From: Alphaproteobacteria bacterium
GTDB lineage: Bacteria; Pseudomonadota; Alphaproteobacteria; Rs-D84
Direction: 5' to 3'
NCBI GenBank assembly: GCA_017616785.1
Contig: JAFZXK010000005.1
Location: forward strand, 7,906 to 71,905
Length of the DNA: 64,000 bases
Shown: piece after piece, positions 1-64,000 of the stretch
How the letters are laid out: every line of letters begins with the position of its first letter
Numbering within the stretch: position 1 is the first letter of the stretch
Notes under the pieces: model-generated
Databases searched by the model: none
The model's input: the letters and a program-made list of their open reading frames with translations, nothing else
Told to the model about the DNA's origin: nothing
Position numbers and translations under genes: made by a program

Positions 1-2
1 GT

Positions 3-3000
3 GCGGCATGTGCCAATTATGGTGTAAAGTTTGGTGCCCAAGGTGGAGAATTAGGTCGAAAGCAGCCATATTGCAGTTATACCTATAAAAGCATTGATAA
101 TGACCCAACCTGTAATAAAATCAATACACTTGCCCAAAAGTTTGGATATACTGCGCGAATAGTTCGTGGTACGGGATGTGTTTTGGATACAACTGGTGGT
201 GTCGGGGGCGACAAATTGGCACAATCAGGAATGCGTTCAGATGAAAAAATAACTAATCTTCGCACCGCATTTGGTATTGATAACAATATGTTTGCAAATA
301 TATCCACAAACATGGATGAATGGTTGTATGACCAAATGCGCATTAATATAGCAAATGAAATGAAACGCGCAGGACATAGTGACCCGCTAGTAAAATTTGA
401 ATGTTTCCCTGCAAAATCTTTTGCATTGGATAAAGGTGTAGAATTTAAATTATTTGGAAATACCAGCGGTCGAAACGTCCTTACATGTCAAGCAAATGGT
501 CATGATATTGATTTTGTGTTTGCGCAACTGGGGCGGTCTACGAAACGTCGTGCAAACGCTTCCCAAGAAGGTTTGACGTGTATATTTGGTTCGAATGGTA
601 AATATGATGGGCGGCAATGCTGGGGTGTAACAGAGGATGATTGTAAAAAATTGGATGCTGCGATAAAAGAAAATGCAAAAACTTGTTCGCAATGTGGTGC
701 CAAATGGGATACCGATATTGGCGGATGTACATTAACAAAATCTACCAAGGTCGAAAAAACGAATAAGGGACTTGAAATTGCGGGAAACATCGCACTTATT
801 GCAGGTGGTGCCGTTCTTACTGTTATGAGTGGTGGTATGGCAATGCCTATGTTGGTCACAGAATTAGCATTGATGGGTGTTGAAATAACTGGTGCGACGG
901 TTGCCGCGGTGGAAGAAAAACATATGAGAAATGTTGCCAACGAATTTTTGGCCAAAACACAATATTGCCATGATGCCGAATGCGCACAGCAATTGTTGAA
1001 TGATACGGAAGTTCACCGTATATTAAATCTTGAATCAAACCTGGATGAAAAACAATCCAAAATCATTGATGATAAACTTGCTGAGTTGCTTCGGGTTATT
1101 CCAGCAGATGCTCCATTATATGTTGCATTGGTAAACGAAACAGAAAACAAACAAAATTGCAATTTCTGGCGTAATGCGACCGCGCAATGTGAATGGGCAC
1201 AGTTTGTACATGCGTGGGCCAACGTGGCACAATTCGCATCATTGGGGGTTGCCCTTGGTCGAAGTGCGGTTAGATTTATAAATGCCAGAAAAGCGATTAT
1301 AGAAGTTGCAGAGCAAACAACAAAAAAGATGACGCGTGCCCAGGCCAAACGCATCGGTGAAATCGATAAAGAAATCAACAAGATAGAAGGTGTCACCCCC
1401 GGTCGCCGAACTGCAAAACAAGCCGAAGATTTGAAAAAATTGCGGCAAGAACGTAATACTATTTTAAACAAGGTCGGCACCAAAGATGCAGATGAATTGG
1501 CCCGGATGCAAAAGGCAGCGTATAATCCCGAACTAGAAAAGGCGCAGAGCGATTATCAAAAATTATTGAAAGAACGTGAAGCGTTGGCACAACGCGTGGG
1601 AACGAACAGGGCCCCGGGCAAGGTGGAACTGCAAGATATTGATCGCCGTATCGCAAATCAAGAAAAGAAACTAAAAGATTTGGGTGCGGATGTCGATCCG
1701 GTTGAACCATTGTGGAAAGGTGATGGCAATGCCTCGACACCGAAGAAAAATGAGACAAAGAATGCACCAAAAGATACTGGGACTGGGACGCCAAAACCCG
1801 CAGAAACCGGCACTGGGGTCGCGTCCACAACAACACAAAGCAAAGTGCGGGCGAAACTTGGTGACAAAACTAATGCAGCCATAGAAGATATAAAATCGGG
1901 GAAGCAGAAACAACTGCAAATTCCAACGAGTCGATTAACGGATGATGAATGGAAAGTATTGAAAGAAGAACTTTCAAAAGAAGGTTTGGAAGTTTCAGAA
2001 GTTCCGGGAAATGCATGGCACTATGTTAAAAAAGCCGATAAAGTTGATGTGGTCAAGCCGGTGCCGAAAGCAACAGCAAATGTGGAGAATAGTGCCGGGG
2101 TGGGCAATACTGCACGTGACGTGTCGGATGGTGCAAGTTCGGCGGGTAATACTGCAAAGAAAACTGGTGATGTGGCGGATGCGGCCAGAAATTCAGATAA
2201 AGCAGATGATGTCGCAAATGTTGTGGCCGAAGTCGAATCCTCGGCATTTCGTAGGGCAACCAGTATACTAAATTCAGAAACAGATTATATAGGTGCTGTA
2301 CGAGATCAACAATTGACAGATTTTGCTATGGATTATCTTGATGATGCGTCGAAAGCTACAACTGAAGCAATGGAAAAAAGCGCATGGCTGAAATACCATC
2401 AAAAAGTTGTTGATTATTTAGCTACAAAATTTGATAGGGCAAAAGCGTTACGCATAGCTTCCCAAAGACGACAAATATATATGAGTATAATTGCTAATGA
2501 TAAAAATTTATCGGACAAAGCATTAAAGTGGAAGAATTTATCGGCAGGCGAAAAACAGGATTTTATGCAAACTTTAGTTGACAGGTTCAGTCAAATACAC
2601 TGTAATGGGCACTCTTGTAATGTGAATGTTACATGGAGTGGTGTAGGTGGTGAAACTCGTTACGCCGAAGGGGGAAATATAACTATAAGTTTAAATAGCG
2701 GCCATGTATATGATGCTAGTCACAAATTGATAAACATATCCCCCAATACCAGTTTAGATGATGCAATGACGGCTTTGGCTCATGAACATGCTCATAGCAT
2801 TGTTTTAAATGCACCGGCACAAAGTTCGATAGATGAACGATTTACAAGAATGGCAATTGTGCATGGAGAAGATGAAAACGGAGTAACGAGCGTTGAAATT
2901 TTTGGGGGAAGGCTCGTTTCTAAGAACGGAAACTATCAAAAATTGCTTACAGAACAAGAAGGTTTCTTAGTTGGTGAAAATGTAGGTAAAAATTTTGAGC

Positions 3001-3941
3001 GAGATTTACGACAAATGATTAGTAAATCTGGTGCTGGGACTAAAGCATCAACAACATTCTCGCCAGTCACCTCCGCTGGGCGTAATGCGGCTCGTAATGC
3101 GATACCTTCAGATTTTTCACCAGTCGCCAAAGAATATATAAATCAAATAAATGACATTGGTAAAACCAGAGATTATGTTGTTATAAAAGGTGTAGGCAAA
3201 AGAAATACTGCTTCTCCTTTGACAAGAAAAGAGAATGATTATGTCAATCAGTTACTCGAAGGTAGGAATGATTTAATTGTTAGACCAATTACTCAAGGAG
3301 ATGGCACAGGTGGTATTTTGGGTGCTAATAAAATTATAGTTCAAAAAACAGATGATATGTTTTCTGTTGAAACGTCAACTGGAATTGATTTGGTTCGTCG
3401 TCTTACAACAAAACCTGTTGATAATCTACGTGGGAAATCTATAACAACTATAAATGGAAAACCTGTATTTTTAGAACCACTTGATAACGGGGGGCTTATT
3501 GGAAATATAGAAGGGCGTCCTGTGGTTGTTGTAAATTACAATGGACATAAAATCCCCTTTTATACCAGTAGTGGAAAAGCTGGTAAACTGAAAGTTCCAA
3601 CAGGCAAATGGGAGGTGTTTTTTGGTTTTGGAAAAGATAATACAGGTTTTCGTTGGTTAAATAAAGCAGATATAGATTCAATTGTTGATCATTATGGTTC
3701 ACCAGAATTGAAAAAAATTGCAGAAGCATTGGATAATGTAATTGGTGATCAACGAAATCTAGAAGATGTTTTTCAAACAATATCTAGAAAAATCTACAAT
3801 GGCATAGGTAATGTTGCAAGTTATGATGGTCCTGTGGCGTCAGAAGATTTTATAAACAGCATGCTTGATTTTGTACCTGTTAATCGTGGCGACAATCGAA
3901 TTTTTAGTAACATTGAACACGTCAAAAGCTATTTCAAGTAA
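3..3941 (+). CDS. Large modular protein, 5'-truncated by the window; polymorphic-toxin-like (Cys-rich N-part, hydrophobic hairpin, linkers, HExxH metallopeptidase-like domain, further C-terminal domain)
   Basis: Frame is open from position 3 (AACANYGVKF...) into the 183..3941 ORF; hydrophobic segment GNIALIAGGAVLTVMSGG...; ALAHEHAH at 2772-2795 with a downstream LTEQEGF. Confidence 0.75.
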   Translation, partial: AACANYGVKFGAQGGELGRKQPYCSYTYKSIDNDPTCNKINTLAQKFGYTARIVRGTGCVLDTTGGVGGDKLAQSGMRSDEKITNLRTAFGIDNNMFANISTNMDEWLYDQMRINIANEMKRAGHSDPLVKFECFPAKSFALDKGVEFKLFGNTSGRNVLTCQANGHDIDFVFAQLGRSTKRRANASQEGLTCIFGSNGKYDGRQCWGVTEDDCKKLDAAIKENAKTCSQCGAKWDTDIGGCTLTKSTKVEKTNKGLEIAGNIALIAGGAVLTVMSGGMAMPMLVTELALMGVEITGATVAAVEEKHMRNVANEFLAKTQYCHDAECAQQLLNDTEVHRILNLESNLDEKQSKIIDDKLAELLRVIPADAPLYVALVNETENKQNCNFWRNATAQCEWAQFVHAWANVAQFASLGVALGRSAVRFINARKAIIEVAEQTTKKMTRAQAKRIGEIDKEINKIEGVTPGRRTAKQAEDLKKLRQERNTILNKVGTKDADELARMQKAAYNPELEKAQSDYQKLLKEREALAQRVGTNRAPGKVELQDIDRRIANQEKKLKDLGADVDPVEPLWKGDGNASTPKKNETKNAPKDTGTGTPKPAETGTGVASTTTQSKVRAKLGDKTNAAIEDIKSGKQKQLQIPTSRLTDDEWKVLKEELSKEGLEVSEVPGNAWHYVKKADKVDVVKPVPKATANVENSAGVGNTARDVSDGASSAGNTAKKTGDVADAARNSDKADDVANVVAEVESSAFRRATSILNSETDYIGAVRDQQLTDFAMDYLDDASKATTEAMEKSAWLKYHQKVVDYLATKFDRAKALRIASQRRQIYMSIIANDKNLSDKALKWKNLSAGEKQDFMQTLVDRFSQIHCNGHSCNVNVTWSGVGGETRYAEGGNITISLNSGHVYDASHKLINISPNTSLDDAMTALAHEHAHSIVLNAPAQSSIDERFTRMAIVHGEDENGVTSVEIFGGRLVSKNGNYQKLLTEQEGFLVGENVGKNFERDLRQMISKSGAGTKASTTFSPVTSAGRNAARNAIPSDFSPVAKEYINQINDIGKTRDYVVIKGVGKRNTASPLTRKENDYVNQLLEGRNDLIVRPITQGDGTGGILGANKIIVQKTDDMFSVETSTGIDLVRRLTTKPVDNLRGKSITTINGKPVFLEPLDNGGLIGNIEGRPVVVVNYNGHKIPFYTSSGKAGKLKVPTGKWEVFFGFGKDNTGFRWLNKADIDSIVDHYGSPELKKIAEALDNVIGDQRNLEDVFQTISRKIYNGIGNVASYDGPVASEDFINSMLDFVPVNRGDNRIFSNIEHVKSYFK

Positions 3942-4371
3942 TATCTAACATAATTGTAATGTTATATTACATTCTGTTGAATAGTTCTTTTAGATGCTTT
4001 ATTTGAATATCTGAAAACCTTCGCCAGGATGCTTTTTTACCACATTTTTCATCCGCTTAATTGTGGTTTGTAGCATACAATTGCCCCTGTAATACCGTAG
4101 GATGATATTTTAATTTGTTTTTTAATTGTTTTGGGGTCAAATTTGGAGCGATATGGAATGTTTTAATTAGACCTTAGCGCCCTAGGGTGCAATCATTTAC
4201 CATCTCTGCATAAACTATACCGATTAAACCGTAAATTTTTCAAGAAGCCTAACAACTTTGACCGACACTTTTTGAACATAGTTTTTTTCTTTGTTTTTCA
4301 AGTGTGCCAAAGCAAAAAATGCTGGTTTGCTAAGGATTTTTGTGCACTGGTATTACTTTGAATGCAAAACA

Positions 4372-4396
4372 AAAATCCGGTGCAAAAGCCCGGATT
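4372..4396 (-). terminator. Intrinsic terminator after tRNA-Gly
   Basis: aatccgg...ccggatt hairpin followed by a T-run on the minus strand. Confidence 0.6.
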
Positions 4397-4412
4397 CATA
4401 ATAAAAACATCT

Positions 4413-4486
4413 TGGTGCGGGCGAAGGGAATCGAACCCTCGTCTAAAGCTTGGGAAGCTTTCGTGCTGCCATTATACCACGCCCGC
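4413..4486 (-). tRNA. tRNA-Gly(CCC)
   Basis: Reverse complement gcgggcgtggtataatgg...aaagcttCCCaagcttt...ggttcgattcccttcgcccgcacca; cloverleaf with encoded CCA. Confidence 0.95.
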
Positions 4487-4536
4487 AATGTGAAAGTAAG
4501 TTTATATCAATCTTGGCCTGTTGTCCAGCAGAAAAA

Positions 4537-4806
4537 CTAACGTGAATGTTGGTCAGAATTGTTAAAGAATAATTCTAATTTTTCTAATCTTTTCTTTGTG
4601 GCCCGATAAACCTTTGGTTTGGGTTTGTTTGCCTGAAGAGATTTTATAGTGTTGACAATTTCTTGAAAAATATCAGCATATGCGGATGGTTTTATGCGCA
4701 ATTGCAACCTTTTGAATTGTTGAATTAATTCCTGCCAATCTTCCTCGTCTTTGGGCTTTGGATTGCCGGCCATATTTAGTACAATTTTATGTCGTGTTTC
4801 GTTCAT
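4537..4806 (-). CDS. Hypothetical protein (ends HSR)
   Basis: 89 aa ORF, SD aaagg upstream. Confidence 0.7.
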   Translation of the reverse strand: MNETRHKIVLNMAGNPKPKDEEDWQELIQQFKRLQLRIKPSAYADIFQEIVNTIKSLQANKPKPKVYRATKKRLEKLELFFNNSDQHSR

Positions 4807-4810
4807 AAAA

Positions 4811-4978
4811 CTACCTTTGATGTTCCTGGTAAAACCGGGTTAAATCCCAATGTCCCCTGTATTTTTTATGTTGGCGGCGTTCAGTAATGTTTTTCTTGGG
4901 CTTTGCCCCAGTTGGTACTTCGTAAACTAAGTTACCACGTTTATAAAATCCGGTTACATTATAAATAGGTTTAGACAT
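4811..4978 (-). CDS. Small hypothetical protein, 55 aa (MSKPIYNVTG...FYQEHQR), not in the ORF track
   Basis: Manual translation; GGAG SD upstream of the ATG; fills the gap between the LysM gene and 4537..4806. Confidence 0.65.
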   Translation of the reverse strand: MSKPIYNVTGFYKRGNLVYEVPTGAKPKKNITERRQHKKYRGHWDLTRFYQEHQR

Positions 4979-4993
4979 TTTTTTGCTCCGTTG

Positions 4994-6163
4994 TTATCTC
5001 ATTGGGATTTGTAGTAATTGTTCGGGGAAAATCAAGTCGGGATTTTCGATATTGTTGCGTTCGGCGATGATGCTAAACAAGACACCGCGGCGCAGAAAGT
5101 TTCGTGCGATAATCCACAAACAATCGCCACGACGCACCGTATAGAATGTGTCGTTATCTCCTGTCATTTCCGGCATAACAAATGTATGGTTTACGCTTGC
5201 GATTGTTTGACCGTCTGCATCGTGCAAGCGTACCGACAATGTATATTCACGTCCCGGCGTCAGTTTGCCAACATCCGCACCAAGACCAAAATGCTTGTAA
5301 TCCGACACGCGCGCTTCGCCAAGGAACATATCGTTTAATGTTAATGACACGCGCAGGCGCGGCAATGCGTCCCCGGTCACAATCAGTCGTCCTGTGTCAA
5401 GATAATCTATTTTTGAAATATTCAAATCCCCGTCTTTAAGTATTGCCGGTGATTGCATAACATGGCTTCCGTCGCGGGTCATCAGTAACGATATGGAATT
5501 CCGATAATCCACATCGGATACATAAAGGAAAACTTTGTCTTCGGATTTTTTGTCGGGTTTGCTGCCCAAAAGCGACATTGTATAATTTCCGGGACGCAAT
5601 CCGCGCATTGGTGAATAAACAAATTCACCGTCGTCGTTTGTCCTTTGGGTTGCGATGATTTTATCGTTCAGCACAATTGAAACATTTTTATTTGGTTGCC
5701 AACGACCGGCGACAACAATCATTCCGTTTGGTTTAATGCGAACAATATCAAAGGTCGGCCTGTCGGTTGTAACCGGTGCGATTTTATTAGATTTAAGCGT
5801 AGTTTGAATTTCAATCGGCTTTTCAGGTGCGGTAAAAACAACAATATCCCGGCCCGCATTTGTCTGTGTAAACATTGCCCAAATTGCAACAAACAATACG
5901 ATAATTGCGCAAAGCATCGGAAACCAATATTCGCACCATATAGATTTTTTATCGTTATCGTTTTCATTTGTTTTCTTGGTTGTCCAAACCGGTTCCGAAT
6001 TGCCACCCTTGTCATCCTCGTTATCGTTCAAAGTTTTCAAGAATCGGCGCGTCAAACGGCGACGACGCGAAAGCCAATTGTCTTGGCGTGCGATTGCGTC
6101 ATCAATCATATTATCGGTTGAACGTTTCGTTTTGCCCATAACGGCGGTGTTATTGTTTGCCAT
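4994..6163 (-). CDS. Membrane-anchored LysM peptidoglycan-binding protein with Ig-like domains
   Basis: Single TM segment; PTFDIVRI motif; C-terminal YTVRRGDCLWIIA...IENPDLIFPEQ LysM. Confidence 0.85.
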   Translation of the reverse strand: MANNNTAVMGKTKRSTDNMIDDAIARQDNWLSRRRRLTRRFLKTLNDNEDDKGGNSEPVWTTKKTNENDNDKKSIWCEYWFPMLCAIIVLFVAIWAMFTQTNAGRDIVVFTAPEKPIEIQTTLKSNKIAPVTTDRPTFDIVRIKPNGMIVVAGRWQPNKNVSIVLNDKIIATQRTNDDGEFVYSPMRGLRPGNYTMSLLGSKPDKKSEDKVFLYVSDVDYRNSISLLMTRDGSHVMQSPAILKDGDLNISKIDYLDTGRLIVTGDALPRLRVSLTLNDMFLGEARVSDYKHFGLGADVGKLTPGREYTLSVRLHDADGQTIASVNHTFVMPEMTGDNDTFYTVRRGDCLWIIARNFLRRGVLFSIIAERNNIENPDLIFPEQLLQIPMR

Positions 6164-6273
6164 ATTTTATCTCCTGTGGGGTGGGTATGTTTTACCAATG
6201 GACAAAATAGCATAAAAAATATTTCTTTGTCAATTTATTTGTGATATAATTGTCTAGAAATATGGGGAGAAAA

Positions 6274-7344
6274 ATGAAAAAGATAGCAATAATGACAACA
6301 GGCGGCGATTGCAGTGGCCTGAATACCGTTATAAATCGTGTTGTTTTGGGTGCAAAAAATCGGGGCTGGCGCGTTTATGGTATCATTGATGGAACCGACG
6401 GATTGTGCCACCGACCGGCAAACGTGATTGAAATGAATTTAGATACGGTTCCAATTGAAAATGCGCGATTGGCGGGCAGTTTTCTGCACAATGGTAATTC
6501 GTGTATGATGAATTTTGAAAAGGCCATTGCCACCGGTCGCATGAAAGAATTTAATAAAATGTTGCATGATTCACTGGCAAAATTAAAATTGGATGCACTT
6601 GTCTTGGTTGGTGGAAATGGCAGTTTTTCTCTTGCGTGGTTAAATCGTGATGTGTACCGCGATTTGTCTTTGGTCTGTATTCCAAAGACCATCGATTTTG
6701 ATATACCGCTTACCGACAGGACAATCGGTTTTGATACCGCGGTTGAACAATTGACCGCCTATTGTGACCAAATTTTGCTGACCGCGCGCAGTCATCATCG
6801 CTGGTTCGTGGTGCAAACAATGGGACGCGATTGTGGGCGGTTGGCACTAAACTCGGGAATCGCGGTTGGTGCCGATGCCATATTAGTTCCGGAAATAAAG
6901 TTCGATGTTGATGAATTGATTCGGCATATAAAATCTATTGAACGCGACTATGGAATTATCATGGTGTCCGAAGGTATAACTCTGCGCGGGCATTCGGGGC
7001 GCCCGGCGGATATGATTGCACGCAAACTAACGGCGGCAGGCATTACTAACCGAACCGCATTCCCAGATTATATTCAACGAACCGGCGATACGGCTGCAAG
7101 CGATAGAATTTTGGCGGCCAAGATGGCAACTTGTGCTTTGAACGCGATTGAAAACAATGAAACATATGTTATGACGGCATTACGTGGTAATGATTGCGTA
7201 ACCGTTCCACTGCCAGATTTTTATGCGGCGGGTGATGTTCGCGCCGACCCGAATATACCGGCAATTAAAACATCAAATGCATATATCGAACCGGACGACC
7301 CATTGTTAAAGGTGGCAATGGAAATGAATGTCTATATGGGATAG
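6274..7344 (+). CDS. pfkA: 6-phosphofructokinase
   Basis: TTGGDCSGLN, GGNGS, PKTID, MGRDCG motifs. Confidence 0.9.
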   Translation: MKKIAIMTTGGDCSGLNTVINRVVLGAKNRGWRVYGIIDGTDGLCHRPANVIEMNLDTVPIENARLAGSFLHNGNSCMMNFEKAIATGRMKEFNKMLHDSLAKLKLDALVLVGGNGSFSLAWLNRDVYRDLSLVCIPKTIDFDIPLTDRTIGFDTAVEQLTAYCDQILLTARSHHRWFVVQTMGRDCGRLALNSGIAVGADAILVPEIKFDVDELIRHIKSIERDYGIIMVSEGITLRGHSGRPADMIARKLTAAGITNRTAFPDYIQRTGDTAASDRILAAKMATCALNAIENNETYVMTALRGNDCVTVPLPDFYAAGDVRADPNIPAIKTSNAYIEPDDPLLKVAMEMNVYMG

Positions 7345-7396
7345 TGGTTAGTGTAAGTGGTTAGTGTGGATAATAAGATAATAATTGGACGGACAC

Positions 7397-7557
7397 TTGA
7401 CTTTTGTATATTTTTAATGCATAATGGACGCGCAAATCCCAAAGATTGCCATTTGAATAAATCCTGTATGCGGTATGCATAAGGCACATCATCCGTTGAG
7501 TTTCAACCTTGATGTCGGTTTTCTTTGTGGACTAAACAGTTAAAAAAGGAGTAAAAT
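7397..7557 (+). promoter_or_regulatory. sigma70 promoter and structured 5' leader of rpsP
   Basis: TTGACT-17-CATAAT at 7397-7425; hairpins in the ~125 nt UTR; SD aaggag. Confidence 0.55.
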
Positions 7558-8010
7558 ATGGCAACTGTTATTCGTTTGGCGCGCTATGGTGCGAAAAAGC
7601 GTCCGTATTATCATATTGTGGTTACCGATTCGCGTAATGCGCGTAATTCGGGCAATGTATTAGAGGTTGTTGGTAAATACGACCCGATGTTGGCGCGCGA
7701 TAATGAAAAACGCGTGGTTTTGAAAACCGAAGAGATTAAGGCATGGATGGCAAAGGGTGCAAAACCGTCCGACCGTGTGTATCGTTTCCTTGCCAATGCG
7801 GGTTTGGTTGCAAAACGCGCGATTCCGGTTCAGACAAAAAAGAATCTGCAATCTGAAAAAACATTGCAAAAAATTAAAGACAAAGCGGACAAATTGGCCA
7901 AGATAGCCGAAGAAAAAGCCGCCGCCGAAGCGGCCGCCAAGGCCGCAGCCGAAACACCAGCGGAAGCCCCGGCAGAAGAAGCGCCTGCGACAGGGACCGC
8001 CGCGGAATAA
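7558..8010 (+). CDS. rpsP: 30S ribosomal protein S16
   Basis: [22 protein letters not shown]. Confidence 0.97.
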
Positions 8011-8013
8011 TTA

Positions 8014-8478
8014 ATGGAACCGCATTCGCACATTTTGGTTGGAAAGATTGTCGCACCCCAAGGAATCCGGGGCGAGGTTCGTGTTCAAACATTTACCGCC
8101 GCCCCGTCTGATTTCAAGGATTTATCCGTATTCAGTGATAAAATCGCGGCGGGTGCGTTGCACTTTGTGCGCACTGTGCCGAACACCAATGTTGTTATCA
8201 TGCGGGTTGATGGTGTCGCTGACCGAAATGCCGCCGAAGGTTTGCGGGGAACAGAACTCTTTATAAACCGCAACGATTTGCCGCAACCCAAACCCGGCGA
8301 ATATTACCAAGCGGACCTGATTGGCATGACCGTTGTGCGTGCTGGGGTCGAATTGGGACGCGTTGTGTGTTTCCAAAACTTTGGCGCCGGCGATATTATG
8401 GAATTGGACAACGGCGATATGGTCGCGTTTCGTGGCGCGGCGGTGGATTTCGAAAAAAAAATAATACAGGTTAAGTAA
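8014..8478 (+). CDS. rimM: Ribosome maturation factor RimM
   Basis: VGKIVAPQGIRGEVRV, DRNAAEGLRG, EYYQADLIG; synteny. Confidence 0.95.
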   Translation: MEPHSHILVGKIVAPQGIRGEVRVQTFTAAPSDFKDLSVFSDKIAAGALHFVRTVPNTNVVIMRVDGVADRNAAEGLRGTELFINRNDLPQPKPGEYYQADLIGMTVVRAGVELGRVVCFQNFGAGDIMELDNGDMVAFRGAAVDFEKKIIQVK

Positions 8479-8490
8479 AAGGAATATGAT

Positions 8491-8760
8491 ATGAGAACTA
8501 TATATATAGATGAGGAACCAATTCGTGTGGAAACAGGATGCGGACTGCGTCCATTGCATAAATGTCCGGTTCAGGTTTGGGCAAAACAAAATGGTATAAC
8601 TTGTACAATGTCGCGGGCCTTTCCGTGGAAACCCGAAATTTTCCTTTGGACCGAAGATGACCATAATAAAACCTTTGCCGAAATGGTTCAAAATTTGTGC
8701 GATAGTTGCTATTATGGCGAAATATACAAAATAAAAAAGAACCTTGATAATCAACGGTAA
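8491..8760 (+). CDS. Small Cys-containing hypothetical protein (C-x7-CP...CxxC, ends NQR)
   Basis: SD aagga; ORF inside the rimM-trmD interval. Confidence 0.7.
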   Translation: MRTIYIDEEPIRVETGCGLRPLHKCPVQVWAKQNGITCTMSRAFPWKPEIFLWTEDDHNKTFAEMVQNLCDSCYYGEIYKIKKNLDNQR

Positions 8761-8814
8761 TGTTTTATGCTTTGTGTGGAGTGAACTAATAATATCTTAA
8801 AAAAGGGGTAAAAT

Positions 8815-9048
8815 ATGTATAGTAATATAAATCTGCAATTAGTTTCTGTATTGTGTCCAGATGGAATGAACAAGCAAAATTGTCCTGTGCGGCAATATAT
8901 TGCAAGCAAATCCGACTTGTTCAACATGTCGGTAAATGAAGATTTGTTTACATTGGCAAAACCGTATGACAATGCACGTGGTAAATACGAAGGTGCGTTG
9001 TTCGATATTTATAACCTTTGTCAAAATTGTCAGAAGCGTTCAAAATAA
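8815..9048 (+). CDS. Small Cys-containing hypothetical protein (C-x8-CP...CxxC)
   Basis: SD aagggg; similar Cys pattern to 8491 and 14532 ORFs. Confidence 0.7.
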   Translation: MYSNINLQLVSVLCPDGMNKQNCPVRQYIASKSDLFNMSVNEDLFTLAKPYDNARGKYEGALFDIYNLCQNCQKRSK

Positions 9049-9066
9049 AATGTAAAAGCAAAATAA

Positions 9067-9756
9067 ATGCACTTTAATATACTGACCGTTTTTCCAGAAA
9101 TGTTCCCCGGCACATTGGGTGCCGGCGTGGTTGGGCGTGCGTTGGCGGACGGAATTTGGTCGTATGATGTTATAAACATTCGCGACTTTGCCATAAATGA
9201 TTATGGCAGTGTTGATGACACGCAATTCGGTGGCGGTTCGGGCATGGTTATGCGCCCCGATGTGTTGGGTGCGGCGATTGATTCGATTAAAAATCCGGGG
9301 CAAATTATATACTTTTCCCCGCGAGGTCCAAGGTTTAATCAAAAAATGGTGCGTGAATTTACGCGCGCACCGGAAAATCGGGTATTCACCCTGCTCTGTG
9401 GTCGGTACGAAGGAATTGACCAGCGGGTAATTGATGAATACAACATTATGGAATTATCCATTGGCGATTATATTTTATCTGGTGGTGAAATCGCCGCGCA
9501 AGTTTTTATTGACAGCACGGTTCGCGTGTTGGATAATGTCCTTGGTGGCGGTGCGGAATCGACCACCAATGAAAGTTTTGAAATCGGGGGGCTGGAATGG
9601 CCGTTATATACCCGCCCGTCGGCATGGCGTGGACGTGATGTCCCGGAAGTCCTGCTGTCTGGTCACCACGGCAATATAGAACGGTGGCGGAAACAACAAT
9701 CGGACGAAATAACAAGGCAACGTCGTCCGGACTTAATAAAGGAAAATAAAAAATGA
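9067..9756 (+). CDS. trmD: tRNA (guanine37-N1)-methyltransferase
   Basis: [33 protein letters not shown]. Confidence 0.97.
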
Positions 9757-10160
9757 ACATTATTAAAAAAATAGAAGAAAAAAATATCGCAAAGGTTAAG
9801 GGCGACAAGGTTATTCCAAACTTCAAGGCCGGTGATACTTTGCGCGTGCATGTAAAAATCAAAGATGGCGACAAGTTCCGTATTCAGATATTCGAAGGTG
9901 TCGTTATCGCCCGTGATGGTGGCGAAGGAAATACCGCCGCGTTCACGGTGCGCCGCGAATCTTATGGGGTTGGCGTTGAACGCAAGTTCCCACTTTACAG
10001 CCCGGCAATTGAAAAAATTGAAAAGGTTCGTATCGGTCGCGTTCGTCGTGCGAAATTGTTCTTTTTGCGGAAACTTTCCGGTAAAAAGGCGCGTATCGTC
10101 GAAGATTTGTCGGCAACAAGCGCGGAAAAAGGCACAAAGACCGAAAAGAGCGAAAAATAA
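9753..10160 (+). CDS. rplS: 50S ribosomal protein L19
   Basis: [37 protein letters not shown]. Confidence 0.97.
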
Positions 10161-10177
10161 ATTCCCATCTGATTCAC

Positions 10178-10204
10178 AAAAATCCCGCAAATGCGGGATT
10201 TTTT
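10178..10204. terminator. Bidirectional intrinsic terminator
   Basis: aaaaatcccgc-aaat-gcgggattttt between convergent genes. Confidence 0.8.
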
Positions 10205-10208
10205 AGTG

Positions 10209-10499
10209 CTAGCATCTTTTTTTACGTTTATTGTGTTTTTGATAATATGCGGTTAGCAAGAATACGGCCACAATAAATACCAAATCTAGTGTGGCGATAA
10301 ATATCACACCAACCTCTGGTGTTTCCAACAGAACATACCCCAAATAAGACAAATCTGTTGTAATCCACACGAACCAAGATGTTAAACTTAAATCGTCCGC
10401 GTGCCGGGTTTTTAATATCTTAATAATCTGGGGAATATAGGCAACAAATTCCAAAATGGTATAAACAGACAAAAACGCATAAGCAAGCATTTCTTTCAT
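10209..10499 (-). CDS. PQ-loop (SemiSWEET-like) membrane protein
   Basis: AYIPQIIKILKTRHADDLSLTSW; three TM helices. Confidence 0.8.
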   Translation of the reverse strand: MKEMLAYAFLSVYTILEFVAYIPQIIKILKTRHADDLSLTSWFVWITTDLSYLGYVLLETPEVGVIFIATLDLVFIVAVFLLTAYYQKHNKRKKRC

Positions 10500-10505
10500 A
10501 AAAAT

Positions 10506-10559
10506 CCTCTGTGATAACAGGGGAATTATATCATAAAATCGGTGTAAATGATAGGATTT
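10506..10559. repeat. Direct repeat copy 1 (copy 2 at 11283-11337)
   Basis: cctctg.ga.aacagggg aattatatcataaaatcggtgtaaa..ataggattt shared by both copies. Confidence 0.85.
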
Positions 10560-10640
10560 TTAATTTGCAACTAAAAAAAATCAATTTGATTTTTGGGGAT
10601 TTTATAGTATAATAATGCCAACGGATTAAGGGGTAAATAT

Positions 10641-11261
10641 ATGATGAAAGCAAAAACAGAAAAATATAATGAAGCCCGCGTAACCATAGATGGTTCTTTG
10701 GAACATAGACTTAAACGGGATAATACGCTTATACAATTGGCAACATTTTTGACAGCGGCTGCCTTTGGGTTTAATTTTGCTGCAAATGCGCTTGAAGCAA
10801 GTAAAAAACCAATCGCAGAAATAACGTCCAAAGCAATGATTTATACTGGACTAGGTCTGCTCTTTGTTGCAATTGCATTGATTGTGGCAACATCAGATCC
10901 ATTTGAACTTGATGGCGAAAGTACTCACAATATAGAATTGATTTTAAAGGATTTGTATTCTAAACAAACGAACGAAGATTTTAATCGTGAGTTGGTAAAA
11001 CTTGCTCCTGTGTTTAATTCGATGTTAAAGGTTCTTGCCGAACGCAGCCCGGAACCTTCGAAAGATATCCTTGAATCGGTGACCCCAGAAAAAACAGCAA
11101 ATATTATTCGTGAATATTTGAAAACCCACCCTAAAGATGCCGGGAAATTTGTAAATATTCTAGTCGCTGCCGATATTCCACAAAAATTGATTGATAGGTA
11201 TATAAGCGAGTTTATGCCAACAACAATCACATTTGACATGGCCCGAAGCGCAGGTTATTAA
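10641..11261 (+). CDS. Hypothetical two-TM membrane protein
   Basis: 206 aa ORF, promoter TTGATT-16-TATAAT at 10586-10613, SD aagggg. Confidence 0.75.
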   Translation: MMKAKTEKYNEARVTIDGSLEHRLKRDNTLIQLATFLTAAAFGFNFAANALEASKKPIAEITSKAMIYTGLGLLFVAIALIVATSDPFELDGESTHNIELILKDLYSKQTNEDFNRELVKLAPVFNSMLKVLAERSPEPSKDILESVTPEKTANIIREYLKTHPKDAGKFVNILVAADIPQKLIDRYISEFMPTTITFDMARSAGY

Positions 11262-11282
11262 GTAGCCATTCATTTTATGTTC

Positions 11283-11337
11283 CCTCTGCGACAACAGGGG
11301 GAATTATATCATAAAATCGGTGTAAAGAATAGGATTT
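11283..11337. repeat. Direct repeat copy 2 (copy 1 at 10506-10559)
   Basis: Direct alignment with a few substitutions. Confidence 0.85.
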
Positions 11338-11350
11338 CCTTTATAACACC

Positions 11351-11620
11351 CTAACGGCCCTGTGTTTTCAGGGTTTTAGCACGTTTTAGAAATTCATTTT
11401 CATAGACAATACAACGCATACTTGGACACAAATTGTCTTCATCTTGCAAAAACATTCTGTCGTCACCGGTTTCAGACAACTGTCTTATAAATGCACGATA
11501 TTCACGAAAATGTTTGCTGACACTTTCGCATACTTTACCTGTGACCGAACAAACATATGTGTCTTGGGGTAAATTATAATCCCGTTCATATAATGGTTCC
11601 TTTTCAATTTCTTTTGACAT
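11351..11620 (-). CDS. Small Cys-containing hypothetical protein (ends QGR)
   Basis: SD aagga; CSVTGKVC...CPSMRC. Confidence 0.75.
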   Translation of the reverse strand: MSKEIEKEPLYERDYNLPQDTYVCSVTGKVCESVSKHFREYRAFIRQLSETGDDRMFLQDEDNLCPSMRCIVYENEFLKRAKTLKTQGR

Positions 11621-11647
11621 TTTTATTTCCTTTTTTGTTGTTAAAAA

Positions 11648-12400
11648 TCAACGACTTTGGTCCACAATGTCTGTACCACGATATACGGTTACCCTGACTT
11701 TGTTAGGAATATATGGTTCACGTTTACTGTTGTCATCATAATAATGTTCAAAACCAGAATCCAGGAAACATGGCATTTTTGTGCTAGCATAACGCAAAAG
11801 GTTAAGTGCGGCCTTTGGATCAACATCCAACAAAGTCGTTGCCCAAACAAACACATCAAAACCATCTAATAACTTTGCTGATTTGATCTTGGATTGTTCG
11901 TAATCACACCACTTTTTTCGTTCGTTAAAATCCCACCAACCTTCTTTATCCCGTTCATGAATAATTATGTTTTCCAATGTTGCGCGGTCGCCATCCCGCA
12001 TGTGTTTCATAAAGGTCTTATCGTATGGGTCTTTCACAAATCCATGTGGCACATCAATCCAATTATCATTCTTGATAGCTTTCATAGTATATATCACATA
12101 ATTTGTATCTATTGTTTTTGGTTTCCCCAAACGTTTTTGAAAAGGACCTTCGATTGACCATGGGGTGAAGATAAATATGCCATCCACCACGCGCGCACCG
12201 TTCGCCACCAAGGACCAAAAATTTTCCATGCGTTTAACACCAATTCTACCGCTACCGCCATGCCGTATCGATTGAGATATTGGTGCATAATCATGTAACA
12301 TAAAGATATATTTACCCCGAAACCTTGCGTAATTACCGTCAATTCGTGGCAATTTGTCCAGCCCATATTGTTCCAAGAATTTCTTTGCAGCTTCTGCCAT
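11648..12400 (-). CDS. Hypothetical protein (ends QSR)
   Basis: Start moved to MAEAAKK at 12400 with SD aagga. Confidence 0.75.
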   Translation of the reverse strand: MAEAAKKFLEQYGLDKLPRIDGNYARFRGKYIFMLHDYAPISQSIRHGGSGRIGVKRMENFWSLVANGARVVDGIFIFTPWSIEGPFQKRLGKPKTIDTNYVIYTMKAIKNDNWIDVPHGFVKDPYDKTFMKHMRDGDRATLENIIIHERDKEGWWDFNERKKWCDYEQSKIKSAKLLDGFDVFVWATTLLDVDPKAALNLLRYASTKMPCFLDSGFEHYYDDNSKREPYIPNKVRVTVYRGTDIVDQSR

Positions 12401-12413
12401 TTTTGTTTTCCTT

Positions 12414-13181
12414 TTACCGCGATTTGCCCATATATTTATCGAACCGTTGCAGTGCGGGATAGCAGCGTTTTTCAACATCTGGGTATATTGATAAGTCCCG
12501 AAATTTTTCAGATTCCAAATCCAGATATTCTTTGTATGCATCCGCATTTTCTTTCTTGTCGAACAAAGAAATGTGAATACAGGGCCGTTGTGCATAAGTG
12601 CCGGCCCCAGCATGAATAGAATCAATCAATTTTATCAAATACACATAATAATCCGGTTGGTTTTTATAAACTATGACCGTTTTGAATACAGGAACACATT
12701 CGCCAATCCCGATCAAATCGGCACTATCTTTTTGTATAACTATCGGATTATATCCGCTAAATACATTCAATGGCACCATTTGTGGGTTGCCAAATCGAAA
12801 AATGCAACGCGACCTGCGCCACGATGTTGTTTCATTGGGGTTATATCCTTTGTTAAATATATCAATATTTTTGGGCATAATGCTGGCTATTTTGGCGTTT
12901 TCATTAACCTCGGAAATCAAAAAATTTTCATAATCTTTGACCTGGCACAATAAATTGTAATATTTGTTGCAATAATCCCCATTGGCCAAATGATATTGTT
13001 CAACCCCTAAATCGGTATCTTTGTCTTGCACCAATGCGACCCCATCGCCACGCATATAAACATAAAGCCCATATACATCATTGTTTTTAATGTCACATTG
13101 CAAGCCACACAGACGTTTGTACGCCGTAGATGCCTCGAACAACGGGGTTGGAATTGTTTTTGAATTTGTTTTATCTGCCAT
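12414..13181 (-). CDS. Hypothetical protein (ends KSR)
   Basis: 255 aa ORF, coupled to the upstream gene. Confidence 0.75.
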   Translation of the reverse strand: MADKTNSKTIPTPLFEASTAYKRLCGLQCDIKNNDVYGLYVYMRGDGVALVQDKDTDLGVEQYHLANGDYCNKYYNLLCQVKDYENFLISEVNENAKIASIMPKNIDIFNKGYNPNETTSWRRSRCIFRFGNPQMVPLNVFSGYNPIVIQKDSADLIGIGECVPVFKTVIVYKNQPDYYVYLIKLIDSIHAGAGTYAQRPCIHISLFDKKENADAYKEYLDLESEKFRDLSIYPDVEKRCYPALQRFDKYMGKSR

Positions 13182-13183
13182 TT

Positions 13184-13606
13184 TTATCTTCCTTGGTTTT
13201 TACAGAATAGTTTATCAAAAAACATCCTTGTTTTTACTTTAACAAGATTTGGAAATATATAAAATAATTTTGCATAGAAAACATCTTCACTGTCTGCTAG
13301 CGATGCACATGCAGAGTATAATGAGAAGGCCTTGTTCCATTGGATTTTATTTTTCCCGTATATCTTGTATTCTTCCCCGTTATAATTCATAACAAAACTT
13401 CTTACCGCCAGAAGAGCATCATAAACAGTACGGCTCGATATGGTAAACAACTCTTTGTTTGGCGCGTTAACCTCATCTTTCTTATATACTGCAATTTTTT
13501 TACCCCATGGCACGTCGTCTGGTACATATTGAAGACAAATATCTGGACGCGCCAATGAAGCAATCGCTTGTTCAATTTCTCGCTTGGAAATTATATTATC
13601 CGTCAT
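13184..13606 (-). CDS. Hypothetical protein (ends QGR)
   Basis: 140 aa ORF, SD aaggg. Confidence 0.75.
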   Translation of the reverse strand: MTDNIISKREIEQAIASLARPDICLQYVPDDVPWGKKIAVYKKDEVNAPNKELFTISSRTVYDALLAVRSFVMNYNGEEYKIYGKNKIQWNKAFSLYSACASLADSEDVFYAKLFYIFPNLVKVKTRMFFDKLFCKNQGR

Positions 13607-13626
13607 TTCTTTCCCTTTTATATGGT

Positions 13627-14511
13627 TTAATCGCTATACTCCTCGGCGAAAAGACAACCTTGTACTACTCTCAATGCTCGCCATGCATCCAGGTATTTAT
13701 AAACAATTTTCTCAATCTCACTGGATTTGGTTTTATACGGTACATTGATTGACACACCACTGAATTTCATCCAAACATTCGTTTTATAATCGTACGATAT
13801 CTGAATTAAGGCATCGACTGCGGTCTCGATATGTGTCCCAACTATTGGGGTAAATTCTATACTGGTATAAGGTTGACCATCAAATTCATTTGGCATATGC
13901 ATAATGTATGTTCCAACCAGTTTTTTACCATCATGGCGGTATTTGTATGGTCGTATATGACTGCGAATAATTTGTTTAGTGGTTATTCCGGTTTTGGGCT
14001 TTTTACAGTTAAACCGAAAATATACACCATTGGCATCACACGGCCGGCCATATTCTTCGGAATCGTGACACAGTGTCATAACTTTGGATTTTGCAAGATT
14101 TTTAACCCCGCCGTTTTTATCAATTGCGCCGCTTTTTACATCATCGCGATATGCATACACCAATTTTGATACCGCGTTCGGTTTGATAACGTCCCACAAT
14201 ATCCCATATTTAAAAATAACCTCGTTATAATATGTGTTTGAAATATCCCGGAATTTGTCCGGCAAAGTCCGAACCAGGCGTGTGGCCACCAAACTGGCCA
14301 AAGTCAGTTCCGGACAATCCGCAAATTTTTCCGGATTAACCTCATGCAAGGCATCAATTCGGACACGAAATATTTCCGGCAATTGATCGAGTTCGGTTTT
14401 ATGCCGGTCCAATTCCTTATTCAGTTCGATTGTTTGTTGATCGCGAAATTCATCCTCTTCCTTGGCCGCAATTTTTGCCAGCCGTTCATCAGAAACATAT
14501 TTATAGTACAC
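13627..14511 (-). CDS. Hypothetical protein
   Basis: Long ORF; likely GTG start at 14511 after aggtgg. Confidence 0.7.
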   Translation of the reverse strand: MYYKYVSDERLAKIAAKEEDEFRDQQTIELNKELDRHKTELDQLPEIFRVRIDALHEVNPEKFADCPELTLASLVATRLVRTLPDKFRDISNTYYNEVIFKYGILWDVIKPNAVSKLVYAYRDDVKSGAIDKNGGVKNLAKSKVMTLCHDSEEYGRPCDANGVYFRFNCKKPKTGITTKQIIRSHIRPYKYRHDGKKLVGTYIMHMPNEFDGQPYTSIEFTPIVGTHIETAVDALIQISYDYKTNVWMKFSGVSINVPYKTKSSEIEKIVYKYLDAWRALRVVQGCLFAEEYSD

Positions 14512-14531
14512 GGTTTGCCACCTTGGTATGT

Positions 14532-14792
14532 TTAACGAGAACAATTCTGTTTGCAGTTTTTACAGATTTGATTCATTGTTTTTGATAATTCGGCAATTTT
14601 ATCTGTATGTTTTTCCGCTATGTAAAAATCAATGCGTAAAACACTATTGTTGTCTGTATTTGAGTTATAATTGTAACCATTTACCACAGAATAACGAACC
14701 GCCGGGCATTTTGCTAAATCCAAACCACAGAAATTTTCTGTAATCGGGTTGTTGTTAATTGCGATAATTGTTTTGTTTATGTTTTGAGTCAT
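14532..14792 (-). CDS. Small Cys-containing hypothetical protein (C-x6-CP...CxxC, ends CSR)
   Basis: SD aagga; Cys pattern shared with 8491 and 8815 ORFs. Confidence 0.7.
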   Translation of the reverse strand: MTQNINKTIIAINNNPITENFCGLDLAKCPAVRYSVVNGYNYNSNTDNNSVLRIDFYIAEKHTDKIAELSKTMNQICKNCKQNCSR

Positions 14793-14945
14793 TTTAACAT
14801 CCTTTTCGCTGTATTGATAAAGATATCATAAAACCGCCACTTGTCAACGATAAATATCCCCACTAACACTACTCACCCGTCGCGGCATGCCGCGGTTACA
14901 CTTTTTTAATTTGACTTGGGCGCGATATGGCGGTAGTATATAAAC

Positions 14946-15296
14946 ATGATGAAAATTTATCGTTTTTTGTTCGCGCTTTTTGTTTTGGTTCCATTTGGGG
15001 CCCATGCGTATATTGATAAAAACATTGCGGTGATTCAGGTTATGAACAAGGCCGCCGGAAAAACACAAACCCTTCAATTGCCCGTTGGGCAACTGGTCGG
15101 TTTTGAAAAGTTAAATTTGCTTGTGCGGGCGTGTAAGCAATCGGACCCGTTCGATGCGGAAAATTTCTATGCGTTTACCGAAATTTCAAAGGCCGACGGC
15201 GGCAAGATTTATGGTAACTGGATGGACCGGAATAATCCCGGCAAAAACCCGGTACAAAATGCCGACTATGATATTTGGCTTGTGCGGTGTGAATAA
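14946..15296 (+). CDS. DUF2155 family exported protein
   Basis: Signal peptide; NKAAGKT...VRAC...YDIWLVRC pattern. Confidence 0.75.
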   Translation: MMKIYRFLFALFVLVPFGAHAYIDKNIAVIQVMNKAAGKTQTLQLPVGQLVGFEKLNLLVRACKQSDPFDAENFYAFTEISKADGGKIYGNWMDRNNPGKNPVQNADYDIWLVRCE

Positions 15297-15313
15297 TGTA
15301 AAACGGGGGCGGT

Positions 15314-15640
15314 ATGAAAAAAATTCTTGTTCGTAGTATCGTTTTTGTGGTTGGTGTTGGCGTATTGCTTTTGGCCATATTCGTTTTCTTTACATTGCCG
15401 CGCAAAGATGCCGCGTTGGAAAGTGCATATCTTAAAGATTGGCGTGGAACGACGGTTGAACGCCGGATTGCCGCGGCCAAGGTTTTAACCGCGTCCGAAC
15501 AAAACCTTGAACTATTGGTGGCGTGCGTTGATAAAATGGTGACTTTGCCGGATTCGGGCGATATGCCGGTGCGCGACGCGATGGAACTTTGTTTTGTCGG
15601 CATGCAATTAAAAAATCATATATACCAAGAACAACCATAA
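15314..15640 (+). CDS. Hypothetical membrane-anchored protein
   Basis: N-terminal TM; coupled to the next gene (taatg). Confidence 0.7.
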   Translation: MKKILVRSIVFVVGVGVLLLAIFVFFTLPRKDAALESAYLKDWRGTTVERRIAAAKVLTASEQNLELLVACVDKMVTLPDSGDMPVRDAMELCFVGMQLKNHIYQEQP

Positions 15641-16332
15641 TGTGGCGCGCGGTATTGATTGCTTTTTTGTTTGGATGTGCGTGCGGCGGTAATGCCACGG
15701 ATTTGGCTGCCGAATACATTGGGGTAAAATACGTTTTGGATCCGCTTGGCGAAGCGCATGCGCCGGATATCGACCCCTTGATAAGATTTGATGCGTTTGA
15801 TTGTACGACCTTTGTCGAAACGGTGTTGGCGGACGGCGATGTTCAAAGGTTGAATAAAATAAGATATGCGGACGGCGTTCCAAACTTTACAAATCGTAAT
15901 CATTTTATCGAAACAGATTGGCTTTCCAACAATTCCGACATCGTGCAAAATGTGAGCAATCGTTACGGCAAAACCGCAACGCATACGGTTACGATTGACA
16001 AGAAAAATTGGTTTAGGACCGTGCATAATATGGATACTGATTTTTCGCCGGAAACCGTGGCACTTCGATATATTCCGTATAAATATGCCGCCGATATAAA
16101 GGTTGAAAAGCCGGTTGTTGTTTTGTTCCTGCGCAATAATACAAAGATTCGTGATAAAATCGGAACGGATTTGGCGGTTCGGCATATGGGCTTTTTGTTA
16201 CCGAACGGAACTTTGCGCCATGCTTCACGGCGGGCGGGCGCGGTTGTGGATGAAGATTTTACCAAATATGTACAACGAATGATGGAAAAGCAAAATAATT
16301 TGGGTATAATGATTTTGGAAATAAAGAAATGA
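15640..16332 (+). CDS. DUF1460 NlpC/P60-like amidase
   Basis: FDAFDCTTFVETVLA, RNHF, RHMGF, LRHAS. Confidence 0.8.
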   Translation: MWRAVLIAFLFGCACGGNATDLAAEYIGVKYVLDPLGEAHAPDIDPLIRFDAFDCTTFVETVLADGDVQRLNKIRYADGVPNFTNRNHFIETDWLSNNSDIVQNVSNRYGKTATHTVTIDKKNWFRTVHNMDTDFSPETVALRYIPYKYAADIKVEKPVVVLFLRNNTKIRDKIGTDLAVRHMGFLLPNGTLRHASRRAGAVVDEDFTKYVQRMMEKQNNLGIMILEIKK

Positions 16333-17450
16333 CAGACGATACAATTATAAAAATGGATATGGGTGCGGTTGCCGGGCGGCGTTCGTCGGGGCGTGCGATA
16401 TTGTGCCTAGGGATTGAATCTTCGTGCGATGAAACAAGTGCCGCCATCGTGGATTCAGACCGTAATATTCTTTCCCATATAATATATTCGCAAATTCCGG
16501 AACACCAGAAATATGGTGGCGTTGTGCCGGAACTTGCCGCGCGTGCGCATATACTTGCAATTGATGAGGTTATAAATCTTGCGCTTTCGCGTGCGAACAA
16601 AAAACTTGCCGACATTGATGTTATTGCGGCGACCGCGGGGCCGGGTCTGATTGGTGGCGTGTTGGTCGGTTGGATGGCGGCAACAGGTATCGCACAATCA
16701 ACAAAAAAAACACTTGTCGCCGTAAATCATCTGGAGGGACATGCACTTGTCCCGCGCCTTTGTGCAACGGCCGCAGACGATAGCAAGACCGACATAAATG
16801 TTGAATTTCCATATCTGCTGATGCTTGCGTCCGGTGGACATTGTCAGATTTTATTGGTACGCGGCGTTGGGCAATATGAACTGATTGGGCAAACATTGGA
16901 CGACAGTGCCGGCGAAGCGTTCGACAAGGTTGCAAAAATGTTGGGGCTTGGGTATCCCGGCGGGCCGATTGTTGATGCACATGCAAAACTTGGCAATCCG
17001 CGGGCGTTTGATTTTCCACGACCGCTTTGCGATAAACCTGGCTCTGATTTTTCATTTAGTGGCATCAAGACCGCCGCGCGCGCGTTCTTGGGCAAATATA
17101 ATCCGCCCTATTCTGATGGGTTTATAAATGATTTCTGTGCTTCGTTTCAGGCATCTGTTGTCGATTGCATAATCAATCGGTTGAATAACGCAATGAAAAC
17201 CCAAATCGTTCGTGAATGCGCGCCAAAGACATTGGTTGTCGCGGGTGGCGTTGCAAAAAACAGCGCAATACGAAATGCTATGCAGGATTTGGCAAAACGG
17301 CACAATATGATTTTTGCCGCGCCGCCGATGAACCTATGTACCGATAACGGTGCAATGATTGCATGGGCCGGAATTGAAAACTATCGCGCGGGTAAGGTTG
17401 TGCGCGAACCGATTGCGCCGCGCCCGCGTTGGCCATTGACAGAATTATAA
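16329..17450 (+). CDS. tsaD: tRNA threonylcarbamoyltransferase
   Basis: LGIESSCDET, GGVVPELAARAH, NHLEGH, CTDNGAMIA. Confidence 0.97.
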   Translation: MTDDTIIKMDMGAVAGRRSSGRAILCLGIESSCDETSAAIVDSDRNILSHIIYSQIPEHQKYGGVVPELAARAHILAIDEVINLALSRANKKLADIDVIAATAGPGLIGGVLVGWMAATGIAQSTKKTLVAVNHLEGHALVPRLCATAADDSKTDINVEFPYLLMLASGGHCQILLVRGVGQYELIGQTLDDSAGEAFDKVAKMLGLGYPGGPIVDAHAKLGNPRAFDFPRPLCDKPGSDFSFSGIKTAARAFLGKYNPPYSDGFINDFCASFQASVVDCIINRLNNAMKTQIVRECAPKTLVVAGGVAKNSAIRNAMQDLAKRHNMIFAAPPMNLCTDNGAMIAWAGIENYRAGKVVREPIAPRPRWPLTEL

Positions 17451-17459
17451 GGATGCAAC

Positions 17460-18698
17460 ATGCAAAAACCGGAACCTTTTGTTAAACCTGATATGATTTT
17501 TTCGGTTTCCGATGCGTCGGCATTGCTTAAAAATGTTGTTGAAACGGCATTTCCGGTTATACGGATTCGTGGTGAACTGTCGCAAATTACGCGTGCGACT
17601 TCGGGGCATATGTATATGACGATAAAGGATTCATCGGCAGCGATGTCCGTTATCATCTGGCGCGGAACACCGGTGAATTTTGCGCTGTGCGACGGGCTAG
17701 AGGTTATAATTACCGGGAAACTTACAACCTATCCGGCGCGCAGTAATTATCAAATTGTCGCAAGCGGTATTGAAATGGCCGGTGTTGGCGCAATTCTTAA
17801 AATGCTTGAAGAACGCAAACAAAAATTGGCGGCCGAGGGGTTATTTGACGTATCGCGCAAAAAGCCATTGCCAAAATTACCAACCACAATTGGCGTCGTC
17901 ACCAGTCCGACCGGTGCCGCATTCCAAGATATTCAAAATCGTTTGCGTGAACGGTTCCCGGTGCATGTAATTTTGTATCCTGCAACCGTCCAAGGCACAA
18001 CCGCCGCGGCCGAAGTCGCCGCCGGCGTTGAATACTTTAATCGTGCAAAAAATGTTGATGTTATAATTGTCGCACGTGGTGGTGGCGCGCTCGAAGATTT
18101 GTTGCCCTTTTCCGAAGAAATCGTTGTTCGCGCGGTTGCAAATAGTAAAATTCCCGTTATTACCGGCGTTGGACATGAACCGGATTGGATGTTGGTTGAC
18201 TTTGCCGCGGATCATCGCGCGCCAACACCGACCGGCGCGGCCGAAGCGGTCGTTCCAACAAAAATATCACTTGTTCAAGATTTGGAAAACCTTGGGCATC
18301 GGTTATCCGTTGGGCTTGCCACGCGAATCATAAATATCAAACAGAAAATCGAAAATATAAGTATCAAAAGTCCGCGGCAAATGCTAATGGAACGGGCGCA
18401 GCGGTTGGATGATATTACGCGAACACTTGGCATAATAATAAATTCAAAAATGGTTGACGCAAAATACAAAATGAAAGTCGTAGAAAAAATGCCTGATATG
18501 TTGAATAACCAGATGTTAAATCTGCGACGGGGATTGGAACATGCGGGGCAAATGTTAAACTCACTTGGGTATAAAAATGTTTTACGGCGCGGATATGCAA
18601 TTGCACGCGCGGCGGATAACGCAATAATTTCAAGTGCAATCGGCGCAACAAATAAAATCACATCCATTGAATTTGCAGATGGAATTGTGAATATCTAA
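17460..18698 (+). CDS. xseA: Exodeoxyribonuclease VII large subunit
   Basis: SGHMY, TSPTGAAFQDI, ARGGG, GVGHEPD, APTPTGAAE. Confidence 0.95.
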   Translation: MQKPEPFVKPDMIFSVSDASALLKNVVETAFPVIRIRGELSQITRATSGHMYMTIKDSSAAMSVIIWRGTPVNFALCDGLEVIITGKLTTYPARSNYQIVASGIEMAGVGAILKMLEERKQKLAAEGLFDVSRKKPLPKLPTTIGVVTSPTGAAFQDIQNRLRERFPVHVILYPATVQGTTAAAEVAAGVEYFNRAKNVDVIIVARGGGALEDLLPFSEEIVVRAVANSKIPVITGVGHEPDWMLVDFAADHRAPTPTGAAEAVVPTKISLVQDLENLGHRLSVGLATRIINIKQKIENISIKSPRQMLMERAQRLDDITRTLGIIINSKMVDAKYKMKVVEKMPDMLNNQMLNLRRGLEHAGQMLNSLGYKNVLRRGYAIARAADNAIISSAIGATNKITSIEFADGIVNI

Positions 18699-20348
18699 TC
18701 ACTTTAATAGTGTCCTTGCGGTGGCGATTGATTCCGGTGTTATCTCCGCGCCGCTAATTATACGGGCAATTTCATTTAACCGGTCGTCGCCCGTAATTTC
18801 GCGCACGGTTGTTGTAGTTTTTGTGCCGTCCGAATTTTTTTCTATTTTGAAATGTTTATCGGCAAAACCAGCAACCTGGGCCGAATGGGTTATAACCAAC
18901 GCCTGGGAATTTTGGGCAAGACGGTTAAGACGATTGCCAACCGCACTTGCGGTCGCACCACTGATTCCGGTATCAACCTCATCAAAAACAAAGGTGTGCG
19001 ATGTGGTGGCATCCGCCAACACAACCCGCATAGCAAGCATTAGGCGTGCGAGTTCACCGCCCGACGCCGCACGATGCAGTGGTGCAAACGGCATTCCGGG
19101 ATTTGTCTTTATCATAAATACAATATCATCTGTACCGGTGCCCGATGGTTCGCGCGGTGTTATTTCCGTATCAAAGTCCGCATCTTTTAATTTCAAATCC
19201 GGCAATTCCCGCAACAATTGTGTTCGTAACTCTGTTGCCGCGCGCGCACGATATTCATGCAGTTTTTGCGCCACCGTTTGATATGCGTCATATGTCGTCG
19301 CAACAACATTTCTTAATCGTTTTAATTCGTCGTCTGAATTAGTTATAGTGTTTAACTGTGATTCCATTTCAACCAATTTTTGCGGCAATTCATCGGGCGC
19401 AACATGGTGTTTTCGGGCCGCTGCACGAATTGCGAAAAGACGTTCTTCAATCGAATCAACCGTATCGGTATCAATTTCATTTGGTGCAATTTGTTCGGCC
19501 ACTTTTGCCACGATTTCCGCCGCATTATAAAGGTTATCAATCTGTTCCGAATACGGATTTGGGTCGCCCTTGATACGTTCCAATATATGTGCAACGGCGA
19601 AAATTTGGGCATCCAATGTATCGCCACCGTGTCCCATTGCCGCGACAGCATCCGCCAAAACCGCAGCATTTTTTTCGGCATTTATCATATCGGCACGTTT
19701 TGTGGTAAGTTCAGATTCCTCACCAACCACCACTTTTAGTGCGCGTAATTCGGCAATGTTATGTTCAAGGTATTCTTGTTCGGCGGCGTTTTTATCAAGG
19801 AAATCTTGAACTTCTTGTAATTTCTTTGTTGCCGCATGATATTCGTTATATGTTTTTTCAACATCGGCCAAGATTCGTGCAAAACCGTCAATATTTTTTA
19901 TTGCGAAATTATCAAGCGCAATCCTATGCGTTGACGCGTCCAACAAAACATGATTTGCAAATTGACCATGAATTTCAAGTAACAAATCACCAACGGATTT
20001 AAGTACACGCACCGACACCGGCGTATCATTTATCCATGCACGACTTTTACCGTCCGCGCCAAGTGTGCGCCGCAATACAATCGCACCATCATGTTCAATT
20101 CCTGTTTCACGAAGGATTGCCACCGCATCCGTCGGACAAGAATCAAATTCCGCCGTAACAGACGCCATATCGGTTCCATGGCGAACAAGCCCAACATCCG
20201 AACGCGCCCCCAGTGCCAAAGACAACGCATCGAGTAATATACTTTTCCCAGCACCGGTTTCGCCCGTCAATATATTTAACCCCGAACCAAATTCAAGATT
20301 TAGTTTATCGATAAGAACTATATTAGAAATCGTTAAATGTGTCAGCAT
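18699..20348 (-). CDS. recN: DNA repair protein RecN
   Basis: LTGETGAGKS, ASGGELAR, FDEVDTGISG; start MLTHL at 20348. Confidence 0.97.
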   Translation of the reverse strand: MLTHLTISNIVLIDKLNLEFGSGLNILTGETGAGKSILLDALSLALGARSDVGLVRHGTDMASVTAEFDSCPTDAVAILRETGIEHDGAIVLRRTLGADGKSRAWINDTPVSVRVLKSVGDLLLEIHGQFANHVLLDASTHRIALDNFAIKNIDGFARILADVEKTYNEYHAATKKLQEVQDFLDKNAAEQEYLEHNIAELRALKVVVGEESELTTKRADMINAEKNAAVLADAVAAMGHGGDTLDAQIFAVAHILERIKGDPNPYSEQIDNLYNAAEIVAKVAEQIAPNEIDTDTVDSIEERLFAIRAAARKHHVAPDELPQKLVEMESQLNTITNSDDELKRLRNVVATTYDAYQTVAQKLHEYRARAATELRTQLLRELPDLKLKDADFDTEITPREPSGTGTDDIVFMIKTNPGMPFAPLHRAASGGELARLMLAMRVVLADATTSHTFVFDEVDTGISGATASAVGNRLNRLAQNSQALVITHSAQVAGFADKHFKIEKNSDGTKTTTTVREITGDDRLNEIARIISGAEITPESIATARTLLK

Positions 20349-20368
20349 ATCAATGTAATAATACCCTT

Positions 20369-20818
20369 TTATATTACATTTTCCAGTGTAAAATCGTTTA
20401 ACCAAAGAATTTTACAAGATATGTTAAAACCTGGATAAAATTCCTTTAACAGTTTATAGTATTCGATTAATTGCACGCAATATTTTTCATAATAAACTTT
20501 TTTATCTATATCCGTTTTGTAATCTAAAACGATCACAGTTTTTGTTTTTTCGTTGACATATAACCTATCGATACGGCGACTTAGGAACACACCATTTATA
20601 TATCCCGCCAATGGAACTTCGGCACACGAAAGTGGTCCCATAAATTCACACAAATCGGGATTATCTTTTATTTTGAAAACTATATTTTCATCGCCAGCAA
20701 AATCACCATTACAAAAACAAATCTTTGAAATGCGTGCATGAACATCTTTGCCATGCTTGGTTGCAAATTCTTTCGATTCAATATCGCGTATAATTGTGTT
20801 TAGTTTATTCTGTTTCAT
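20369..20818 (-). CDS. Stand-alone PD-(D/E)XK nuclease, AddA C-terminal nuclease domain
   Basis: HG..VH, AEVPLAG, RRIDRL, VLDYKTD, QL..Y motifs. Confidence 0.8.
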   Translation of the reverse strand: MKQNKLNTIIRDIESKEFATKHGKDVHARISKICFCNGDFAGDENIVFKIKDNPDLCEFMGPLSCAEVPLAGYINGVFLSRRIDRLYVNEKTKTVIVLDYKTDIDKKVYYEKYCVQLIEYYKLLKEFYPGFNISCKILWLNDFTLENVI

Positions 20819-23411
20819 TTGAAATCCTTATCATATCATCAACAACATCGATTTTGTTTGATAGTGTTTGCCACAACATATTATGCCACGATAGTTCTGG
20901 CGCAGCCGCGTTTGTTGAAAGTCCATATATGTAAAGTTCGTCACGCGCACGTGTCATTGCAACATAAAGCAAGCGAAAGTTTTCTTCGGTTATTGCGCGC
21001 GTTGTCCGTTCCTTAATCGATTCAAATTCCGGACTATATTCTTTTGGCGCGCGCGCCGTCCATAACCACACAGGCAAATCGTCCGTATCCCTCGCGATAT
21101 TATATAAAGATACGGGGCGCGGCATTGATACAGTATCTATTAAAAACACAACGCGCGATTGCAAACCCTTGCTGCCATGCACAGTTACGATGCGAACGCC
21201 GTCACCCGCATCCATATCGCGTTTTATCTCGCTGTTACCGGTAATAAACCATTTAATAAAGTGTCGCAATGTGCCGGGGCGCGTCCGTTCATAAGACAAA
21301 CATATTGTGATAAATTCTTCCAATGGGTCAATTATATGTTCGCCCAATGCCGCAATCATTTTTTCGCGCATTTCATAGTGATTCAAAACATAACTAAAAA
21401 ATGTATAAGGGCCGGATACGGCATAAACCCGCACGAAATCCGAAAGAATATCAAATGTGTCTTTGTGTCGGGTTGCCAACAAATCGAAAACCGTTATATC
21501 GTTATTGCTTTTATTTTTTTGAACACACAGTTCATAAATATCTTTTTCCAAAAACCGAAACATCGGGCTTTTTAGCACGCAACACAAACTGTAATTATCA
21601 CGCGAGTTCATACAAAAACGCAACAAATTCATCAAATCTTTGATAACCGGAAATTCAGGCAGGACTATCCTGTCACTGCCTGCAACCGGTATTCCGCGCC
21701 GTTTAAGTGCAAGTGTCATGGGCACAACAAGTGGCGTGCGTTGTCGAACTAAAATCATAAAATCATTGGGCTTATGTTTGTCCGTTGATAAAAGTGTTGA
21801 TATTTTGTCGGCTATATTTGAAACATAGTCCCGACGAACACGTTCAGTTGCAAATTCTGAATCGCGCGATGATACCAATTTGTGTATTTCAACCATTCCC
21901 TTGGCGCCCACCCGAAAGCATTTATGCGGATTGTTTATAAACCCAGTGTCTTGCGCAACATTTTTATCGCCAAAGAACATATCGACAGTACGCAATATTG
22001 GTTCGGTCGAACGAAAACTTTGCGTAAGTGGAACTTCCTTTATTTCACGAACGTTGTTTTTAATATATTTTGATATTTCCTGCTTGCTTTTTATAAACGC
22101 ATTTGCATCGGCACCTTGGAAACCATAAATAGATTGCTTGGTATCACCAACAACAAACAACGAATGTGGCATATCCGCGGTATCGCCATCGGTAAAGAAA
22201 TCCCCGGCAAGCATTTGTAGAATTTCCCATTGTATTGGGCCGGTATCTTGTGCTTCGTCCACCAAGATATGCGACAAAGATAAATCCAGTTGCGACAAAA
22301 TCCAACCCATTGTTTCGGGATTCGAAAACAGACGATGCGTATATAGAATCAAATCTTCAAAATCAAGGACGTTTTGCGATAGTTTTAGTTCTTGATATTT
22401 TTTTGCAAACGCCGCAGATAAATCGAACAAACCCAAAGAGTCATAATATATTTTTTCGTTTATATGCCGAACATTTAATTCAAAGACCCGATTCCTTTCT
22501 TCCTGTAAATACGGTTTATCTAGACCGCTTTTTATCGGTGTGCCTTCGTTGGTTAGATACGCGTGTTTATATTGTTCAAAATCTATCGTTGAATTAATGT
22601 ATTGTTCGGTCAAAGTAATTAGGTTTTCAAGTTTTTTCCCAATCTTTTTTTCTTGTCGGGCGTTTTCGATAATTTTCTTTAATTTTTCGATTGGAATATC
22701 CGGAAAATTAGTGTTTTTGTTTGAAATTAAATTCAAATTTTTTTCAATCGTATCAATGAAATAATTCCTATATTTAATAAAATCTTTTATATTAAAAAAG
22801 TTTTTACATTGTTGTTCAAGATGCTTTAACAAATCGTCAATTTTATGTTCAGATATTGTCCCAACAAGATAGTCAAATGCATCGGCCACCCGCGTGTCAT
22901 TGTGTGATGAATTGATAAGTTTATCCAGTGCGTCGTGTAACAATACCCTTTGTGGCGCGTCCGATATCAATGACCACGACGGTGATATGCCCGCCTCGGT
23001 CGGGAAACGATGCAAGATTTCTTCACAAAAACCATGTATTGTTTTTATTTTCAGCAAATCTGGTGTATCAATATATTTGAAAAAAACCGAACGCGCATGC
23101 GCAATATCAGTATCCGTAGGATTTTGATTCTTTGAAATTCCAACCAAAAGCCCGCGCAATTCATCATCCGTTGCAATCGCCCAATCCCGCAACGCCCCAA
23201 GTATACGATCGCGCATTTCGCCCGCCGCCGCGTTGGTATAAGTAAGGCACAAAATCCCAGAGTTCGCCCCAGTATCACGAAACAAAATGCGTAGTAAACG
23301 TTCAATCAAAACGCTTGTTTTCCCGGTGCCGGCGTTCGCCTGGACCCAAACATTACGCGAAGGTTCGGCGGCAAAATCTTGTTCGGATGAAAGTGGTGCT
23401 TTTTTTCTCAT
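20805..23411 (-). CDS. addA: AddA/UvrD-type helicase (nuclease domain encoded separately)
   Basis: ANAGTGKT, LVDEAQDT, VGDTKQSIYGFQGA, TVHGSKGL, LLYVAMTRA. Confidence 0.9.
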   Translation of the reverse strand: MRKKAPLSSEQDFAAEPSRNVWVQANAGTGKTSVLIERLLRILFRDTGANSGILCLTYTNAAAGEMRDRILGALRDWAIATDDELRGLLVGISKNQNPTDTDIAHARSVFFKYIDTPDLLKIKTIHGFCEEILHRFPTEAGISPSWSLISDAPQRVLLHDALDKLINSSHNDTRVADAFDYLVGTISEHKIDDLLKHLEQQCKNFFNIKDFIKYRNYFIDTIEKNLNLISNKNTNFPDIPIEKLKKIIENARQEKKIGKKLENLITLTEQYINSTIDFEQYKHAYLTNEGTPIKSGLDKPYLQEERNRVFELNVRHINEKIYYDSLGLFDLSAAFAKKYQELKLSQNVLDFEDLILYTHRLFSNPETMGWILSQLDLSLSHILVDEAQDTGPIQWEILQMLAGDFFTDGDTADMPHSLFVVGDTKQSIYGFQGADANAFIKSKQEISKYIKNNVREIKEVPLTQSFRSTEPILRTVDMFFGDKNVAQDTGFINNPHKCFRVGAKGMVEIHKLVSSRDSEFATERVRRDYVSNIADKISTLLSTDKHKPNDFMILVRQRTPLVVPMTLALKRRGIPVAGSDRIVLPEFPVIKDLMNLLRFCMNSRDNYSLCCVLKSPMFRFLEKDIYELCVQKNKSNNDITVFDLLATRHKDTFDILSDFVRVYAVSGPYTFFSYVLNHYEMREKMIAALGEHIIDPLEEFITICLSYERTRPGTLRHFIKWFITGNSEIKRDMDAGDGVRIVTVHGSKGLQSRVVFLIDTVSMPRPVSLYNIARDTDDLPVWLWTARAPKEYSPEFESIKERTTRAITEENFRLLYVAMTRARDELYIYGLSTNAAAPELSWHNMLWQTLSNKIDVVDDMIRISNETE

Positions 23412-23499
23412 TTATGTCCTTGCTTTGTTGTTAAAATTTTATTATAAATAAGACCGAACTGCAAGGAATAATAAATTTCGTAGTATTCGGGGGAGAAAG

Positions 23500-25428
23500 A
23501 TGAGTTTAACAGATATCTGGATTATTATTGGGTCAACAATTGGTGCGTTGCTTGTCGGTGTTTTGATTGCGCTGTTTTTTATTTCGCGTCGCTCACAGCG
23601 CGTGATGCAATCTATGCTTGATATTATCACCGCGCCGGACCGGGCGCGTGTTGTTGATGCGTCGCGCGTGTTGCAAACAATTATGGCGGACGAAATGGCC
23701 AAGATATCTGCGTGTTTCGGCGAAATTCGCGACACTTTGCGCAAACAAATAGGCGTGGCGGAAAAGTTGCATAATGAACTTAGCACACGAAATGAAACAT
23801 TGGTTAATGTCGCAAATGATGCGGTTATGCGAATTTCACAAATGACCGACCGTGTTGATAATACGGTAACCGGGTTACGCGCTGTTGTTGATTCAGATGC
23901 ATGGCATGATGTTTCAAATGCCACCGATAGGTTTGCCGCAACGGTTGCTGAAACACTTGATAAAATAATCGCTACGACCAAAGATTCCGGCGATAAAATC
24001 GCGCTGATTGATGAAAAGATTGCGAACTGGACCACGGGCAGCGGCAATCTTGCCAATGAATTAAATGCCGCAATTGATAATGGCACTGAAAAATTCCAAC
24101 AAATGTCTGAACAATCCGCCGGAATAAGGGATGAAATCACAGAACTTACCAAAACCGCGGTCGAAGGTTTCGAAAATGTCAAATCGACGGCTTCGAATTA
24201 TGAAAATGTTATGAACAGTAACAATAAGATATTGAACACATATCTTACGAAACTTGAAACATTTGACCGCCAAAGCAAAAAGCAATTAACGAGTCAGATG
24301 AACACATTGACCAATACCGCGAATATTATTGGTGCCCAAGTTATGTTGACTGAATCTTCGGTTGAAAAACAACTGCGCAAACTTACCGAGATTGTCGAAA
24401 CGGTTATCAAAAGTGCAACCGAAACAGAAAGTTCTGTGCGCGGCATATCAAGCGAACTTGCCGGGCTTACGAATCATTTTGAAAACGAAATCAAAGAATT
24501 TGCAACCGATGTTGTGTCCGAACTTAAAACTGTGTCGGGGGTTGCGAACACAACACTAAAAGATACCAAAACCGCGGCGGGTGCGTTTTCTGAATCTGTA
24601 AAGTCCATGGCAACCGGCGTGCGCGAAACACTGATAGAAATGAACGCGGCGCATACGCAACTTTCGGGACAATCCGAAGGGCTTATTAAGATGTCTGTTA
24701 GCACGACCGAACAATTAAAACCGTTATCCGAACTTATTGAACGGTATTATGCCGCCCTGCCCGAACTCACCAAGATATCGGACGATGCGGGCATGCGTCT
24801 TGCCGCGATTGTTACCGAATTGAACGCAAAAATTTCGGCAATGAATGATACGGTTGCCCGTTCAACGGAATCTGTGTCGGAATCTGCAACAAAACTTGAT
24901 ACATTGGCCGGTCAGTCACGGCAACAAATGATTGATTTGATGTCTGATTATGCCAAGGCCGTTGACACCATGCAGACATTAAACAAACAAATGGCCGTTG
25001 CGCGCGCCGCCGCACCGATGGATGCGATAAAGACCGCGCCAGTTGGAAATCCGGCCCCGCGTGCCAGCAGTCGCGATTTTGTTGCGCAATCTACGCATGA
25101 ATTCGACAAGATGTATGAACAAACGGTTGATTTGACCCGGGCGATGGGGACCGATATTCCAGATGTTGTTTGGAAAAAATATCATGACGGCGACAAAACA
25201 ATCTTTGCCAAATGGATGGCAAAGGTTGTAAAGGCCGCGAACAAAAAACAAATTCGAGATTTGATGAAATCTGATTCAGTGTTCCGGTCCCAGGCCGCGC
25301 AGTTTGTGCGTGCCTTTGACCGTATACTTGCCGCCGCAAAGCAAACAGATACGGCGGACAAATTGACCGCCGCATTGATAAAAACAGATTTGGGAATAAT
25401 ATATTCCACGCTTTCGCAACAGGTCTAA
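23500..25428 (+). CDS. Membrane-anchored coiled-coil protein, TipN/GPR(RgsE)-like C-terminal domain
   Basis: N-terminal TM, long heptad region, C-terminal WKKYHDGDKTIF...FR....FVRAFDRIL...TDLGIIY. Confidence 0.65.
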   Translation: MSLTDIWIIIGSTIGALLVGVLIALFFISRRSQRVMQSMLDIITAPDRARVVDASRVLQTIMADEMAKISACFGEIRDTLRKQIGVAEKLHNELSTRNETLVNVANDAVMRISQMTDRVDNTVTGLRAVVDSDAWHDVSNATDRFAATVAETLDKIIATTKDSGDKIALIDEKIANWTTGSGNLANELNAAIDNGTEKFQQMSEQSAGIRDEITELTKTAVEGFENVKSTASNYENVMNSNNKILNTYLTKLETFDRQSKKQLTSQMNTLTNTANIIGAQVMLTESSVEKQLRKLTEIVETVIKSATETESSVRGISSELAGLTNHFENEIKEFATDVVSELKTVSGVANTTLKDTKTAAGAFSESVKSMATGVRETLIEMNAAHTQLSGQSEGLIKMSVSTTEQLKPLSELIERYYAALPELTKISDDAGMRLAAIVTELNAKISAMNDTVARSTESVSESATKLDTLAGQSRQQMIDLMSDYAKAVDTMQTLNKQMAVARAAAPMDAIKTAPVGNPAPRASSRDFVAQSTHEFDKMYEQTVDLTRAMGTDIPDVVWKKYHDGDKTIFAKWMAKVVKAANKKQIRDLMKSDSVFRSQAAQFVRAFDRILAAAKQTDTADKLTAALIKTDLGIIYSTLSQQV

Positions 25429-25439
25429 CGAGTTTTGTG

Positions 25440-27518
25440 TTAATCTTCCAAGAAACTGCGTAGTTTGCGCGCCCGCGTTGGGTGCTTTAACTTGTTCAGT
25501 GCCTTTTGTTCGATTTGTCTTATACGTTCGCGCGTAACACCGATATATTCACCAACCTCTTCCAATGTGCTGGTTTTATTTGTACTCATTCCGAAGCGTT
25601 GACGCAAAACGGTTTCTTCCTTGGGGTCCAATTCCGACAAAATTTGTGTTACAATTTTACGCAAGTTCTTTTGTGCCGCCGAAGTAAACGGATTTTTCGC
25701 CGTTTCATCCGCAATGATTTCCATACGCGAACTGTCATCTTCGGTGCCAACGGGTGCTTCCAAAGAAATTGGACGGACATTGACCTTCATGGCCTTGTGA
25801 ATCTTGTCCACCGGCAGGTAAATAATCTTGGATAATTCTTCGGCGGTTGGCTGACGACCATATTTATGCATAAATTGACGCGAAGCGCGCTGAATTTTAT
25901 GTATATTATCAATCATATGCACCGGAATACGAATTGTTCGTGCCTGGTCCGCGATACTACGCAAAATCGCCTGTTGAATCCAATTTGTGGCATATGTTGA
26001 AAATTTATTGCCCAAACGATAGTCAAATTTATCAACCGCCTTCATCAAACCAATATTGCCGTCTTGGACAAGGTCGGAGAAATCCAGTCCCAGGCCCCTG
26101 TTACTACTTTTCTTAGCAAATTTTATAACAAGACGCAGATTTGCTTCTATCATTTCGCGTTTCGCGCGTGCGGCTTCGGTTTGGCCACGACGAACAAGTT
26201 CGACAACCTTTTTATATTCGGCGGTTGGCTGGCCCGTTTCATCGGCAATCGCTGTTATTTCAGATTGAATCTTTAATATATCATCGCCATGCTTTTTCGC
26301 AAAGTTCACCCAATTTGCATTTTTATGTTTTTGCAATTTTTTAACCCAATTGCGATTTAACTCGTTTCCAACATATTCGGCCAAGAAATCTTCGCGTTTG
26401 ATTTTGTTCGCCATTGCAAGGCGCAAAAGTTTGCCTTCAAGTCCCATCAACAATTGGTCGCGCTCAGTAAGGCGGTCCATAATTTCCGCAATACGGTCGT
26501 CGTTCATGCGAATCTTGCTTACGCTTTCAAACAAAGTCAGACGCATTTTATTATACTTGGCTTCCAACGCTTCATCAGGTTTTGACGAAGTTAGCAATTT
26601 TTCCATACGCAACGCCTGCAATTTTTGCATACTGTTAAATGTGCGTTTTATCTTGGCAAACAAGTCCGTTATTACCGGCATAAGCGCTTCTTCCATCACA
26701 GGAATCGGAACCCCGGATGTGCTGCGCGGGCTATCGTCCTTCTTTATTTCTTCGTCATCTTCATCTTCGTCGTCTTCGTCCATTTCGTCGTCAACCGTTG
26801 GTTCGGTCAAATCTTCAAAATCTTCATCGGATAAATCATCAACCTGCTCTACACCCTTGGATTTTAATGTTTCCGAAAGCGCCGCAACGGATTTTTGCTC
26901 TGATTCACTTGAATACATCGCTTCCAAATTTATGATATAGCGTAAGCGGACCTCTTCGTTCTGCAACTGCTGGTACCAATCAAGCATCGCCTGAATTGTC
27001 ATGGGGCTTTCGCAAAGGCCGTATATCATTAGTCGCGATGCGGCCTCTATCCGTTGTGCGATTGCAACTTCACCAGGGGCGGTAAGTAATTGAACATTTC
27101 CGATTTGTTTCAGATATGATTGAACAGAATCTTGGACCCCAAGGACAAGCGTGCCGGTTTGGCTGCGTTCCAACTGTTTTGCATAGTGTTCGTAATCTTC
27201 ATCCGTATCGACCTGTTCGGCGTCATTGTTTAGCAAATTACGATACTTTTCCGCATTTTCATCGGAATCGTCATCATAATATCTTTCTATATCCTTTTGA
27301 TAATTGCCGGTTTCCAGCACTTCCAAACCCAAATCTTGCTTAAAGAAATCAAGGACTTCGGGGCGTTCTTCTTCGGGGATTTCGTCCGCATCGGTCGCGG
27401 CATTAAAATCCATTTGCGACAAATACCCGTGTTCCATCGAAGAAACGGCAAGTTTCTGTAGGTTTTCCGGCAATGAATCGACCAGTAACCGTGTTGCATC
27501 ATCAAGTTTTTTGGACAT
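25440..27518 (-). CDS. rpoD: RNA polymerase sigma70
   Basis: [43 protein letters not shown]. Confidence 0.97.
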
Positions 27519-27538
27519 AAAAAACCCTTATGATTTTT

Positions 27539-28084
27539 TTATTTTTTCTTTTTATTTTTTGTGCTTTCTTTGGCCGCCTTGGCAATCGCATCGTGCAACG
27601 CGGATTCAGACACCAACCCAAGGACAATCGGGCTTTGAATTTGAATATCCGCATAACTTTTATGCGTTTTGTTGCGCACAGATGCAACCGTGTTATTTGT
27701 GCTGCGCATCAAACGGGCAATTTGGCCATCGGTCAATTCCGGACAATTTTTCAAAATCCATAAAATTCCACCCAGACGGTTTTGACGAAGTATCTTTGGC
27801 GTATAACCGATTCCTTTTTTATTTTGGGCATTTTGCGCACGAACAATGCTTTCCTGTAAAGTCAAACGCGCGGTCGGGTCGGATTCGCAAAGCGCGATAT
27901 CTTCGCGGGTAAGTTGCCCGTTCAAAATCGGATTCAGCCCTTGAATTTTTTGGGTTTCCGCATCGGCGATGTTTTTAACCTCTAACTCGTGCAGGCCGCA
28001 AAAATCGGCAATCTGTTCAAAGGTAAGCGCAGTGTTTTCAATCAACCACAACGCAGTGGATTTCGGCATATATGGGTAATTCAT
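27539..28084 (-). CDS. DUF1013 family (TrcR-like) protein
   Basis: PYMPKSTALWLIENTALTFEQIADFCGLHELEV. Confidence 0.85.
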   Translation of the reverse strand: MNYPYMPKSTALWLIENTALTFEQIADFCGLHELEVKNIADAETQKIQGLNPILNGQLTREDIALCESDPTARLTLQESIVRAQNAQNKKGIGYTPKILRQNRLGGILWILKNCPELTDGQIARLMRSTNNTVASVRNKTHKSYADIQIQSPIVLGLVSESALHDAIAKAAKESTKNKKKK

Positions 28085-28161
28085 AAGGTATCCTCTTGGT
28101 CTTATGTGGCTAAATATAGCACAACCCGCACCATATTCAAGCGGTTTTTTGTAAAAAATTT

Positions 28162-29580
28162 TTATTGTTTTTTCACAAGTTTAAATCCGCCGAGGATATC
28201 CATAACCGTCCAACCACACGAATCTATCTTGGCACGTAATTCATCCGCCAGTGCGAAATCACGAGATTTTTTTGCCCCCAAGCGCCGCTCGGCCAATTCC
28301 TGAATTTCTTTTGGTGCGGTTTCAGATTCCGCGTCGTGCAATTTTTGTGCACGATCACGCAGTTGCAACCCCAACAATTCATCAATAAAAACAACCAAAG
28401 CCAACTTTGTCGCGGCATTCACAGTTTTGTCTTTCAACAAATCTTGGACCACAACCAATGTTTCAGATGTTTTAAGGTTATCAGAAATCGGTGTTAAAAT
28501 TTTATCATGCCATTCATTGTATAAATTTTGGTTCACTGGTTCTTGTCCGGAATCCGCCATTAGATCGGCAATCTTTCGGACCATATTCTTGTACCCTGCC
28601 GCAGCAGCATCCAAAGATTCAAACGAAAATTCCATTGGTTGACGATAATGTCCCTGAAGCAGTAAATATCTAAACGCCATTGGGTCATAACCCTTTTCGA
28701 TAAGACCACGAACCGTAAAGAAAGAACCGGACGATTTTGCCATTTTGCCTTCGCGTAACATTAGCCATGCCCAATGCACCCAATAATGCACCCACGGCGC
28801 ACCAACAATCGGTTCAGATTGTGCGATTTCATTGGTATGATGAACCTTGATATGTTCTTGACCTCCGCTATGAATATCGAAATGGTCGCCAAGATATTTC
28901 ATACTCATTGCGCTGCATTCAAGGTGCCAACCTGGGAAACCAACACCCCATGGACTATCCCATTCCATCTGGCGTTTGACATCCGTTGGCGAAAATTTCC
29001 AAAGTGCAAAGTCCGTTATGTTCCGCTTGTTATTATTTTCTATACGTGCGCCGCCACGCAATTCCGATAAGTTTTGGCCACCCAATTTGCCGTAATCCGG
29101 CAATTTCGATGTGTCGTAATAAATTCCATCACCGGGTATTTCATATGTAAACCCAAGTTTTTCAAGTTTTTGAATAAGTTCGATTTGCTCTTTGATATGG
29201 TCTGTTGCGCGCGGCGTATAGGTCGGTGGAATAATGTTCAACAAATTCATATCATTTACGCAACTTTTGATATATTTATTGGCAACATCCCACACAGACA
29301 AATTTTCCCGTGCCGCGCCCTTTTCCATTTTATCTTCGCCGGTATCTTCATCGCTTGTCAAATGACCAACGTCTGTAAAATTCATAACATGATTTACCGT
29401 ATAACCATTTGCCAAAAACATCCGCTTCATCATATCGCTGTTGAAAAAGGTTCGCATATTTCCCAAATGTTGGTCCCAATAAACGGTTGGTCCACAGTTA
29501 TATATGCCCACATGACCGGGAACAATCGGTTCAAAATCTTCCACTTTGCGTGTCATTGTATTGTATAATCTTATTTGCAT
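28162..29580 (-). CDS. cysS: Cysteine-tRNA ligase
   Basis: YNCGPTVY, HLGN, PGWHLECSAM, KMAKS. Confidence 0.97.
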   Translation of the reverse strand: MQIRLYNTMTRKVEDFEPIVPGHVGIYNCGPTVYWDQHLGNMRTFFNSDMMKRMFLANGYTVNHVMNFTDVGHLTSDEDTGEDKMEKGAARENLSVWDVANKYIKSCVNDMNLLNIIPPTYTPRATDHIKEQIELIQKLEKLGFTYEIPGDGIYYDTSKLPDYGKLGGQNLSELRGGARIENNNKRNITDFALWKFSPTDVKRQMEWDSPWGVGFPGWHLECSAMSMKYLGDHFDIHSGGQEHIKVHHTNEIAQSEPIVGAPWVHYWVHWAWLMLREGKMAKSSGSFFTVRGLIEKGYDPMAFRYLLLQGHYRQPMEFSFESLDAAAAGYKNMVRKIADLMADSGQEPVNQNLYNEWHDKILTPISDNLKTSETLVVVQDLLKDKTVNAATKLALVVFIDELLGLQLRDRAQKLHDAESETAPKEIQELAERRLGAKKSRDFALADELRAKIDSCGWTVMDILGGFKLVKKQ

Positions 29581-29732
29581 AATGAAATCCTTTTGGTGTT
29601 AATTATAATAACAAGTAATAGAAAAATACGCAAACATTATGTTTGCCAAAACATATTTTAACAACAGCAATAAAAATTTATAAAACGAACTTTCATATCG
29701 GCATTATTTCAAATTTTATGTTTAGTGTCAAA

Positions 29733-30653
29733 CTAATTTTCCGCATCGTCGGAAAGCGGGTGGCATTTTTCATAAATGTTCATGATTTCCGCCATGTTGA
29801 CCTTGGTATAAAGTTGCGTTGTCGATAATGATGAATGCCCAAGTAATTCCTGTAAACTGCGTAAATCTGCACCGTCCGCAAGTAACGCCGTTGCAAAAGT
29901 ATGGCGCAATGCGTGCGGCGTTACATAATCGGGTAATTGCAAAAATGCACGCACCTTTTCAATAACCTTTTCTGCCATGCGCGCCGACATGGGCAATCCA
30001 CGCACACTGCGAAACAATTCGTCGGTCGGCGCATTAAAAAAAGGTCGGACCGCAATATATTTTTCAATCGCATGATGGACGGCGGGCAATACGGGGACTA
30101 TGCGTTCCTTGGACCCCTTGCCCATTATGCGCAAAGTTGTTGGTGCGCCCGCAATGTCGCTGTTTTTCAAACCCAACGCTTCGGATATACGCAATCCGCA
30201 CCCAAACAGCAATGTTACCAGCGCCCAATCGCGCGCGGCAATCCACGGTTCACCTTCGTCAATCGCCGCGATTGCGCCGTGCATATCATCAACATCAGAC
30301 GGTTCAATCGCCTTGGACAATTTCTTTGGGATTTTTGGCGAAGATATTAAATCAATCGCATCGTTTTTTATGCCGTGATATTTCGCAATATATTTGAATA
30401 GACCGCGCACCGAAGAAAGCGCGCGCGCCGTTGATTTGAACGAAAGTTCACGCCTTTGCCGGTCGGCAAGCCACGAACGAAAAGTTATCGTATCGATTTT
30501 GGCAATGTCTGATAATTCGGGCGTCGCGCCGGAAAACCGTTCAAAAAACGACATAAAATCTGCGATATCGGCCTGATACGCCACCGCCGTATGCGCCGAA
30601 TAGTTCTTGGTATTCGTCAGATATTCAATAAATTCGTCGATTGTATCCTGCAT
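29733..30653 (-). CDS. xerC: Tyrosine recombinase XerC
   Basis: CGLRISE, GKGSKER, TPHALRHTFAT, LLGHSSLSTTQLYT. Confidence 0.9.
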   Translation of the reverse strand: MQDTIDEFIEYLTNTKNYSAHTAVAYQADIADFMSFFERFSGATPELSDIAKIDTITFRSWLADRQRRELSFKSTARALSSVRGLFKYIAKYHGIKNDAIDLISSPKIPKKLSKAIEPSDVDDMHGAIAAIDEGEPWIAARDWALVTLLFGCGLRISEALGLKNSDIAGAPTTLRIMGKGSKERIVPVLPAVHHAIEKYIAVRPFFNAPTDELFRSVRGLPMSARMAEKVIEKVRAFLQLPDYVTPHALRHTFATALLADGADLRSLQELLGHSSLSTTQLYTKVNMAEIMNIYEKCHPLSDDAEN

Positions 30654-30654
30654 A

Positions 30655-31386
30655 TTATTTTATTTCGAAAACAGCCGAAACATGAACGGAAACCTCGGTA
30701 TCCTTGCCGGTTATTGCGCCGCCAACATATCCCGCGCCGGCATCCATTGCGGCCATTTCCATTTTTGCCATACGGAAATTCGCCGTTGGTGCGGTGTACG
30801 ACCCGGTTGCGCCATATGAAACCGCGAGCATTTTACCCGCCTTTTTCCCGACGCCAGCCGCAAGTCCGTTTGCGCGGTCGCGTGCATTTTCAACCGCCGC
30901 CCCAAGACATGATTCCAAAACCGGCTTCATCGTTTCGGTGGCCGTGAACATACGCAGGTTTGTTACAAAGACATCTTCGGCGCCGGCGAATTTATTCAAA
31001 ACCTTTTCGATTGTGTCAATATCACTTGCCGATACATCAAGTGCGATTGTCGTTTCAATTCCAACAAATTCAGATTTCTGTTTCGTGTGATTCCATTCGG
31101 ATTTTTCATACGAATTAAATTCACTGGTTTGAACCTTTACATCCAAAGTTTTCAAAAACGCGTTCATTTCCGCGACCTTGGACGACGCCATTTTCATAGA
31201 TTTTGCAGCACTTTTGTCCGTAACGCTTACGCGCAGGGTTATCGCCGTTCGGTCCTTTGGCACCGAAGTCAGGCATTCGCCATCAACACTTATTGTTCGC
31301 GGCGCCGCAAAGCGATCAATCGCGGTCCATCCCAACACAAGCACACATACGGCTGTAACCGCCGCCCATATAAGTTTATTATTCAT
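30655..31386 (-). CDS. SIMPL (DUF541) domain protein
   Basis: RTISVDGE, AVENARDRANGLA, EVSVHVSAVFEIK. Confidence 0.8.
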   Translation of the reverse strand: MNNKLIWAAVTAVCVLVLGWTAIDRFAAPRTISVDGECLTSVPKDRTAITLRVSVTDKSAAKSMKMASSKVAEMNAFLKTLDVKVQTSEFNSYEKSEWNHTKQKSEFVGIETTIALDVSASDIDTIEKVLNKFAGAEDVFVTNLRMFTATETMKPVLESCLGAAVENARDRANGLAAGVGKKAGKMLAVSYGATGSYTAPTANFRMAKMEMAAMDAGAGYVGGAITGKDTEVSVHVSAVFEIK

Positions 31387-31406
31387 CTTTTTCTCCTTTC
31401 GGTTTT

Positions 31407-32408
31407 TTATTTTTTCCCAAGTGTTACGCGACGGACGCGCGACAAAGTTTTTTCGGCGACCTTTCGCGCGGTTTCCGCACCGCGATTCAGTGCCGCATCC
31501 AATTTATCGGTGTGCGCCATAAGGTATTCATAGCGTTCACGCATCGGGGCCAATACAGAATCGAGTTTTTCATACAGAATTGTTTTTGCCGTACCGTATC
31601 CCATGCCGCCCGCACGAAACATTTCGGCAAACCGTTCGGTTTCCGTCGCGTCCGCAAAGTGCTGATACAATTGAAATATTGTCGATGTTTCCGGGTCCTT
31701 TGCTTCTTCGGGCGTCTTGCAATCGGTGATAATGCGCATAATTTTCTTTTTTAATTCCGCCGACCCCGCCATAAGTGGAATCACATTATCATAAGATTTG
31801 CTCATTTTCCGGCCGTCAAGCCCCGGGATAATTCCGGCATCTGGCAAAATTCTGGCATCTGGCAATTTCAAGACATCGCCATAAATCGTGTTAAAGTGTC
31901 CGGCGATATCGCGTGCGAATTCCACATGCTGTTTTTGATCCGCACCAACGGGAACAACATCCGCACCATAAAGCAATATGTCCGCCGCCATTAAAATCGG
32001 GTATGTATAAAGTCCCATGTTCACGCCAGCATCCGCGTCCGCACCCGTCGCCATGTTACGGTCAACCGCCGCTTTGTACGAATGGGCACGGTCCATTAAC
32101 CCCTTGGGCGTAACATTGGTAAGGATTGTCGACAATTCGCACACCGCCGGCACATCCGATTGCCGAAACAACAAGACATTGTCCATATTTACCCCAATCG
32201 ACATGATAATTGCGGCGATTTCGTATGTATGTTCACGAACCAATTTTGCATCATGCATAATGTTTAGTGCGTGCAAATCTGCAACAAAAACAATTGTCTT
32301 GTTCTTTTGGGAAATATCGCGAATCTGGCGCAAGGCACCGATATAGTTACCCAAATGCACCGTTCCGGTCGGCTTTATTCCCGTTAAAAATACTTTCGAT
32401 TCAGACAT
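31407..32408 (-). CDS. trpS: Tryptophan-tRNA ligase
   Basis: TGIKPTGTVHLGNY, YPILMAADIL, VPVGADQKQH, KMSKS. Confidence 0.97.
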   Translation of the reverse strand: MSESKVFLTGIKPTGTVHLGNYIGALRQIRDISQKNKTIVFVADLHALNIMHDAKLVREHTYEIAAIIMSIGVNMDNVLLFRQSDVPAVCELSTILTNVTPKGLMDRAHSYKAAVDRNMATGADADAGVNMGLYTYPILMAADILLYGADVVPVGADQKQHVEFARDIAGHFNTIYGDVLKLPDARILPDAGIIPGLDGRKMSKSYDNVIPLMAGSAELKKKIMRIITDCKTPEEAKDPETSTIFQLYQHFADATETERFAEMFRAGGMGYGTAKTILYEKLDSVLAPMRERYEYLMAHTDKLDAALNRGAETARKVAEKTLSRVRRVTLGKK

Positions 32409-32452
32409 TTTATATCCATTTGTTTTACATATTATACAATGTTATTTAGATG

Positions 32453-32495
32453 AAATCAAAAAAAATCCGCCGAACCGGCGGACTTTTGATTTTTT
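32453..32495 (-). terminator. Terminator after rpsD
   Basis: tccgcc-gaacc-ggcgga hairpin with A/T runs. Confidence 0.7.
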
Positions 32496-32511
32496 CCCAA
32501 ACATTTCCATA

Positions 32512-33144
32512 TTAACGCGAATAAAATTCAACGACCAATTCAGGAAACATTTGAACCGGATATGGCACATCCGCAAAGGACGGCACGCGTGTGAAAGTTG
32601 CGGTGAAATTCGCACTGTCCACATTGATATAATCCGGTGTATTGCGTTCGCCAGATTCCAACGCCAACACAACCAATGGCATTTGTTTTGCCTTGTCACT
32701 AACGGTGATGACATCGCCGGGTTTAACCTGATACGATGCGATTTTCACACGTTTGCCGTTGACATAGATATGACCATGGCTTACCAACTGACGCGCAGAA
32801 AAGACGGTCGGTGCAAGTTTTGCACGATACACAACCGCATCCAAACGACGTTCAAGCAAACCGATAAGGTTATCCGGCGTATCGCCACGCATATTGTTAG
32901 CTTCCAAATAATACGCGCGGAATTTCTTTTCGCCGATATTGCCATAGTATCCTTTCAGGGTCTGTTTTGCACGCATCTGCTTTGCATAATCGGTCATATT
33001 ACCGCCGCGCGATGTTGGTCCATGCTGGCCCGGTTTGTATTTGCGCTTGTTAAAGGGGGATTTTGCCTGGCCCCACAGGTTGACGCCCAAACTGCGTCCG
33101 ATTTTAAGTTTACGGGTACTGCGTTTTGCCCCATCTCTTGCCAT
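32512..33144 (-). CDS. rpsD: 30S ribosomal protein S4
   Basis: [33 protein letters not shown]. Confidence 0.97.
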
Positions 33145-33370
33145 AATTTTATCCTTTTGGTTTTTTTAGTTTGGCCGAACATTTGACAGAAACCTTATCA
33201 CGCCGGGACCAAAATCCACCGATGCTTAATCAGTTCTGATTCTATTCAGCCCGCGTAATATAAACCATTTTTTTTGAAAAAGCAAGGAAATAGTGAAAAA
33301 TGTTAGTCCGTCTCCGCTGTCGCTCCGCCGCGACAAGTGTTAGTGGTTAGTGATCATTTGAACACGTTCG

Positions 33371-33931
33371 TTATGCTTTTTGCAGCCCTAACAACGATTC
33401 AATTAGTTTCAATTGGATAAGTGCCGATTTTGCCCGTTCTTCATCCAGCGACCCAACTGCATATGATTGAAGTTCAGATATATGTGTTTGCATATATTTA
33501 TCAAACGGATTTGTAAATGGTCTGCCGAACAACTTATGTTTAGTGTTTTGATATAATTGCATAAGGGGTATTTTATCTTGATCCTTTATCTCGTCTTTTT
33601 CGTGATAATAATGCAATGATGCAAAATCAAATGGTTTACTGGGGGTATAAAAGCGCAATTCCTGGGTTGCGGGCACTTCCATATACAATTTCTTTGGATC
33701 ATAATGTTCAATTTTACAAGGGCCGATGTTATATATCGTCGTAAAATTATTATTCCACTTCCAATTGTCCAATTTCCACCGTTCCTCTTTGGTTTTTGGG
33801 TGGTTTGACGGTTGTCCTTCGGGATAAGATATTCTAACAGGATACAACTTTAACGCAGCGTACATTTGTATCAATTCCGACTTATACGGTGAATCGTACA
33901 GTTCGCCCATTTCCGCTCTATAATAATACAT
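33371..33931 (-). CDS. Hypothetical protein
   Basis: Start MYYYRAE at 33931 with SD aaagga. Confidence 0.7.
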   Translation of the reverse strand: MYYYRAEMGELYDSPYKSELIQMYAALKLYPVRISYPEGQPSNHPKTKEERWKLDNWKWNNNFTTIYNIGPCKIEHYDPKKLYMEVPATQELRFYTPSKPFDFASLHYYHEKDEIKDQDKIPLMQLYQNTKHKLFGRPFTNPFDKYMQTHISELQSYAVGSLDEERAKSALIQLKLIESLLGLQKA

Positions 33932-33996
33932 ATGAAATCCTTTTTTTATGTCCGGGACACACATTATCATTTATGCACGGGATGTCAAGATTTTTC

Positions 33997-36645
33997 TTAT
34001 CTCAACATTTTATATATGAAATTTATCGGGACTATGAGAATCGATAGCCCCATAACCGTTAACCATTGTGATAAATTTAATGGCCCCAGCCCAAGCATTG
34101 CGCCCCCAAATGTTACGCAAAGGTATGTGCCCACGAAAACCACGGCCGTTATAATCAAAAACATTGGGTTTTTGGACAGCCCAGAAAAGATATCAAACCC
34201 GCGGACACGGACACAAAAGCCATTTAACATTGCCATTATTATTATCAATGCAAAACGCGCAAACATGGCCGCATCACCAAATATCGAACTGAACGGTTGA
34301 ATCAAGGTTAATGCAAATATAAATATGCCGGCGATTGTCGTCCATATTACGCCCGCGATAGTATCGCCCGTAACCAGTGGTGCATTTTTACCCGCGGGCG
34401 GTTCGGTCATATATTCCATGCGTGGCGGTTCGCCACCAAACGCAAGTGAATTCAAACTGTCGATAACTATGTTTATTATCAATATCTGAACCGCCATAAA
34501 TGCCGTAACACCGGCCAGCAACGGGAACAAAGTGCACAATACCACAAGGATAAAGTTTATTGGCAATTGAAACCGCAAAAAACCCGTTACATTATGCATA
34601 AATGTCCGCCCCATAAGGATACTGTTGCCAATTGATACGAAGTTATTGTCCGTAATTATGATATCGCTTGCTTCCTTGCACACATCGGTGCTGTCGCCCA
34701 TGGCGTATCCAACATCCGCACCCTTTAACGCCGGTGCATCGTTTGTGCCGTCGCCGCACATACCGATACAAAGCCCGGATTCTTGGGCAATTTGAACAAG
34801 GCGCAATTTGGTGTGCGGTGTTGCGCGCGCAATCACACGAATTTTTGGCAAAATGCGTCGAACCATACCGTCCGACATTTTATCAAATTCGGTTGCGGTA
34901 ATTGCGATATCGTTTTCAGATTGTAAAATTCCGCTTTCATGCGCGATAACGCGGGCGGTTTCCAAGATATCACCGGTTATCATCATAACCGAAACACCGG
35001 CACTTTGCAATTCACGAACCATATCCGCGACACCGGGGCGAATATCGTCACGCAGTGCGGAAACCGTTACGAAGGTCAGGTTATCCGGAATTTGACCTGC
35101 CTTATGTGGTCCGTCGTAATACGCCGTTGCGATTACGCGCATGGCACGACGCGCATTTGAAACAATAATACGCCGGACCGTTGCGCGGTTTAACGGATGT
35201 GTTTTGCCACCAAGGTCCACATAGAACTTTGAATGTGCCAAAATAATTTCGGGCGCCGCCATAACATAGGTGCGCAAACCTTTGCCGACCCTGACCGTTG
35301 TTGCGGAAAACTTGTTCGCACTGTTAAACAATGTTTTTGTTAAAATTGGATGTTCACGCCGAATATTTTTTACCATTTTTTGATTCAGTCCCAATGCACC
35401 AAAAAGTGCGCGCTCGGTACTGTTGCCCCCGACAATTTGGTCGTCCGCATCAAGCATTGCACGACCATTTAGCACGATATTATTTACAACATGTCGCATA
35501 ACCGCGCCACCGGTGTCCCGATTAAACCCTATGTTCGTGCCGTCGCCGGTATAGTTTGCCACAGGCAGCATTTTCCCATATGTTATTGTTCCGGTTTTAT
35601 CAGTGCAAAGAATTTGGATATTGCCGGCCTCTGGAATTTTTGCCGGATTTTTTGCAAGCAAATTCATTTGCGTCATTTTGCGTGCGTTTTGTGCGGTTAT
35701 AATTCCGATAATAAACGGTAACCCTTCGGGGACCGCCGCCACAAATATGGTCAGCCCCATCGCAATCGCACGCACAACCGTATAAACCAAATCGCCAAAG
35801 TCCGCAAAACCGTAAACATACCAATGCATAAATATCATTATCACCGCGATTCCAAATGCACAACCGCCACCAATTTTGCCTATAAGACCCGCCAAATTAT
35901 CAAGTCCAATCTGTAATGCCGTTTTTTCTTCACCTATATCGGTAAGTGTCTTTAATATCTTGGCGTTTTCGGTATTCGGCCCGACACGCGTAACGCACAT
36001 TGCACCGCCACCACCATGGACCGTTGTGCCGGCAAAGACATAGTTTGCATTATTATAATCGTTTGCGGTTATGGGTGCGCCGCGGTCATATTTGAACCGC
36101 GGAATTGGGGATTTGTGAACCTCTTCACTTTCACCGTTAAGGACGGAATTGTTCACAGAAATATGCCCATGAACCAGGTATCCATCCGCCGGAATTGATT
36201 CGCCCGCCTGGAGCAAAACTATATCACCAACAACTATTTCGGTACTTTGGACATTACGAATACGGCCACCACGGATAACATTGCATGTGGTCAAAGCCGC
36301 ACGCCGGCGAAGTTCAAGTGTGCTGTGCTGGCTGCGCAGGTGCGTGATAACATTTACAATTGCAACGATACCAAGGACTACACCTATGCCAATTGCTTCG
36401 GTAATATCGCCATAGCCCAAAAGCGAAAGTCCTGCAAAGATAATCGTCATAATAAGCAAAATCATATTTATCTTGTCCCGAAAAACATCGACCAAGAAAT
36501 CCCATGCGGTCTTTACCCGCGGGTCGGGCATAACATTCGCGCCGTATTTCTTGCGGCTTGCGGCAACTTGATTCAAAGAAAGCCCGGTAAGTGTCAATAA
36601 ATTTTCCCCCTGCCCTGTGCCGTATATTTTATCGCTTTTTGGCAC
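33997..36645 (-). CDS. P-type cation (Ca2+-like) ATPase
   Basis: VPEGLP, DKTGT, MITGD, GDGTNDAPAL; start codon uncertain. Confidence 0.92.
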   Translation of the reverse strand: MPKSDKIYGTGQGENLLTLTGLSLNQVAASRKKYGANVMPDPRVKTAWDFLVDVFRDKINMILLIMTIIFAGLSLLGYGDITEAIGIGVVLGIVAIVNVITHLRSQHSTLELRRRAALTTCNVIRGGRIRNVQSTEIVVGDIVLLQAGESIPADGYLVHGHISVNNSVLNGESEEVHKSPIPRFKYDRGAPITANDYNNANYVFAGTTVHGGGGAMCVTRVGPNTENAKILKTLTDIGEEKTALQIGLDNLAGLIGKIGGGCAFGIAVIMIFMHWYVYGFADFGDLVYTVVRAIAMGLTIFVAAVPEGLPFIIGIITAQNARKMTQMNLLAKNPAKIPEAGNIQILCTDKTGTITYGKMLPVANYTGDGTNIGFNRDTGGAVMRHVVNNIVLNGRAMLDADDQIVGGNSTERALFGALGLNQKMVKNIRREHPILTKTLFNSANKFSATTVRVGKGLRTYVMAAPEIILAHSKFYVDLGGKTHPLNRATVRRIIVSNARRAMRVIATAYYDGPHKAGQIPDNLTFVTVSALRDDIRPGVADMVRELQSAGVSVMMITGDILETARVIAHESGILQSENDIAITATEFDKMSDGMVRRILPKIRVIARATPHTKLRLVQIAQESGLCIGMCGDGTNDAPALKGADVGYAMGDSTDVCKEASDIIITDNNFVSIGNSILMGRTFMHNVTGFLRFQLPINFILVVLCTLFPLLAGVTAFMAVQILIINIVIDSLNSLAFGGEPPRMEYMTEPPAGKNAPLVTGDTIAGVIWTTIAGIFIFALTLIQPFSSIFGDAAMFARFALIIIMAMLNGFCVRVRGFDIFSGLSKNPMFLIITAVVFVGTYLCVTFGGAMLGLGPLNLSQWLTVMGLSILIVPINFIYKMLR

Positions 36646-36670
36646 CCCGGCGCAAGGAGATTTTTGGTTA

Positions 36671-37267
36671 TTAGAAAAGTTGTGCTATGCTTTGTAAAAT
36701 ATGACCGTATTTTACTATTGCGGTTTCATTTGGCGCGACCAAGAAATCATTCTTTGTAATATCGATTGGGCCTTTACCATCCGTTGTTATTTTAGTGGCC
36801 CGAACGACCGTCTTTTTATCCATCAATAAATCCATACAATCGATGGCATTTATTCGAACAAGCCCGGACACTTCATCTGGCTGAAAATGGAAATTTGTAA
36901 AATTTAACGATAATTTATTCATATAAACATGCGCAAAGGCGCGATCGTGCCATTGTTTTTCATCTTTATCTTGGCGCCAAAATGCAATTTCCAACGGAAT
37001 TGCATTTGATACATCCATATCAATACCAATTTCTTCTTTGATTTCACGTTTGAACGCATCACGCACAGTTTCGCCCGCCAAAACATGTCCGGAGGCCGTT
37101 GTGTAGAGTTTTCTACAATCAGCCCGCTCTTGAAAATATATATTTTTGTTATCGTCATAAAGCCAACAATGAACCGTCTTGTGCCAAATTCCCTTTTTAT
37201 GGACAACATCGCGAGATTCCGTCCCAATCTTATTCATATACTCGTCATAAATATCAATATTTTCCAT
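36671..37267 (-). CDS. NUDIX hydrolase (IDI-like)
   Basis: GIWHKTVHCW, SGHVLAGE...REIKEEIG. Confidence 0.85.
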   Translation of the reverse strand: MENIDIYDEYMNKIGTESRDVVHKKGIWHKTVHCWLYDDNKNIYFQERADCRKLYTTASGHVLAGETVRDAFKREIKEEIGIDMDVSNAIPLEIAFWRQDKDEKQWHDRAFAHVYMNKLSLNFTNFHFQPDEVSGLVRINAIDCMDLLMDKKTVVRATKITTDGKGPIDITKNDFLVAPNETAIVKYGHILQSIAQLF

Positions 37268-37281
37268 ATTGTTGCTTTCTC

Positions 37282-38217
37282 CTATTGCTTATCAACCTTC
37301 ATACCGAAAAAGAATATTTTCCCCTGTCGTATTGTTACGTGTCGGACATAGGTCTTTTTTGCAGGGACATATTTGTCAATTTCCTTGGCAAACATTTCCG
37401 GCTTCATGCCGATATTGCCCGCATATTTTACAAATGTTTCATACACAAGTTTATTGGAATGTTCCCTATCATAAGGCCAAGTATAATAACAATCCACAAT
37501 GACATGTCCCCCAGAATTCACAACCGCCGCTTCTTCCGACGAAAATTGCGGTGGGATTGGTGTGGCGGGCGCCAAATTATATTTTAATGGCAATGTCCTT
37601 ATTTTTCCCGTAAACGCGGCGTTTAGCAAATCTTGGACCGGGTAACGCAAAGGCACTTTTGTTTCGAACAAAACGTTTTCCGCCGCAGCCATCCTTTTAA
37701 GATTTAATAACAAAACCCCGGTATTATAATATGGTCTATCATTTAGATACTTGTGTGAAAAATCCCTAACAAATGCGCCCATTTCATTATTCGCCTCGTG
37801 AATTGGGGCCATGTCGTAAACCGCACCAAAGGCACAACTTGAAACATCCATATTAAACAATTCCGCCAAATCGTGAAAAATCAAAGTAACGGTGTTAAGG
37901 TATAATATCTTGTCAATATCTTTAAAGAAACGGTGCGGAATACAGCGATAAAATGTTACCGGGTCATATTTGGAAAATTCCGGCGTCGCGAACGGGTTTT
38001 CGGATGGTTCTATTTCACGCCACACCAATTTTGCGCCATTTTTATGGGATTTTACGATTTTTTTAATCTTTCTGTGTCCCTTGGTCCCCGGCGCAACCAT
38101 ACAATATATCGTCAGTTGCGTTGTCGGATTGGCGGTTGACAGCAAAGATTCCATAGACACCGCCGCCATACGCCAAAACCGCGAATCAAAACAATATAAT
38201 ACATTTACTTTATCCAT
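37282..38217 (-). CDS. Glycosyltransferase family 8 homolog with degenerate DxD
   Basis: KILYLNTVTL, YYNTGVLLLNL, VQDLLN, LPLKYN. Confidence 0.8.
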   Translation of the reverse strand: MDKVNVLYCFDSRFWRMAAVSMESLLSTANPTTQLTIYCMVAPGTKGHRKIKKIVKSHKNGAKLVWREIEPSENPFATPEFSKYDPVTFYRCIPHRFFKDIDKILYLNTVTLIFHDLAELFNMDVSSCAFGAVYDMAPIHEANNEMGAFVRDFSHKYLNDRPYYNTGVLLLNLKRMAAAENVLFETKVPLRYPVQDLLNAAFTGKIRTLPLKYNLAPATPIPPQFSSEEAAVVNSGGHVIVDCYYTWPYDREHSNKLVYETFVKYAGNIGMKPEMFAKEIDKYVPAKKTYVRHVTIRQGKIFFFGMKVDKQ

Positions 38218-39158
38218 GTTAAATACCTGCACAATAATCGTTGTTTGAACGGCAAATACTTTTTCACAATAAACCGGCACGCCGAAGCCATTATTTTTCG
38301 CAAATCTTTCTTGTCCTTAAATGTCAATTTGTCACCGAATTTAATAAAACATTCTGACAGCAACAACATAAATAGCCCACTATAGAATTCAGACAAGAAC
38401 GCCCTATCATATTTGTCCAATAATTCTTCGCGCATATATTTGAACAAAATTGGAAATATCTTTACGCGTTCGATATTAAACATTTGCTGAACAGATGACA
38501 CAGATGAACCATGACTGCGATGATAAACACCTTCGACATTTAGCTCAATAAACTGTGGCACATGCCACATTAAGTCCGCCATAAAGATAATGTCGTCACC
38601 ATTTACCTTCATTTCATCGTGGAAACGAACATTTTTTAAAAGTTCGCGTTTATATATCCGACGCCATATCCACACAAACTTGCGATTAGCCGCCGGTATA
38701 AGTAACATATCACGCGGATTATCATAAACCTTGTAATCAGTAATATTCCATTTTGCCCCAGATGGTCTAAAATGAAAATCCACATCAACCGTTTTACTTA
38801 GCGCGCCAACAATACCAATATTCGTGTTTCGCGCCAATGTTACCAGCATTTCCAAAAAGTATTCAGTATAACAATCATCCGAATCCAAAAATGCGATATA
38901 TTCCCCACTCGCCATATCCAGGCCCACATTACGTGTTGCGGAAATACCCACAGATTCGGAATTCACGGCCAATTTGAAACGGTCGTCACCACTAATCAGT
39001 TCTTTTATAACGTCTACGGAATCATCCGTGCTTGCATCATCAATGATAATGCATTCCCAATCAGTCAGCGTTTGGGCCTTTATCGAATTAATCGCATCAG
39101 GTATAAACCTCCCGTAATTACGATTTGGCAAGATAATAGATACAGTCGGACCTTTCAT
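38205..39158 (-). CDS. Glycosyltransferase family 2
   Basis: IIDDASTD, YIAFLDSDD. Confidence 0.9.
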   Translation of the reverse strand: MKGPTVSIILPNRNYGRFIPDAINSIKAQTLTDWECIIIDDASTDDSVDVIKELISGDDRFKLAVNSESVGISATRNVGLDMASGEYIAFLDSDDCYTEYFLEMLVTLARNTNIGIVGALSKTVDVDFHFRPSGAKWNITDYKVYDNPRDMLLIPAANRKFVWIWRRIYKRELLKNVRFHDEMKVNGDDIIFMADLMWHVPQFIELNVEGVYHRSHGSSVSSVQQMFNIERVKIFPILFKYMREELLDKYDRAFLSEFYSGLFMLLLSECFIKFGDKLTFKDKKDLRKIMASACRFIVKKYLPFKQRLLCRYLTWIK

Positions 39159-39244
39159 AACATTGCCACTATAATACATTTAGGAAAGTTTGTGCAACAG
39201 AAAAATTGTTATTTGACAATATATTTATGCCGATGGATTTTTTT

Positions 39245-39538
39245 GCACGATTGCTAATTGTTTATTCGCGGATTGTGTGCTGCGCTATCGCTCGCACACA
39301 TCCCTTCATCTCCGCGGGTAAAATCAAAAAATCCACCATCCGGTGGATTTTTAAGATAAATTTGCTGTCTTGATAAACAATAATCAATCGTAAATGCAAA
39401 AACTCTACTAAAAATATCCGTTTTCGCACGATTGCTAATTGTTTATTCGCGGATTGTGTGCTGCACTGTCGCTCGCACACATCCCTTCATCTCCGCCGGT
39501 AAAATCAAAAAATCCACCATCCGGTGGATTTTTAAGAT
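39245..39538. repeat. Two ~113 bp direct repeats (39245-39357, 39426-39538), each with an inverted copy of the tRNA-Ser 3' end and a terminator hairpin
   Basis: Near-identical units at a 181 bp period; atcccttcatctccgc(c) is complementary to 39547-39563. Confidence 0.9.
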
Positions 39539-39545
39539 TTTAACA

Positions 39546-39636
39546 TGGCGGAGATGAAGGGATTCGAACCCTTGATACGGTTGCCCGTATACCACATTTC
39601 CAATGTGGCGCACTAGACCAACTATGCGACATCTCC
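39546..39636 (-). tRNA. tRNA-Ser(GGA)
   Basis: Reverse complement ggagatgtcgcatagttgg...ccacattGGAaatgtgg, long variable arm, ggttcgaatccc...cca. Confidence 0.95.
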
Positions 39637-39654
39637 GGATTTATGTTATTTTAC

Positions 39655-40044
39655 TTATTCGTCGTCGGATTCGGCGGCATCTGGGGTATCTTCGTCAACC
39701 AATTCCGCCGCATCAACCGGCGCGTCACCCAAAAGCGTTTCTTCCAATTCCGCATCAATATCGCGCAATTCAGGATTATCACTTTTGACTTCTAATGTTT
39801 CTTCGGCATTTTCAACCGCCGGCGTTTCCTTGTAAGATTGCACGAATTCGTGGCGAATATTTGCGATATCTAACCGCCCACTTGCGATTTCGCGCAATGC
39901 CACAACCGTCGGTTTATCGTTGCCGCGTTCGACCACCGGTGCCGCGCCCCCGTTCAGGTCACGAACCCGCTGTGACGCCAACATCCCCAGTTCATAGCGG
40001 CTTTCCACAAATGGTAATGTATCAGAATTAGTCGTGCGTGCCAT
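39655..40044 (-). CDS. rpoZ: RNA polymerase omega subunit
   Basis: [25 protein letters not shown]. Confidence 0.92.
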
Positions 40045-40095
40045 ATTAAATTCCTTTGTTGAAATATATTTTAGCCACGCTATAATGATTCAAAA

Positions 40096-41358
40096 ATGGT
40101 CAAAATGCAAGAAAAAAATAACATTAGAACATTATCTTTTGGGTGTCGCCTTAACGCGATGGAATGCGAAAAGATAAAAGATATGTTGGCACCGCACAAA
40201 ATACATGCGGTTATTGTGAATACTTGCGCCGTAACCGCAGAGGCCGAACGCCAATGCGGCCAGGCGGTGCGCAAAATTGCACGCGAAAATCCGGGTGCCA
40301 CGATTTTTGTTACTGGATGCGCCGCGACACGAAACCCAAAACTGTTTGAAAAAATTCCGGGCGCGATTGTTATACCAAATGAAAAAAAGATGGTTTTGGA
40401 CGCCTATTTGGACCAAATACAGCAAAAAAATCGCGGCAATACGCAACTGGAAACAGTTGGTAAATTTGATACAGAAAGCAAACTTTCAAAACAATTTATT
40501 CAAATTCAAAATGGATGCAATCACGATTGCACTTATTGCGTAACGCGTCTTTTGCGGGGGCCGGCGGTGTCGTTTGAATATGATGAAATTTTGAAAAATG
40601 TCCGCGCGGCGACCGAAAATGGTTTTGGCGAAGTCGTCCTTACGGGTGTTGACGCGGCGTCTTATGTTCGGGTTTATGATGGGCGACCGTTTTTGATTTC
40701 CGATTTGTGTCGGCAACTGTTAGATGATGTACCGGACTTGCGGCGGTTGCGCCTTTCGTCCGTTGATCCGGCGGTGCCGGCGATACGCGATATTATTGAA
40801 ATAATGAAGCAAAATGACCGATTTATGCCACACCTGCATCTTTCTATGCAGTCGGGTTCTGACACAATTTTGCACGCGATGCGACGGCGGCATACGGCGG
40901 ACATGGTGCGCGAATTGGTAAAATTGGCGGACGGCAAAGTTAGTTTCAGTTGGGATATAATTTGTGGTTTTCCGGGGGAAACGGACGAATTGTTTAATGA
41001 AACATTGGAATTGGCCCGCGAATTGGGACCAATTCGGATTCATGCCTTTCCTTTTTCACCGCGTCCCGGAACGGTTGCGGCGGAAATGCCAAACCAGGTT
41101 CCATGCAATATCGCACGGGCGCGCGTGCGGCAAATAACAAATGTTGCGAATGAAAACCTGCGTAAATTCATGCTATCCCGGGTTGGCAATGTGTCACGAG
41201 TTTTGGTTGAATCAAATAATATTGCACGAACACCGGACGACATACCGGTTAAAATAGTCGGCGTCCCTATTCCGCCCCGCACAATTTGCGATGTTAAAAT
41301 CACCGGCATTGATGATGCGACCCCAATGTTCTATGCCGATGTGATAATAGGACACTAG
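40096..41358 (+). CDS. mtaB: MiaB/MtaB-family radical SAM methylthiotransferase
   Basis: FGCRLN, NTCAVTAEAE, CNHDCTYC, GFPGET. Confidence 0.88.
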   Translation: MVKMQEKNNIRTLSFGCRLNAMECEKIKDMLAPHKIHAVIVNTCAVTAEAERQCGQAVRKIARENPGATIFVTGCAATRNPKLFEKIPGAIVIPNEKKMVLDAYLDQIQQKNRGNTQLETVGKFDTESKLSKQFIQIQNGCNHDCTYCVTRLLRGPAVSFEYDEILKNVRAATENGFGEVVLTGVDAASYVRVYDGRPFLISDLCRQLLDDVPDLRRLRLSSVDPAVPAIRDIIEIMKQNDRFMPHLHLSMQSGSDTILHAMRRRHTADMVRELVKLADGKVSFSWDIICGFPGETDELFNETLELARELGPIRIHAFPFSPRPGTVAAEMPNQVPCNIARARVRQITNVANENLRKFMLSRVGNVSRVLVESNNIARTPDDIPVKIVGVPIPPRTICDVKITGIDDATPMFYADVIIGH

Positions 41359-42722
41359 TTATTCAAATTCCAAAGCCAACAATATTCCGGGTCATTTTCA
41401 TGACCGGATTCATACCCCGCACAGGTCATTTTGTTTTGCTTGGTTTCCAATGCGGTTATATTCGGAATCGCCGAACCGTTTTCCAGCGCGCCGGTGGTTG
41501 AATCATAACTTGCGGCACTTGCCACCGCAATACCCGAACCCAAAGCACCAGTTGAATCATAGTTCGCAAGTGTGTTTGCCGTGCCGGTCGGTGCCGAATT
41601 TTGTATTTCCGTATGTAACGCACTATACACATCCTTTAACAATTCCAACGATACCAACGCGGATTTAACCTGTGCCTCGGTAAGGCCTTGACTGGTTGCA
41701 AACATGGCGGATGCCGTTGTGCCGTCAACATAGTTCATAACCCGCTGTGCACCAGATTTTGCGGTTAATGCCAAATCTTTACCAGCGGTCGTATAAACCC
41801 ATGACGGGTTTCCGGCGGCATTCAACACAACCGCCTGATTCCCCTTTGGCGCGGCATCCCCGGTGGATTTTTCCGATAAGTTACTTTGTTTGGCATTCAA
41901 CGCCTCCGCCACGGCACGAACGGTTGGAACAGAATTTTCGGTATTGTAATAACTACCAGTAAATAAACTCAAATCTCCTTCAAGTTCAAGCATAGTTGCG
42001 TAATCCAAAATACCAATTTGATTACCCTCTAATGTTTGTGTGGTTGAATCATATACAACCAAACTCGGAACATACAGGTCATTTTCAGTGCCGTCGCCAT
42101 CATAAAACAAAACATTTCCACTGGTGATTTTTGGTTGCCAATAGTTATCGAGTTCATAGAAAACAGCACTAGCCGTTGGTATAGATGTATCATCTCCGGT
42201 TTCTTCAAGCGTCAACCCTTGATCATATAAAAAACCCGATGTTACAATTTGCATTTTACCAATTTCACCATCCGTGTCCCCATCAGTAAGGACACTGTAA
42301 TAATCGTCCTCGGTTGCCGGAATTTCGTCTTGCTTGGTATCGACGTATGCTTTGGATGCGACGGTTTTTTGTGCGGCGGGGTCCGGGTCGGTTGCGAATG
42401 CCGGGATAGTGATAATCAGCGACAAAAGAACAAGCACCTTTGTCATGGCGGGCTTGGTCCGCCATAGGGTTGTTTTTATTGTCATTCCGGGCTTGGTCCG
42501 GAACCCTATTGCGGCTCGGGGGCCGCAATGACAAAAAGATTGGTGTTCGTTGCGTAATCCCCGCGTATCGGTTTGTAATTCCCCTTCTTTCCAAGAAGGG
42601 GTGCGGCATAGCATGCCGCGGGGTAGTTTATTTACCCATACCCCCCGGCGGTTCCGCCGGACCCCTTTCCCCAGGAAAGGGGAATTCATTTGACGATTGA
42701 AAAATTTGAAAAGTGTTGTCAT
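41355..42722 (-). CDS. Exported fibrous protein with SKxYVD/KQ neck-like repeats; palindromic elements in the N-terminal coding region
   Basis: SD aagaggg before the ATG at 42722; signal h-region VLVLLSLIITIPAFA; TVASKAYVDTKQ. Confidence 0.75.
   Translation of the reverse strand: MTTLFKFFNRQMNSPFLGKGVRRNRRGVWVNKLPRGMLCRTPSWKEGELQTDTRGLRNEHQSFCHCGPRAAIGFRTKPGMTIKTTLWRTKPAMTKVLVLLSLIITIPAFATDPDPAAQKTVASKAYVDTKQDEIPATEDDYYSVLTDGDTDGEIGKMQIVTSGFLYDQGLTLEETGDDTSIPTASAVFYELDNYWQPKITSGNVLFYDGDGTENDLYVPSLVVYDSTTQTLEGNQIGILDYATMLELEGDLSLFTGSYYNTENSVPTVRAVAEALNAKQSNLSEKSTGDAAPKGNQAVVLNAAGNPSWVYTTAGKDLALTAKSGAQRVMNYVDGTTASAMFATSQGLTEAQVKSALVSLELLKDVYSALHTEIQNSAPTGTANTLANYDSTGALGSGIAVASAASYDSTTGALENGSAIPNITALETKQNKMTCAGYESGHENDPEYCWLWNLNN
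42441..42686. repeat. Cluster of REP/RPE-like palindromic elements (42441-42465, 42480-42533, 42577-42686)
   Basis: tgtcatt...aatgaca and aattcccct...aggggaatt terminal inverted repeats with internal hairpins. Confidence 0.8.
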
Positions 42723-42750
42723 TGTGTTCCCTCTTTTTTGTTTGTTGTGT

Positions 42751-42957
42751 AAAAAAACCGTCAAATAGGACGGTCGGGGTGTTGAGAAATCATATAAGAC
42801 GATGACCCCCATGGACTTTATATATACTCCATGGGCACCCCGACAACCGGGGTATCAAGATTTCGGCACAAAACATCGGAAATTTTGCGGATTACGACAT
42901 AATGTGCCGGTCTTATATGGGCTTCTCAGGGCCCCGAACCAGATTCCCGTCTGATTC
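42751..42957 (-). ncRNA. Structured leader RNA, copy A (c4/ash-like attenuator candidate)
   Basis: P0 gaatcaga/tctggttc; P1 cgggg-tgagaa-catataagac / gtcttatatg-ttctca-ccccg; three inner hairpins; terminator accgtc/gacggt+T6; promoter TTGCCC-18-TAGCAT at 42964-42993. Confidence 0.7.
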
Positions 42958-43056
42958 AGGACTATGCTATCACGAATCGTTATTTTAGGGCAAGTGTTTT
43001 TTTAATGGGTTTTCTTTGCTATATGAAAACGCTCTGTTTCCCGTCATAATTTGTTT

Positions 43057-43467
43057 ATGAGCCGCGTAAATGTGATTCCAGTATCCGAACTTTCAGACCA
43101 GCATTTAATTGCCGAATATCATGAATTGCCACGCGTGATTAAACAAAAAATAGATATTTCGAACGCGCCGCGGTGCTTTGTTTTGGGTGCGGGTCATATG
43201 CGGTGGGCGCGCAAGCACTGGAAATTTACCTGTGACCGGTTTTGTGAAATCTGTGCCGAAATGGAATATCGCGGATTCAGGGTGAACTTTGCCCCGGAAA
43301 GTTTGCGTGAATATTTGGGCGCGTGTCCGACGGGCGGCGAATATGTTGTAACGGATGCCGACATAGAAAAAAACCGCGAACGAATTCGCGAAAAGTATAA
43401 CAAAAAACCGGAATTTTATCGTTGGACCCGACGGGAAAAACCCGGATGGCTGGGGAAGAGTGGGTAG
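43057..43467 (+). CDS. Pyrimidine-dimer DNA glycosylase (T4 endonuclease V / DenV family)
   Basis: MSRVNVIPVSELSDQHLIAEYHELPRV matches the T4 DenV N-terminus pattern; FVLGAGHM; RGF. Confidence 0.88.
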   Translation: MSRVNVIPVSELSDQHLIAEYHELPRVIKQKIDISNAPRCFVLGAGHMRWARKHWKFTCDRFCEICAEMEYRGFRVNFAPESLREYLGACPTGGEYVVTDADIEKNRERIREKYNKKPEFYRWTRREKPGWLGKSG

Positions 43468-43553
43468 TGTTAGTGATTAGTGTTAGTGGGGTGTAAAAAG
43501 AAGAGATATAAAACAACTGGCGCATTCGCGCCAGTTTCACTAACCACTTACAC
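43459..43553. repeat. GTTAGTG short repeats in inverted arrangement around a hairpin
   Basis: gtagtgttagtgattagtgttagtg ... aactggcgc-attc-gcgccagtt ... cactaaccacttacact. Confidence 0.6.
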
Positions 43554-44008
43554 TATCCTTTCATCAACCTTGCACGGGATTTTTCCCATTCGCGGCGCTT
43601 TATCGTTTCACGCTTGTCCGCACGGTTTTTACCATGGCCGATACCAAGCAAGACCTTTAACCGCCCACGATTATTAAAATACATTTTCAGCGGATAAATT
43701 GTTGCACCACGGTCATTCAATTTACCAATCATGCGATTTATTTGCGCCCTGTGCAGCAACAATCGACGCGGTCGGCGTTCATCAAAGTTCGTAATGCGCG
43801 CCGCCGTGGGTAATTTCTGAATTTCCACACCCGCAAGGTATAAATTCGTCCCGCGCCGCTGTACAAACCCGTCCACAATTGTGACCAGGCCATAACGCAG
43901 CGATTTAACTTCGGCCCCCGTTAATTCAATACCCGCCTCTATCGTGTCTTCGGTAACATAACAGAACCGCGCTTTGCGGTTTTCAGAAACAGCACCAAAT
44001 TTTATCAT
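43553..44008 (-). CDS. smpB: SsrA-binding protein
   Basis: ENRKARF, EAGIELTGAEVKSLR, RRLLLHR, DKRETIKRREW. Confidence 0.95.
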   Translation of the reverse strand: MIKFGAVSENRKARFCYVTEDTIEAGIELTGAEVKSLRYGLVTIVDGFVQRRGTNLYLAGVEIQKLPTAARITNFDERRPRRLLLHRAQINRMIGKLNDRGATIYPLKMYFNNRGRLKVLLGIGHGKNRADKRETIKRREWEKSRARLMKG

Positions 44009-44119
44009 ACTGCGTGGCATAATGTGTGATTCTATATCAAAAAACGACAAAAGCCAAATAATTTTTGCATTTAGTGCGTATTTGGTGTATAATTATATCA
44101 TAAACCAAAAGGATAAAGT

Positions 44120-44548
44120 ATGACGCCAGAAGAAATAGCGCTTGATTTTGTTACACGGTTTGAAGAGCAAATAAAAAAAACATTGGGGGTTCACACTTTT
44201 GATGACAGAAGGGCCGCCGGGCATATTGCACAATTTGTGTATGATAATCCGGTGGTGATGGATTATTATGATAATATAACTGTCAATCCACGTGTTGTTA
44301 CGATGCTTGTTGCTTCGTTACACGATGTGTTGGTCCCAGAAAGGATTCGCGAAGAACGGCGCCGCGTCGATTATATAAACAAAGTCCTAAAACAGAAAAA
44401 ATCCGGCAAAATGCCCGCGCGTTTGTATGATGATTTTATGCGCGTTTATTTTTCAGGAACAGTTGATACCGAAGATTTGACACGGGGACCCAATGTTGAT
44501 TTTAACTCGCTGGCATTAAAGCGTGCTTCGGGAATTTTTAATAGATAA
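44120..44548 (+). CDS. Hypothetical protein, paralog of 44886..45254 (ends FNR)
   Basis: SD aaagga; MTxxExAxxFVxxxEExIKxxLGxxTFD shared. Confidence 0.8.
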   Translation: MTPEEIALDFVTRFEEQIKKTLGVHTFDDRRAAGHIAQFVYDNPVVMDYYDNITVNPRVVTMLVASLHDVLVPERIREERRRVDYINKVLKQKKSGKMPARLYDDFMRVYFSGTVDTEDLTRGPNVDFNSLALKRASGIFNR

Positions 44549-44570
44549 CATGGTTTCGGACACGGAAATA

Positions 44571-44653
44571 CTATAACTCTATCCTTGGATAGAGTTTTTT
44601 TACATTTTCCATAACTATATCACACATTTTTTCAAATGGAACATTTTTTATTT
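44571..44653 (-). pseudogene. Displaced second allele of the tatD 3' end (direct repeat of 45272-45354)
   Basis: Encodes ...KNVPFEKMCDIVMENVKKLYPRIEL* versus LYPKIEF* in tatD; contains the aactctatc/gatagagtt hairpin plus T-run. Confidence 0.9.
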
Positions 44654-44689
44654 GTTGCAATGTTTCAGTATTTGTTACACAATTCGCGT

Positions 44690-44860
44690 GGGTATAGAGG
44701 TTTCTGTATCTTGGGCGTGACAACCCATCGGATGTGTCGGCGACGACATAAAAAATCCCAACATAGGTTGGGTGTCTGTGAATATATTGAATAAACAGAG
44801 CAATTCATCCGATTGTTGTCAACCCCCAACCGCTAACTTTATTCGGCGGTTGATTTAGTT
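44690..44860 (+). ncRNA. Structured leader RNA, copy B
   Basis: P0 ggtataga/tctgtatc; P1 ttggg-tgacaac-atcggatg / catccgat-gttgtca-cccaa; three inner hairpins; aaccgc/gcggtt hairpin; promoter TTGCAA-17-CACAAT from 44655. Confidence 0.7.
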
Positions 44861-44885
44861 TAACAAACAACAAAAAGGATAAAAA

Positions 44886-45254
44886 ATGACACTACAAGAA
44901 TTGGCGACAAATTTCGTTAATAAATATGAAGAAGAAATAAAGCGACAATTGGGTATAAAAACATTTGATAAAAAGGTCGCAATAGAATGTGTTGCGGACT
45001 TTTTTGAACGCGAAACCGCAGCATTGATTAATAACGCCATCAATAGAGATGCTTTTTCATCCAAGAATGGTATGATTAAGGATATTATTGGTTCCATGTA
45101 TGAGCAACTAGTGCCGGCACACATTCGTAAATTACATGAGGCCACCGCAAAAATAGAAGGACAAAACTTGGGCAAGGTCTTGACACAGATAGTAAAAACT
45201 GCCACAAAAGCAGCCATAGAAAACGCCGATAATACCATAGTTGTTGGAAGGTAA
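44886..45254 (+). CDS. Hypothetical protein, paralog of 44120..44548 (ends VGR)
   Basis: SD aaagga; shared N-terminal pattern and LVPxxIR. Confidence 0.8.
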   Translation: MTLQELATNFVNKYEEEIKRQLGIKTFDKKVAIECVADFFERETAALINNAINRDAFSSKNGMIKDIIGSMYEQLVPAHIRKLHEATAKIEGQNLGKVLTQIVKTATKAAIENADNTIVVGR

Positions 45255-45271
45255 AATTAAATTTTACCGAT

Positions 45272-46039
45272 TCAAAACTCTATCTTTGGATAGAGTTTTT
45301 TTACATTTTCCATAACTATATCACACATTTTTTCAAAAGGAACATTTTTTATTTCCGCCAAAACACGCGCCGTGTCAACCACATAGGCCGGTTCGCAAAT
45401 TTTGCCGCGGTGTGGCACGGGTGCACAATACGGGCTATCGGTTTCGACAATGATACGGTCAATTGGGATACGCGCAAATGTGTCGCGAATTTCGCCCGCA
45501 TTCTTAAAGGTTAAAATGCCACTTGCCGAAAAAAAGTATCCGCAATCCAACATTTTTTTGGCCAAATCATAACTTGATGTAAAGCAATGCATAACGCCAT
45601 AGATGTCCGAATAACGCGACAGAATTTCAAATGTATCGCTTTCCGCGTCACGCGTATGAATCGCGACCGGCAGCCCCGTACGCCACGCCATGTCCAGTTG
45701 CCTTTCGAACAATTCGATTTGCGCATTCCGCGTATCCGCGCCCATTTCGTGGTAATCAAGCCCTATTTCCCCAACCGCCAATACTTTCGGATTCGCCAAG
45801 ATTTCATCCGTAATGTAATCCGACGGATTTGTTCCCGCGTGTTCGGGGTGAATTCCAATTGTTGCAAAAATATTATCGCGTTCGTTTGCCAATTTCACCG
45901 CGGGTAAAATATCAACCGGGTCCGCCGTCGGGCAAATTATATATTTCACACCGGCCGCGGTTGCGCGCGCAATTACCGCATCCATGCCACCAACGGACGA
46001 AAAATCATAGGTTAAATGGCAATGTGTATCTATAAGCAT
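45272..46039 (-). CDS. tatD: TatD family DNase
   Basis: IDTHCHL, GIHP, GEIGLDY, IHTRDA, MHCF, ETDSPY. Confidence 0.95.
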   Translation of the reverse strand: MLIDTHCHLTYDFSSVGGMDAVIARATAAGVKYIICPTADPVDILPAVKLANERDNIFATIGIHPEHAGTNPSDYITDEILANPKVLAVGEIGLDYHEMGADTRNAQIELFERQLDMAWRTGLPVAIHTRDAESDTFEILSRYSDIYGVMHCFTSSYDLAKKMLDCGYFFSASGILTFKNAGEIRDTFARIPIDRIIVETDSPYCAPVPHRGKICEPAYVVDTARVLAEIKNVPFEKMCDIVMENVKKLYPKIEF

Positions 46040-46932
46040 TTTTGTATTTCCAATATAATCTTGAACAATGAGATTTCTGGTTCCAAATTCACGCGGTTTA
46101 TGTCCGCAATCGCCTTTGTTGCGACCGGGTAAAGTTCCGCCAAATTAAAGTGTGCAATCACATCAAGCAATATTCCATAAAGTTCCGGCGATGGCGCAAT
46201 TTGCCGCGCGATATTCATTGCATCCGACTGTGTTGCGTGCCGATTCGTTACAAATTCAACAACGCGTTCATATATCGCGTCGCCCCCAGATTGCTTTAGG
46301 TTCGCAATGCGTCCAAAAGACCCGTTGGCAAGGCGCAATGTTTCATCATCAACTATTTCATCCGGCATAAACCGCGCACAAAGGGTTCGCAAATCAGAAA
46401 TCGACAGCGGTCGCATCTTTTCCACGCGGGCACGCGAACGCACGGTTGGCAAAACACTTGATAATTGATGCGTAACCAACAGAAATAATGTTTTTGCCGG
46501 CGGTTCTTCCAATAACTTTAATATCGCATTCGCCGCAGCAGTTGTAAGTGCATCCACAGAATCAATCAACACAACACGCCACGCGCCCGACATTGACGAA
46601 AGTTGCATCTTTTCAATTGTTGCACGCACAGTATAGACCGAAATCGATTTTCCATCGGATTTAACGCGGCCGTCCTTGTCAATATTCCGGTCCATGTCGA
46701 TAATAAAAAAGTCACCTATATTACCATAAACCATGCGCGCAATCTGATAGGCAAGCGTTGCTTTGCCAATGCCACGCGGACCGCACAGCATCCACACTGG
46801 GTGCAACGGATGGGCGTCGCGATTTTGCCACGCATCCATAAACGCACGCAATGTTGCATCATGTCCAATCGTATTATTATTGTCCATCGGATGCGGAAAT
46901 TCGTAAACGGGCGCATTTGATTTCCGTGCCAT
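46030..46932 (-). CDS. holB: DNA polymerase III delta' subunit
   Basis: GPRGIGKATLA, AANAILKLLEEPP, LPTVRSR; start MARKS at 46932. Confidence 0.88.
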   Translation of the reverse strand: MARKSNAPVYEFPHPMDNNNTIGHDATLRAFMDAWQNRDAHPLHPVWMLCGPRGIGKATLAYQIARMVYGNIGDFFIIDMDRNIDKDGRVKSDGKSISVYTVRATIEKMQLSSMSGAWRVVLIDSVDALTTAAANAILKLLEEPPAKTLFLLVTHQLSSVLPTVRSRARVEKMRPLSISDLRTLCARFMPDEIVDDETLRLANGSFGRIANLKQSGGDAIYERVVEFVTNRHATQSDAMNIARQIAPSPELYGILLDVIAHFNLAELYPVATKAIADINRVNLEPEISLFKIILEIQKCL

Positions 46933-46933
46933 T

Positions 46934-48109
46934 TTAACGCCCCATAAGCATAGTAACAATATTTCGCCAAGCGCGCGCAAGGAAACGAACGCGCCCGACA
47001 TCAGATTTGGCGATTAAATTTGTTCGTGCGATAACATCGCCGTTGCGTTCGGCAATAACCTCGCCCAATATATCGCCGGCGCGAATTGGCGCGGGCATTG
47101 GGTCGGTATATCGCGCAAGCACGCGAACACCGGATAGGCCAACATTCTTTGGCACCGTAATCGCAAGTGTTTGGCCAACAGTTCCCATTACCGTATTGCT
47201 GCGTCCATACCAGGTCGGCACCGCGGTTACATCTTCGCCTGGGCGATAGAAAACCTTTGTGGTTGTTGTGGAAAAACCGTGCGACAGTAAACCCTTCATT
47301 TCCGTAGCCAATGCATCATGCCCCTTGCCATAAAAGCCATTTATAACGCCGATTAGACGCCGGCCACCGGACGTGGCACTTGCCACCATACCATATCCGC
47401 CCTTGTCCGTATGCCCGGTCTTAAGGCCGTCCGCACCCGACATTATGAACAGCAATTTATTATAATTCACCGTATGCGTTTTGCCCCAATCGCGACACCA
47501 ATCGGTTTTGTATTCGCCGAACTCAAAACGCTTGGTCGCGAACATTGGATACAAATCGGGATAATCAGAAATTATATGATATGCCAATGTCGCAAGTTCC
47601 CGACTTGTCATCAAGTTTTTATCGTTGGGCAAACCACTCGCATTCCCAAAGGTCGATAGCGGCATGCCGATCGAACGCGCCTTGGCCGTCATTAAATCAG
47701 TAAACTTTTCTTCCGTTTCGGCAAGTTTTTCCGCAACAACGACCGACGCATCACCACCCGACAGGACAATAAGGCCCAAAATCAAATCGCGCACAGATAT
47801 ATCCTGGCCCGCCGACAAGCAAATCTTGCTTGCCGGATACCAAAGCGGATTTTGATAGTCCGCATTTCTGCCAACCGGGAAACGGTCGTCCAAAGAAACC
47901 CGACCATCCTTGACCGCGTCAAACAAAACCGTCAGCGTCATCAGTTTTAACATTGACGACGGCGGCATAAGTTCATCCGCGGCAATCGATACAATTTCCG
48001 CCCCCGAATCATAGTCGATTAAAAAGGCGGATTTTGCCTTGGTCTTAAAATCTGCAAAAGCCGGCGCGGCGCAAAGAATCAGTAAAAGTGCGAAAATTTT
48101 TTGTTTCAT
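46934..48109 (-). CDS. dacA: D-alanyl-D-alanine carboxypeptidase
   Basis: SMLK (SxxK), SGGDAS, LKTGHT, C-terminal PBP5 domain. Confidence 0.9.
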   Translation of the reverse strand: MKQKIFALLLILCAAPAFADFKTKAKSAFLIDYDSGAEIVSIAADELMPPSSMLKLMTLTVLFDAVKDGRVSLDDRFPVGRNADYQNPLWYPASKICLSAGQDISVRDLILGLIVLSGGDASVVVAEKLAETEEKFTDLMTAKARSIGMPLSTFGNASGLPNDKNLMTSRELATLAYHIISDYPDLYPMFATKRFEFGEYKTDWCRDWGKTHTVNYNKLLFIMSGADGLKTGHTDKGGYGMVASATSGGRRLIGVINGFYGKGHDALATEMKGLLSHGFSTTTTKVFYRPGEDVTAVPTWYGRSNTVMGTVGQTLAITVPKNVGLSGVRVLARYTDPMPAPIRAGDILGEVIAERNGDVIARTNLIAKSDVGRVRFLARAWRNIVTMLMGR

Positions 48110-48152
48110 GATGTATGTATCATAACAATATATATCACCTTTTCAAATGATT

Positions 48153-48398
48153 TTTTAATTTGATTTTTGTCGCGCGTGGGGATAAAATGTTTCGGTGCGA
48201 AATCAAAGGGGGCCGGCATGTTTGATACAGAAAAATTAAAATCTTTTTCTTGGATAAATGTTGGAAACCCCGATCACGATGATTTTGAAAAACTGCAAGA
48301 TGAATACAAGATTGACGAAGATACAATATCTGATATTTTAGACCCGGACGAACAACCGCGCGAAGAATTTTTTTGAACATACTGTATTATATCGCGGA
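48153..48398 (+). pseudogene. Displaced, internally deleted allele of the corA promoter and 5' end
   Basis: 48153-48361 aligns to 50714-50922 (10 mismatches); 48362-48398 aligns to 51106-51143. Confidence 0.92.
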
Positions 48399-49721
48399 TT
48401 GTAACATAGGATTACGAAAGCTCGTTTGTGATTCGTTTGCCCCACCTGCAATTGCGCACTTTGTCGCGCAGTTTTTTATACATGTCGCTAAACTCGCGGT
48501 GTAGGCAGAATACACCCATTTAGATATAGCAGGATCCGTCATTTTACAATAACAATATTTTCCGTTCCCCCCAGACACAAACGAAGTAGAATACGTTTGC
48601 TGAATTTCTAACTGCTTAGAATCCGCAGATATGTTTCCAATCACAGCAGAAGTAGGGACAACCGAGCTACATATTGCCGAACCATTAATTGTAAAGGTCT
48701 TTGTGGAATCAGAAGAATTTATAAAGTCCAGTCGCCAAGTCCCTTTGGAAAGCGAATCCAAAATTCCGGTATTACAAACCTGAGTATTGGTACTAGGAGT
48801 TCCAAAATTTTGGCCACAATATCCAGTTGCAGCGGCATATTGGCCAGCATTATCAACTATGTCTAAATATGATGGGGTGGTCGTTACAAGCCGCACTGTA
48901 TTCTCTAAGCGCCATAATGAACCATTGGAATCTGGAATTCCGTTTTCATCAACCTGCGTAAATTCATGATTTACGGCATCTATTATTGCGTTATTTAATG
49001 TAACAGCATCTATAAAACCCTGATCCGTCTTGTTGGTTGTCGTATATATTGGCGCCGCACCCAGCATCCCACCCTCGCCACCTTCGGCGGCTTGGGTCAT
49101 AACATAGTTTGCCGAACCATTTGATATATATTGTTTTCTATTTACCCCCGTAAGCACCGCACCCGTCGTAGGTATAGTTGTTGATGTTGTATCAGAATAA
49201 TCCCCACTTGTCGCGTTTGGGGTTCCAAGTGTCGCAACAATTCCGCGTGGCGCCCCCAATTGTTCATCAGTTCCCGTTGTTGGGAAGGTTATTGCAGAAT
49301 TTGTCGCAACAGTGATCTTGTCTAATTTTGAATTTATACCGTCGTCAACATATTTCTTTGATGTTGGTATCTTCCTGTCCCCTAGTGCCGCCCATTGTGC
49401 AGTAAGAGTGAGAACCAGTGTATCACGAGTTTTGCAATTAGTATTTGTATATGTGTCCCCAGGTTGCATTATATCGCCACTGGCGGCATATGATGCGCTG
49501 CTGCTGGTAATAAGCCATCCTTCAAAACTATAATCAGATTTTGAACAAGTATTTTCAGCCACAACAAAACTACCCGTGTCGGCATTTGCCGTATGACTTT
49601 CAGGTGCTGGTCCATTTGCACCACTACCACAACTGTATACAACTTTGCACGGACCAGCCGCAAACCCAGGCAAAGATAATAAAATTCCACCAATTACAAG
49701 TAAGAGTTTATTCTGTCTCAT
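48387..49721 (-). CDS. Exported protein: InlB B-repeat-like domain, SKKYVD neck-like region, Cys-rich C-terminal domain
   Basis: Signal peptide; YSFEGW...TLTAQW; IPTSKKYVD; CSS..YCYC..WVY..CIKNCATKC..FR. Confidence 0.75.
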   Translation of the reverse strand: MRQNKLLLVIGGILLSLPGFAAGPCKVVYSCGSGANGPAPESHTANADTGSFVVAENTCSKSDYSFEGWLITSSSASYAASGDIMQPGDTYTNTNCKTRDTLVLTLTAQWAALGDRKIPTSKKYVDDGINSKLDKITVATNSAITFPTTGTDEQLGAPRGIVATLGTPNATSGDYSDTTSTTIPTTGAVLTGVNRKQYISNGSANYVMTQAAEGGEGGMLGAAPIYTTTNKTDQGFIDAVTLNNAIIDAVNHEFTQVDENGIPDSNGSLWRLENTVRLVTTTPSYLDIVDNAGQYAAATGYCGQNFGTPSTNTQVCNTGILDSLSKGTWRLDFINSSDSTKTFTINGSAICSSVVPTSAVIGNISADSKQLEIQQTYSTSFVSGGNGKYCYCKMTDPAISKWVYSAYTASLATCIKNCATKCAIAGGANESQTSFRNPMLQSAI

Positions 49722-49744
49722 CTTCTTCTATCCCCTCTTGTTTA

Positions 49745-50344
49745 TTATGGATTTGTGGTTTGTGGAACATAAACCCCATTCAATTCTTTTACAAGATATG
49801 TCAAACAATGGTCACCATTCGGATCTGTCTGTGCATTATATTCGCCTTCCCAACTATTGCATTCAAGGTGGGCATTAAATCCATTTGCAATCGCTGCATT
49901 AAGGTGCCCTGCCGAAACAAGTGCGTCTGTTTGCCCACTGTATGCCGCATTTGTTTTATATGTTGCACGTGCCGAAACTGTACCCTCAGTTCCAGTATAA
50001 GTGACCACATCACCAGTATTCCCAGCATCAATTTTTTCTTGCTTTAAATTTAAACTTGTGTTTATCCCCCCAGTAGTAACCAATGTTGTTGCTGTGGTAC
50101 TTGTTCCAAGGGTTGTTACAATCTGTCTCGCGCCAGGCGTCGCCCCAGTGGTTGTCGGATGGGTCATAACATAACTGCTCCCAGATGCCCTGCCTGGGAT
50201 TTTATCCTGCTTAGTTTCAACTTGGGTATCCACATAATATTTTGATGCAACGGTTTTTTTATCAGTTCCGGTATCCGAATATGCTGTACCAATAACAACA
50301 ACACATGCCATGACACCACTAAACAGCACGGTTTTTATACTCAT
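49745..50344 (-). CDS. Exported protein with SKYYVD/KQ neck-like repeats
   Basis: SD ggagg; signal peptide; KKTVASKYYVDTQVETKQDKIP, near-identical to the 41355 protein motif. Confidence 0.78.
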   Translation of the reverse strand: MSIKTVLFSGVMACVVVIGTAYSDTGTDKKTVASKYYVDTQVETKQDKIPGRASGSSYVMTHPTTTGATPGARQIVTTLGTSTTATTLVTTGGINTSLNLKQEKIDAGNTGDVVTYTGTEGTVSARATYKTNAAYSGQTDALVSAGHLNAAIANGFNAHLECNSWEGEYNAQTDPNGDHCLTYLVKELNGVYVPQTTNP

Positions 50345-50378
50345 TGCCCTTACCTCCCTTTCTATGATATGCTATGTT

Positions 50379-50595
50379 AAATCAAAATACCGCCAAGAAA
50401 CATGACGGTCGGGCATTTTCAAGGTCATACTCTGAATGACTCTGTGGTATTTGGTAAACCTGTTGTATCCCCACAGATGCCCGACCCACAGGTCAGGCAA
50501 ACGGTGCAAAGCGCTAATGTAATAAAATTCATTGTCAATGCGTTTGCACCGCAGAGTAGAGTCCTTGAAAGACCCAAACCAAACTTCCTTGGTTC
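50379..50595 (-). ncRNA. Structured leader RNA, copy C
   Basis: P0 gaaccaa/ttggttt; P1 ttggg-tttcaagg-tactctg / cagagta-ccttgaaa-cccga; three inner hairpins; accgtca/tggcggt hairpin; promoter TTGACC-18-TAGCAT at 50602-50631. Confidence 0.7.
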
Positions 50596-50778
50596 GCAAT
50601 CATGCTAACAAAAATCATCAAGCTAGGTCAAGTGCTTTTTTAAATCTGTATTTCTAAGGAAATCCCGGCTTCCTGACATTTTGAACACTCTTTTATAAAT
50701 TGTGTCCACACAATTTTAATTTGATTTTTGTCGCGCGTGGGGATAAAATGTTTCGGTGCGAAATCAAAGGGGGTCGGC

Positions 50779-51663
50779 ATGTTTGATACAGAAAAATTAA
50801 AATCTTTTTCTTGGATAAATGTTGCGAACCCTGATCATGATGATTTTGAAAAACTGCAAGATGAATACAAGATTGACGAAGATACAATCTCTGACATTTT
50901 GGACCCTGATGAACAACCGCGCATAGAGGTTGAAGATGATTACAAGGTTATAATTGTCCGCTTTCCCATTGTGAATCGCGAAACTGATACCCAGTGGCAT
51001 ACGGAACCGCTTTCCATTATTTATTCAACCAATCGCGTTATTACTGTGTGTCGCAAACGTTGCGATATATTGGACAAAATTAAACGCGCCGAAAAAACAT
51101 CACGTGAAGAATTTATTTTGAACATAATGTATTATATCGCGGAATCTTATTTGCGTTGTCTAAAGGAATTAAATCGTCGTGTTGTGGAATCCAAGAAAAA
51201 CCTGCAACAACAAATTAGGAAGCGCGAATTGCTGGCATTACTCGATGTGGAAAACAGTTATACTCTTTATATGACGGGGTTAAAGGGCAACCTTTCGGTT
51301 TTGGATAAATTGGAAAAGGTTCGCGGATTTGCAAAAAACGACGAATGCGTGGAACTGATTGAAGATTCGCGTATCGAACTGTCCCAGGGGATTGAGGTCG
51401 TAACCAGTTATACCAAGATGCTAAAATCCATCAAGGAAACATTTGAAAGCGTCATCAATATGGATTCGAACACATATATTAACCGCCTGACCATGTGGAA
51501 CATTATATTAATGTTGCCGACACTGGTTGTGGGGTATTATGGGATGAATGTCGCTCTGCCCTTTGCGGAACATGGCGACACAGGCATCGTTATTTTCGTG
51601 ATTATTATGGCGCTGTTGGTTGGATACGCACTGTTTATATTTGTACGTAAACGCATAATTTAA
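50779..51663 (+). CDS. corA: CorA family Mg2+ transporter
   Basis: ILDPDEQPRIE, PTLVVGYYGMNV (GMN signature), two C-terminal TMs. Confidence 0.93.
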   Translation: MFDTEKLKSFSWINVANPDHDDFEKLQDEYKIDEDTISDILDPDEQPRIEVEDDYKVIIVRFPIVNRETDTQWHTEPLSIIYSTNRVITVCRKRCDILDKIKRAEKTSREEFILNIMYYIAESYLRCLKELNRRVVESKKNLQQQIRKRELLALLDVENSYTLYMTGLKGNLSVLDKLEKVRGFAKNDECVELIEDSRIELSQGIEVVTSYTKMLKSIKETFESVINMDSNTYINRLTMWNIILMLPTLVVGYYGMNVALPFAEHGDTGIVIFVIIMALLVGYALFIFVRKRII

Positions 51664-52214
51664 TTTAGCACCGCCGAAATTTTCGCAAAGTTTTTATCGG
51701 CGTCCGCATCACTCACATCAACCGCGGAAAATTTTATATTCGGCGCGTGCCGCAGCCATTCTATTGCCGGCATCGTAATTTTCCAGAAATTATCAAGACG
51801 ACGGCGCACAACCGCGGCGTCCGCATCATCGGCGCGACCGCCACCTTCGCGGATTCTTTTTTCGATACGCGACAGCATCACCGATTCCGGAACATCCAAA
51901 TAAATCACATGAATATCAAATTTATGCGCGAAAGTTTCGACAATCCACTTTGCCTGACCAAGCGTACGGGGAAATCCGTCAAGAATTAAATCAGAATCCG
52001 TATCAAAATGCGTGGCAAGCAATTCAAACAAGTCGGCGTCCGGCACCAATTCACCACGCGCAATAATTTGTGAAAGCCGCGATTCCGGCGGCAAAGCACG
52101 CAAAATTGCGCCCGTTTCCATATATTCGTATTTTCCGCGCTCCATTATACGGCGCGCAAATGTGCCCTTGCCGGTGCCCTGACCACCCATCATAATAATC
52201 ATTTTTGGTTTCAT
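51660..52214 (-). CDS. adk: Adenylate kinase (short type)
   Basis: GGQGTGKGT, GELVPD, LDGFPRTLGQA, RADD. Confidence 0.88.
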   Translation of the reverse strand: MKPKMIIMMGGQGTGKGTFARRIMERGKYEYMETGAILRALPPESRLSQIIARGELVPDADLFELLATHFDTDSDLILDGFPRTLGQAKWIVETFAHKFDIHVIYLDVPESVMLSRIEKRIREGGGRADDADAAVVRRRLDNFWKITMPAIEWLRHAPNIKFSAVDVSDADADKNFAKISAVLN

Positions 52215-52249
52215 TTTCGTTCCTTTTGTCCCCAAAATTATACCACAAA

Positions 52250-52275
52250 AAAATCCCCATGGCTATGGGGATTTT
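52250..52275 (-). terminator. Terminator after rpsA
   Basis: aaaatccccat-ggct-atggggatttt. Confidence 0.75.
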
Positions 52276-52301
52276 ATTTGTTTTGAAAACTTTGCCTTTG
52301 A

Positions 52302-53990
52302 TTATTTACGGCTGTTTTCAATCGCTGCACCAAGAATATCGCCAAGGACGGAACCACTGTCGGCCTCGTTCGCGTATTCTTTGACCGCTTGCTTTTCAAG
52401 TGTAACCTGAAGCGCGCGGATGGACAATTTCACATTGTTCCCTTCCACGGATACCACGGATGCCTCAACCGTGTCGCCAACATGGAACTTGGATGTATCC
52501 TGTTCAGATTTTTCACGCGACAAATCGGTCCGACGGATTGTGCCCTTGATATCATTTGGCAAATCCAAAATCAATTCATCAGGTGTAACTTCGGACACAG
52601 TGCCCGACAAAACCGCACCTTTCTTAATAGATGCCGCGTTGTTGTCCGCGCCCGCCGTCAATTGTTTAATACCCAATGTAACGCGTTCTTTTTCCGGATT
52701 GATGTCCAAGATTTTCGCGGTTACTTCTTGGCCACGGACGAATTTTTTCAATTCTTCTTCGTCCAAACGGTTCCAAGAAAGGTCAGAAATGTGAACCATA
52801 CCGTCCAATTCCGGCGTCAATGCCACGAACAAACCGAATTCGGTTGTATTCTTAATCGGACCGGTAATAACATCGCCAACATTGTGTGTTTCGGCAAATT
52901 GCTTCCACGGATTTGGTTGCAATTGTTTATACCCAAGTGATATGCGGCGTTTTTCTTGGTCAATATCCAAAACCATAACATTGACTTCTTGGCCAACCTG
53001 TAAAACCTTGGACGGATGGATGTTTTTGTTCGTCCATGAAAGTTCAGACATATGGACCAAACCTTCGATATTGTTCCCCAGGTCGATAAACGCACCATAA
53101 TCGGTAACGGATGAAACCTTGCCGGTAACAGTGTCGCCAACGTTGAATGCGCGCGATGCGGTTTCCCATGGGTCTTCTTCCAATTGTTTTGCGCCAAGTG
53201 AAATGCGGTGTGTTTCCGGGTCAAATTGGATAACCTTGACCTTTATCTTTTCACCGACATGCACCAATTCACGCGGATGATTCACGCGTTTCCAAGACAA
53301 ATCGGTTACATGCAACAAACCGTCAATACCACCAAGGTCGATAAACACACCATAATCAGTGATGTTTTTAACCGTACCTTCCAGTACCGCGCCAAGTTCG
53401 ATGTTCTTTAACGCCTCTTTCTGGGCGGCGGCGATTGTATCAGATTGTATCGCGCGACGGGAAACAATTGCGTTTGTGCGCAACGCATCCATTTTCAACA
53501 CGCGGAATTTGTCTTTTAACCCAATCATAGATTTTGCATCGCGGATTGGTTTATGATCAACCTGGCTTGAGGGCATAAATGCGAATACGCCATTGATATC
53601 GACGGTATAGCCACCACGAACCACATCGATAATTGTACCTTCGGGATCTTCGCCCGCGGCAACGATTTTTTCAAGTTCTTTCCATGCCTTTTCGGCGCGT
53701 GCCTTGGCATAGGACAGAACCGCCGTTCCTTCACGCGATTCGTAACGTTCGACGAACACATCAATAATGTCGCCAACGGCCGGCACAGATGCGCCAAATT
53801 CACGCAACGGAACGCGACCTTCGGATTTAAGGCCAACATCAACCAAAACGAAATCGCCACGGATATCTTTGACCGTGCCCTTGGTCGCGTAACCTTGCAA
53901 AGTTTCTTGTTTACCATAGTTTTCATCAAACATTTTGACGAAATCTTCACCCGCGATCGGGTTAAATAAATCTTTGGATAAATCTTTCAT
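52302..53990 (-). CDS. rpsA: 30S ribosomal protein S1
   Basis: Repeated S1 domains (VDVGLKSEG, NITDYGVFIDLGGIDGLLHVTD). Confidence 0.97.
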   Translation of the reverse strand: MKDLSKDLFNPIAGEDFVKMFDENYGKQETLQGYATKGTVKDIRGDFVLVDVGLKSEGRVPLREFGASVPAVGDIIDVFVERYESREGTAVLSYAKARAEKAWKELEKIVAAGEDPEGTIIDVVRGGYTVDINGVFAFMPSSQVDHKPIRDAKSMIGLKDKFRVLKMDALRTNAIVSRRAIQSDTIAAAQKEALKNIELGAVLEGTVKNITDYGVFIDLGGIDGLLHVTDLSWKRVNHPRELVHVGEKIKVKVIQFDPETHRISLGAKQLEEDPWETASRAFNVGDTVTGKVSSVTDYGAFIDLGNNIEGLVHMSELSWTNKNIHPSKVLQVGQEVNVMVLDIDQEKRRISLGYKQLQPNPWKQFAETHNVGDVITGPIKNTTEFGLFVALTPELDGMVHISDLSWNRLDEEELKKFVRGQEVTAKILDINPEKERVTLGIKQLTAGADNNAASIKKGAVLSGTVSEVTPDELILDLPNDIKGTIRRTDLSREKSEQDTSKFHVGDTVEASVVSVEGNNVKLSIRALQVTLEKQAVKEYANEADSGSVLGDILGAAIENSRK

Positions 53991-54155
53991 TAGAATTCAT
54001 ACAAAGTTTGCCGTCGCAGCCATATTTGTTATAGGAAAAAACCGCGAGGTCTTGCGGGGTTAATCGGACTGATTTCGTGCCCGCCCACGGAAATCGGGGT
54101 ACATTGTATACACTTTTTAACAGAAAAGCAAGAAAAAACATAGTGTTGTTTTCTA

Positions 54156-54274
54156 TTGCTTTTTATTGCGATTTGTGATATAATTTGTCTCACAAAGGCG
54201 GGCGATTTTATCGGCCGTTTTTTATTTGACCGTGCATCATGCGCGGTTTTTTTGTTATAACAAAAGGAGAAAAT
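54156..54274 (+). promoter_or_regulatory. Promoter plus two terminator-like hairpins upstream of the tail-fibre gene
   Basis: TTGCTT-17-TATAAT; ggcgg..gccgtttttt and accgtgca/tgcgcggtttttt; SD aaggag. Confidence 0.55.
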
Positions 54275-55165
54275 ATGCAAAAAGTATCATACATGGGAAA
54301 CGGCGAAACAACCGAGTTTAGTTTTACTTTCCCTTATTATGAAAACACAAATATTATCGTAACCAAAAATGGTGCGACCACGACGGGCTATCAAATTATC
54401 GGAACCAGTGGCGGATTGGATGCGGATATTCCCTATGTCGGTGGCAAGGTAGTTTTTGAAACCGCACCAACGGTGATGGACAGTATAACCATTGCACGCA
54501 GTTTACCGCTGGAACGCGTAATCGATTATCAACCAACGGCGAAAATCGATCCCACAACCGTAAATCAAGATATGAACTATATGATGGAAATCTTGAAAGA
54601 CATGCAGGACCAACTGGACACTTTCCACACGCAATACGCCGAAATTGCCGACAGCGAATCCGCCGCGACACTTTTGGCGCGAATAGACGCAATAAGCGAA
54701 GACATTACATCCGTAAGTGCACAAATAACGGGCCTTGGTGATATAAGCACATTGCGGCAATCTGTTACCGATTTGTCAACGACTGTTGGCGGTCACACAA
54801 CAAGTATTGGTTCACTAAACACACTTACAAGTGGCATGACTGATTATGTTATCGCGTCACAATCGCCAACGGCGGACAACAACTATACTTGGTACCGTAA
54901 ATATAAAAGTGGCTGGGTTGAACAAGGTGGCTATCGTGTGGCAACGACTAATTCTGGCGAGCAAATTACACTGCCTGTGGAAATGGCCGACGCACATTAT
55001 CTAATAAACATGACCACAAATAATGATACAAGTGGCGGCACATATCATTATCCTGTGTGGGAAAACCAGACCGCAACAGGATTCCAAGCAGAATTGGTTT
55101 ACCAAGGAAATTGGTATCCTGGGGCTTTCTATTGGGAAGTCAGGGGCAAAATGGCGACCGAATAA
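54275..55165 (+). CDS. Phage T7-like tail fibre protein (stand-alone)
   Basis: MQKVSYMGNGETTEFSFTFPY (T7 gp17-type N-terminus), coiled coil, WYRKYKSGWVEQGG C-terminal domain. Confidence 0.75.
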   Translation: MQKVSYMGNGETTEFSFTFPYYENTNIIVTKNGATTTGYQIIGTSGGLDADIPYVGGKVVFETAPTVMDSITIARSLPLERVIDYQPTAKIDPTTVNQDMNYMMEILKDMQDQLDTFHTQYAEIADSESAATLLARIDAISEDITSVSAQITGLGDISTLRQSVTDLSTTVGGHTTSIGSLNTLTSGMTDYVIASQSPTADNNYTWYRKYKSGWVEQGGYRVATTNSGEQITLPVEMADAHYLINMTTNNDTSGGTYHYPVWENQTATGFQAELVYQGNWYPGAFYWEVRGKMATE

Positions 55166-55180
55166 ATATTATACTGATGC

Positions 55181-55210
55181 GAATAAATCCACCATGTGGT
55201 GGATTTATTC
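55181..55210. terminator. Bidirectional terminator
   Basis: gaataaatccacc-atgt-ggtggatttattc. Confidence 0.75.
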
Positions 55211-56014
55211 ATTATAACTGTGCATAGATACCGTTTTATATTTATCTTTGTTTGGCATTTTATCGTATTCAGTAAAAACGATGCTTTTATTATACCATTC
55301 CCGTATAATCATATATTTCCTATGATTATAATACATATAATTACCGTATGTTTCATATTCGGAAAACGAAGATATTTGCGCGGGGTCAAGGTTATCGATT
55401 ATCGCATCAACCCACTTTTTATGTGTGTATTCTTCTATTTTTTGCTTCATTTCTGATAAAAAAGATTTCTTGAACAGCATGTGGTGCGCGACAAAAGATA
55501 ATGCAAACCGTTTGTTTAATCCTAATAATTTTTTATAACTCGTAAAATATGGTGCATGATATTCATCGGAACAATCGAAAACCATTTTGTTTCGTTTTAC
55601 AAAAAATTGTTTGCGTGTGAATACGGTATCAGAATCCGCGACCAATATGTATTCATTTTTGCAAATTTTGTCACAGTTTAATTTCAATAATTGTTGGAAA
55701 ATCCATCCAGACCTATCCATGCCACAAGGTTTATAATCTATATCCTTGACGGTTATATCCAACACCGTGTTTTCATCTATGAACGTGCAGTTATATTTGT
55801 TGCAAAAACCCCTAATAAAATCAGAATCCGGTGCGACCAGATATATGTTATCTATGTGATGCTGAATATTCGCAAGTGACGGTATAACCAAAGATAATTT
55901 ATTCAAATCCTTGTCGGTTGTTGGTATTACAACGTCAATATGTCCATGTTTTCTTGATGCGAAACATTTATTATAAAACGATAAAGTTTTTGATTTTATG
56001 TACTTGTGTTTCAT
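55205..56014 (-). CDS. DUF6492-like glycosyltransferase-related protein
   Basis: RSGWIFQQLLKL, DSDTVF, SFSEYETYGNY. Confidence 0.7.
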   Translation of the reverse strand: MKHKYIKSKTLSFYNKCFASRKHGHIDVVIPTTDKDLNKLSLVIPSLANIQHHIDNIYLVAPDSDFIRGFCNKYNCTFIDENTVLDITVKDIDYKPCGMDRSGWIFQQLLKLNCDKICKNEYILVADSDTVFTRKQFFVKRNKMVFDCSDEYHAPYFTSYKKLLGLNKRFALSFVAHHMLFKKSFLSEMKQKIEEYTHKKWVDAIIDNLDPAQISSFSEYETYGNYMYYNHRKYMIIREWYNKSIVFTEYDKMPNKDKYKTVSMHSYNE

Positions 56015-56016
56015 AC

Positions 56017-56820
56017 CTAAATCCTTTGCCATTTTATCGGAACAATATCGGTTAATTGCCCATCCGCAAACCATTGTACCGGTGCGACAACAATTTTATC
56101 TGAATTTTGATTAAGCCATGCGCCCCACCAAGAAAAACTGCTGTTTGCGATGATATTATGTTTACAATTTGCCATTAACCACATATCCCATGCACTATCA
56201 CGACCATGATTTATATCAACAAATGTACATGGAACATCAAGTTTTAGATTATCTGTCACCCACTGTGGGTCATCAGAGAAAATAAAAAAGTGTGGATCTG
56301 TTACATGTTCTGCGATAAATTTTATTGCACGCGCATAATAATCCAAATCACAAAGGCCGTGAATATGTTGCAATTTAACATAATCACCACGCCGGACATG
56401 TATCGAAACACTGTTTGTTTTATGTATTAAATCCAAGATTTTTTGATTTTGTTGGTTCGGTTTTTGCCTTGGCACAAAATCTTTTACTAATCGTTCACGA
56501 ATTGGTTCATAATAACGCGCCACCTGAAAATACCCCTCGATAACACCAGCTTTTGTTTTTAACAATTCGGAATTGTAAACATTATATGGTTTTTCAACAT
56601 ATCGTTTTCGTTTAATAACACCAAAAATTTTTGTTTTATTGGTAAGTGCGGGATTTATATTCCAAAAGTCCAATTCGTATTCACGCTGCGCGACATTTGG
56701 ATTGCCACGTGTTTCATCAAACCATGATGTGTCATACTTGACCGTTCCGCCAATTGCAATTCCAAAGGCGTATTGAAACATCTGATTTCCCAAACCACCC
56801 ATCAACCTAATTATTTTCAC
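56017..56820 (-). CDS. Alpha-1,2-fucosyltransferase (GT11)
   Basis: GGLGNQMFQYA, HVRRGDY, FSDDP, NSSFSWWGAWL. Confidence 0.93.
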   Translation of the reverse strand: MKIIRLMGGLGNQMFQYAFGIAIGGTVKYDTSWFDETRGNPNVAQREYELDFWNINPALTNKTKIFGVIKRKRYVEKPYNVYNSELLKTKAGVIEGYFQVARYYEPIRERLVKDFVPRQKPNQQNQKILDLIHKTNSVSIHVRRGDYVKLQHIHGLCDLDYYARAIKFIAEHVTDPHFFIFSDDPQWVTDNLKLDVPCTFVDINHGRDSAWDMWLMANCKHNIIANSSFSWWGAWLNQNSDKIVVAPVQWFADGQLTDIVPIKWQRI

Positions 56821-56822
56821 TT

Positions 56823-57674
56823 TTAATCCTTTACATATCTGTCACGAAAATTATGTCTGGCACTGCGCCGCACGATAAACAAACAAATGATTCTTCCCAA
56901 CCATTTAGGTAACAATAAACCTTGTTTATATTGTCCCCGTGCGCACCCAAGTATATGTTGTTGTTTTTCGACATCGTCGGTCAACATTTTTAGAATATTA
57001 TGTTTTACGCGTTGTGCGGTTTTATATTGTTCCGCCCCATGAACAACCCCTATATTTGCATCTGCCACACGATAGCGCAATAATATTTCCGGCAAATTGT
57101 GAATTTCTGTTATAAAAACCATACGTGACCACAATTCAAAATCTTCGCACCATTTGTAATTGTTATCATATCTAAAACCGTATGTGTCCAACACGGATTT
57201 TCGCATAAATACTGTCGGGTGACCTACATGTTGATCGGCAAGTATGTTAAGTATTTTTATGCGTGTCGGGTGCCTAACAACCCCATGCGCATTTCCAAAA
57301 CGTTCAAACCATGCGCCCAGAACGCTACATTCTGGATGTTCATCCATGTATTTAATCTGTTTTTCAAAACGCATGGGTAAAGAAATGTCGTCACTATCCA
57401 TGCGGGCAATATATTCACCATTGGCCAAATCAAGTCCTTCGTTTAATACACCAACCAATCCTTTGTTCTGTTCATTGTTAACAAACTTTATTCTTTTATC
57501 TTTCCCGGCGTATTCAGAAATTATCTTTGCGGTATTATCCGTTGAACCATCGTTCAAGATGATAAATTCAAAATCAGTAAATGTCTGATTCAAAATAGAT
57601 TCAATCGCTTCGCTGATATATTTCTCAGAATTATATGCCGGCATTACAACAGATATACGTGGTGATTTTTTCAT
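56823..57674 (-). CDS. Glycosyltransferase family 2
   Basis: NDGSTD, YIARMDSDD, EDFELW. Confidence 0.92.
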   Translation of the reverse strand: MKKSPRISVVMPAYNSEKYISEAIESILNQTFTDFEFIILNDGSTDNTAKIISEYAGKDKRIKFVNNEQNKGLVGVLNEGLDLANGEYIARMDSDDISLPMRFEKQIKYMDEHPECSVLGAWFERFGNAHGVVRHPTRIKILNILADQHVGHPTVFMRKSVLDTYGFRYDNNYKWCEDFELWSRMVFITEIHNLPEILLRYRVADANIGVVHGAEQYKTAQRVKHNILKMLTDDVEKQQHILGCARGQYKQGLLLPKWLGRIICLFIVRRSARHNFRDRYVKD

Positions 57675-57686
57675 GATATTTCCCCT

Positions 57687-58517
57687 TTAGTTAAGAAAAC
57701 ACGCTTTGATTCTATGCCGCAAATCCCTGGACGGGATAAAGAAACATAAAATACGAATTAAAAATTTTTTTATCCCGAACCATGGCGACAAATCCCTTTT
57801 TATTGATTTAACAATTTCCGGGAACCTATCATATGTTTTTCGATGGTTTTTGATTATTTGCTTTATCATTTGTTTATGGCGCTTATTATTTCCCGATACA
57901 TTTGAAATAAGAGTTCGTCCATGCTTACGATAATACAGAAACACCTTATCAAATTGAAAAACTGTCCGGCCAAGTTCAATAATAGACAACCAAAAATCCC
58001 AATCTTCTAATCCATACTTCATGTTTGGATTATAGCCCCCTATTTTATTCCAATCGCATTTCCTAAACATATTTGTGCAAACAAGGCAGTTTGCCTTTAA
58101 TATTTCGGGATACGAATATTTTGGCAAATTCCAGATACCCGTTTTATCACCAAAAAATTCTGTAAGTCCGCCACAAATGCCACATTCGCCATGCAAATCT
58201 AAATATTCGGAACATTTCTTTAAAACATCAGAAGAAATTTTATCATCGCAATCAAGTGGCAAAATATATTTGCCCTTCGCGTGTTTTATACCCGTATTTC
58301 TGGCCCCGGGCAACCCCATGTTCTTTTGCCGAATAAGAGTCGTTTTTTCACGACTAAAATTATCCAAGATTTTTTTTGATGCTTCCGCGGTTGAACCATC
58401 ATCAACAACGATTATTTCAAAATCATGGGTCGTTTGGCCCAAAACAGAATTCACACAATCGTCCAAGAATTCCGCTTGATTAAAACAGGGTATAATTACA
58501 CTAATTTTTGGTGGCAT
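57687..58517 (-). CDS. Glycosyltransferase family 2
   Basis: VDDGST, ILPLDCDD, LEDWDFW. Confidence 0.92.
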   Translation of the reverse strand: MPPKISVIIPCFNQAEFLDDCVNSVLGQTTHDFEIIVVDDGSTAEASKKILDNFSREKTTLIRQKNMGLPGARNTGIKHAKGKYILPLDCDDKISSDVLKKCSEYLDLHGECGICGGLTEFFGDKTGIWNLPKYSYPEILKANCLVCTNMFRKCDWNKIGGYNPNMKYGLEDWDFWLSIIELGRTVFQFDKVFLYYRKHGRTLISNVSGNNKRHKQMIKQIIKNHRKTYDRFPEIVKSIKRDLSPWFGIKKFLIRILCFFIPSRDLRHRIKACFLN

Positions 58518-60615
58518 AATTTGTCTCCGTTTTGTCATTTTTACAAAACTTAACTATTTCATCAAGGGCCGTTTTTGCATCTATTTTACTTATGACAAGC
58601 CCTTGGTGATAATTTTTGATACGTTCCGCCTGGGCCCCAAGATTAAAGCATGCTGTCTTTAATTCCATTTCGATGGCTTCTTGGGTTGTATAACTAAAAG
58701 TTTCGGGACAAATTGATGGTATAAAAATAATATCAATATTATGCTCTTCAATTATGTTCGGTAAATCTTCTGGGATATAGGTACCGGTTTCAATAATGTT
58801 GGGGAAACCTTTCTTATTAGCCGTGTATCCAATTAAGGTTATCGTCACATTTTTGTATTTGGGTAAAAGTTTACCCATTTCTGATAAAATGTATGCGCCC
58901 TTGGCGGCATGTATCGCACCCAATATGGCTATATTTATTCCGTCGTGTTCATGAACAACCGGTACACGTATTTTTGGGATTGTATGTGGTATAACCTTTA
59001 TCTTGTCTTTTGTCTGTGGAAATAGCATCGCATATATTTCACGCGTTGAATCTGAAAATGCAATTATTTCGTCGCATATCTCGGCAAAAAATTTTCCCCA
59101 CGCTGTTTGGTATGCAGTCAAGTTACTTATTTTTATCGGTTGCTTATCCAAGTGCAATTTACATGTCTTGCATTGTTCCAATCTTGTAATGTTACAATAC
59201 GTCATATCATTATTTACCATACATATCGATGGACAAATCGACATAAAATCATGGGCACGAAACGACACAACACATTTTAAATGACTTTTTATATCCGAAA
59301 TTAATTTTAATGTCTCAGGAATTTGTAGCCATGACGTAATGCTGTTAACAACAATGGAATCGATTTTTATGTGATCTAATATGTTAAGAATATCATCATG
59401 TTCAATGTATATGGTTCCCGAATATTCTTTGTAATACCAAGACATACGTACGTATCCGTAATTTTTTTCGCATAATTTTATACACAACGAATCTTGTCGC
59501 AAACTTTCTATTTGCCGTTGTGCATACATTTCCGCACCGCCACCCCAAGCATGACAAAACCAAACCGATGTGCTATTTGCTATCGAATTGAAAAATAATA
59601 TTTTTATAAATTCGCGCAAAGACGCGTATATTCCCTCATGCTGTGCTTTTTGAACATCTTTTATGTAATTCTTGTAACGATTTTTTATAATAGCCAAATG
59701 GCGTTCTATCATCTTAAATTTTTCAACGCCAAAACTTGCGCCATGTTTGTGCCATACAAACAAATTCGGGGCAATCGTGTTATAAAAGCCCTTTTTAATT
59801 GCGCGTTGACACCAATCATTTTCTTCGCCATATCCACGTTCAAAAATTTCATCAAGCAACCCAACGCTATGTAAAGCTTCTTTGTTTATTGCCATACAAA
59901 ATCCCACACCTGTTGGGAAACTTAATTTATCGAAAGGTGCATTGATACATGAAATAGATTCATTGATGGATTCTAAATCACCATCAAATATATTGTCCCC
60001 AAATTCGGGGATAGAAAAAATCGTGGCACAATTACTAAATGGGGTTACAGTTGCCACTTTTGAATCTTGCTCTATCGGATACAAAAGCCCAGACGCCCAC
60101 TTTTTCGGCAGAATAACATCTGTATTTATTAACACTACATTATTTGTTGTTTGTTTTAACGCCGCATTAACACTTTTTACGAAACCAAGATTGTGTTCAT
60201 TTTCAATAAGAATCATTTTTGAACCAAAAGCGGTTGCATATTTTTTCAATAACGGCAAAACCCGTTTGTCTGTTGAAGCGTCATTGACCACGAATAACCT
60301 ATAATGTAGATCCGTATTTTCTTTGATACACTGAAACAATCCATCAAGAAAATCAAAACCATTATACACCGGAACAATAATATCTATTGGCGATGTTACA
60401 AGAGATGTATTTCGGATGAACAATGTATTTGTGTTCAACTTGTTTACTAAATTATCTGTATTATGGCGACTCGTCAGTATGCCGAGAACAAATGTTTCAC
60501 GATAATTTGTGCTCCAATGCTTTCTTATCAATAACAAACGCGTTCCCCGCAAAAAATACTTGACTGTTTTTACATGATCATCATAACTTTCGACTCTGGT
60601 TATCAAAAAGCTCAT
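58501..60615 (-). CDS. Bifunctional GT2 + GT4-like glycosyltransferase
   Basis: NDASTD, GYGEENDWC; C-terminal HAWGGGA, AAKG, PETFSYT; start MSFL at 60615 with SD ggag. Confidence 0.88.
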   Translation of the reverse strand: MSFLITRVESYDDHVKTVKYFLRGTRLLLIRKHWSTNYRETFVLGILTSRHNTDNLVNKLNTNTLFIRNTSLVTSPIDIIVPVYNGFDFLDGLFQCIKENTDLHYRLFVVNDASTDKRVLPLLKKYATAFGSKMILIENEHNLGFVKSVNAALKQTTNNVVLINTDVILPKKWASGLLYPIEQDSKVATVTPFSNCATIFSIPEFGDNIFDGDLESINESISCINAPFDKLSFPTGVGFCMAINKEALHSVGLLDEIFERGYGEENDWCQRAIKKGFYNTIAPNLFVWHKHGASFGVEKFKMIERHLAIIKNRYKNYIKDVQKAQHEGIYASLREFIKILFFNSIANSTSVWFCHAWGGGAEMYAQRQIESLRQDSLCIKLCEKNYGYVRMSWYYKEYSGTIYIEHDDILNILDHIKIDSIVVNSITSWLQIPETLKLISDIKSHLKCVVSFRAHDFMSICPSICMVNNDMTYCNITRLEQCKTCKLHLDKQPIKISNLTAYQTAWGKFFAEICDEIIAFSDSTREIYAMLFPQTKDKIKVIPHTIPKIRVPVVHEHDGINIAILGAIHAAKGAYILSEMGKLLPKYKNVTITLIGYTANKKGFPNIIETGTYIPEDLPNIIEEHNIDIIFIPSICPETFSYTTQEAIEMELKTACFNLGAQAERIKNYHQGLVISKIDAKTALDEIVKFCKNDKTETNYATKN

Positions 60616-60619
60616 TGTG

Positions 60620-61474
60620 CTATCTCCACTTAGCCTTAAACACGGGGATAAAACCAAATAAATAAACCCAACGCGATTTGATTTTAAACAGTGGTATAAT
60701 GCCAAATAATGAGCAACGAAACGACGTCCTCTTTGACACATACCTTTTATACGCAATATCATACGCCAAAAATTTATTTACGATGTATAATTGAATTTCG
60801 TGATGCGCCCGTGACATTTGCGCACTTTGAATATATGTAGTATTACCAGAAAAAAACCGATACTTTACCAAAACTTTTTGGATATTATAAAACAAAGTAT
60901 GTTCCATCAATCGCGCAAACAAACGATAATCTTCGGCAGGCGAAAAATAACTTTCGTACCTTATATTATTTTCATCCAACACCGATTTTCGCATCATACA
61001 CGCCGTATGTGAAACAGAACAATTATCCGTCATTCGCATTTTTATATCCGCATCATATTCAGGAAAATTCCATACAATTCCACTTTTTTTACCAAAAAAG
61101 TCCATTTGGCCCGAAACGACCCCAACATCTGGATTTTTGTCCAAGAATTCGATCTCTTGTTCCAAACGATCCGGCATAGATATGTCGTCATGGTCAAAAA
61201 TCGCGATATATTCCCCACGCGCCATATTCAGCAATTTGTTGCGCGATGCGGAAATTCCAAGATTTTTCTCATTTTTTATATATGTGATTCTTTCATCAGT
61301 ATATGACTTAACAATCTTGTCCAACTCAATATTTTCCGGTGAATCATTTAGGATTATAAACTCAAAATCCGTAAAAGTTTGTCCTAAAATGCTTTCGATA
61401 CATTCACGCAAATGTTGCGGATTTGTGTTATAAATTGGGGTTAAAACCGACACCCGGGGCGCTTTTACAGACAT
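60620..61474 (-). CDS. Glycosyltransferase family 2
   Basis: RVSVLTPIYN, FDHDDIS, AEDYRLF. Confidence 0.9.
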   Translation of the reverse strand: MSVKAPRVSVLTPIYNTNPQHLRECIESILGQTFTDFEFIILNDSPENIELDKIVKSYTDERITYIKNEKNLGISASRNKLLNMARGEYIAIFDHDDISMPDRLEQEIEFLDKNPDVGVVSGQMDFFGKKSGIVWNFPEYDADIKMRMTDNCSVSHTACMMRKSVLDENNIRYESYFSPAEDYRLFARLMEHTLFYNIQKVLVKYRFFSGNTTYIQSAQMSRAHHEIQLYIVNKFLAYDIAYKRYVSKRTSFRCSLFGIIPLFKIKSRWVYLFGFIPVFKAKWR

Positions 61475-61630
61475 CTTGTATTTCCTGTGATTTAACGCCC
61501 TGAGTTTGCCACCTTTTGTAACAAAATTCAAGTGATAAATAAGCAATCTGGGGTAAAGGTTAGAATTTTGTGGTATTTCCAAAAAAATAGAGTAATATGT
61601 GCCTAACAAAACAGATAAGAGGTAAATAAA

Positions 61631-62074
61631 ATGGCAGAAGATAATTACGCAGAAGATTTAATTAAAACAGTTCAATTGTTATTAGAAAATCCATCTGTAT
61701 ATGTTATAAAAGGGCGCACTATAGAGGCCACAGAACACTTTAAAGTGAATCACATAGACATACCATTTGACACCGTCACTTATAGTTATTCAGTTATGAA
61801 CGGTCCAGAACTTGTCTTTGAAGTTATTAAATGGTGCAGGATCACAAACCGAGAAAAATTCGGAACCAATATAATTTATCGTTTAAATGACTCGGATGGC
61901 AAGATGCTGGACGTACCAGCAAATTGTAAAAAACAAATATATGAAGATGTTAGTGAGAAACAATGCGCTGTTGTATATAGTGGTACCAAAACCGGATCAC
62001 AGCAATTGTACCCGCCAAAAGAAACTATTTTCTTGAATAAGTTACATTCCTTGGTCAACACCCGCGAACAGTAA
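61631..62074 (+). CDS. Hypothetical protein
   Basis: SD gaggt; 147 aa ORF. Confidence 0.7.
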   Translation: MAEDNYAEDLIKTVQLLLENPSVYVIKGRTIEATEHFKVNHIDIPFDTVTYSYSVMNGPELVFEVIKWCRITNREKFGTNIIYRLNDSDGKMLDVPANCKKQIYEDVSEKQCAVVYSGTKTGSQQLYPPKETIFLNKLHSLVNTREQ

Positions 62075-62089
62075 AAAAAATTTTTAGAA

Positions 62090-62692
62090 ATGCCACATTA
62101 TTATTATCAAAAATACCCGTATTTGAATTATAACTATCGCGATACAGATGGCTTCATTTGGACCATGTTTTCAATACCGCCCGAAATGTTGGTGGCGGAA
62201 TTTGCAAATACATTTGGGCGGCCACCCAAAACTTTCTTTGATTGCGGTGCCGCCACCGGGGTTATTGTTTGGCGTGCCGAAAGGATGGGCATGGACGCGC
62301 GTGGCATAGATATAAAAAAATACCCGTATCAATGCAGTTGTTATGACGAATTATTTAAAAATGGGAAAATACAGATTAAATCCATACTGGACAGCGAACC
62401 AATTATTGCGGATTTGGTATTCTGTAACGGCACATTGACGTACTTTACCGAAGATGAATTGGCACAAGTTTTGGATAAATTCCGCCCCTGCAAGATGCTT
62501 TGTGCGATACATAACACAACCGAAGATGTTGATGCGGCTAAGGCCAATGGCGATGAATTGACCACTTGCAATAAACCGCGCCTTATTCGACCGCGGCAAT
62601 GGTGGATGGATACGTTTGCCCAGAACGGATTCAGCCCCAGATACGCCGCACATTTACAATGTTTCTGTGCCACGCCGGTTCGCAGCGCATAA
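62090..62692 (+). CDS. Class I SAM-dependent methyltransferase-like protein
   Basis: FFDCGAATG, RGIDI, DLVFCNGTLTYF. Confidence 0.7.
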   Translation: MPHYYYQKYPYLNYNYRDTDGFIWTMFSIPPEMLVAEFANTFGRPPKTFFDCGAATGVIVWRAERMGMDARGIDIKKYPYQCSCYDELFKNGKIQIKSILDSEPIIADLVFCNGTLTYFTEDELAQVLDKFRPCKMLCAIHNTTEDVDAAKANGDELTTCNKPRLIRPRQWWMDTFAQNGFSPRYAAHLQCFCATPVRSA

Positions 62693-62754
62693 ATTACAAT
62701 TTATTCCCAATGAAAAATATGCTATAATTCCCAAGACAAATTACAGGGATAAAT

Positions 62755-63915
62755 ATGAATACCAAGGATAACCCAAAGTTTTTGCGATGGTTTAATTTTT
62801 TTAGTTATTTTATATTTTCATCGCCAATTTTGGTTTTGTTTTTTAATTCTGTACTGGACAATTATGCACTGTCTATGACGATATATGCCGCGCAAAGCAT
62901 ATCTTGTTCGTTGCTGGAAATACCGTTTGGCATTATATCGGACAGAATTGGGCGCAAGAACATAATGGTCCTGGGCGCGATTACACGACTATTGTGCTTT
63001 ATTATCTGGGCAATGTCATACAGTTTTGTGCCATTATTACTGGGGGCAATTATCGGCGGTGCATCAGATGCGCTGGCCAGTGGAAACAACGATGCACTGT
63101 TATATGACAGTTTGTGCGACACGAAACAAAAAAAATCATACCACAAAATCTATGCCAGAATAACATCGTATTATCAATTTGCATTATTCATGGGATCCAT
63201 GATTGGGGCGGTGGTCGCATTTTATTCAATGCGTCTGGCCATTATATTGAACATTTTGCCATTGACGATTGCGCTGGGGCTGTCTTTGGCTATTGTTGAA
63301 CCCAGATGCAAAACATCATCCGAAACATCATTCATCAGGCAATTTATTGCCGCAATAAAGAACCTGTGGCAGAACCGCAGGTTAAGATATGTTGCCGCAG
63401 GGGACGGATTGAACTATGGATTAAATGAATCCGCATACAGTTTCAACAGCATATTTATATCGCAATTCGTGCCAGTCTGGGCATTGGGTATATTCAAATC
63501 ATTGGGGCATTTACTGAACAGCATCGGCGCACATTTATCAAGCATTTTTGCACGAAAGATAGGAATCAATAAAACCGCGTGCTATGGATTGGTTGCCGAT
63601 AATTTTATGAACATTGTGTCGGTATTATGCAACAGCATATGGACTCCGATTGTGCGCCTGGCATCGCCATTGGCCGAGGGTGTATATAGTCCGGCAATAA
63701 ACACCATAACCCAGAACGAAATCCCCAGCAAGATTCGCGCAACAACATTGTCCATTGCATCGATTTTCGGCAGTTTATGTTATTCCGGCGCAGCGATATT
63801 CATCGGATACCTGGCCGACATAACTTCGCCATATTGGGCATTGCTTGCCGCATATTCAATAGCAATGATGGTGGATTCGCTGGTGTTTGTTGGATTAAAA
63901 TACAGATCAAAGTGA
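62755..63915 (+). CDS. MFS transporter
   Basis: LEIPFGIISDRIGRK motif A; about 12 TM segments. Confidence 0.9.
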   Translation: MNTKDNPKFLRWFNFFSYFIFSSPILVLFFNSVLDNYALSMTIYAAQSISCSLLEIPFGIISDRIGRKNIMVLGAITRLLCFIIWAMSYSFVPLLLGAIIGGASDALASGNNDALLYDSLCDTKQKKSYHKIYARITSYYQFALFMGSMIGAVVAFYSMRLAIILNILPLTIALGLSLAIVEPRCKTSSETSFIRQFIAAIKNLWQNRRLRYVAAGDGLNYGLNESAYSFNSIFISQFVPVWALGIFKSLGHLLNSIGAHLSSIFARKIGINKTACYGLVADNFMNIVSVLCNSIWTPIVRLASPLAEGVYSPAINTITQNEIPSKIRATTLSIASIFGSLCYSGAAIFIGYLADITSPYWALLAAYSIAMMVDSLVFVGLKYRSK

Positions 63916-64000
63916 CAACCAGTAAGGCGGAATTGTGTGAAACATGAAAAATCTTTTCATATTTCACACAAAGTCCTTGACTTGTGCGGATTTTATGGTT

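What the first reader, a model, noticed from the sequence alone, without database searches (positions are those of the whole stretch)
42751..50631. Family of three covarying switch-like leader RNAs (c4/ash-like) controlling non-phage accessory genes
Seen: 42751-42957(-), 44690-44860(+) and 50379-50595(-) share little primary sequence but have one architecture. Each has a sigma70 promoter (A and C both cacTTG.cc-18-TGnTAGCAT), a 5' hairpin P0, and a long interrupted P1 (GGG arm, variable box, inner arm) closing three hairpins P2-P4. A short G(T/C)(C/A)AT linker, an ACCG...CGGT hairpin with a T-rich tail, and an SD follow. Boxes differ yet stay paired: tgagaa/ttctca, tgacaac/gttgtca, tttcaagg/ccttgaaa. 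Knowledge: P1/P7 c4 and P4 CI systems use a structured antisense RNA whose exposed box pairs with an upstream a1/b1 site, and gggcgtgacaaccc...gttgtcaacccc resembles such ash-region leaders as I recall them. Inference: a domesticated or previously undescribed attenuator family with orthogonal specificity boxes, regulating surface-fibre and orphan genes with no prophage nearby.
Basis: partly seen in the sequence, partly recalled or inferred. Interest (0 to 1): 0.9.

Follow-up and report, generated by a model that had tools for sequence, protein, structure and literature searches.

The report
Abundant two-state leader RNA family
The three elements are real members of a very large, previously uncatalogued family of about 200-base structured RNA leaders that sit in front of accessory genes in tiny-genome gut bacteria and look built to switch transcription on or off, with their nearest known relative being a small RNA of mobile elements called sRNA-Xcc1.

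Summary
Observation confirmed. The three elements fold alike: 5' hairpin, long three-part P1 closing hairpins P2-P4, intrinsic terminator, then SD and ATG. They are 3 of 12 copies in this 1.06-Mb genome. A covariance model finds the family in 135 of 151 genomes of the same order, over 1000 matches, and in scattered other Alphaproteobacteria. Record titles name the lineage Candidatus Enterousia, order Rs-D84.

On 100 distinct sequences, 57 of 63 pairs show compensatory change. A second, mutually exclusive fold also covaries. In it the P3 3' arm pairs with the P1 3' end plus the terminator base, forming an antiterminator, and the 5' strand forms a local hairpin.

This second fold matches the consensus of Rfam RF02221 sRNA-Xcc1, which A and C hit below threshold (24.5 and 36.1 bits against 53). 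No C4-type family matched.

Best reading: a cis-acting terminator/antiterminator leader, an expanded fused variant of the sRNA-Xcc1 kind. The effector is unknown.

The parts
42964..42993 (-). Promoter of element A: -35 TTGCCC (42993-42988), 18-nt spacer, TG and -10 TAGCAT (42969-42964)
   Evidence: Read. Family-wide, 136 of 152 elements have a TAnnnT hexamer just upstream, 95 of them 3-4 nt before the model start. No transcription start was measured.
42749..42960 (-). Element A, whole leader RNA (P0, P1a/b/c, P2, P3, P4, terminator)
   Evidence: Fold. Model R1 match of 166.9 bits.
42836..42844 (-). A: P3 3' arm GTCGGGGTG, the proposed antiterminator strand
   Evidence: Complementary to 42773-42781. 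Family-wide evidence.
42773..42781 (-). A: CACCCCGAC. It spans the P1a 3' strand (CCCC) and the first bases of the terminator 5' arm, and is the alternative partner of the P3 3' arm
42751..42775 (-). A: intrinsic terminator (GACCGTC ... GACGGTT plus T7)
   Evidence: T-rich tail in 126 of 152 family members.
42765..42844 (-). A: stretch matching Rfam RF02221 sRNA-Xcc1 below threshold (24.5 bits, gathering score 53)
41355..42722 (-). Gene downstream of A (455 aa from ATG 42722; no Pfam or PHROG family). The longer ORF start at 42812 lies inside the RNA
44652..44681 (+). Promoter-like site of element B (TTGTTG, 18 nt, TG-n-TACACA)
   Evidence: Read. Weaker match to consensus than A and C.
44687..44861 (+). 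Element B, whole leader; the most divergent copy
   Evidence: Fold. R1 match of 75 bits. No RF02221 match.
44766..44772 (+). B: P3 3' arm GGTTGGG
   Evidence: Complementary to CCCAACC at 44825-44831.
44825..44831 (+). B: CCCAACC, P1a 3' strand plus terminator base
44827..44861 (+). B: terminator hairpin (CAACCGCT ... GGCGGTTG) with an interrupted T tract
44886..45254 (+). Gene downstream of B (122 aa, orphan). It is a paralog of the 142-aa ORF at 44120-44548, which has no leader
50602..50631 (-). Promoter of element C: TTGACC (50631-50626), 18 nt, TG and TAGCAT (50607-50602)
   Evidence: Read.
50379..50599 (-). Element C, whole leader RNA
   Evidence: Fold. R1 match of 151.9 bits.
50477..50486 (-). 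C: P3 3' arm GGTCGGGCAT
   Evidence: Perfect 10-nt complement of 50407-50416.
50407..50416 (-). C: ATGCCCGACC, P1a 3' strand plus terminator base
50399..50486 (-). C: stretch matching RF02221 sRNA-Xcc1 below threshold (36.1 bits, E 4.9e-5 in that 236-base scan)
50379..50410 (-). C: terminator (ACCGTCA ... TGGCGGT plus T-rich tail)
49745..50344 (-). Gene downstream of C (199 aa, hydrophobic N-terminus, no Pfam or PHROG family)

Best explanation
Each element is the 5' leader of its own transcription unit and works in cis as a two-state transcription attenuator.

Closed state:
- The 5' and 3' strands pair as a long P1 (GGGG/CCCC, the variable box helix, and a variable inner helix).
- P1 closes P2, P3 and P4.
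- The terminator hairpin right behind P1 forms, and the downstream gene stays off.

Open state:
- The 5' strand folds on itself as a GGGGC-box-GCCC hairpin.
- The 3' arm of P3 leaves its own 5' arm and pairs with the CxCCCCGACC segment.
- That segment holds the P1 3' end and the base of the terminator, so the terminator cannot form and RNA polymerase reads into the gene.
- This open fold is the consensus fold of Rfam sRNA-Xcc1.

The family is therefore best seen as an expanded variant of that kind. The box-bearing 5' half and the sRNA-Xcc1-like 3' half are fused into one transcript and coupled to a terminator.

Shown: the fold, both alternative helices and their covariation, the promoter-leader-terminator-SD-ATG layout, and the distribution.

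Inferred: that the two states decide termination, which state is the default in the cell, and what shifts the balance. The effector (protein, RNA, small molecule or folding kinetics) is not identified.
For: Layout:
- 145 of 155 hits have a same-strand ORF; the median gap from the model end to the start codon is 18 nt.
- A -10 hexamer is present in 136 of 152, and a T-rich tail in 126 of 152.

Main fold:
- 63 pairs, 57 with compensatory change; 0 of 500 shuffles reach the observed score.

Antiterminator helix:
- 91.9% paired against 87.2% in shuffles and at most 62% when slid; 7 of 10 pairs compensatory.
- It is the best partner of the P3 3' arm, apart from P3's own 5' arm, in 95 of 96 sequences and in 15 of 15 from other orders.
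- Mean duplex energy is -17.7 against -13.8 kcal/mol for P3.
- Clear swaps occur, such as UGGCGGGGGG/CUCCCCGCCA and GAUCGGGGUG/CACCCCGAUC.
- In this genome: GGUUGGG/CCCAACC and GGUCGGGCAU/AUGCCCGACC.

5' hairpin:
- 92.5% paired against 84.2% in shuffles; 30 compensatory cells against 5.8.

Link to RF02221:
- Full-length sub-threshold matches sit exactly on the 3' half: A 24.5 bits, C 36.1 bits, and 7 of 10 distant alphaproteobacterial loci at 27.8-42.7 bits.
- The outer helix of the Rfam consensus equals the antiterminator helix.
- Its first hairpin equals P4 (AUACAA loop, 3-bp tip).
- Its second hairpin equals J4/1 paired with UGAUU (92.2% paired).

Other:
- There is no conserved leader peptide. 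Only 45 of 99 have any ORF across the P3 5' arm, with lengths from 9 to 68 codons.
Against: - No expression data: no RNA run was listed, so starts, ends and readthrough are unmeasured.
- By nearest-neighbour energies the closed state is far more stable. The mean gap is 13.6 kcal/mol for the full leader, and 10.3 kcal/mol before the terminator 3' arm is made. The open state comes within 3 kcal/mol in only 8 of 83 usable sequences.
- An 18-bp P1 is unusually long for a switch, so the open fold may be only a folding intermediate or a relic.
- The RF02221 matches are all below the gathering score. B gave none. The seven other copies of this genome gave none in a 27.5-kb scan.
- Model R1 found nothing in 30 bona fide sRNA-Xcc1 loci.
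- Part of the antiterminator complementarity (GGGG with CCCC) follows from P1a and P3 both using G and C runs.
- Hairpin B and the antiterminator helix vary little, so their covariation support is modest.
- In print sRNA-Xcc1 is described as a trans-acting sRNA of about 88 nt, not as a leader (passages of PMC2996969; title of Chen et al. 2011 seen only in reference lists).
Confidence: 0.6

Rival explanations
1. Stand-alone small RNA genes. Each unit makes a stable RNA of about 215 nt that ends at its own terminator and acts in trans, by base pairing or by binding or titrating a protein, as sRNA-Xcc1 is described. The gene behind it is only a neighbour or is fed by leak-through.
For: - The nearest catalogued family is published as an sRNA seen on Northern blots at about 100 nt, with mapped ends (passages of PMC2996969).
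- In Xylella it is multi-copy and transcribed (passages of PMC12189769).
- Here there is a strong own promoter and a strong terminator.
- The closed fold is much the most stable.
- Junctions and internal loops are highly conserved, which suits a protein-binding scaffold.
Against: - 145 of 155 copies have a same-strand ORF, with a median gap of 18 nt from the model end to the start codon, which leaves little room for a promoter. This was not scanned for.
- The variable boxes are buried in P1 rather than displayed.
- The terminator base and the P3 arm covary as an antiterminator. A plain sRNA would not need that.
Confidence: 0.17
2. A metabolite- or ion-sensing riboswitch. The four-way junction with its conserved loops is an aptamer, and ligand binding fixes P1 and P3 and so chooses the terminator.
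For: - Conserved nucleotides cluster in junctions and internal loops while helices covary.
- The expression platform has mutually exclusive helices.
- Many copies per genome in front of envelope and surface genes recalls second-messenger riboswitches (recalled knowledge).
Against: - The downstream genes share no metabolic theme. Of 121 scanned: glycosyltransferases 4, OMP barrels 4, EcoRI-type methylases 3, autotransporters 2, and mostly orphans.
- The genome (94% complete) shows no GGDEF, RelA/SpoT or DAC domain.
- P1 is about 18 bp long.
- Relatives sit in front of phage antirepressor-type genes, where RNA-RNA control is the usual logic.
- No known aptamer family matched.
Confidence: 0.1
3. 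These are c4/CI-type antisense immunity RNAs that are processed out of the leader, and whose exposed boxes pair with a1/b1-like sites to shut down their own or other copies. The variable boxes serve as orthogonal addresses.
For: - In bona fide sRNA-Xcc1 loci of other classes the box sits in a hairpin loop of a separate upstream unit and is complementary to a site in the sRNA (24 of 29).
- In 10 of 28 a second loop (CCCGUCAG) is complementary to the sRNA 5' arm. That makes two sites, as in c4 (recalled).
- Those loci precede Bro-N, Rha and P22 antirepressor-type genes.
- In one Xylella genome sRNA-Xcc1 is annotated next to C4 and IsrK (table in PMC12189769).
- The ten strong copies of this genome carry 9 different boxes.
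Against: - No C4-type Rfam family matches at E <= 10.
- In the window's elements both box strands are in one RNA and pair in cis.
- No icd/ant-type gene follows.
- Box variation is no greater than in the adjacent P1c helix.
- No evidence of processing.
Confidence: 0.1
4. A dispersed repeat or miniature transposable element whose terminal inverted repeats merely look like a long stem; no RNA function.
For: - Many copies per genome.
- The 5' and 3' ends are complementary.
- Another true dispersed repeat lies right next to element A.
Against: - Copies within one genome are only 58% identical per column.
- The helices change by compensatory substitution while loops stay fixed.
- Orientation and distance to the downstream start codon are fixed.
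- Promoter and terminator are part of every copy.
Confidence: 0.02

Closest known systems
sRNA-Xcc1 (Rfam RF02221), first found in Xanthomonas campestris pv. campestris
   Same: - The 3' ~85 nt of the leader aligns full-length to the model: A 24.5 bits, C 36.1 bits, distant alphaproteobacterial copies up to 42.7 bits.
- It shares a 9-10-bp outer helix (here the antiterminator helix).
- It shares a first hairpin with an A-rich internal loop and a 3-bp tip (P4), and a second small hairpin.
- A variable box lies just before the 3' strand of the outer helix, with its complement in an upstream GGGG-box-CCCC hairpin.
- It is multi-copy in some genomes (Xylella passages).
- It lies directly upstream of a gene (symE and ORF6N passages).
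   Different: - All scores are below the gathering score of 53 bits. B and seven other copies of this genome give no match.
- Here the RNA is about 215 nt with a 5' hairpin, a P2 hairpin and a cis P3.
- A long P1 joins the box hairpin strand to the 3' half.
- An intrinsic terminator follows directly.
- In the other classes the terminator-like hairpin lies upstream of the sRNA module, and the gene follows without a terminator.
- Context here is chromosomal accessory genes, not integron cassettes or antirepressor genes.
P1/P7 c4 antisense RNA and P4 CI RNA (Rfam C4, c4-2, c4-a1b1); mechanism recalled from the literature, not read here
   Same: - An RNA-only control element in a leader.
- Short complementary boxes, one of them variable between systems.
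- An outcome of premature termination or block of the gene behind.
- Relatives of this family sit in front of antirepressor-type phage genes.
   Different: - No covariance-model match at E <= 10.
- A different fold.
- The boxes pair in cis inside one stable helix.
- An intrinsic terminator is built in.
- No sign of processing.
- The genes controlled are not phage immunity genes.
Classical terminator/antiterminator leaders (trp-type attenuators, riboswitch expression platforms); general knowledge
   Same: Three-element logic: anti-antiterminator (P3), antiterminator (P3 3' arm with CxCCCCGACC), terminator. A conserved structured domain lies upstream of the platform.
   Different: - No conserved leader peptide.
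- No known aptamer.
- A fourth competing pairing, the 5' hairpin against P1.
- Very long P1.
- Up to 37 matches in a 1-Mb genome.

Membership tests
Rfam RF02221 sRNA-Xcc1 | Covariance-model score at or above the curated gathering score (53 bits) | tested here: not met
   A 24.5 bits and C 36.1 bits. B gave no match at E <= 10. 0 of 7 other own-genome copies matched in a 27.5-kb scan. The own genome had 0 matches at E <= 0.001.
Rfam RF02221 sRNA-Xcc1 | Outer helix of about 9 bp enclosing two hairpins | tested here: met
   It is present as the alternative (open) fold. The outer helix equals the P3 3' arm paired with CxCCCCGACC. The hairpins are P4 and J4/1:UGAUU.
Rfam RF02221 sRNA-Xcc1 | First hairpin with an AUACAA-type internal loop, GAA on the other strand and a 3-bp tip with tetraloop | tested here: met
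   P4 reads UUAUAAAAYA / GAAAR with a GGG-GNRA-CCC tip. The tip pairs covary, and the region aligns to the model.
Rfam RF02221 sRNA-Xcc1 | An independent RNA of about 88 nt whose 5' end is the first base of the outer helix | not testable with these tools
   No RNA run was listed. In the window that position lies 3-6 nt after the P3 5' arm, inside a hairpin, with the only evident promoter about 120 nt upstream.
Rfam RF02221 sRNA-Xcc1 | Setting in mobile elements (integron cassettes, prophage regulatory regions) | tested here: not met
   Window neighbours are housekeeping genes. Downstream genes are orphans with no PHROG family. One related copy lies on a P2-like phage contig.
Rfam C4 antisense RNA / c4-2 / c4-a1b1 | Covariance-model match | tested here: not met
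   No match at E <= 10, at E <= 1, or at E <= 0.1.
Rfam C4 antisense RNA / c4-2 / c4-a1b1 | Two exposed loops complementary to two sites elsewhere in the leader (recalled definition) | tested here: inconclusive
   In the closed fold both boxes are paired in cis. In the open fold the variable box is a hairpin loop. In other classes two loops of an upstream unit are complementary to the sRNA: 24 of 29 for the first loop and 10 of 28 for the second.
Rfam C4 antisense RNA / c4-2 / c4-a1b1 | Controls an icd/ant-type antirepressor operon (recalled definition) | tested here: not met
   Downstream proteins of A, B and C have no Pfam or PHROG family. Of 121 family-wide none carries Bro-N, Rha or P22_AR among the 25 families listed.
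Intrinsic-terminator attenuator (generic kind) | A terminator hairpin with U tract between promoter and start codon, and a conserved helix mutually exclusive with it | tested here: met
Metabolite riboswitch (generic kind) | A conserved aptamer that binds a defined ligand | not testable with these tools
   A conserved junction exists. No known aptamer family matches. The ligand is unknown.

The most novel reading that the evidence does not exclude
A phage-immunity-type RNA switch of the sRNA-Xcc1 / c4-like kind has been domesticated. Its antisense half and target half were fused into one self-addressed leader. That leader was then multiplied to become the general on/off controller of the accessory envelope and surface gene set in a whole order of reduced-genome gut symbionts.

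The freely varying box and inner helix act as private addresses. They keep dozens of near-identical switches in one cell from mispairing with each other, and could let a matching trans RNA, for example from a phage or a partner cell, open a single switch. The same reading would recast sRNA-Xcc1 itself as the target half of a two-part box-addressed system rather than a free-standing sRNA.
Probability: 0.25. Interest if true: 0.9.

Novelty: new variant of a known kind. Interest (0 to 1): 0.78.

Why it matters
- The lineage (Candidatus Enterousia, order Rs-D84) is uncultured. It has genomes under about 1 Mb and is thought to depend on partner cells (abstract and passages of PMC12306168).
- One RNA device in front of up to 37 genes of such a genome would be its most widely used regulatory element. 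It is also a direct handle on how these cells control their envelope and surface genes.
- The family is large and diverse enough (over 1000 copies) for rigorous covariation and structure work.
- It shows two complete, covarying, mutually exclusive folds, which is rare outside well-studied riboswitches.
- It ties an orphan Rfam family found in about a quarter of sampled Pseudomonadota genomes (39 of 151) to a concrete cis and antisense mechanism that can be tested.
- The naturally orthogonal boxes are of practical interest as a set of non-interfering RNA switches.

Tried and rejected
Rfam scans
- Gathering threshold on the whole window: only two tRNAs.
- E <= 10 on 42000-51500: only two chance-level matches elsewhere. 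The sRNA-Xcc1 link appeared only when distant homologs, or single elements, were scanned.

Effector candidates
- c-di-GMP, ppGpp or c-di-AMP sensing: no GGDEF, RelA_SpoT or DAC domain in the own genome, which is 94% complete.
- RfaH/LoaP-type antitermination: only one NusG.
- CsrA: only a sub-threshold fragment inside a 564-aa ORF.
- Ribosome-mediated attenuation: no conserved leader ORF.
- T-box-like codon box: 29 triplet kinds among 123 boxes, with UAG present 4 times.

Structure tests
- A 4-bp helix between the P1a 5' strand and J4/1 is not supported as a helix (78.1% paired against 76.4% in shuffles). Only one pair covaries.
- Model R1 against 30 bona fide sRNA-Xcc1 loci gave only noise.

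Context tests
- MITE or repeat: rejected on covariation and fixed orientation.
- Signal-peptide enrichment: a crude N-terminal hydrophobicity test gave 94 of 135 downstream proteins against 460 of 900 long ORFs of the genome. That is a weak enrichment and I do not lean on it. An earlier version of the test was faulty.

RNA-seq
- No RNA holder was listed.

Literature
- Searches for Enterousia, Rs-D84, candidate structured RNAs in microbiomes, and alphaproteobacterial riboswitch candidates found no description of this RNA.
- PMC12306168 has no occurrence of 'RNA' or 'riboswitch' in its main text.
- PMC8040213 has no occurrence of 'Alphaproteobacteria' in its main text. Its supplementary list of 3161 candidates could hold this motif and could not be seen, because supplements are closed.
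- Chen et al. 2011, the main sRNA-Xcc1 paper, is not held. What I say of it comes from its title and from citing passages.

Rows dropped
- Weak tail matches of A4, A5 and A6 before gene and promoter counts (40 of 43, 83 of 85 and 32 of 33 rows kept).
- Identical sequences counted once.
- Elements with fewer than 55 nt of upstream DNA.
- 18 of 101 sequences that lacked at least 7 antiterminator or 5 terminator pairs.
- ORFs under 60 aa, and the two longest proteins, left out of the Pfam batch (121 of 135).

Full report
**What is there**

The three stretches were read on their own strands and folded.

| Element | MFE (kcal/mol) | z against 200 shuffles |
|---|---|---|
| A | -88.4 | -7.0 |
| B | -62.6 | -4.6 |
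| C | -83.9 | -5.7 |

Each gives the same picture:
- a 5' hairpin P0;
- a long interrupted P1 made of GGGG/CCCC (P1a), a 6-7-bp box helix (P1b) and an 8-10-bp inner helix (P1c);
- three hairpins P2, P3 and P4 inside P1;
- a short joining strand;
- a hairpin with a T-rich tail right behind P1;
- a Shine-Dalgarno sequence and ATG 20-35 nt further on.

A and C have near-consensus promoters (TTGNCC, 18 nt, TGnTAGCAT) ending 7-8 nt before P0. B has a weaker one.

**It is a family, and a very large one**

- Short-word BLAST and nhmmer against the genome (1,060,306 bases in 25 contigs; the window is C18:7906-71905) found seven more copies, with B at E = 0.0017.
- All ten fold alike. Their alignment has 58% mean column identity.
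- A covariance model from these ten (R1; 223 positions, 45 pairs) scores them at 75-195 bits.
- Two further matches of about 24 bits in contig C2 also fold alike, giving 12 copies.

Distribution of R1 matches:
- Relatives: 36 of 36 genomes of the same genus, with 2 to 37 matches each, and genomes of three other families of the order.
- Even draw of the order: 135 of 151 genomes (this count includes the window's own genome), with 150 matches listed and 920 more not listed, although only 15 candidates per genome were scored. By family the counts were f1 116/121, f3 15/19, f2 2/4, f6 1/3, f4 0/1 and f5 0/2.
- Draw of the class: 12 genomes outside the order matched, of 151 searched (a count that includes the own genome and one of its genus), several of them 2-3 Mb in size.
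- Draw of the phylum: only genomes of the same class matched (3 of 150 besides the own genome).
- These distant copies keep the architecture.

An exact pattern from P2 found 116 stretches among GTDB species representatives. Nearly all were in gut or rumen MAGs titled Candidatus Enterousia or uncultured Alphaproteobacteria. Two short contigs carried other labels and are probably mis-binned. One same-genus genome shares an identical 1.5-kb stretch with a record so titled. The order Rs-D84 is described as having genomes of about 1 Mb or less and a probable partner-dependent life (abstract and passages of PMC12306168).

**Structure and covariation**

I used an alignment of 101 matches (100 distinct) drawn from the own genome, 29 same-genus genomes, four other genera of the order and 33 pattern-selected loci (A7). 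I added P1c, P4a and P4b to the model's structure after checking them column by column.

Main fold:
- 63 pairs in 12 helices.
- 92.7% of cells form standard pairs, against 77.5% in shuffles.
- 57 pairs carry compensatory change.
- The covariation score is 0.428, against 0.178 in shuffles (0 of 500 reach it) and at most 0.085 for slid partners.
- The alignment was fitted to part of this structure, which favours it. The slid controls and the many pair types per position argue that the signal is real.

Variation within P1:
- The three central pairs of P1b and all of P1c vary almost freely (for example CG 38, GC 31, AU 14, UA 14).
- The flanking pairs, the internal loops CUG/AAC and GCCC/UGAU, the junction strand GGAAUCAUU, most of P2, P3 (CCCUGACU/GGUCGGGG) and the P4 internal loop (UUAUAAAAYA/GAAAR with a GGG-GNRA-CCC tip) are conserved.
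- The 'boxes' are therefore ordinary unconstrained helix positions between conserved motifs. Their triplets show no codon-like bias.

**A second fold**

Mutual information beyond the main fold and inspection gave three further pairings. All exclude parts of the main fold.

1. Antiterminator helix
- The P3 3' arm plus two bases (GGUCGGGGAG) is complementary to CUCCCCGACC. That segment is the last two loop bases, the P1a 3' strand and the first four bases of the terminator.
- 91.9% of cells are paired against 87.2% in shuffles (0 of 500) and at most 62% when slid. 7 of 10 pairs show compensatory change.
- This segment is the best partner of the arm, after P3's own 5' arm, in 95 of 96 sequences and in 15 of 15 from other orders.
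- The duplex is on average stronger than P3: -17.7 against -13.8 kcal/mol.
- Whole-helix swaps occur: UGGCGGGGGG/CUCCCCGCCA and GAUCGGGGUG/CACCCCGAUC in other orders; GGUUGGG/CCCAACC in B; GGUCGGGCAU/AUGCCCGACC in C.

2. 5' hairpin
- The 5' strand can fold locally as GGGGC-(box)-GCCC.
- 92.5% of cells are paired against 84.2% in shuffles, with 30 compensatory cells against 5.8.

3. Hairpin B
- J4/1 AAUCA can pair with UGAUU of the P1 3' strand.
- 92.2% of cells are paired against 89.1% in shuffles and at most 56% when slid, but there is little variation.

One isolated long-range pair (column 51 with 362; UA 66, CG 18) remains unexplained.

**Link to a known family**

- Scans of ten distant alphaproteobacterial loci gave sub-threshold, full-length matches to RF02221 sRNA-Xcc1 in seven (27.8-42.7 bits; gathering score 53). 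Each lay on the same strand and within the 3' half of the R1 match.
- Scanned alone, A gives 24.5 bits and C 36.1 bits.
- B gives none. The other seven copies gave none in a 27.5-kb scan.
- In the printed alignments, the model's outer helix is pairing (1), its first hairpin is P4, and its second hairpin is pairing (3).
- The open fold of the leader is therefore the curated fold of sRNA-Xcc1.

What the literature says of sRNA-Xcc1:
- It was found as an RNA of about 88 nt in Xanthomonas (passages of PMC2996969).
- It lies upstream of symE in the most widespread Xanthomonas integron cassette (passages of a 2025 preprint).
- It occurs in seven copies in a Xylella genome, and next to C4 and IsrK annotations in another (passages and table of PMC12189769).
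- It lies upstream of an ORF6N protein in APSE phages (passage).

What I found in genuine sRNA-Xcc1 loci:
- In a phylum draw it occurs in 39 of 151 genomes, above threshold in 24.
- In 30 such loci R1 finds nothing.
- By eye and by count, the 8 nt before the 3' strand of the outer helix have a complement of at least 7 of 8 bases 26-137 nt upstream (mostly 70-137 nt), mostly in the loop of a GGGG-box-CCCC hairpin, in 24 of 29 loci.
- In 10 of 28 loci a terminator-like hairpin follows that hairpin, and its CCCGUCAG loop is complementary to the sRNA 5' arm.
- No Rfam family covers that upstream unit.
- Of 24 downstream proteins, 3 carry Bro-N, 2 Rha, 2 P22_AR_C, 1 AlpA and 1 an HTH domain.

All the parts of the window's leader thus exist in those loci, arranged differently: the a-box-a' hairpin, a CCCnGAC segment, the sRNA-Xcc1 module and the box complement. 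There the box hairpin lies in an upstream unit with a terminator-like hairpin of its own. Here the parts are fused in one transcript with the terminator placed behind.

**How it most likely works**

The layout (promoter, leader, terminator, SD, ATG) holds family-wide:
- 145 of 155 matches have a same-strand ORF, with a median gap of 18 nt.
- A -10 hexamer is present in 136 of 152, in 95 of them 3-4 nt from the model start.
- A T-rich tail is present in 126 of 152.

Together with two complete, mutually exclusive and covarying folds, this fits a cis-acting attenuator. In the closed fold the terminator forms. In the open fold it does not.

Default state:
- Energies put the closed fold 10-14 kcal/mol below the open one (83 of 101 sequences usable).
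- At equilibrium the device is therefore off.
- The 5' hairpin forms first during synthesis and blocks P1. The antiterminator strand has a covarying two-base toehold outside P3.
- The choice is therefore probably kinetic, or helped by a factor. This step is inference.

What shifts the balance is unknown. I could exclude:
- a conserved leader peptide;
- the usual nucleotide second messengers made by GGDEF, RelA/SpoT or DAC enzymes (genome 94% complete);
- a NusG paralog.

No expression data could be had.

**Genes controlled**

- The proteins behind A, B and C have no Pfam or PHROG family.
- Of 121 downstream proteins family-wide, most have none.
- The rest are envelope, surface and DNA-modification functions: family-2 glycosyltransferases 4, OMP beta-barrels 4, EcoRI-type methylases 3, Listeria-Bacteroides repeats 3, autotransporters 2, and single cases of Dcm, N6/N4 methylase, GT6, GT8, PLD, acyltransferase, ankyrin, superinfection immunity, trypsin and HTH.
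- One copy lies at the edge of a P2-like tail module on a viral contig.

**Comparison and novelty**

- The family is not in Rfam 15 as such, and no paper found by four searches describes it.
- Supplementary lists of large motif screens could not be seen.
- It does not pass the membership test for sRNA-Xcc1 by score, but it shares that family's fold and box. I file it as a new, expanded variant of that kind.
- It fails the test for the C4 families outright.

Noticed in passing
window 42600-42700 (minus strand, just downstream of element A, inside the 5' end of ORF 41355-42722): A GC-rich double-hairpin stretch (CCCCTTTCC..GGAAAGGGG and CCGGCGG..CCGCCGG). Its ~50-nt core recurs at least 15 times in the genome (C2, C24, C11 six times, C15 twice, C4, C9, C19, C7, C25 and others). 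It is a REP-like dispersed repeat, and it makes the first ~40 codons of the annotated ORF doubtful.
   Followed up: partly
own genome, G000:C2:20317-20504(-) and G000:C2:39367-39562(-): Two weak R1 matches (24.8 and 24.1 bits) fold like the family. The first is a B-like subtype (CCUCCAACC before the terminator) and is followed by the same repeat and gene family as A. The second resembles copies from another family of the order (CUCCCCGCGCC).
   Followed up: partly
loci L205-L234 (bona fide sRNA-Xcc1 loci of other classes): Upstream of sRNA-Xcc1, at 26-137 nt (mostly 70-137 nt), lies an unannotated unit. It has a GGGG-box-CCCC hairpin whose loop is complementary to a site in the sRNA (24 of 29 loci). 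In 10 of 28 loci a terminator-like hairpin follows, with a CCCGUCAG loop complementary to the sRNA 5' arm. No Rfam family covers it.
   Followed up: partly
L184:13239-13456(-) (IMG/VR contig, 14 kb): One full leader copy (157.7 bits) sits in front of a 228-aa orphan gene at the end of a P2-like tail module (baseplate, tail fibre, sheath, tape measure, gpD-like).
   Followed up: partly
window 44120-44548(+) and 44886-45254(+): Two paralogous small ORFs (142 and 122 aa, similar N-termini) lie in tandem. Only the second has the leader; the first has a plain promoter.
   Followed up: no
alignment A7, columns 51 and 362 (in A: the C/U after GGGGC, and the base before GUCAU): A single long-range covarying pair (UA 66, CG 18, UG 6 of 96) links the P1a/P1b internal loop to the strand joining P4 and P1. 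It could be a tertiary contact of a folded-back P1, or part of another alternative pairing.
   Followed up: partly
window 49745-50344(-) and L004:1394-2173(-): The proteins behind C and behind the C3 copy share an N-terminal motif, KKTVASK-x-YVDT, after the signal-like segment. There is no Pfam or PHROG match.
   Followed up: no
window 52302-53990(-): A 562-aa ORF holds a sub-threshold CsrA-like stretch (20.3 bits, cut-off 27). This is probably chance.
   Followed up: no
L210:2372-2494(-) and 2791-2857(+): Two TwoAYGGAY RNA matches just above threshold lie near an sRNA-Xcc1 locus of another class.
   Followed up: no

Follow-up and report, generated by a model that had tools for sequence, protein, structure and literature searches.

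The 5' leader that lies on the minus strand upstream of the ORF at 42722-41355, called copy A here, is a genuine structured RNA of about 210 nt (coordinates are those of the window, the whole 64,000-nt stretch of DNA that was analysed). The leader probably acts in cis as a two-state RNA switch in the mRNA of an exported protein, and a two-state cis-regulatory leader is well supported by comparison. Both the conservation of two helix sets and the coupling of the terminator to X', one of the strands involved, have been shown computationally. We infer that switching between the two sets occurs and controls read-through.

Fold and surroundings of the leader

The 214-nt stretch folds with an MFE of -88.4 kcal/mol (z -6.9), and none of 200 shuffles was as good. 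RNAalifold, applied to eight paralogues from the same genome, gave 59 pairs with compensatory changes in 23 of them. When the model structure is laid over 67 homologues, 92.1% of the cells are paired, compared with 42-47% when it is slid, and both sides have changed in 40 of the 46 pairs. The compensatory cells number 526, against 156 +/- 11 in shuffles. Sixteen representatives of other alphaproteobacterial families are 92.6% paired, with 32 of the 46 pairs covarying. The leader thus appears as a conserved, covarying structure on the sense strand of a 5' UTR, directly upstream of a gene, as would be expected of a riboswitch class.

The fold begins with a 5' hairpin and continues with a long closing helix made up of S2 and P1c. 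Inside the closing helix lies a junction that carries P3, P5 and the X:Y hairpin, and the terminator adjoins the closing helix itself (Table 1). Among the 67 homologues, S1 is 94.7% paired with both-side changes at all four pairs, S2 (UGAGAAG:UUUCUCA) is 97.6% paired with six of seven pairs covarying, and the P3 hairpin is 96.8% paired with covariation at six of six. The P1c region (helices 5-7) covaries strongly, for instance at 75:381 (UA29 AU15 CG12 GC8). The 5' hairpin has a different sequence in other families and, as judged by eye, is always present. A C3-type variant, represented by L013 and L044, is devoid of P5 and of e.

Two elements of the original prediction had to be redrawn. Its helix P1 (GGUUCGGGG:CCCCGACC) survives in part: a few columns do pair with X' (36:415, AU x4; 30:377, CG6/UA6; 36:373, GC13/AU3), but its three 3' G's covary with the GNCC downstream, in S1. 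S1 and the GGGG:CCCC(X') pairing of the nested model use the same G's, which covary with S1 and not with X'. The sequence ttctca, originally called a box, is not conserved as one and turned out to be the variable 3' strand of a strongly covarying helix, its partner being UGAGAAG at 42928-42922 (47:403, CG29 GC20 AU12 UA6).

The leader starts about 6 nt downstream of the only promoter-like element, which is located about 115 nt upstream of Y. This element is absent from a consensus promoter scan because it matches only 8 of the 12 consensus positions. A -10-like hexamer ending 3-10 nt before the leader start is present in 47 of 66 homologues, compared with 21 in an interval shifted 18 nt upstream.

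The start of the downstream ORF at 42722 is doubtful. The ORF is probably mis-started, since a signal peptide (MTKVLVLL...) begins near 42446; the segment 42440-42740 consists of dispersed palindromic repeats, for which the genome has 76 matches. The protein has no match in Pfam, PHROGs or PDB sequences, and the label of a 'fibre' gene, which had been attached to 41355-42722, has no support there. A comparison with phage records gave no similarity. Among the proteins encoded downstream of the leaders, 26 of 49 have a hydrophobic N-terminus and six a lipobox, as identified by a simple heuristic. No Pfam family was found in 29 of the 36 downstream proteins scanned, and the downstream genes give no metabolic hint. 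The remaining Pfam matches are to an EcoRI-type methylase (2), Stealth, GT2, superinfection immunity and an OMP beta-barrel.

Table 1. Leader copies of the window and the parts of copy A, with the basis of each assignment
Feature	Position	Strand	Basis and remarks
Promoter-like element: TTGCCC 42993-42988, 18-nt spacer, TG-n-TAGCAT 42972-42964	42964..42993	-	putative, from sequence
Leader, copy A	~42958 to 42751	-	208 nt; read from sequence
5' hairpin GAAUCAGA-CGGGAA-UCUGGUUC	42936..42957	-	MFE; RNAalifold, 8 paralogues
G5/S1/S2a block, contains GGUUCGGGG (42940-42932)	42919..42940	-	covariation
S1, GGGC:GCCC	42934-42931 : 42922-42919	-	general form GGNC:GNCC; flanks S2a
S2a, UGAGAA(G)	42928-42922	-	between the S1 strands; partner is S2b, the 'ttctca' strand
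P1c 5' strand AUAUAAGAC	42910..42918	-	partner 42800-42792, GUCUUAUAU
P3 hairpin CGGCAC...GUGCCG and inner helix	42864..42909	-	MFE, RNAalifold, covariation
X, UACCCCGG, core ACCCCGG 42853-42847	42847..42854	-	5' strand of the X:Y hairpin, the P3 of the original prediction
Y, GUCGGGGUG	42844-42836	-	partner either X or X'; putative antiterminator strand
P5 hairpin CCCAUGGA...UCCAUGGG	42808..42835	-	MFE and isolated-domain fold; without inner hairpin in copy A
e / P1c 3' strand / e': GGUCAU 42807-42802, AUGAUU 42793-42788	42788..42807	-	possible hairpin with the P1c 3' strand as loop
S2b, UUUCUCA	42783..42789	-	3' strand of helix S2; MFE, RNAalifold, covariation
X', CACCCCGACC	42772..42781	-	common to Y:X', the 5' G-run pairing and the terminator stem
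Intrinsic terminator GACCGUC-CUAUUU-GACGGUU and U-run	42751..42775	-	sequence and terminator scan
Second full leader copy and terminator, upstream of ORF 50344-49745	50380..50596	-	R1 86.1 bits, R2 105.9 bits
Short divergent copy and terminator, upstream of ORF 44886-45254	44705..44865	+	R1 27.1 bits, E 4.8e-6 (L017:51-175)

Mutually exclusive helices and the expression platform

Strand Y can pair with either of two partners. It is a perfect 9-nt Watson-Crick complement of CACCCCGAC (42781-42773) in X', exactly as had been predicted for the 3' strand of the X:Y hairpin (42844-42836). Two further relations that had been pointed out hold as well: the 5' strand of this hairpin carries accccg, a direct repeat of X', at 42853-42847, and the last 3-4 nt of X' (GAC or GACC) are also the first bases of the terminator stem, 42775-42751. 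The 9-nt complement is not significant alone, because 91 of 1000 shuffles of the 208-nt leader that keep its dinucleotide composition (9.1%) contain a perfect inverted repeat of at least 9 nt, and it could be thought to have arisen by chance in a GC-rich leader. It goes beyond chance, since it is conserved at the same alignment columns with compensatory changes in both the 67 and the 16 homologues. A chance inverted repeat is thus effectively refuted and has next to no probability left.

The X:Y helix is 87.1% paired among the 67 homologues, with seven of its nine pairs covarying, including 267:302 (GC28, AU17) and 268:301. The Y:X' columns contain standard pairs in 91.2% of the cases, compared with 38-64% when the partner is slid, and covary at 306:410, 307:408 and 308:406, the last two of which are not part of X:Y. 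Among the 16 representatives of other families, pairing of Y:X' reaches 97.7% (39-57% when slid), with changes at 272:377 (UA8 CG3) and 278:371 (AU8 UA2), and the positions Y272 and Y271 each covary with X as well as with X'. Covariation of Y:X' is carried by four of the ten pairs, in sequences that are related to each other as paralogues and in alignments fitted to the state-1 model. At least eight of the ten Y:X' pairs can form in 52 of the 67 sequences, and at least seven of the nine X:Y pairs in 50. Y:X' is the longer helix and contains fewer G-U pairs per sequence (0.84 versus 1.52).

The same relations can be followed in the alignments of individual members. Y and X' read GUCGGGCGU and ACGCCCGAC in L038, and GGCGGGAUA and UGUCCCGCC in L195. 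In L187, X' has changed along with Y and X has not. The sequences of Y, X' and the terminator are wholly different in L216, where the same relations are kept, the terminator arm included. The second copy of the window has Y GGUCGGGCAU, X' AUGCCCGACC and X GCCUGACC, with Y changed to GGGCAU and X' to AUGCCC.

Formation of Y:X' together with the long P1 would create a pseudoknot, and the helices might partly coexist. The e:e' columns are 93.4% paired with only four compensatory cells, and nine of 500 shuffles were as good. The pair e:e' versus P1c is a second, thin candidate for mutually exclusive helices, in which a linker of zero nucleotides was judged to be sterically incompatible. A strand swap, in which the 5' G-run would pair with X in state 2, was considered and rejected: the pairing of 74.5% equals the shuffle mean, and 250 of 500 shuffles were as good.

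According to a nested nearest-neighbour model, copy A has an energy of -88.2 kcal/mol in state 1 with the terminator, compared with -73.0 kcal/mol when Y:X' is forced. The terminator state of copy A is thus the more stable one by 15.2 kcal/mol, and in most copies the margin is roughly 10-15 kcal/mol. This gap indicates that the leader is not a balanced thermodynamic switch, and that an effector or kinetic control is needed. Because X:Y is also transcribed first, spontaneous switching looks unlikely and an effector must be postulated. The original prediction of a two-state transcriptional switch is supported in part, namely in its exclusive helices, each of which covaries, and in its terminator shared with X'.

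The expression platform would consist either of a mutually exclusive terminator and antiterminator or of a sequestered Shine-Dalgarno (SD) sequence, and it varies among members. Of the 37 copies from the genus of the source genome, 36 possess a hairpin that begins within the final 8 nt of X', and 33 end in a terminator that shares X', with at least five U in the 8 nt after the hairpin. The two sister families have such a terminator in 12 of 30 copies. Several of their copies have instead a hairpin whose 3' arm is the SD sequence, which buries the SD. In copy A, the terminator scan located a hairpin at 42775..42756 of the minus strand, with a short stem of seven pairs (four of them G-C), a 6-nt loop and the tail TTTTTACACA; a hairpin directly followed by a U-run is consistent with an intrinsic (Rho-independent) terminator. 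In most copies, the distance from X' to the start codon is 39-47 nt. The SD window contains GGGGA or GGGAG in 45% of 38 leader genes, compared with 12% of 660 control ORFs, for which the start sites are heuristic. Duplexes of X' (CUCCCC) with the SD of -8 kcal/mol or better are found for 53% of the leader genes and 20% of the controls.

These elements suggest the following mechanism. In state 1, the 5' half of the leader (the G-run, S2a, the P1c 5' strand, P3 and X) would pair into the 3' half, and the helices X:Y, P1c and S2 together with a short pairing of the G-run with X' would form a four-way junction that is closed. This would leave the GACC end of X' unpaired, so that the terminator hairpin could form and transcription would stop at 42751. 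In many relatives, the CUCCCC of X' may in this state also mask the G-rich ribosome-binding site. In state 2, the 3' half alone would form an sRNA-Xcc1-like three-way junction, closed by Y:X' and containing P5 and a second hairpin. Since the initial 4 nt of the terminator stem would be engaged in Y:X', RNA polymerase would read through, and in many copies the SD would be freed as well. In the logic of an attenuator, the 5' domain would serve as the anti-antiterminator and the 3' domain closed by Y:X' as the antiterminator, followed by the terminator or sequestrator. The default is expected to be OFF, because state 1 is more stable and forms first. The gene would be turned ON by the postulated effector, which would either stabilise the 3' domain or sequester the 5' domain.

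Relation to sRNA-Xcc1 and distribution of the leader

The 3' part of the leader resembles a known RNA family. In the consensus of sRNA-Xcc1 (RF02221), a closing helix of 9 bp (GgCcGGggG:CccCCgGcC) is combined with two hairpins and a joiner rich in U, and the 75-90 nt from Y to X' have the same architecture: Y:X' corresponds to the closing helix, P5 probably to the hairpin with an AUACAA/GAA internal loop, e:e' to the second hairpin and S2b to the U-rich joiner. The isolated 74-nt 3' domain of copy A folds into Y:X' (9 bp) and two hairpins with an energy of -33.4 kcal/mol (z -4.5), and the isolated domain of the second window copy likewise adopts the RF02221-type architecture. In the isolated-domain MFE of copy A, Y GUCGGGGUG is paired with CACCCCGAC of X', the region of the first hairpin reads GAGUAUAUAUAAAGUC and is devoid of an inner hairpin, and the second hairpin, GGUCAU-CGUCUUAU-AUGAUU, is followed by UCUCAA as the joiner. 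The first hairpin is GGAUACAACAGG...CCAAAUACC in the second window copy and UAUAAAACAGG-hairpin-CGAAA in most paralogues. Because the isolated domain folds as the RF02221 consensus does, the anti-terminator helix of the original prediction is equated with the closing helix of an sRNA-Xcc1-like fold.

The covariance model of RF02221, which has a gathering threshold of 53 bits, gave no match at E <= 10 on the interval 42000-43600 of the window; none of four copies from the same genome matched at E <= 1, and the whole source genome (G000) had no match at E <= 1e-4. On the 16 representatives of other families, a permissive search gave five matches over the 3' halves, with 50.0, 42.7, 33.3, 31.7 and 27.8 bits. 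The first two belong to bridging members, L215 and L214, which score 43.3 and 42.9 bits on R2, a covariance model of the leader built from 54 diverse matches. One copy in genome G263 lies above the RF02221 cut-off, at 53.3 bits, and in G396, which has 8 copies of the leader, the sub-threshold RF02221 matches coincide with the 3' halves of R2 matches. RF02221 itself is common in the phylum, being above its cut-off in 24 of 151 genomes sampled. The 5' domain seems to be present at RF02221 loci too: for 14 of 18 such loci, a stretch with strong complementarity to the joiner and the second hairpin (z <= -2.4) was located within 200 nt upstream. R2 recognises one of the 18 loci, with 15.6 bits. By eye, a GGGGC-loop-CCCC element that resembles S1/S2a was seen upstream of RF02221 loci.

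sRNA-Xcc1 has been known since 2010 and was first found in Xanthomonas campestris pv. campestris; in the parts of the literature covered, it is described as widespread on integrons, phages and genomic islands. According to the part of PMC2996969 that was available, the RNA of X. campestris has 88 nt with mapped ends and gives a single Northern band of ~100 nt. In partial texts, it precedes symE in integron cassettes of Xanthomonas (bioRxiv 10.1101/2025.06.18.660453) and, in APSE phages, an ORF6N gene; seven copies are reported in Xylella (PMC12189769). In the portions of these sources covered (PMC2996969, PMC12189769, the bioRxiv paper and APSE), no two-state cis mechanism is proposed for sRNA-Xcc1. 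As far as these portions go, sRNA-Xcc1 is described as a free-standing, trans-acting sRNA of ~88 nt, whereas the domain found here is the back half of a ~210-nt 5' UTR that ends in a terminator. The leader is best described as a longer, cis-acting variant and a distant relative of sRNA-Xcc1.

The source genome has a size of 1.06 Mb in 25 contigs and is 94% complete. BLAST inside the window gave no obvious second copy of the leader; the copies emerged from genome-wide searches and from covariance models. BLAST and motif scans located paralogous leaders on five other contigs. The genome contains 9-10 copies, of which nine are strong matches to R1, a covariance model built from eight clear copies of this genome. 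In addition to copy A, the window contains one further full copy and one short divergent copy. The full copy matches the model at 50596-50406 on the minus strand; the short divergent copy has, as seen by eye, A/U in X, Y, X' and the 3' arm of the terminator where copy A has G/C.

Enterousia has been placed in the order Rs-D84, with reduced genomes, in the part of PMC12306168 covered. Among 61 related genomes, R1 matches 46, one of which contains as many as 40 matches. In the order, it matches 126 of 151 genomes (110/121 in family f1, 13/19 in f3, 2/4 in f2 and 0/6 in f4-f6), with roughly 880 or more matches in all. The leader is thereby one of thousands of relatives in Alphaproteobacteria of the gut and elsewhere. 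R2 has matches in 20 of 149 other alphaproteobacterial families sampled, or 19 of 148 when the unpublished genome G209 is left aside. A phylum-wide sample of 150 genomes gave R2 matches in five further Alphaproteobacteria and in one genome of another class.

A wider reading is offered tentatively, and it is at present the less probable one. In the catalogues sRNA-Xcc1 is an 87-nt sRNA of mobile elements that acts in trans; the family as a whole may instead be the sensing and antiterminator/anti-sequestrator domain of a much larger two-state cis leader that has spread in Pseudomonadota and expanded greatly in genome-reduced gut Alphaproteobacteria, with ~10-40 copies per 1-Mb genome. It would then be a riboswitch-like class that gates accessory, surface and defence genes.

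Alternative functions and known regulators

The leader could instead be the precursor or equivalent of a trans-acting sRNA. After termination, or cleavage between X and Y, the released 3' domain would refold into an sRNA-Xcc1-like structure and act elsewhere, and the two structures would be sequential, with no read-through switch. The mapped, single-band sRNA-Xcc1 does correspond to the Y-to-X' domain (PMC2996969, in part), its homologues are many per genome, as the available part of the Xylella paper (PMC12189769) describes, and the stable fold is state 1 with the terminator. These points have to be set against the position of the leaders in the genus, which are followed after 39-47 nt by a start codon on their own strand and each possess a -10-like element of their own. 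The platforms vary between a terminator and an SD-sequestering hairpin, which is typical of cis control, and complementarity of X' to the SD downstream is more frequent than among the controls. Even sRNA-Xcc1 of Xanthomonas and APSE is, according to the partial texts, located directly upstream of a gene. An sRNA precursor is regarded as unlikely.

Slightly less likely again is that the leader serves as a structured but constitutive 5' UTR whose terminator is leaky, which would provide insulation, stability or dampening without any switching, and in which Y:X' would be a relic of an sRNA-Xcc1-like ancestor. An unused helix would be expected to decay, yet Y:X' is 91-98% paired across families, remains Watson-Crick where X:Y gains G-U pairs, and shows compensatory changes that X does not always match (e.g., in L187), and the 5' arm of the terminator always overlaps X'. 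The large energy gap towards one state argues for such a constitutive leader, as does the fact that no ligand or partner emerged and that the genome has no GGDEF, RelA/SpoT or DAC domains.

For the preferred reading, a cis-acting two-state leader, known regulator classes and ligands were considered. In a search of the whole window with Rfam 15, only two tRNAs reach the gathering threshold, and around the leader no relevant match was present at E <= 10, including c-di-GMP-I/II, yybP-ykoY, SAM and T-box. The 16 loci from other families contain no known riboswitch or leader family at the gathering threshold. By eye, none of the ANTAR, BglG/SacY RAT, PyrR and TRAP RNA motifs was recognised in the leader. 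The absence of GGDEF, RelA_SpoT and DAC domains from the 94% complete draft, which is not proof that the organism lacks them, makes self-made c-di-GMP, (p)ppGpp and c-di-AMP unlikely as ligands. No paper describing the leader RNA was found in the main texts searched, nor a riboswitch paper for Rs-D84, and the parts of the Enterousia papers covered, including PMC12306168, make no mention of RNA motifs. The RNA is absent as such from Rfam 15. Its two conserved and exclusive folds, together with its variable platforms, make it a strong candidate for an orphan riboswitch.

If the two-state reading is true, many of the genes for export, surface and defence in a group of abundant, uncultured gut bacteria with tiny genomes, a large share of the total, would be controlled by one RNA device, present in roughly 10 copies here and in up to 40 in a relative. 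It would also supply a testable cis-regulatory mechanism for sRNA-Xcc1, and the identity of the effector would reveal what these symbionts sense.

The leader has features in common with classical attenuators and with riboswitches. Classical attenuators, either trp-type or protein-dependent (PyrR/TRAP-type), operate by alternative 1:2, 2:3 and 3:4 pairing. The leader would be organised in a similar manner: the 5' domain, by pairing with Y and with the inner strands, would be the anti-antiterminator, Y:X' the antiterminator, and X' would form the terminator with the 3' arm. It has no conserved leader peptide, since the other copies lack the AUG-UCG-UAA that P3 contains in copy A, and no motif for a binding protein was identified. 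With riboswitches of the terminator/antiterminator type it shares a covarying 5' UTR fold with exclusive helices coupled to an intrinsic terminator. Multi-copy riboswitch classes such as c-di-GMP-I/II precede genes of surface and secreted proteins, and the leader resembles such classes in its variable platforms and in its many copies per genome before exported and surface genes. It differs from known riboswitches in the unusual length and stability of the closing helices and in an antiterminator that is itself a folded three-way junction.

Further leader copies in the window

Leader copy A, the folded 5' leader of the long ORF 41355-42722, is accompanied in the window by two other copies of the same architecture, each with its own terminator (see table). 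Relative to copy A, the second full copy carries compensatory changes in Y, X' and X, the strands of which Y can pair with either of the other two. The short copy is only weakly detected by the model (27 bits).

Features around leader copy A and the further leader copies
Feature	Position	Strand	Context
Short GC-rich palindromic repeats (~300 nt)	42440-42740	minus	between terminator and signal-peptide start
138-aa ORF	43051-43467	plus	divergently transcribed
Short, divergent leader copy	44705-44865	plus	upstream of 122-aa ORF (44886-45254)
Second full leader copy	50380-50596	minus	upstream of orphan 199-aa ORF (49745-50344)

Surroundings of copy A

The intergenic region between copy A and the 138-aa ORF probably contains two back-to-back promoters, since this ORF begins upstream of the leader's promoter-like element, about 90 nt away from it. 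On the other side of copy A, the reading frame of the long ORF runs unbroken across the palindromic repeats. Pieces of the repeat stretch recur throughout the genome (76 matches with a 581-nt query), and a paralogue located on contig C24 is arranged in the same way.

Leader variants and related loci

A variant found in the contig C3 copy of the same genome and in a relative (L013 and L044) lacks P5 and the e element entirely, and its junction is three-way instead of four-way. X, Y, X', S1, S2, P1c and the terminator are all kept.

In six loci from other alphaproteobacterial families (L202-L205, L208 and L214), the sequence directly 5' of X (AAAGCAC) complements the loop of the P3 hairpin (UUGUGCA, for instance). 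This suggests an additional pseudoknot, absent from the Enterousia copies.

In five members of RF02221 (sRNA-Xcc1) from other classes (L229, L232, L239, L240 and L244), the S2a and P1c_a sequences upstream of the sRNA-Xcc1 domain recur just downstream of it, at the SD and start codon, with GGAG replacing CCCC. Because of this repeat, one and the same strand of the domain could pair with the 5' element as well as with the translation start. These members also have a hairpin followed by a U-run, located after the 5' element and before the sRNA-Xcc1 domain.

Follow-up and report, generated by a model that had tools for sequence, protein, structure and literature searches.

The window analysed here, a stretch of 64,000 nt, belongs to a genome recovered as a metagenome bin of 25 contigs in which the 5' end of corA occurs twice, and nowhere else genome-wide, on either side of a 2.3-kb block. 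This block, hereafter the cassette, contains two long minus-strand ORFs and a 369-nt non-coding leader. On its left lies dacA (46934..48109, minus strand), which encodes a D-Ala-D-Ala carboxypeptidase (Pfam Peptidase_S11, 2.4e-47, plus PBP5_C) and is the native left neighbour of corA in the sub-clade. On its right lies an intact corA (50779..51663, plus strand) whose 294-aa product matches Pfam CorA at 1.2e-51 over profile positions 3-292 of 292, so that the present genome retains a whole corA with the cassette upstream of it.

Each of the two corA copies (left, 48153..48361; right, 50714..50922; both plus strand) comprises the promoter region, the 5' UTR and codons 1-48, and they align without gaps over 209 nt with 10 mismatches and with identical runs of 60, 50 and 50 nt, local alignment and a repeat finder giving the same result. 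The left copy then skips, in frame, the 183 nt corresponding to 50923-51105 and resumes at 48362..48398 (plus strand, equivalent to 51106-51143): positions 48362-48370 equal 51106-51114, base 51115 is absent, and 48371-48398 equal 51116-51143 with one mismatch (48382/51127). The match ends at 48398, that is, at corA +365. From its ATG at 48218, the left copy encodes an ORF of only 52 codons closed by a frameshift stop at 48374-48376; the ATG of the right copy, at 50779, opens the complete gene. Another public assembly contains the identical 52-residue remnant sequence (P0024). Both copies have a promoter-like TTGATT-17-TAAAAT, at 48160-48188 (left) and 50721-50749 (right); the promoters named here are consensus matches only, the scan of the region having found 10 such sites against 10.7 expected after shuffling. 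The first-pass annotation of this DNA had described the repeat, its 10 mismatches and the loss of 183 plus 1 nt in the left copy exactly as our alignments recover them. It had also spoken of two different functional corA alleles: two diverged alleles are indeed present, but the left one survives as a broken remnant.

The distribution of the differences between the copies is informative about their history. One of the 10 mismatches falls in the 5' UTR (48213/50774), two fall in codon 16, which specifies Gly (GGA) in the left copy but Ala (GCG) in the right one, and the other seven are single synonymous third-position changes in codons 18, 20, 37, 39, 41, 43 and 44. Nei-Gojobori counting gives eight synonymous changes and one non-synonymous change (pS 0.31, pN 0.0085, dN/dS ~0.02), and the third codon position takes eight of the nine coding differences (P = 0.001 for at least eight of nine under a one-third null). 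Because eight of nine coding changes are silent at such a low dN/dS, the sequence comparison supports the view that the two copies are alleles that each diverged while functional, and disfavours a decayed fresh duplicate. The purifying selection initially proposed for this divergence is thus borne out.

The cassette encodes two secreted proteins. The first gene of the operon, fib199 (49745..50344, minus strand), codes for a 199-aa protein, and the second, fib444 (48387..49721, minus strand), for a 444-aa protein with a fib199-like middle and a Cys-rich C-terminal domain; a signal-peptide-like N-terminus is present on both. Neither ORF matches Pfam, PHROGs or NCBIfam. Homologues of fib199 share 40-52% identity with it, and a fib444-like gene follows them in all seven of the best loci, which belong to other species. 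Full-length fib444 homologues are 26-35% identical, 82 of 121 genomes of the genus have domain-wise matches, and a scan of genome contigs with the 444-aa protein yielded one weak locus (31% over residues 357-442). At the DNA level, comparison of the cassette with 256 other species of the genus produced a good match for the leader only, the coding part reaching at most 76% over at most 140 nt. Near-identical cassette proteins, together with the same remnant ORF, are present in other assemblies.

These two genes had been annotated at first as fibre genes. The genes are there, whereas the name is weakly backed, by ESM-Atlas feature scores of 0.79-0.84 between the 199-aa protein and phage fibre-repeat clusters, under the 0.9 level of a lead; ESM-Atlas returned nothing for the 444-aa protein. 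An AlphaFold2 model of the 199-aa protein, built from an eight-sequence alignment, had a mean pLDDT of 37. We rejected an assignment of the cargo to phage tail-fibre or other phage genes, as PHROGs gave no match, a tblastn search of 50,697 phage records gave none for either protein, and IMG/VR gave a single locus matching residues 3-50 only.

The left border of the cassette coincides with a 12-nt overlap (48387..48398) that reads as the last three codons and stop of fib444 on the minus strand and as corA-derived sequence on the plus strand, which makes it a candidate microhomology for an illegitimate joint. A cassette allele at 84% identity (P0028, on a 42-kb contig) has the same final six residues, and homologues stop at the same length. 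We found no donor carrying the cassette in a presumed original context; since all the complete cassette proteins recovered share this tail, including the 84% allele, the joint may be old or the tail of fib444 may be native, as we infer.

A structured leader RNA (50373..50516, minus strand; 138.5 bits with covariance model R1) lies 29 nt upstream of the fib199 start. It is predicted to form three helices and an intrinsic terminator (50409-50389), with compensatory changes in 20 of 30 pairs across 41 copies, and a weak promoter-like site at 50602..50631 (minus strand; consensus scan, 9/12 with TG) may mark the start of its transcript. Rfam 15 recognised only two tRNAs in the whole window at gathering score and, in E-value mode over 50300-50800, its best match to the leader was rnk_pseudo, with 17.2 bits where 55 are required (E 2.3). 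Within the genus, 139 of 151 genomes together contain more than 1000 copies of the leader, which precede genes for glycosyltransferases, capsule (Stealth), autotransporters and secreted proteins. The leader is apparently a member of a large, undescribed regulatory RNA family without an Rfam entry, and this family may be the more valuable lead of the two.

Comparison with metagenome relatives supports the proposal that the cassette was inserted into a previously continuous locus. In four near relatives (L057, L060, L070 and L103), which are other species at ~81-88% nucleotide identity and not conspecific strains, the order is tatD-holB-dacA-corA-adk with dacA adjoining a single corA. Their alignment to the window continues unbroken from dacA through the intergenic region and position 48153 into the left copy, has no counterpart for the cassette, and restarts at 50714 to proceed through corA-adk-rpsA, an order conserved in relatives. 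L057 and L070 are collinear with the window over ~8 kb leftward and 3-5 kb rightward of the insert. In all 25 related metagenome loci that include the corA 5' end, it occurs only once. Other sequences have been accommodated at this site: L058 and L059 carry another single gene at the same -65 point of corA, and in L062 and L063 fibre-like genes stand divergently just ahead of corA, as we propose for the donor.

The same relatives help to polarise the two alleles. The left allele (Gly16) is closer to L103 and L056 (9 versus 14 differences), L060 (16 versus 22) and L064 (17 versus 23), whereas the right allele (Ala16) is closer to L061 (16 versus 22) and L127 (24 versus 27). Since the left allele is nearest to the closest relatives and the right one to other lineages, one of the two looks foreign, in agreement with the early suggestion that one allele came from elsewhere, and the right copy is probably the import. 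The left copy is native-like over its whole length, at seven of nine polymorphic coding sites, with which a crossover beyond +131 still fits. Sliding 111-nt windows compared with 13 relatives gave no signal for the end of the imported tract within corA.

We consider it likely that this structure arose by insertion-duplication with DNA from a related lineage, carried out by the general recombination machinery of the host rather than by a dedicated recombinase. The lineage would ancestrally have had dacA-corA-adk, and the incoming DNA a leader-controlled two-gene surface operon placed divergently upstream of corA. A first, homologous exchange would have taken place inside corA, and a second, illegitimate joint would have connected the 3' end of fib444 to corA at about codon 120, at the 12-nt overlap. 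The corA start of the recipient (-65 to +365) would thereby have been displaced to the left of the cassette, as a remnant that then lost 183 nt and 1 nt, while the imported corA promoter and 5' end would now lead the intact gene. The duplication itself would be expected, because recombinants without a whole corA would be lost. The genome encodes homologues of ComEC and DprA; both are common also in bacteria without shown competence.

The first-pass annotation had proposed a Campbell-type integration of a small DNA from a related strain. The foreign allele and the empty sites agree with it, but the contigs show no circular joint and a linear route gives the same product. We therefore hold about equally probable a circle bearing the cassette and a corA fragment, integrated by a single crossover, and an HFIR-like linear molecule that recombined homologously within corA at one end and was joined illegitimately at the other. 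The locus resembles a Campbell-type insertion-duplication in that the insert lies between direct repeats of a fragment of the target, has no element-encoded recombinase, and leaves one target copy truncated at the inner border of the fragment and the other complete, here encoding full CorA. It differs in being natural, in an uncultured gut bacterium, with a 'vector' consisting of nothing but an operon and its leader, in having different alleles as repeat copies, and in that the circle is only proposed.

HFIR is known from Acinetobacter, Streptococcus pneumoniae and Pseudomonas stutzeri. According to PMC5361080 and PMC3240628, it relies on a homology anchor at one end and a short microhomology at the other and imports genes for which the recipient has no homologue. 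Our locus likewise has a homologous anchor on one side only, that of corA-adk-rpsA, and the counterpart of the far-end microhomology would be the 12 nt at 48387-48398 shared by the last fib444 codons and corA, although the 84% allele has this tail too. The usual HFIR product, as presented in PMC3240628, has recipient DNA replaced or deleted, whereas here recipient DNA was duplicated and not lost, which needs an illegitimate joint inside the anchor gene itself. An experiment outlined there is closer: among recombinants sought as HFIR after Escherichia coli conjugation, 56 of 60 were target duplications of 109-950 bp made by a single crossover of a circle (PMC3240628).

A considerably less probable alternative is that the cassette is a self-sufficient, recombinase-free mobile unit, made up of a surface operon under the control of its leader RNA and of a stretch of housekeeping gene that provides portable homology. 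Recombination between the 209-nt repeats would let it loop out, and it would then enter the corA of other strains, shuffling 5' alleles on the way; the leader RNA would mark an exchangeable pool of surface genes, and transcription from the orphan corA promoter would now run antisense into the operon. Other borders of conserved genes, such as that of tatD, would follow the same logic.

A second insertion of the same topology, which supports the favoured insertion-duplication, is present at tatD (44575..45354). There, 79 nt from the 3' end of tatD (44575-44653) recur at 97% identity at 45276-45354. Between the repeats are a leader RNA (44737-44866, plus strand; 34.5 bits) and, downstream of it, a gene for a 122-aa protein (44886-45254, plus strand), and the full tatD starts with the second repeat, after the inserted gene. 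In relatives, tatD directly follows p142 (L057) or smpB (L060 and L070). Across relatives, both the dacA|corA and the smpB|tatD sites are empty or occupied by one gene or by another cassette. As for the other local direct repeats of the genome, some correspond to internal repeats of large proteins or to att sites of an integrase island, and the remainder are single-gene cases that may have arisen in other ways.

The favoured insertion-duplication could also be read in mirror image, the fibre operon upstream of corA being ancestral and the right copy native, with the left block up to dacA and the corA 5' fragment imported and joined illegitimately to the end of fib444. The topology is symmetric, fibre-like genes do occur upstream of corA in the clade (L062 and L063), and the dacA block varies in place and orientation among species. 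This reading is nonetheless improbable, because the collinearity of both flanks with L057 and L070 makes the backbone one of dacA-corA type, and because the closest relatives are nearer to the left allele.

It is very improbable that the arrangement results from misassembly, whether by co-assembly of two strains or by wrong threading of a free circle, made of cassette plus corA fragment, into the chromosome through the 60 identical bases. The genome is after all a metagenome bin, the repeats contain long identical runs, and the leader|corA joint (50713/50714) is crossed by none of the contig pieces listed. We assessed linkage with contigs of the public runs X1, X2, X4 and X7. Record 11 of X2 covers 47096-48315, from dacA to within the left allele, without differences, although contigs built from 31-letter words cannot alone phase the first 60 identical bases and its left-allele letters could come from graph simplification. 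The joint of the remnant with fib444 is crossed by record 6 of X1 (48298-50472), record 12 of X2 and record 20 of X4, which ties the remnant, 183-nt gap included, to the cassette in three runs belonging to two studies. Depth is flat both in X1 (dacA 15.5, cassette 15.9, corA 17.6, adk 16.1) and in X2 (~5-6.5), the flanks equalling the cassette, and a 2.56-kb circle without a replication gene would not be expected to keep a 1:1 ratio to the chromosome. Moreover, for both the remnant ORF and a variant of a cassette protein the longest contig listed measures 7749 nt, three times the length of the unit, and it is probably the same contig. The bridged left joints and even depth thus speak against the co-assembly that had to be considered from the outset. 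No circular, excision or empty-site joint at the locus is listed among the contigs of the four runs, from which rare forms drop out, and X7, with a 0.40 share of words, contains nothing of the locus except conserved parts of rpsA.

The X4 contigs, from the other study, also bear on a purely internal origin, in which a tandem duplication within one genome was followed by deletion and by divergence or gene conversion without any foreign DNA. Direct repeats flank the block and the genome has other local repeats, but we give this possibility almost no weight. A remnant free of selection after duplication would not be expected to show eight silent changes among nine coding differences, relatives lack the cassette at this site, and at tatD the repeats are 97% identical whereas the paired genes agree in only ~35% of residues. 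In X4, 48357-48790 differs at 2 of 434 positions (0.5%) and has the same joint, on a single 477-nt contig, whereas the flanks differ at 20 of 637 to 34 of 434 positions (3-8%). As for the favoured insertion-duplication, its product seems to pass from strain to strain through ordinary homologous recombination in corA and the flanking arms. That a diverged strain has a nearly identical cassette hints at gene-specific sweeps of surface genes.

Equally implausible is descent from a site-specific or transposable element, with a recombinase that acted in trans or was later lost: the genome does have seven tyrosine-recombinase matches and a classical integrase island with 49-nt perfect repeats (G000:C25:8483-14579), but the repeats at corA belong to a housekeeping gene, measure 209+37 nt and are 95% identical, unlike short identical att sites, the left border lies inside coding sequence at the 12-nt overlap, and there are neither terminal inverted repeats nor a recombinase within 18 kb. 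An integrase- or transposase-borne element still in place (island, integron cassette or IS) was rejected as well; as first noted, the cassette has no integrase, transposase or other recombinase gene, its ORFs match no such family, the repeat finder detected no inverted repeats at the block ends, and the nearest recombinase match is ~18 kb away, near window positions 29790-30245.

Among natural systems, the insertion-duplication that we favour has several partial parallels. Minimal mobile elements of Neisseria are strain-variable cassettes between conserved genes, exchanged through flanking homology and without mobility genes of their own. The variable occupancy of the dacA|corA and smpB|tatD sites is similar, but minimal mobile elements swap cleanly, whereas here the swap left a flank duplication. 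The term is used in PMC1538595, with citation of Saunders & Snyder 2002. In arrays of T6SS effector-immunity and Rhs genes, PMC5361080 describes new modules placed beside a conserved gene, the old end being kept as an orphan, with no integrase known in that account; alleles of one genome derive from different strains, and HFIR is proposed for the displaced fragments in Vibrio (PMC5361080). As in these arrays, the old end at corA was pushed aside and retained, and the alleles come from different strains; there, however, the anchor is inside the same toxin system and the orphan immunity gene is useful, whereas corA, the anchor here, is a housekeeping gene with no relation to the cassette genes, and its orphan start is a dead remnant. 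In S. pneumoniae transformation merodiploids, an inactivating insertion in a needed gene survives thanks to an intact copy alongside (PMC3784515). An intact copy of a needed gene is also kept next to the insertion at corA, but those merodiploids span 100-900 kb between IS repeats and the duplication here 0.43 kb.

Import of surface genes by recombination is a known route of gene gain that is rarely caught. This locus offers a natural record of the gain of surface genes without integrases or transposons in a small-genome gut bacterium, in which one can still read the empty sites, the two alleles and the joint. Recombination with a relative of different gene arrangement can leave as its footprint a broken-looking gene start next to an intact copy, and such footprints matter for the annotation of metagenome bins and for counts of horizontal transfer.

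The window spans C18:7906-71905 of a 1.06-Mb metagenome bin (25 contigs, 94% complete). Its corA locus runs from dacA (46934-48109, minus strand) through a corA 5' remnant (48153-48398), a 444-aa ORF (48387-49721, minus), a 199-aa ORF (49745-50344, minus) and a leader region of 369 nt between the latter and corA, to an intact corA (50779-51663), to the right of which lie adk and rpsA, both on the minus strand. The corA repeat described in the first-pass annotation was recovered exactly by local alignment and repeat search: 209 nt with 10 mismatches, after which the left copy has gaps of 183 nt and 1 nt and then resumes over 37 nt, 1 of them mismatched. No third copy of the corA 5' end exists in the genome. 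One of the 10 mismatches lies in the UTR, seven are single silent third-position changes and two affect codon 16, an Ala/Gly position at which relatives have either residue, Gly being commoner. Since the mismatches between the copies are dominated by silent changes (pS 0.31, pN 0.0085, dN/dS ~0.02; at least eight of nine changes at codon position 3, probability 0.001), codons 1-48 of the left copy carry no sign of drift, in keeping with the annotation's view of two corA alleles rather than a decaying duplicate. Its further claim, that the left copy is itself a functional allele, has to be given up: the 183-nt gap is in frame, the 1-nt loss cuts the ORF short at 52 codons, and the last 37 nt include one Met-to-Leu change. 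Rather than a working allele, the left copy is a remnant.

Contigs from four public runs were aligned to positions 43500-53500, the locus-bearing runs being animal-gut metagenomes. In run X2, record 11 (47096-48315, 0 differences) leads from dacA into the left allele; the joint between the remnant and the 444-aa gene is spanned by X1 record 6 (48298-50472, 0 differences), X2 record 12 and X4 record 20; and X1 record 7 (50859-51447) connects the right allele to the remainder of corA. The junction 50713/50714 is crossed by no contig piece among those listed, and run contigs, built with 31-letter words, cannot alone phase the first 60 identical bases of the repeat. Read depth is even both in X1 (15.5, 15.9, 17.6 and 16.1 over dacA, cassette, corA and adk) and in X2 (about 5-6.5). 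With its left joints bridged by contigs and its depth even in both runs, the locus is very unlikely to be an assembly artefact, a possibility that the annotation had listed for checking. A free 2.56-kb circle outside the chromosome is countered by the 1:1 depth ratio in two samples, by the lack of a replication gene in the block and by the longest contig of 7749 nt listed for both the remnant ORF and a cassette variant from other assemblies (P0024 and P0002). Elsewhere in the genome, a family of ~300-nt repeats (88-97% identical) lies at many contig ends (C18:1-337, C25:103501-103866, C19:1-304, C20, C9, C24 and C11:232-750), where it probably causes assembly breaks.

A CorA query against public metagenome contigs yielded 80 loci, the nearest encoding CorA proteins 96-99% identical at a DNA identity of only about 81-88%, and therefore belonging to other species. 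Four loci (L057, L060, L070 and L103) carry tatD-holB-dacA-corA(-adk-rpsA) and give an alignment that is unbroken from dacA across 48153 and on into the left copy; from 50714, they match the right copy just as well. They are the insert-free sites for which the annotation had proposed a search, albeit in other species, and the cassette is an insertion. Of the related loci, 25 include the corA 5' end, and each has it only once. Among corA loci from other species of the genus, five of ten have the order corA-adk-rpsA and none of ten has dacA adjoining corA. Position -65 relative to the corA ATG is a general border. A different single gene of ~200 aa occupies exactly this place, between dacA and corA, in L058 (951-1695) and L059 (475-1198); it is on the minus strand, with a terminator-like hairpin and no duplication of the flank. 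L062 and L063 have divergent fibre-like genes upstream of corA, the layout that a cassette donor should have, and in L065 a pair like the 199-aa and 444-aa genes adjoins an inverted dacA block.

Over 144 coding bases of the corA 5' end, the left allele is closer than the right to L103 and L056 (9 versus 14 differences), L060 (16 versus 22) and L064 (17 versus 23); the right allele is nearer to L061 (16 versus 22) and L127 (24 versus 27). Because both flanks of the insertion are collinear with L057 and L070 and the left allele is nearer to the closest relatives, the backbone is taken to be of the dacA-corA type, and the 5' part of the right copy to have come in with the cassette. A sliding comparison gave no signal for the end of the imported tract in corA. 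Taken as a whole, the results support the core of the annotation's inference, namely two alleles, foreign DNA, no recombinase and homologous integration; a circular form of the incoming DNA would be one of two candidates.

The right border is the start of the conserved corA promoter region. The left border falls within 12 nt (48387-48398) with which the 444-aa gene ends on the minus strand (three codons plus the stop) and which are corA sequence on the plus strand. This gene tail is probably native, given that homologues end at the same length with similar final residues and that an allele of the 444-aa protein at 84% identity (P0028, 7 contigs) shares the last six residues. The 12 nt would then be the microhomology where an illegitimate joint formed. 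They recur in corA at 51132-51143, so that, if the donor's operon lay upstream of its corA, the donor would have had them as a direct repeat spaced by 2.7 kb. This repeat could have looped out a circle containing the cassette and corA from -65 to +353, or could have guided the end of a linear fragment, two routes that are about equally likely. A terminator-like hairpin and T run (48450-48473, plus) lie 52 nt beyond the joint, where the 444-aa gene has its 3' end. They could end transcription begun at the orphan corA promoter; sites of this kind are no more frequent than expected by chance.

X4, a run from another study, differs from the window at 20 of 637 positions in tatD, 34 of 434 in dacA, 35 of 507 in corA and 24 of 530 in adk; over 48357-48790 it shows only 2 differences in 434, and both the joint and the 183-nt gap are identical to those of the window. 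Directly to the left of this stretch lie six odd letters and 37 letters that match the right allele more closely than the left. Judged from these sequences, the cassette seems to move as a unit between strains. Other assemblies contain an identical remnant peptide, and also four further variants of the 444-aa protein in that protein's 90%-identity cluster, one cut at 322 aa.

Both cargo proteins open with an N-terminus resembling a signal peptide, after which comes a conserved YVD...KQ motif. Neither could be assigned a family (Pfam, PHROGs, NCBIfam), a phage-record match or a fold, and the name "fibre" is a guess. The small-then-large gene pair recurs in all seven best loci, in other species and at other genomic sites (26-52% identity), with the leader directly upstream in five. 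A 308-aa protein encoded at 54239-55165 (plus), next to rpsA and a cluster of glycosyltransferase genes (55205-61609), resembles phage tail-fibre/tail-protein PHROGs over its N-terminal 110-200 residues (best 9.9e-10) and has an orthologue in L070 (68% identity).

As the annotation had stated, the block is free of integrase and transposase; no recombinase was found in it. It differs in this from a classical island outside the window (C25:8483-14579), which lies between perfect direct repeats of 49 nt, spaced by 6 kb, and contains a 418-aa tyrosine recombinase (Pfam match C25:13161-13679) and a leader copy (C25:10044-10195). Other repeats were also observed. A 118-nt direct repeat (39240-39357 and 39421-39538, 97%, 181 nt apart) directly adjoins tRNA-Ser (39546-39636, minus) and may mark the trace of an integration site. 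Repeats of 40-55 nt (10506-10559 and 11283-11337, 91-95%) flank a lone 206-aa ORF (10641-11261), with similar one-gene brackets at C18:2860-3807, C17:215-1482 (a GT2 gene) and C11:100212-100878.

The cassette leader (50373-50516, minus) folds into three helices and an intrinsic terminator over ~145 nt, and the segment just 5' of the terminator is predicted to pair alternatively with the 3' strand of helix 1 as an antiterminator. A covariance model finds 11 copies in the genome, three of them in the window: the cassette leader, a copy at 42741-42873 (minus) before a 485-aa fibre-like gene and a copy at 44737-44866 (plus) before a 122-aa gene; 54134-54263 (plus) is a weak match. With a cut-off of E <=1e-5, the model scores more than 1000 matches, spread over 139 of 151 genomes from the genus. 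Across 41 aligned copies, paired bases make up 96.3% of the cells, and both sides have changed in 20 of 30 pairs, a covariation reached in none of 500 shuffles, slid controls giving 2-7 pairs; fitting the alignment to the model does bias it towards the structure. The first gene after 31 strong copies encodes a GT2 glycosyltransferase (12), a Stealth capsule enzyme (5), an autotransporter (2), an outer-membrane barrel (1), DUF6804 (1) or a protein with no Pfam family (10), and starts 2-17 nt from the leader in 29 cases, the two exceptions being at 42 and 91 nt. Genes for secreted proteins are also among those with the leader upstream. The family has no entry in Rfam 15 and, with newness claimed in that sense only, is the most novel item that we met.

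A second insertion-duplication, at tatD (44575-45354), consists of 79 nt from the 3' end of tatD (97% identical), a leader with the 122-aa gene and then the whole tatD. In L057 the neighbouring 142-aa gene, and in L060 and L070 smpB, directly precedes tatD with no insert. The two small proteins at tatD are only ~35% identical, whereas the tatD pieces are 97% identical, which again points to import rather than internal duplication.

In its anatomy, the corA product matches a Campbell insertion-duplication. In Neisseria, cassette sites have been called minimal mobile elements, and the corA site resembles these. Homology-facilitated illegitimate recombination (HFIR) shares its ingredients with the corA case, one anchor and one illegitimate joint; its usual outcome is a deletion (PMC3240628), which is absent here. 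The corA product also resembles the displaced fragments of T6SS and Rhs loci (PMC5361080), and the intact copy kept beside the insertion parallels transformation merodiploids (PMC3784515). The genome encodes homologues of ComEC and DprA. The insertion at corA is an ordinary kind of event, seldom visible so clearly.
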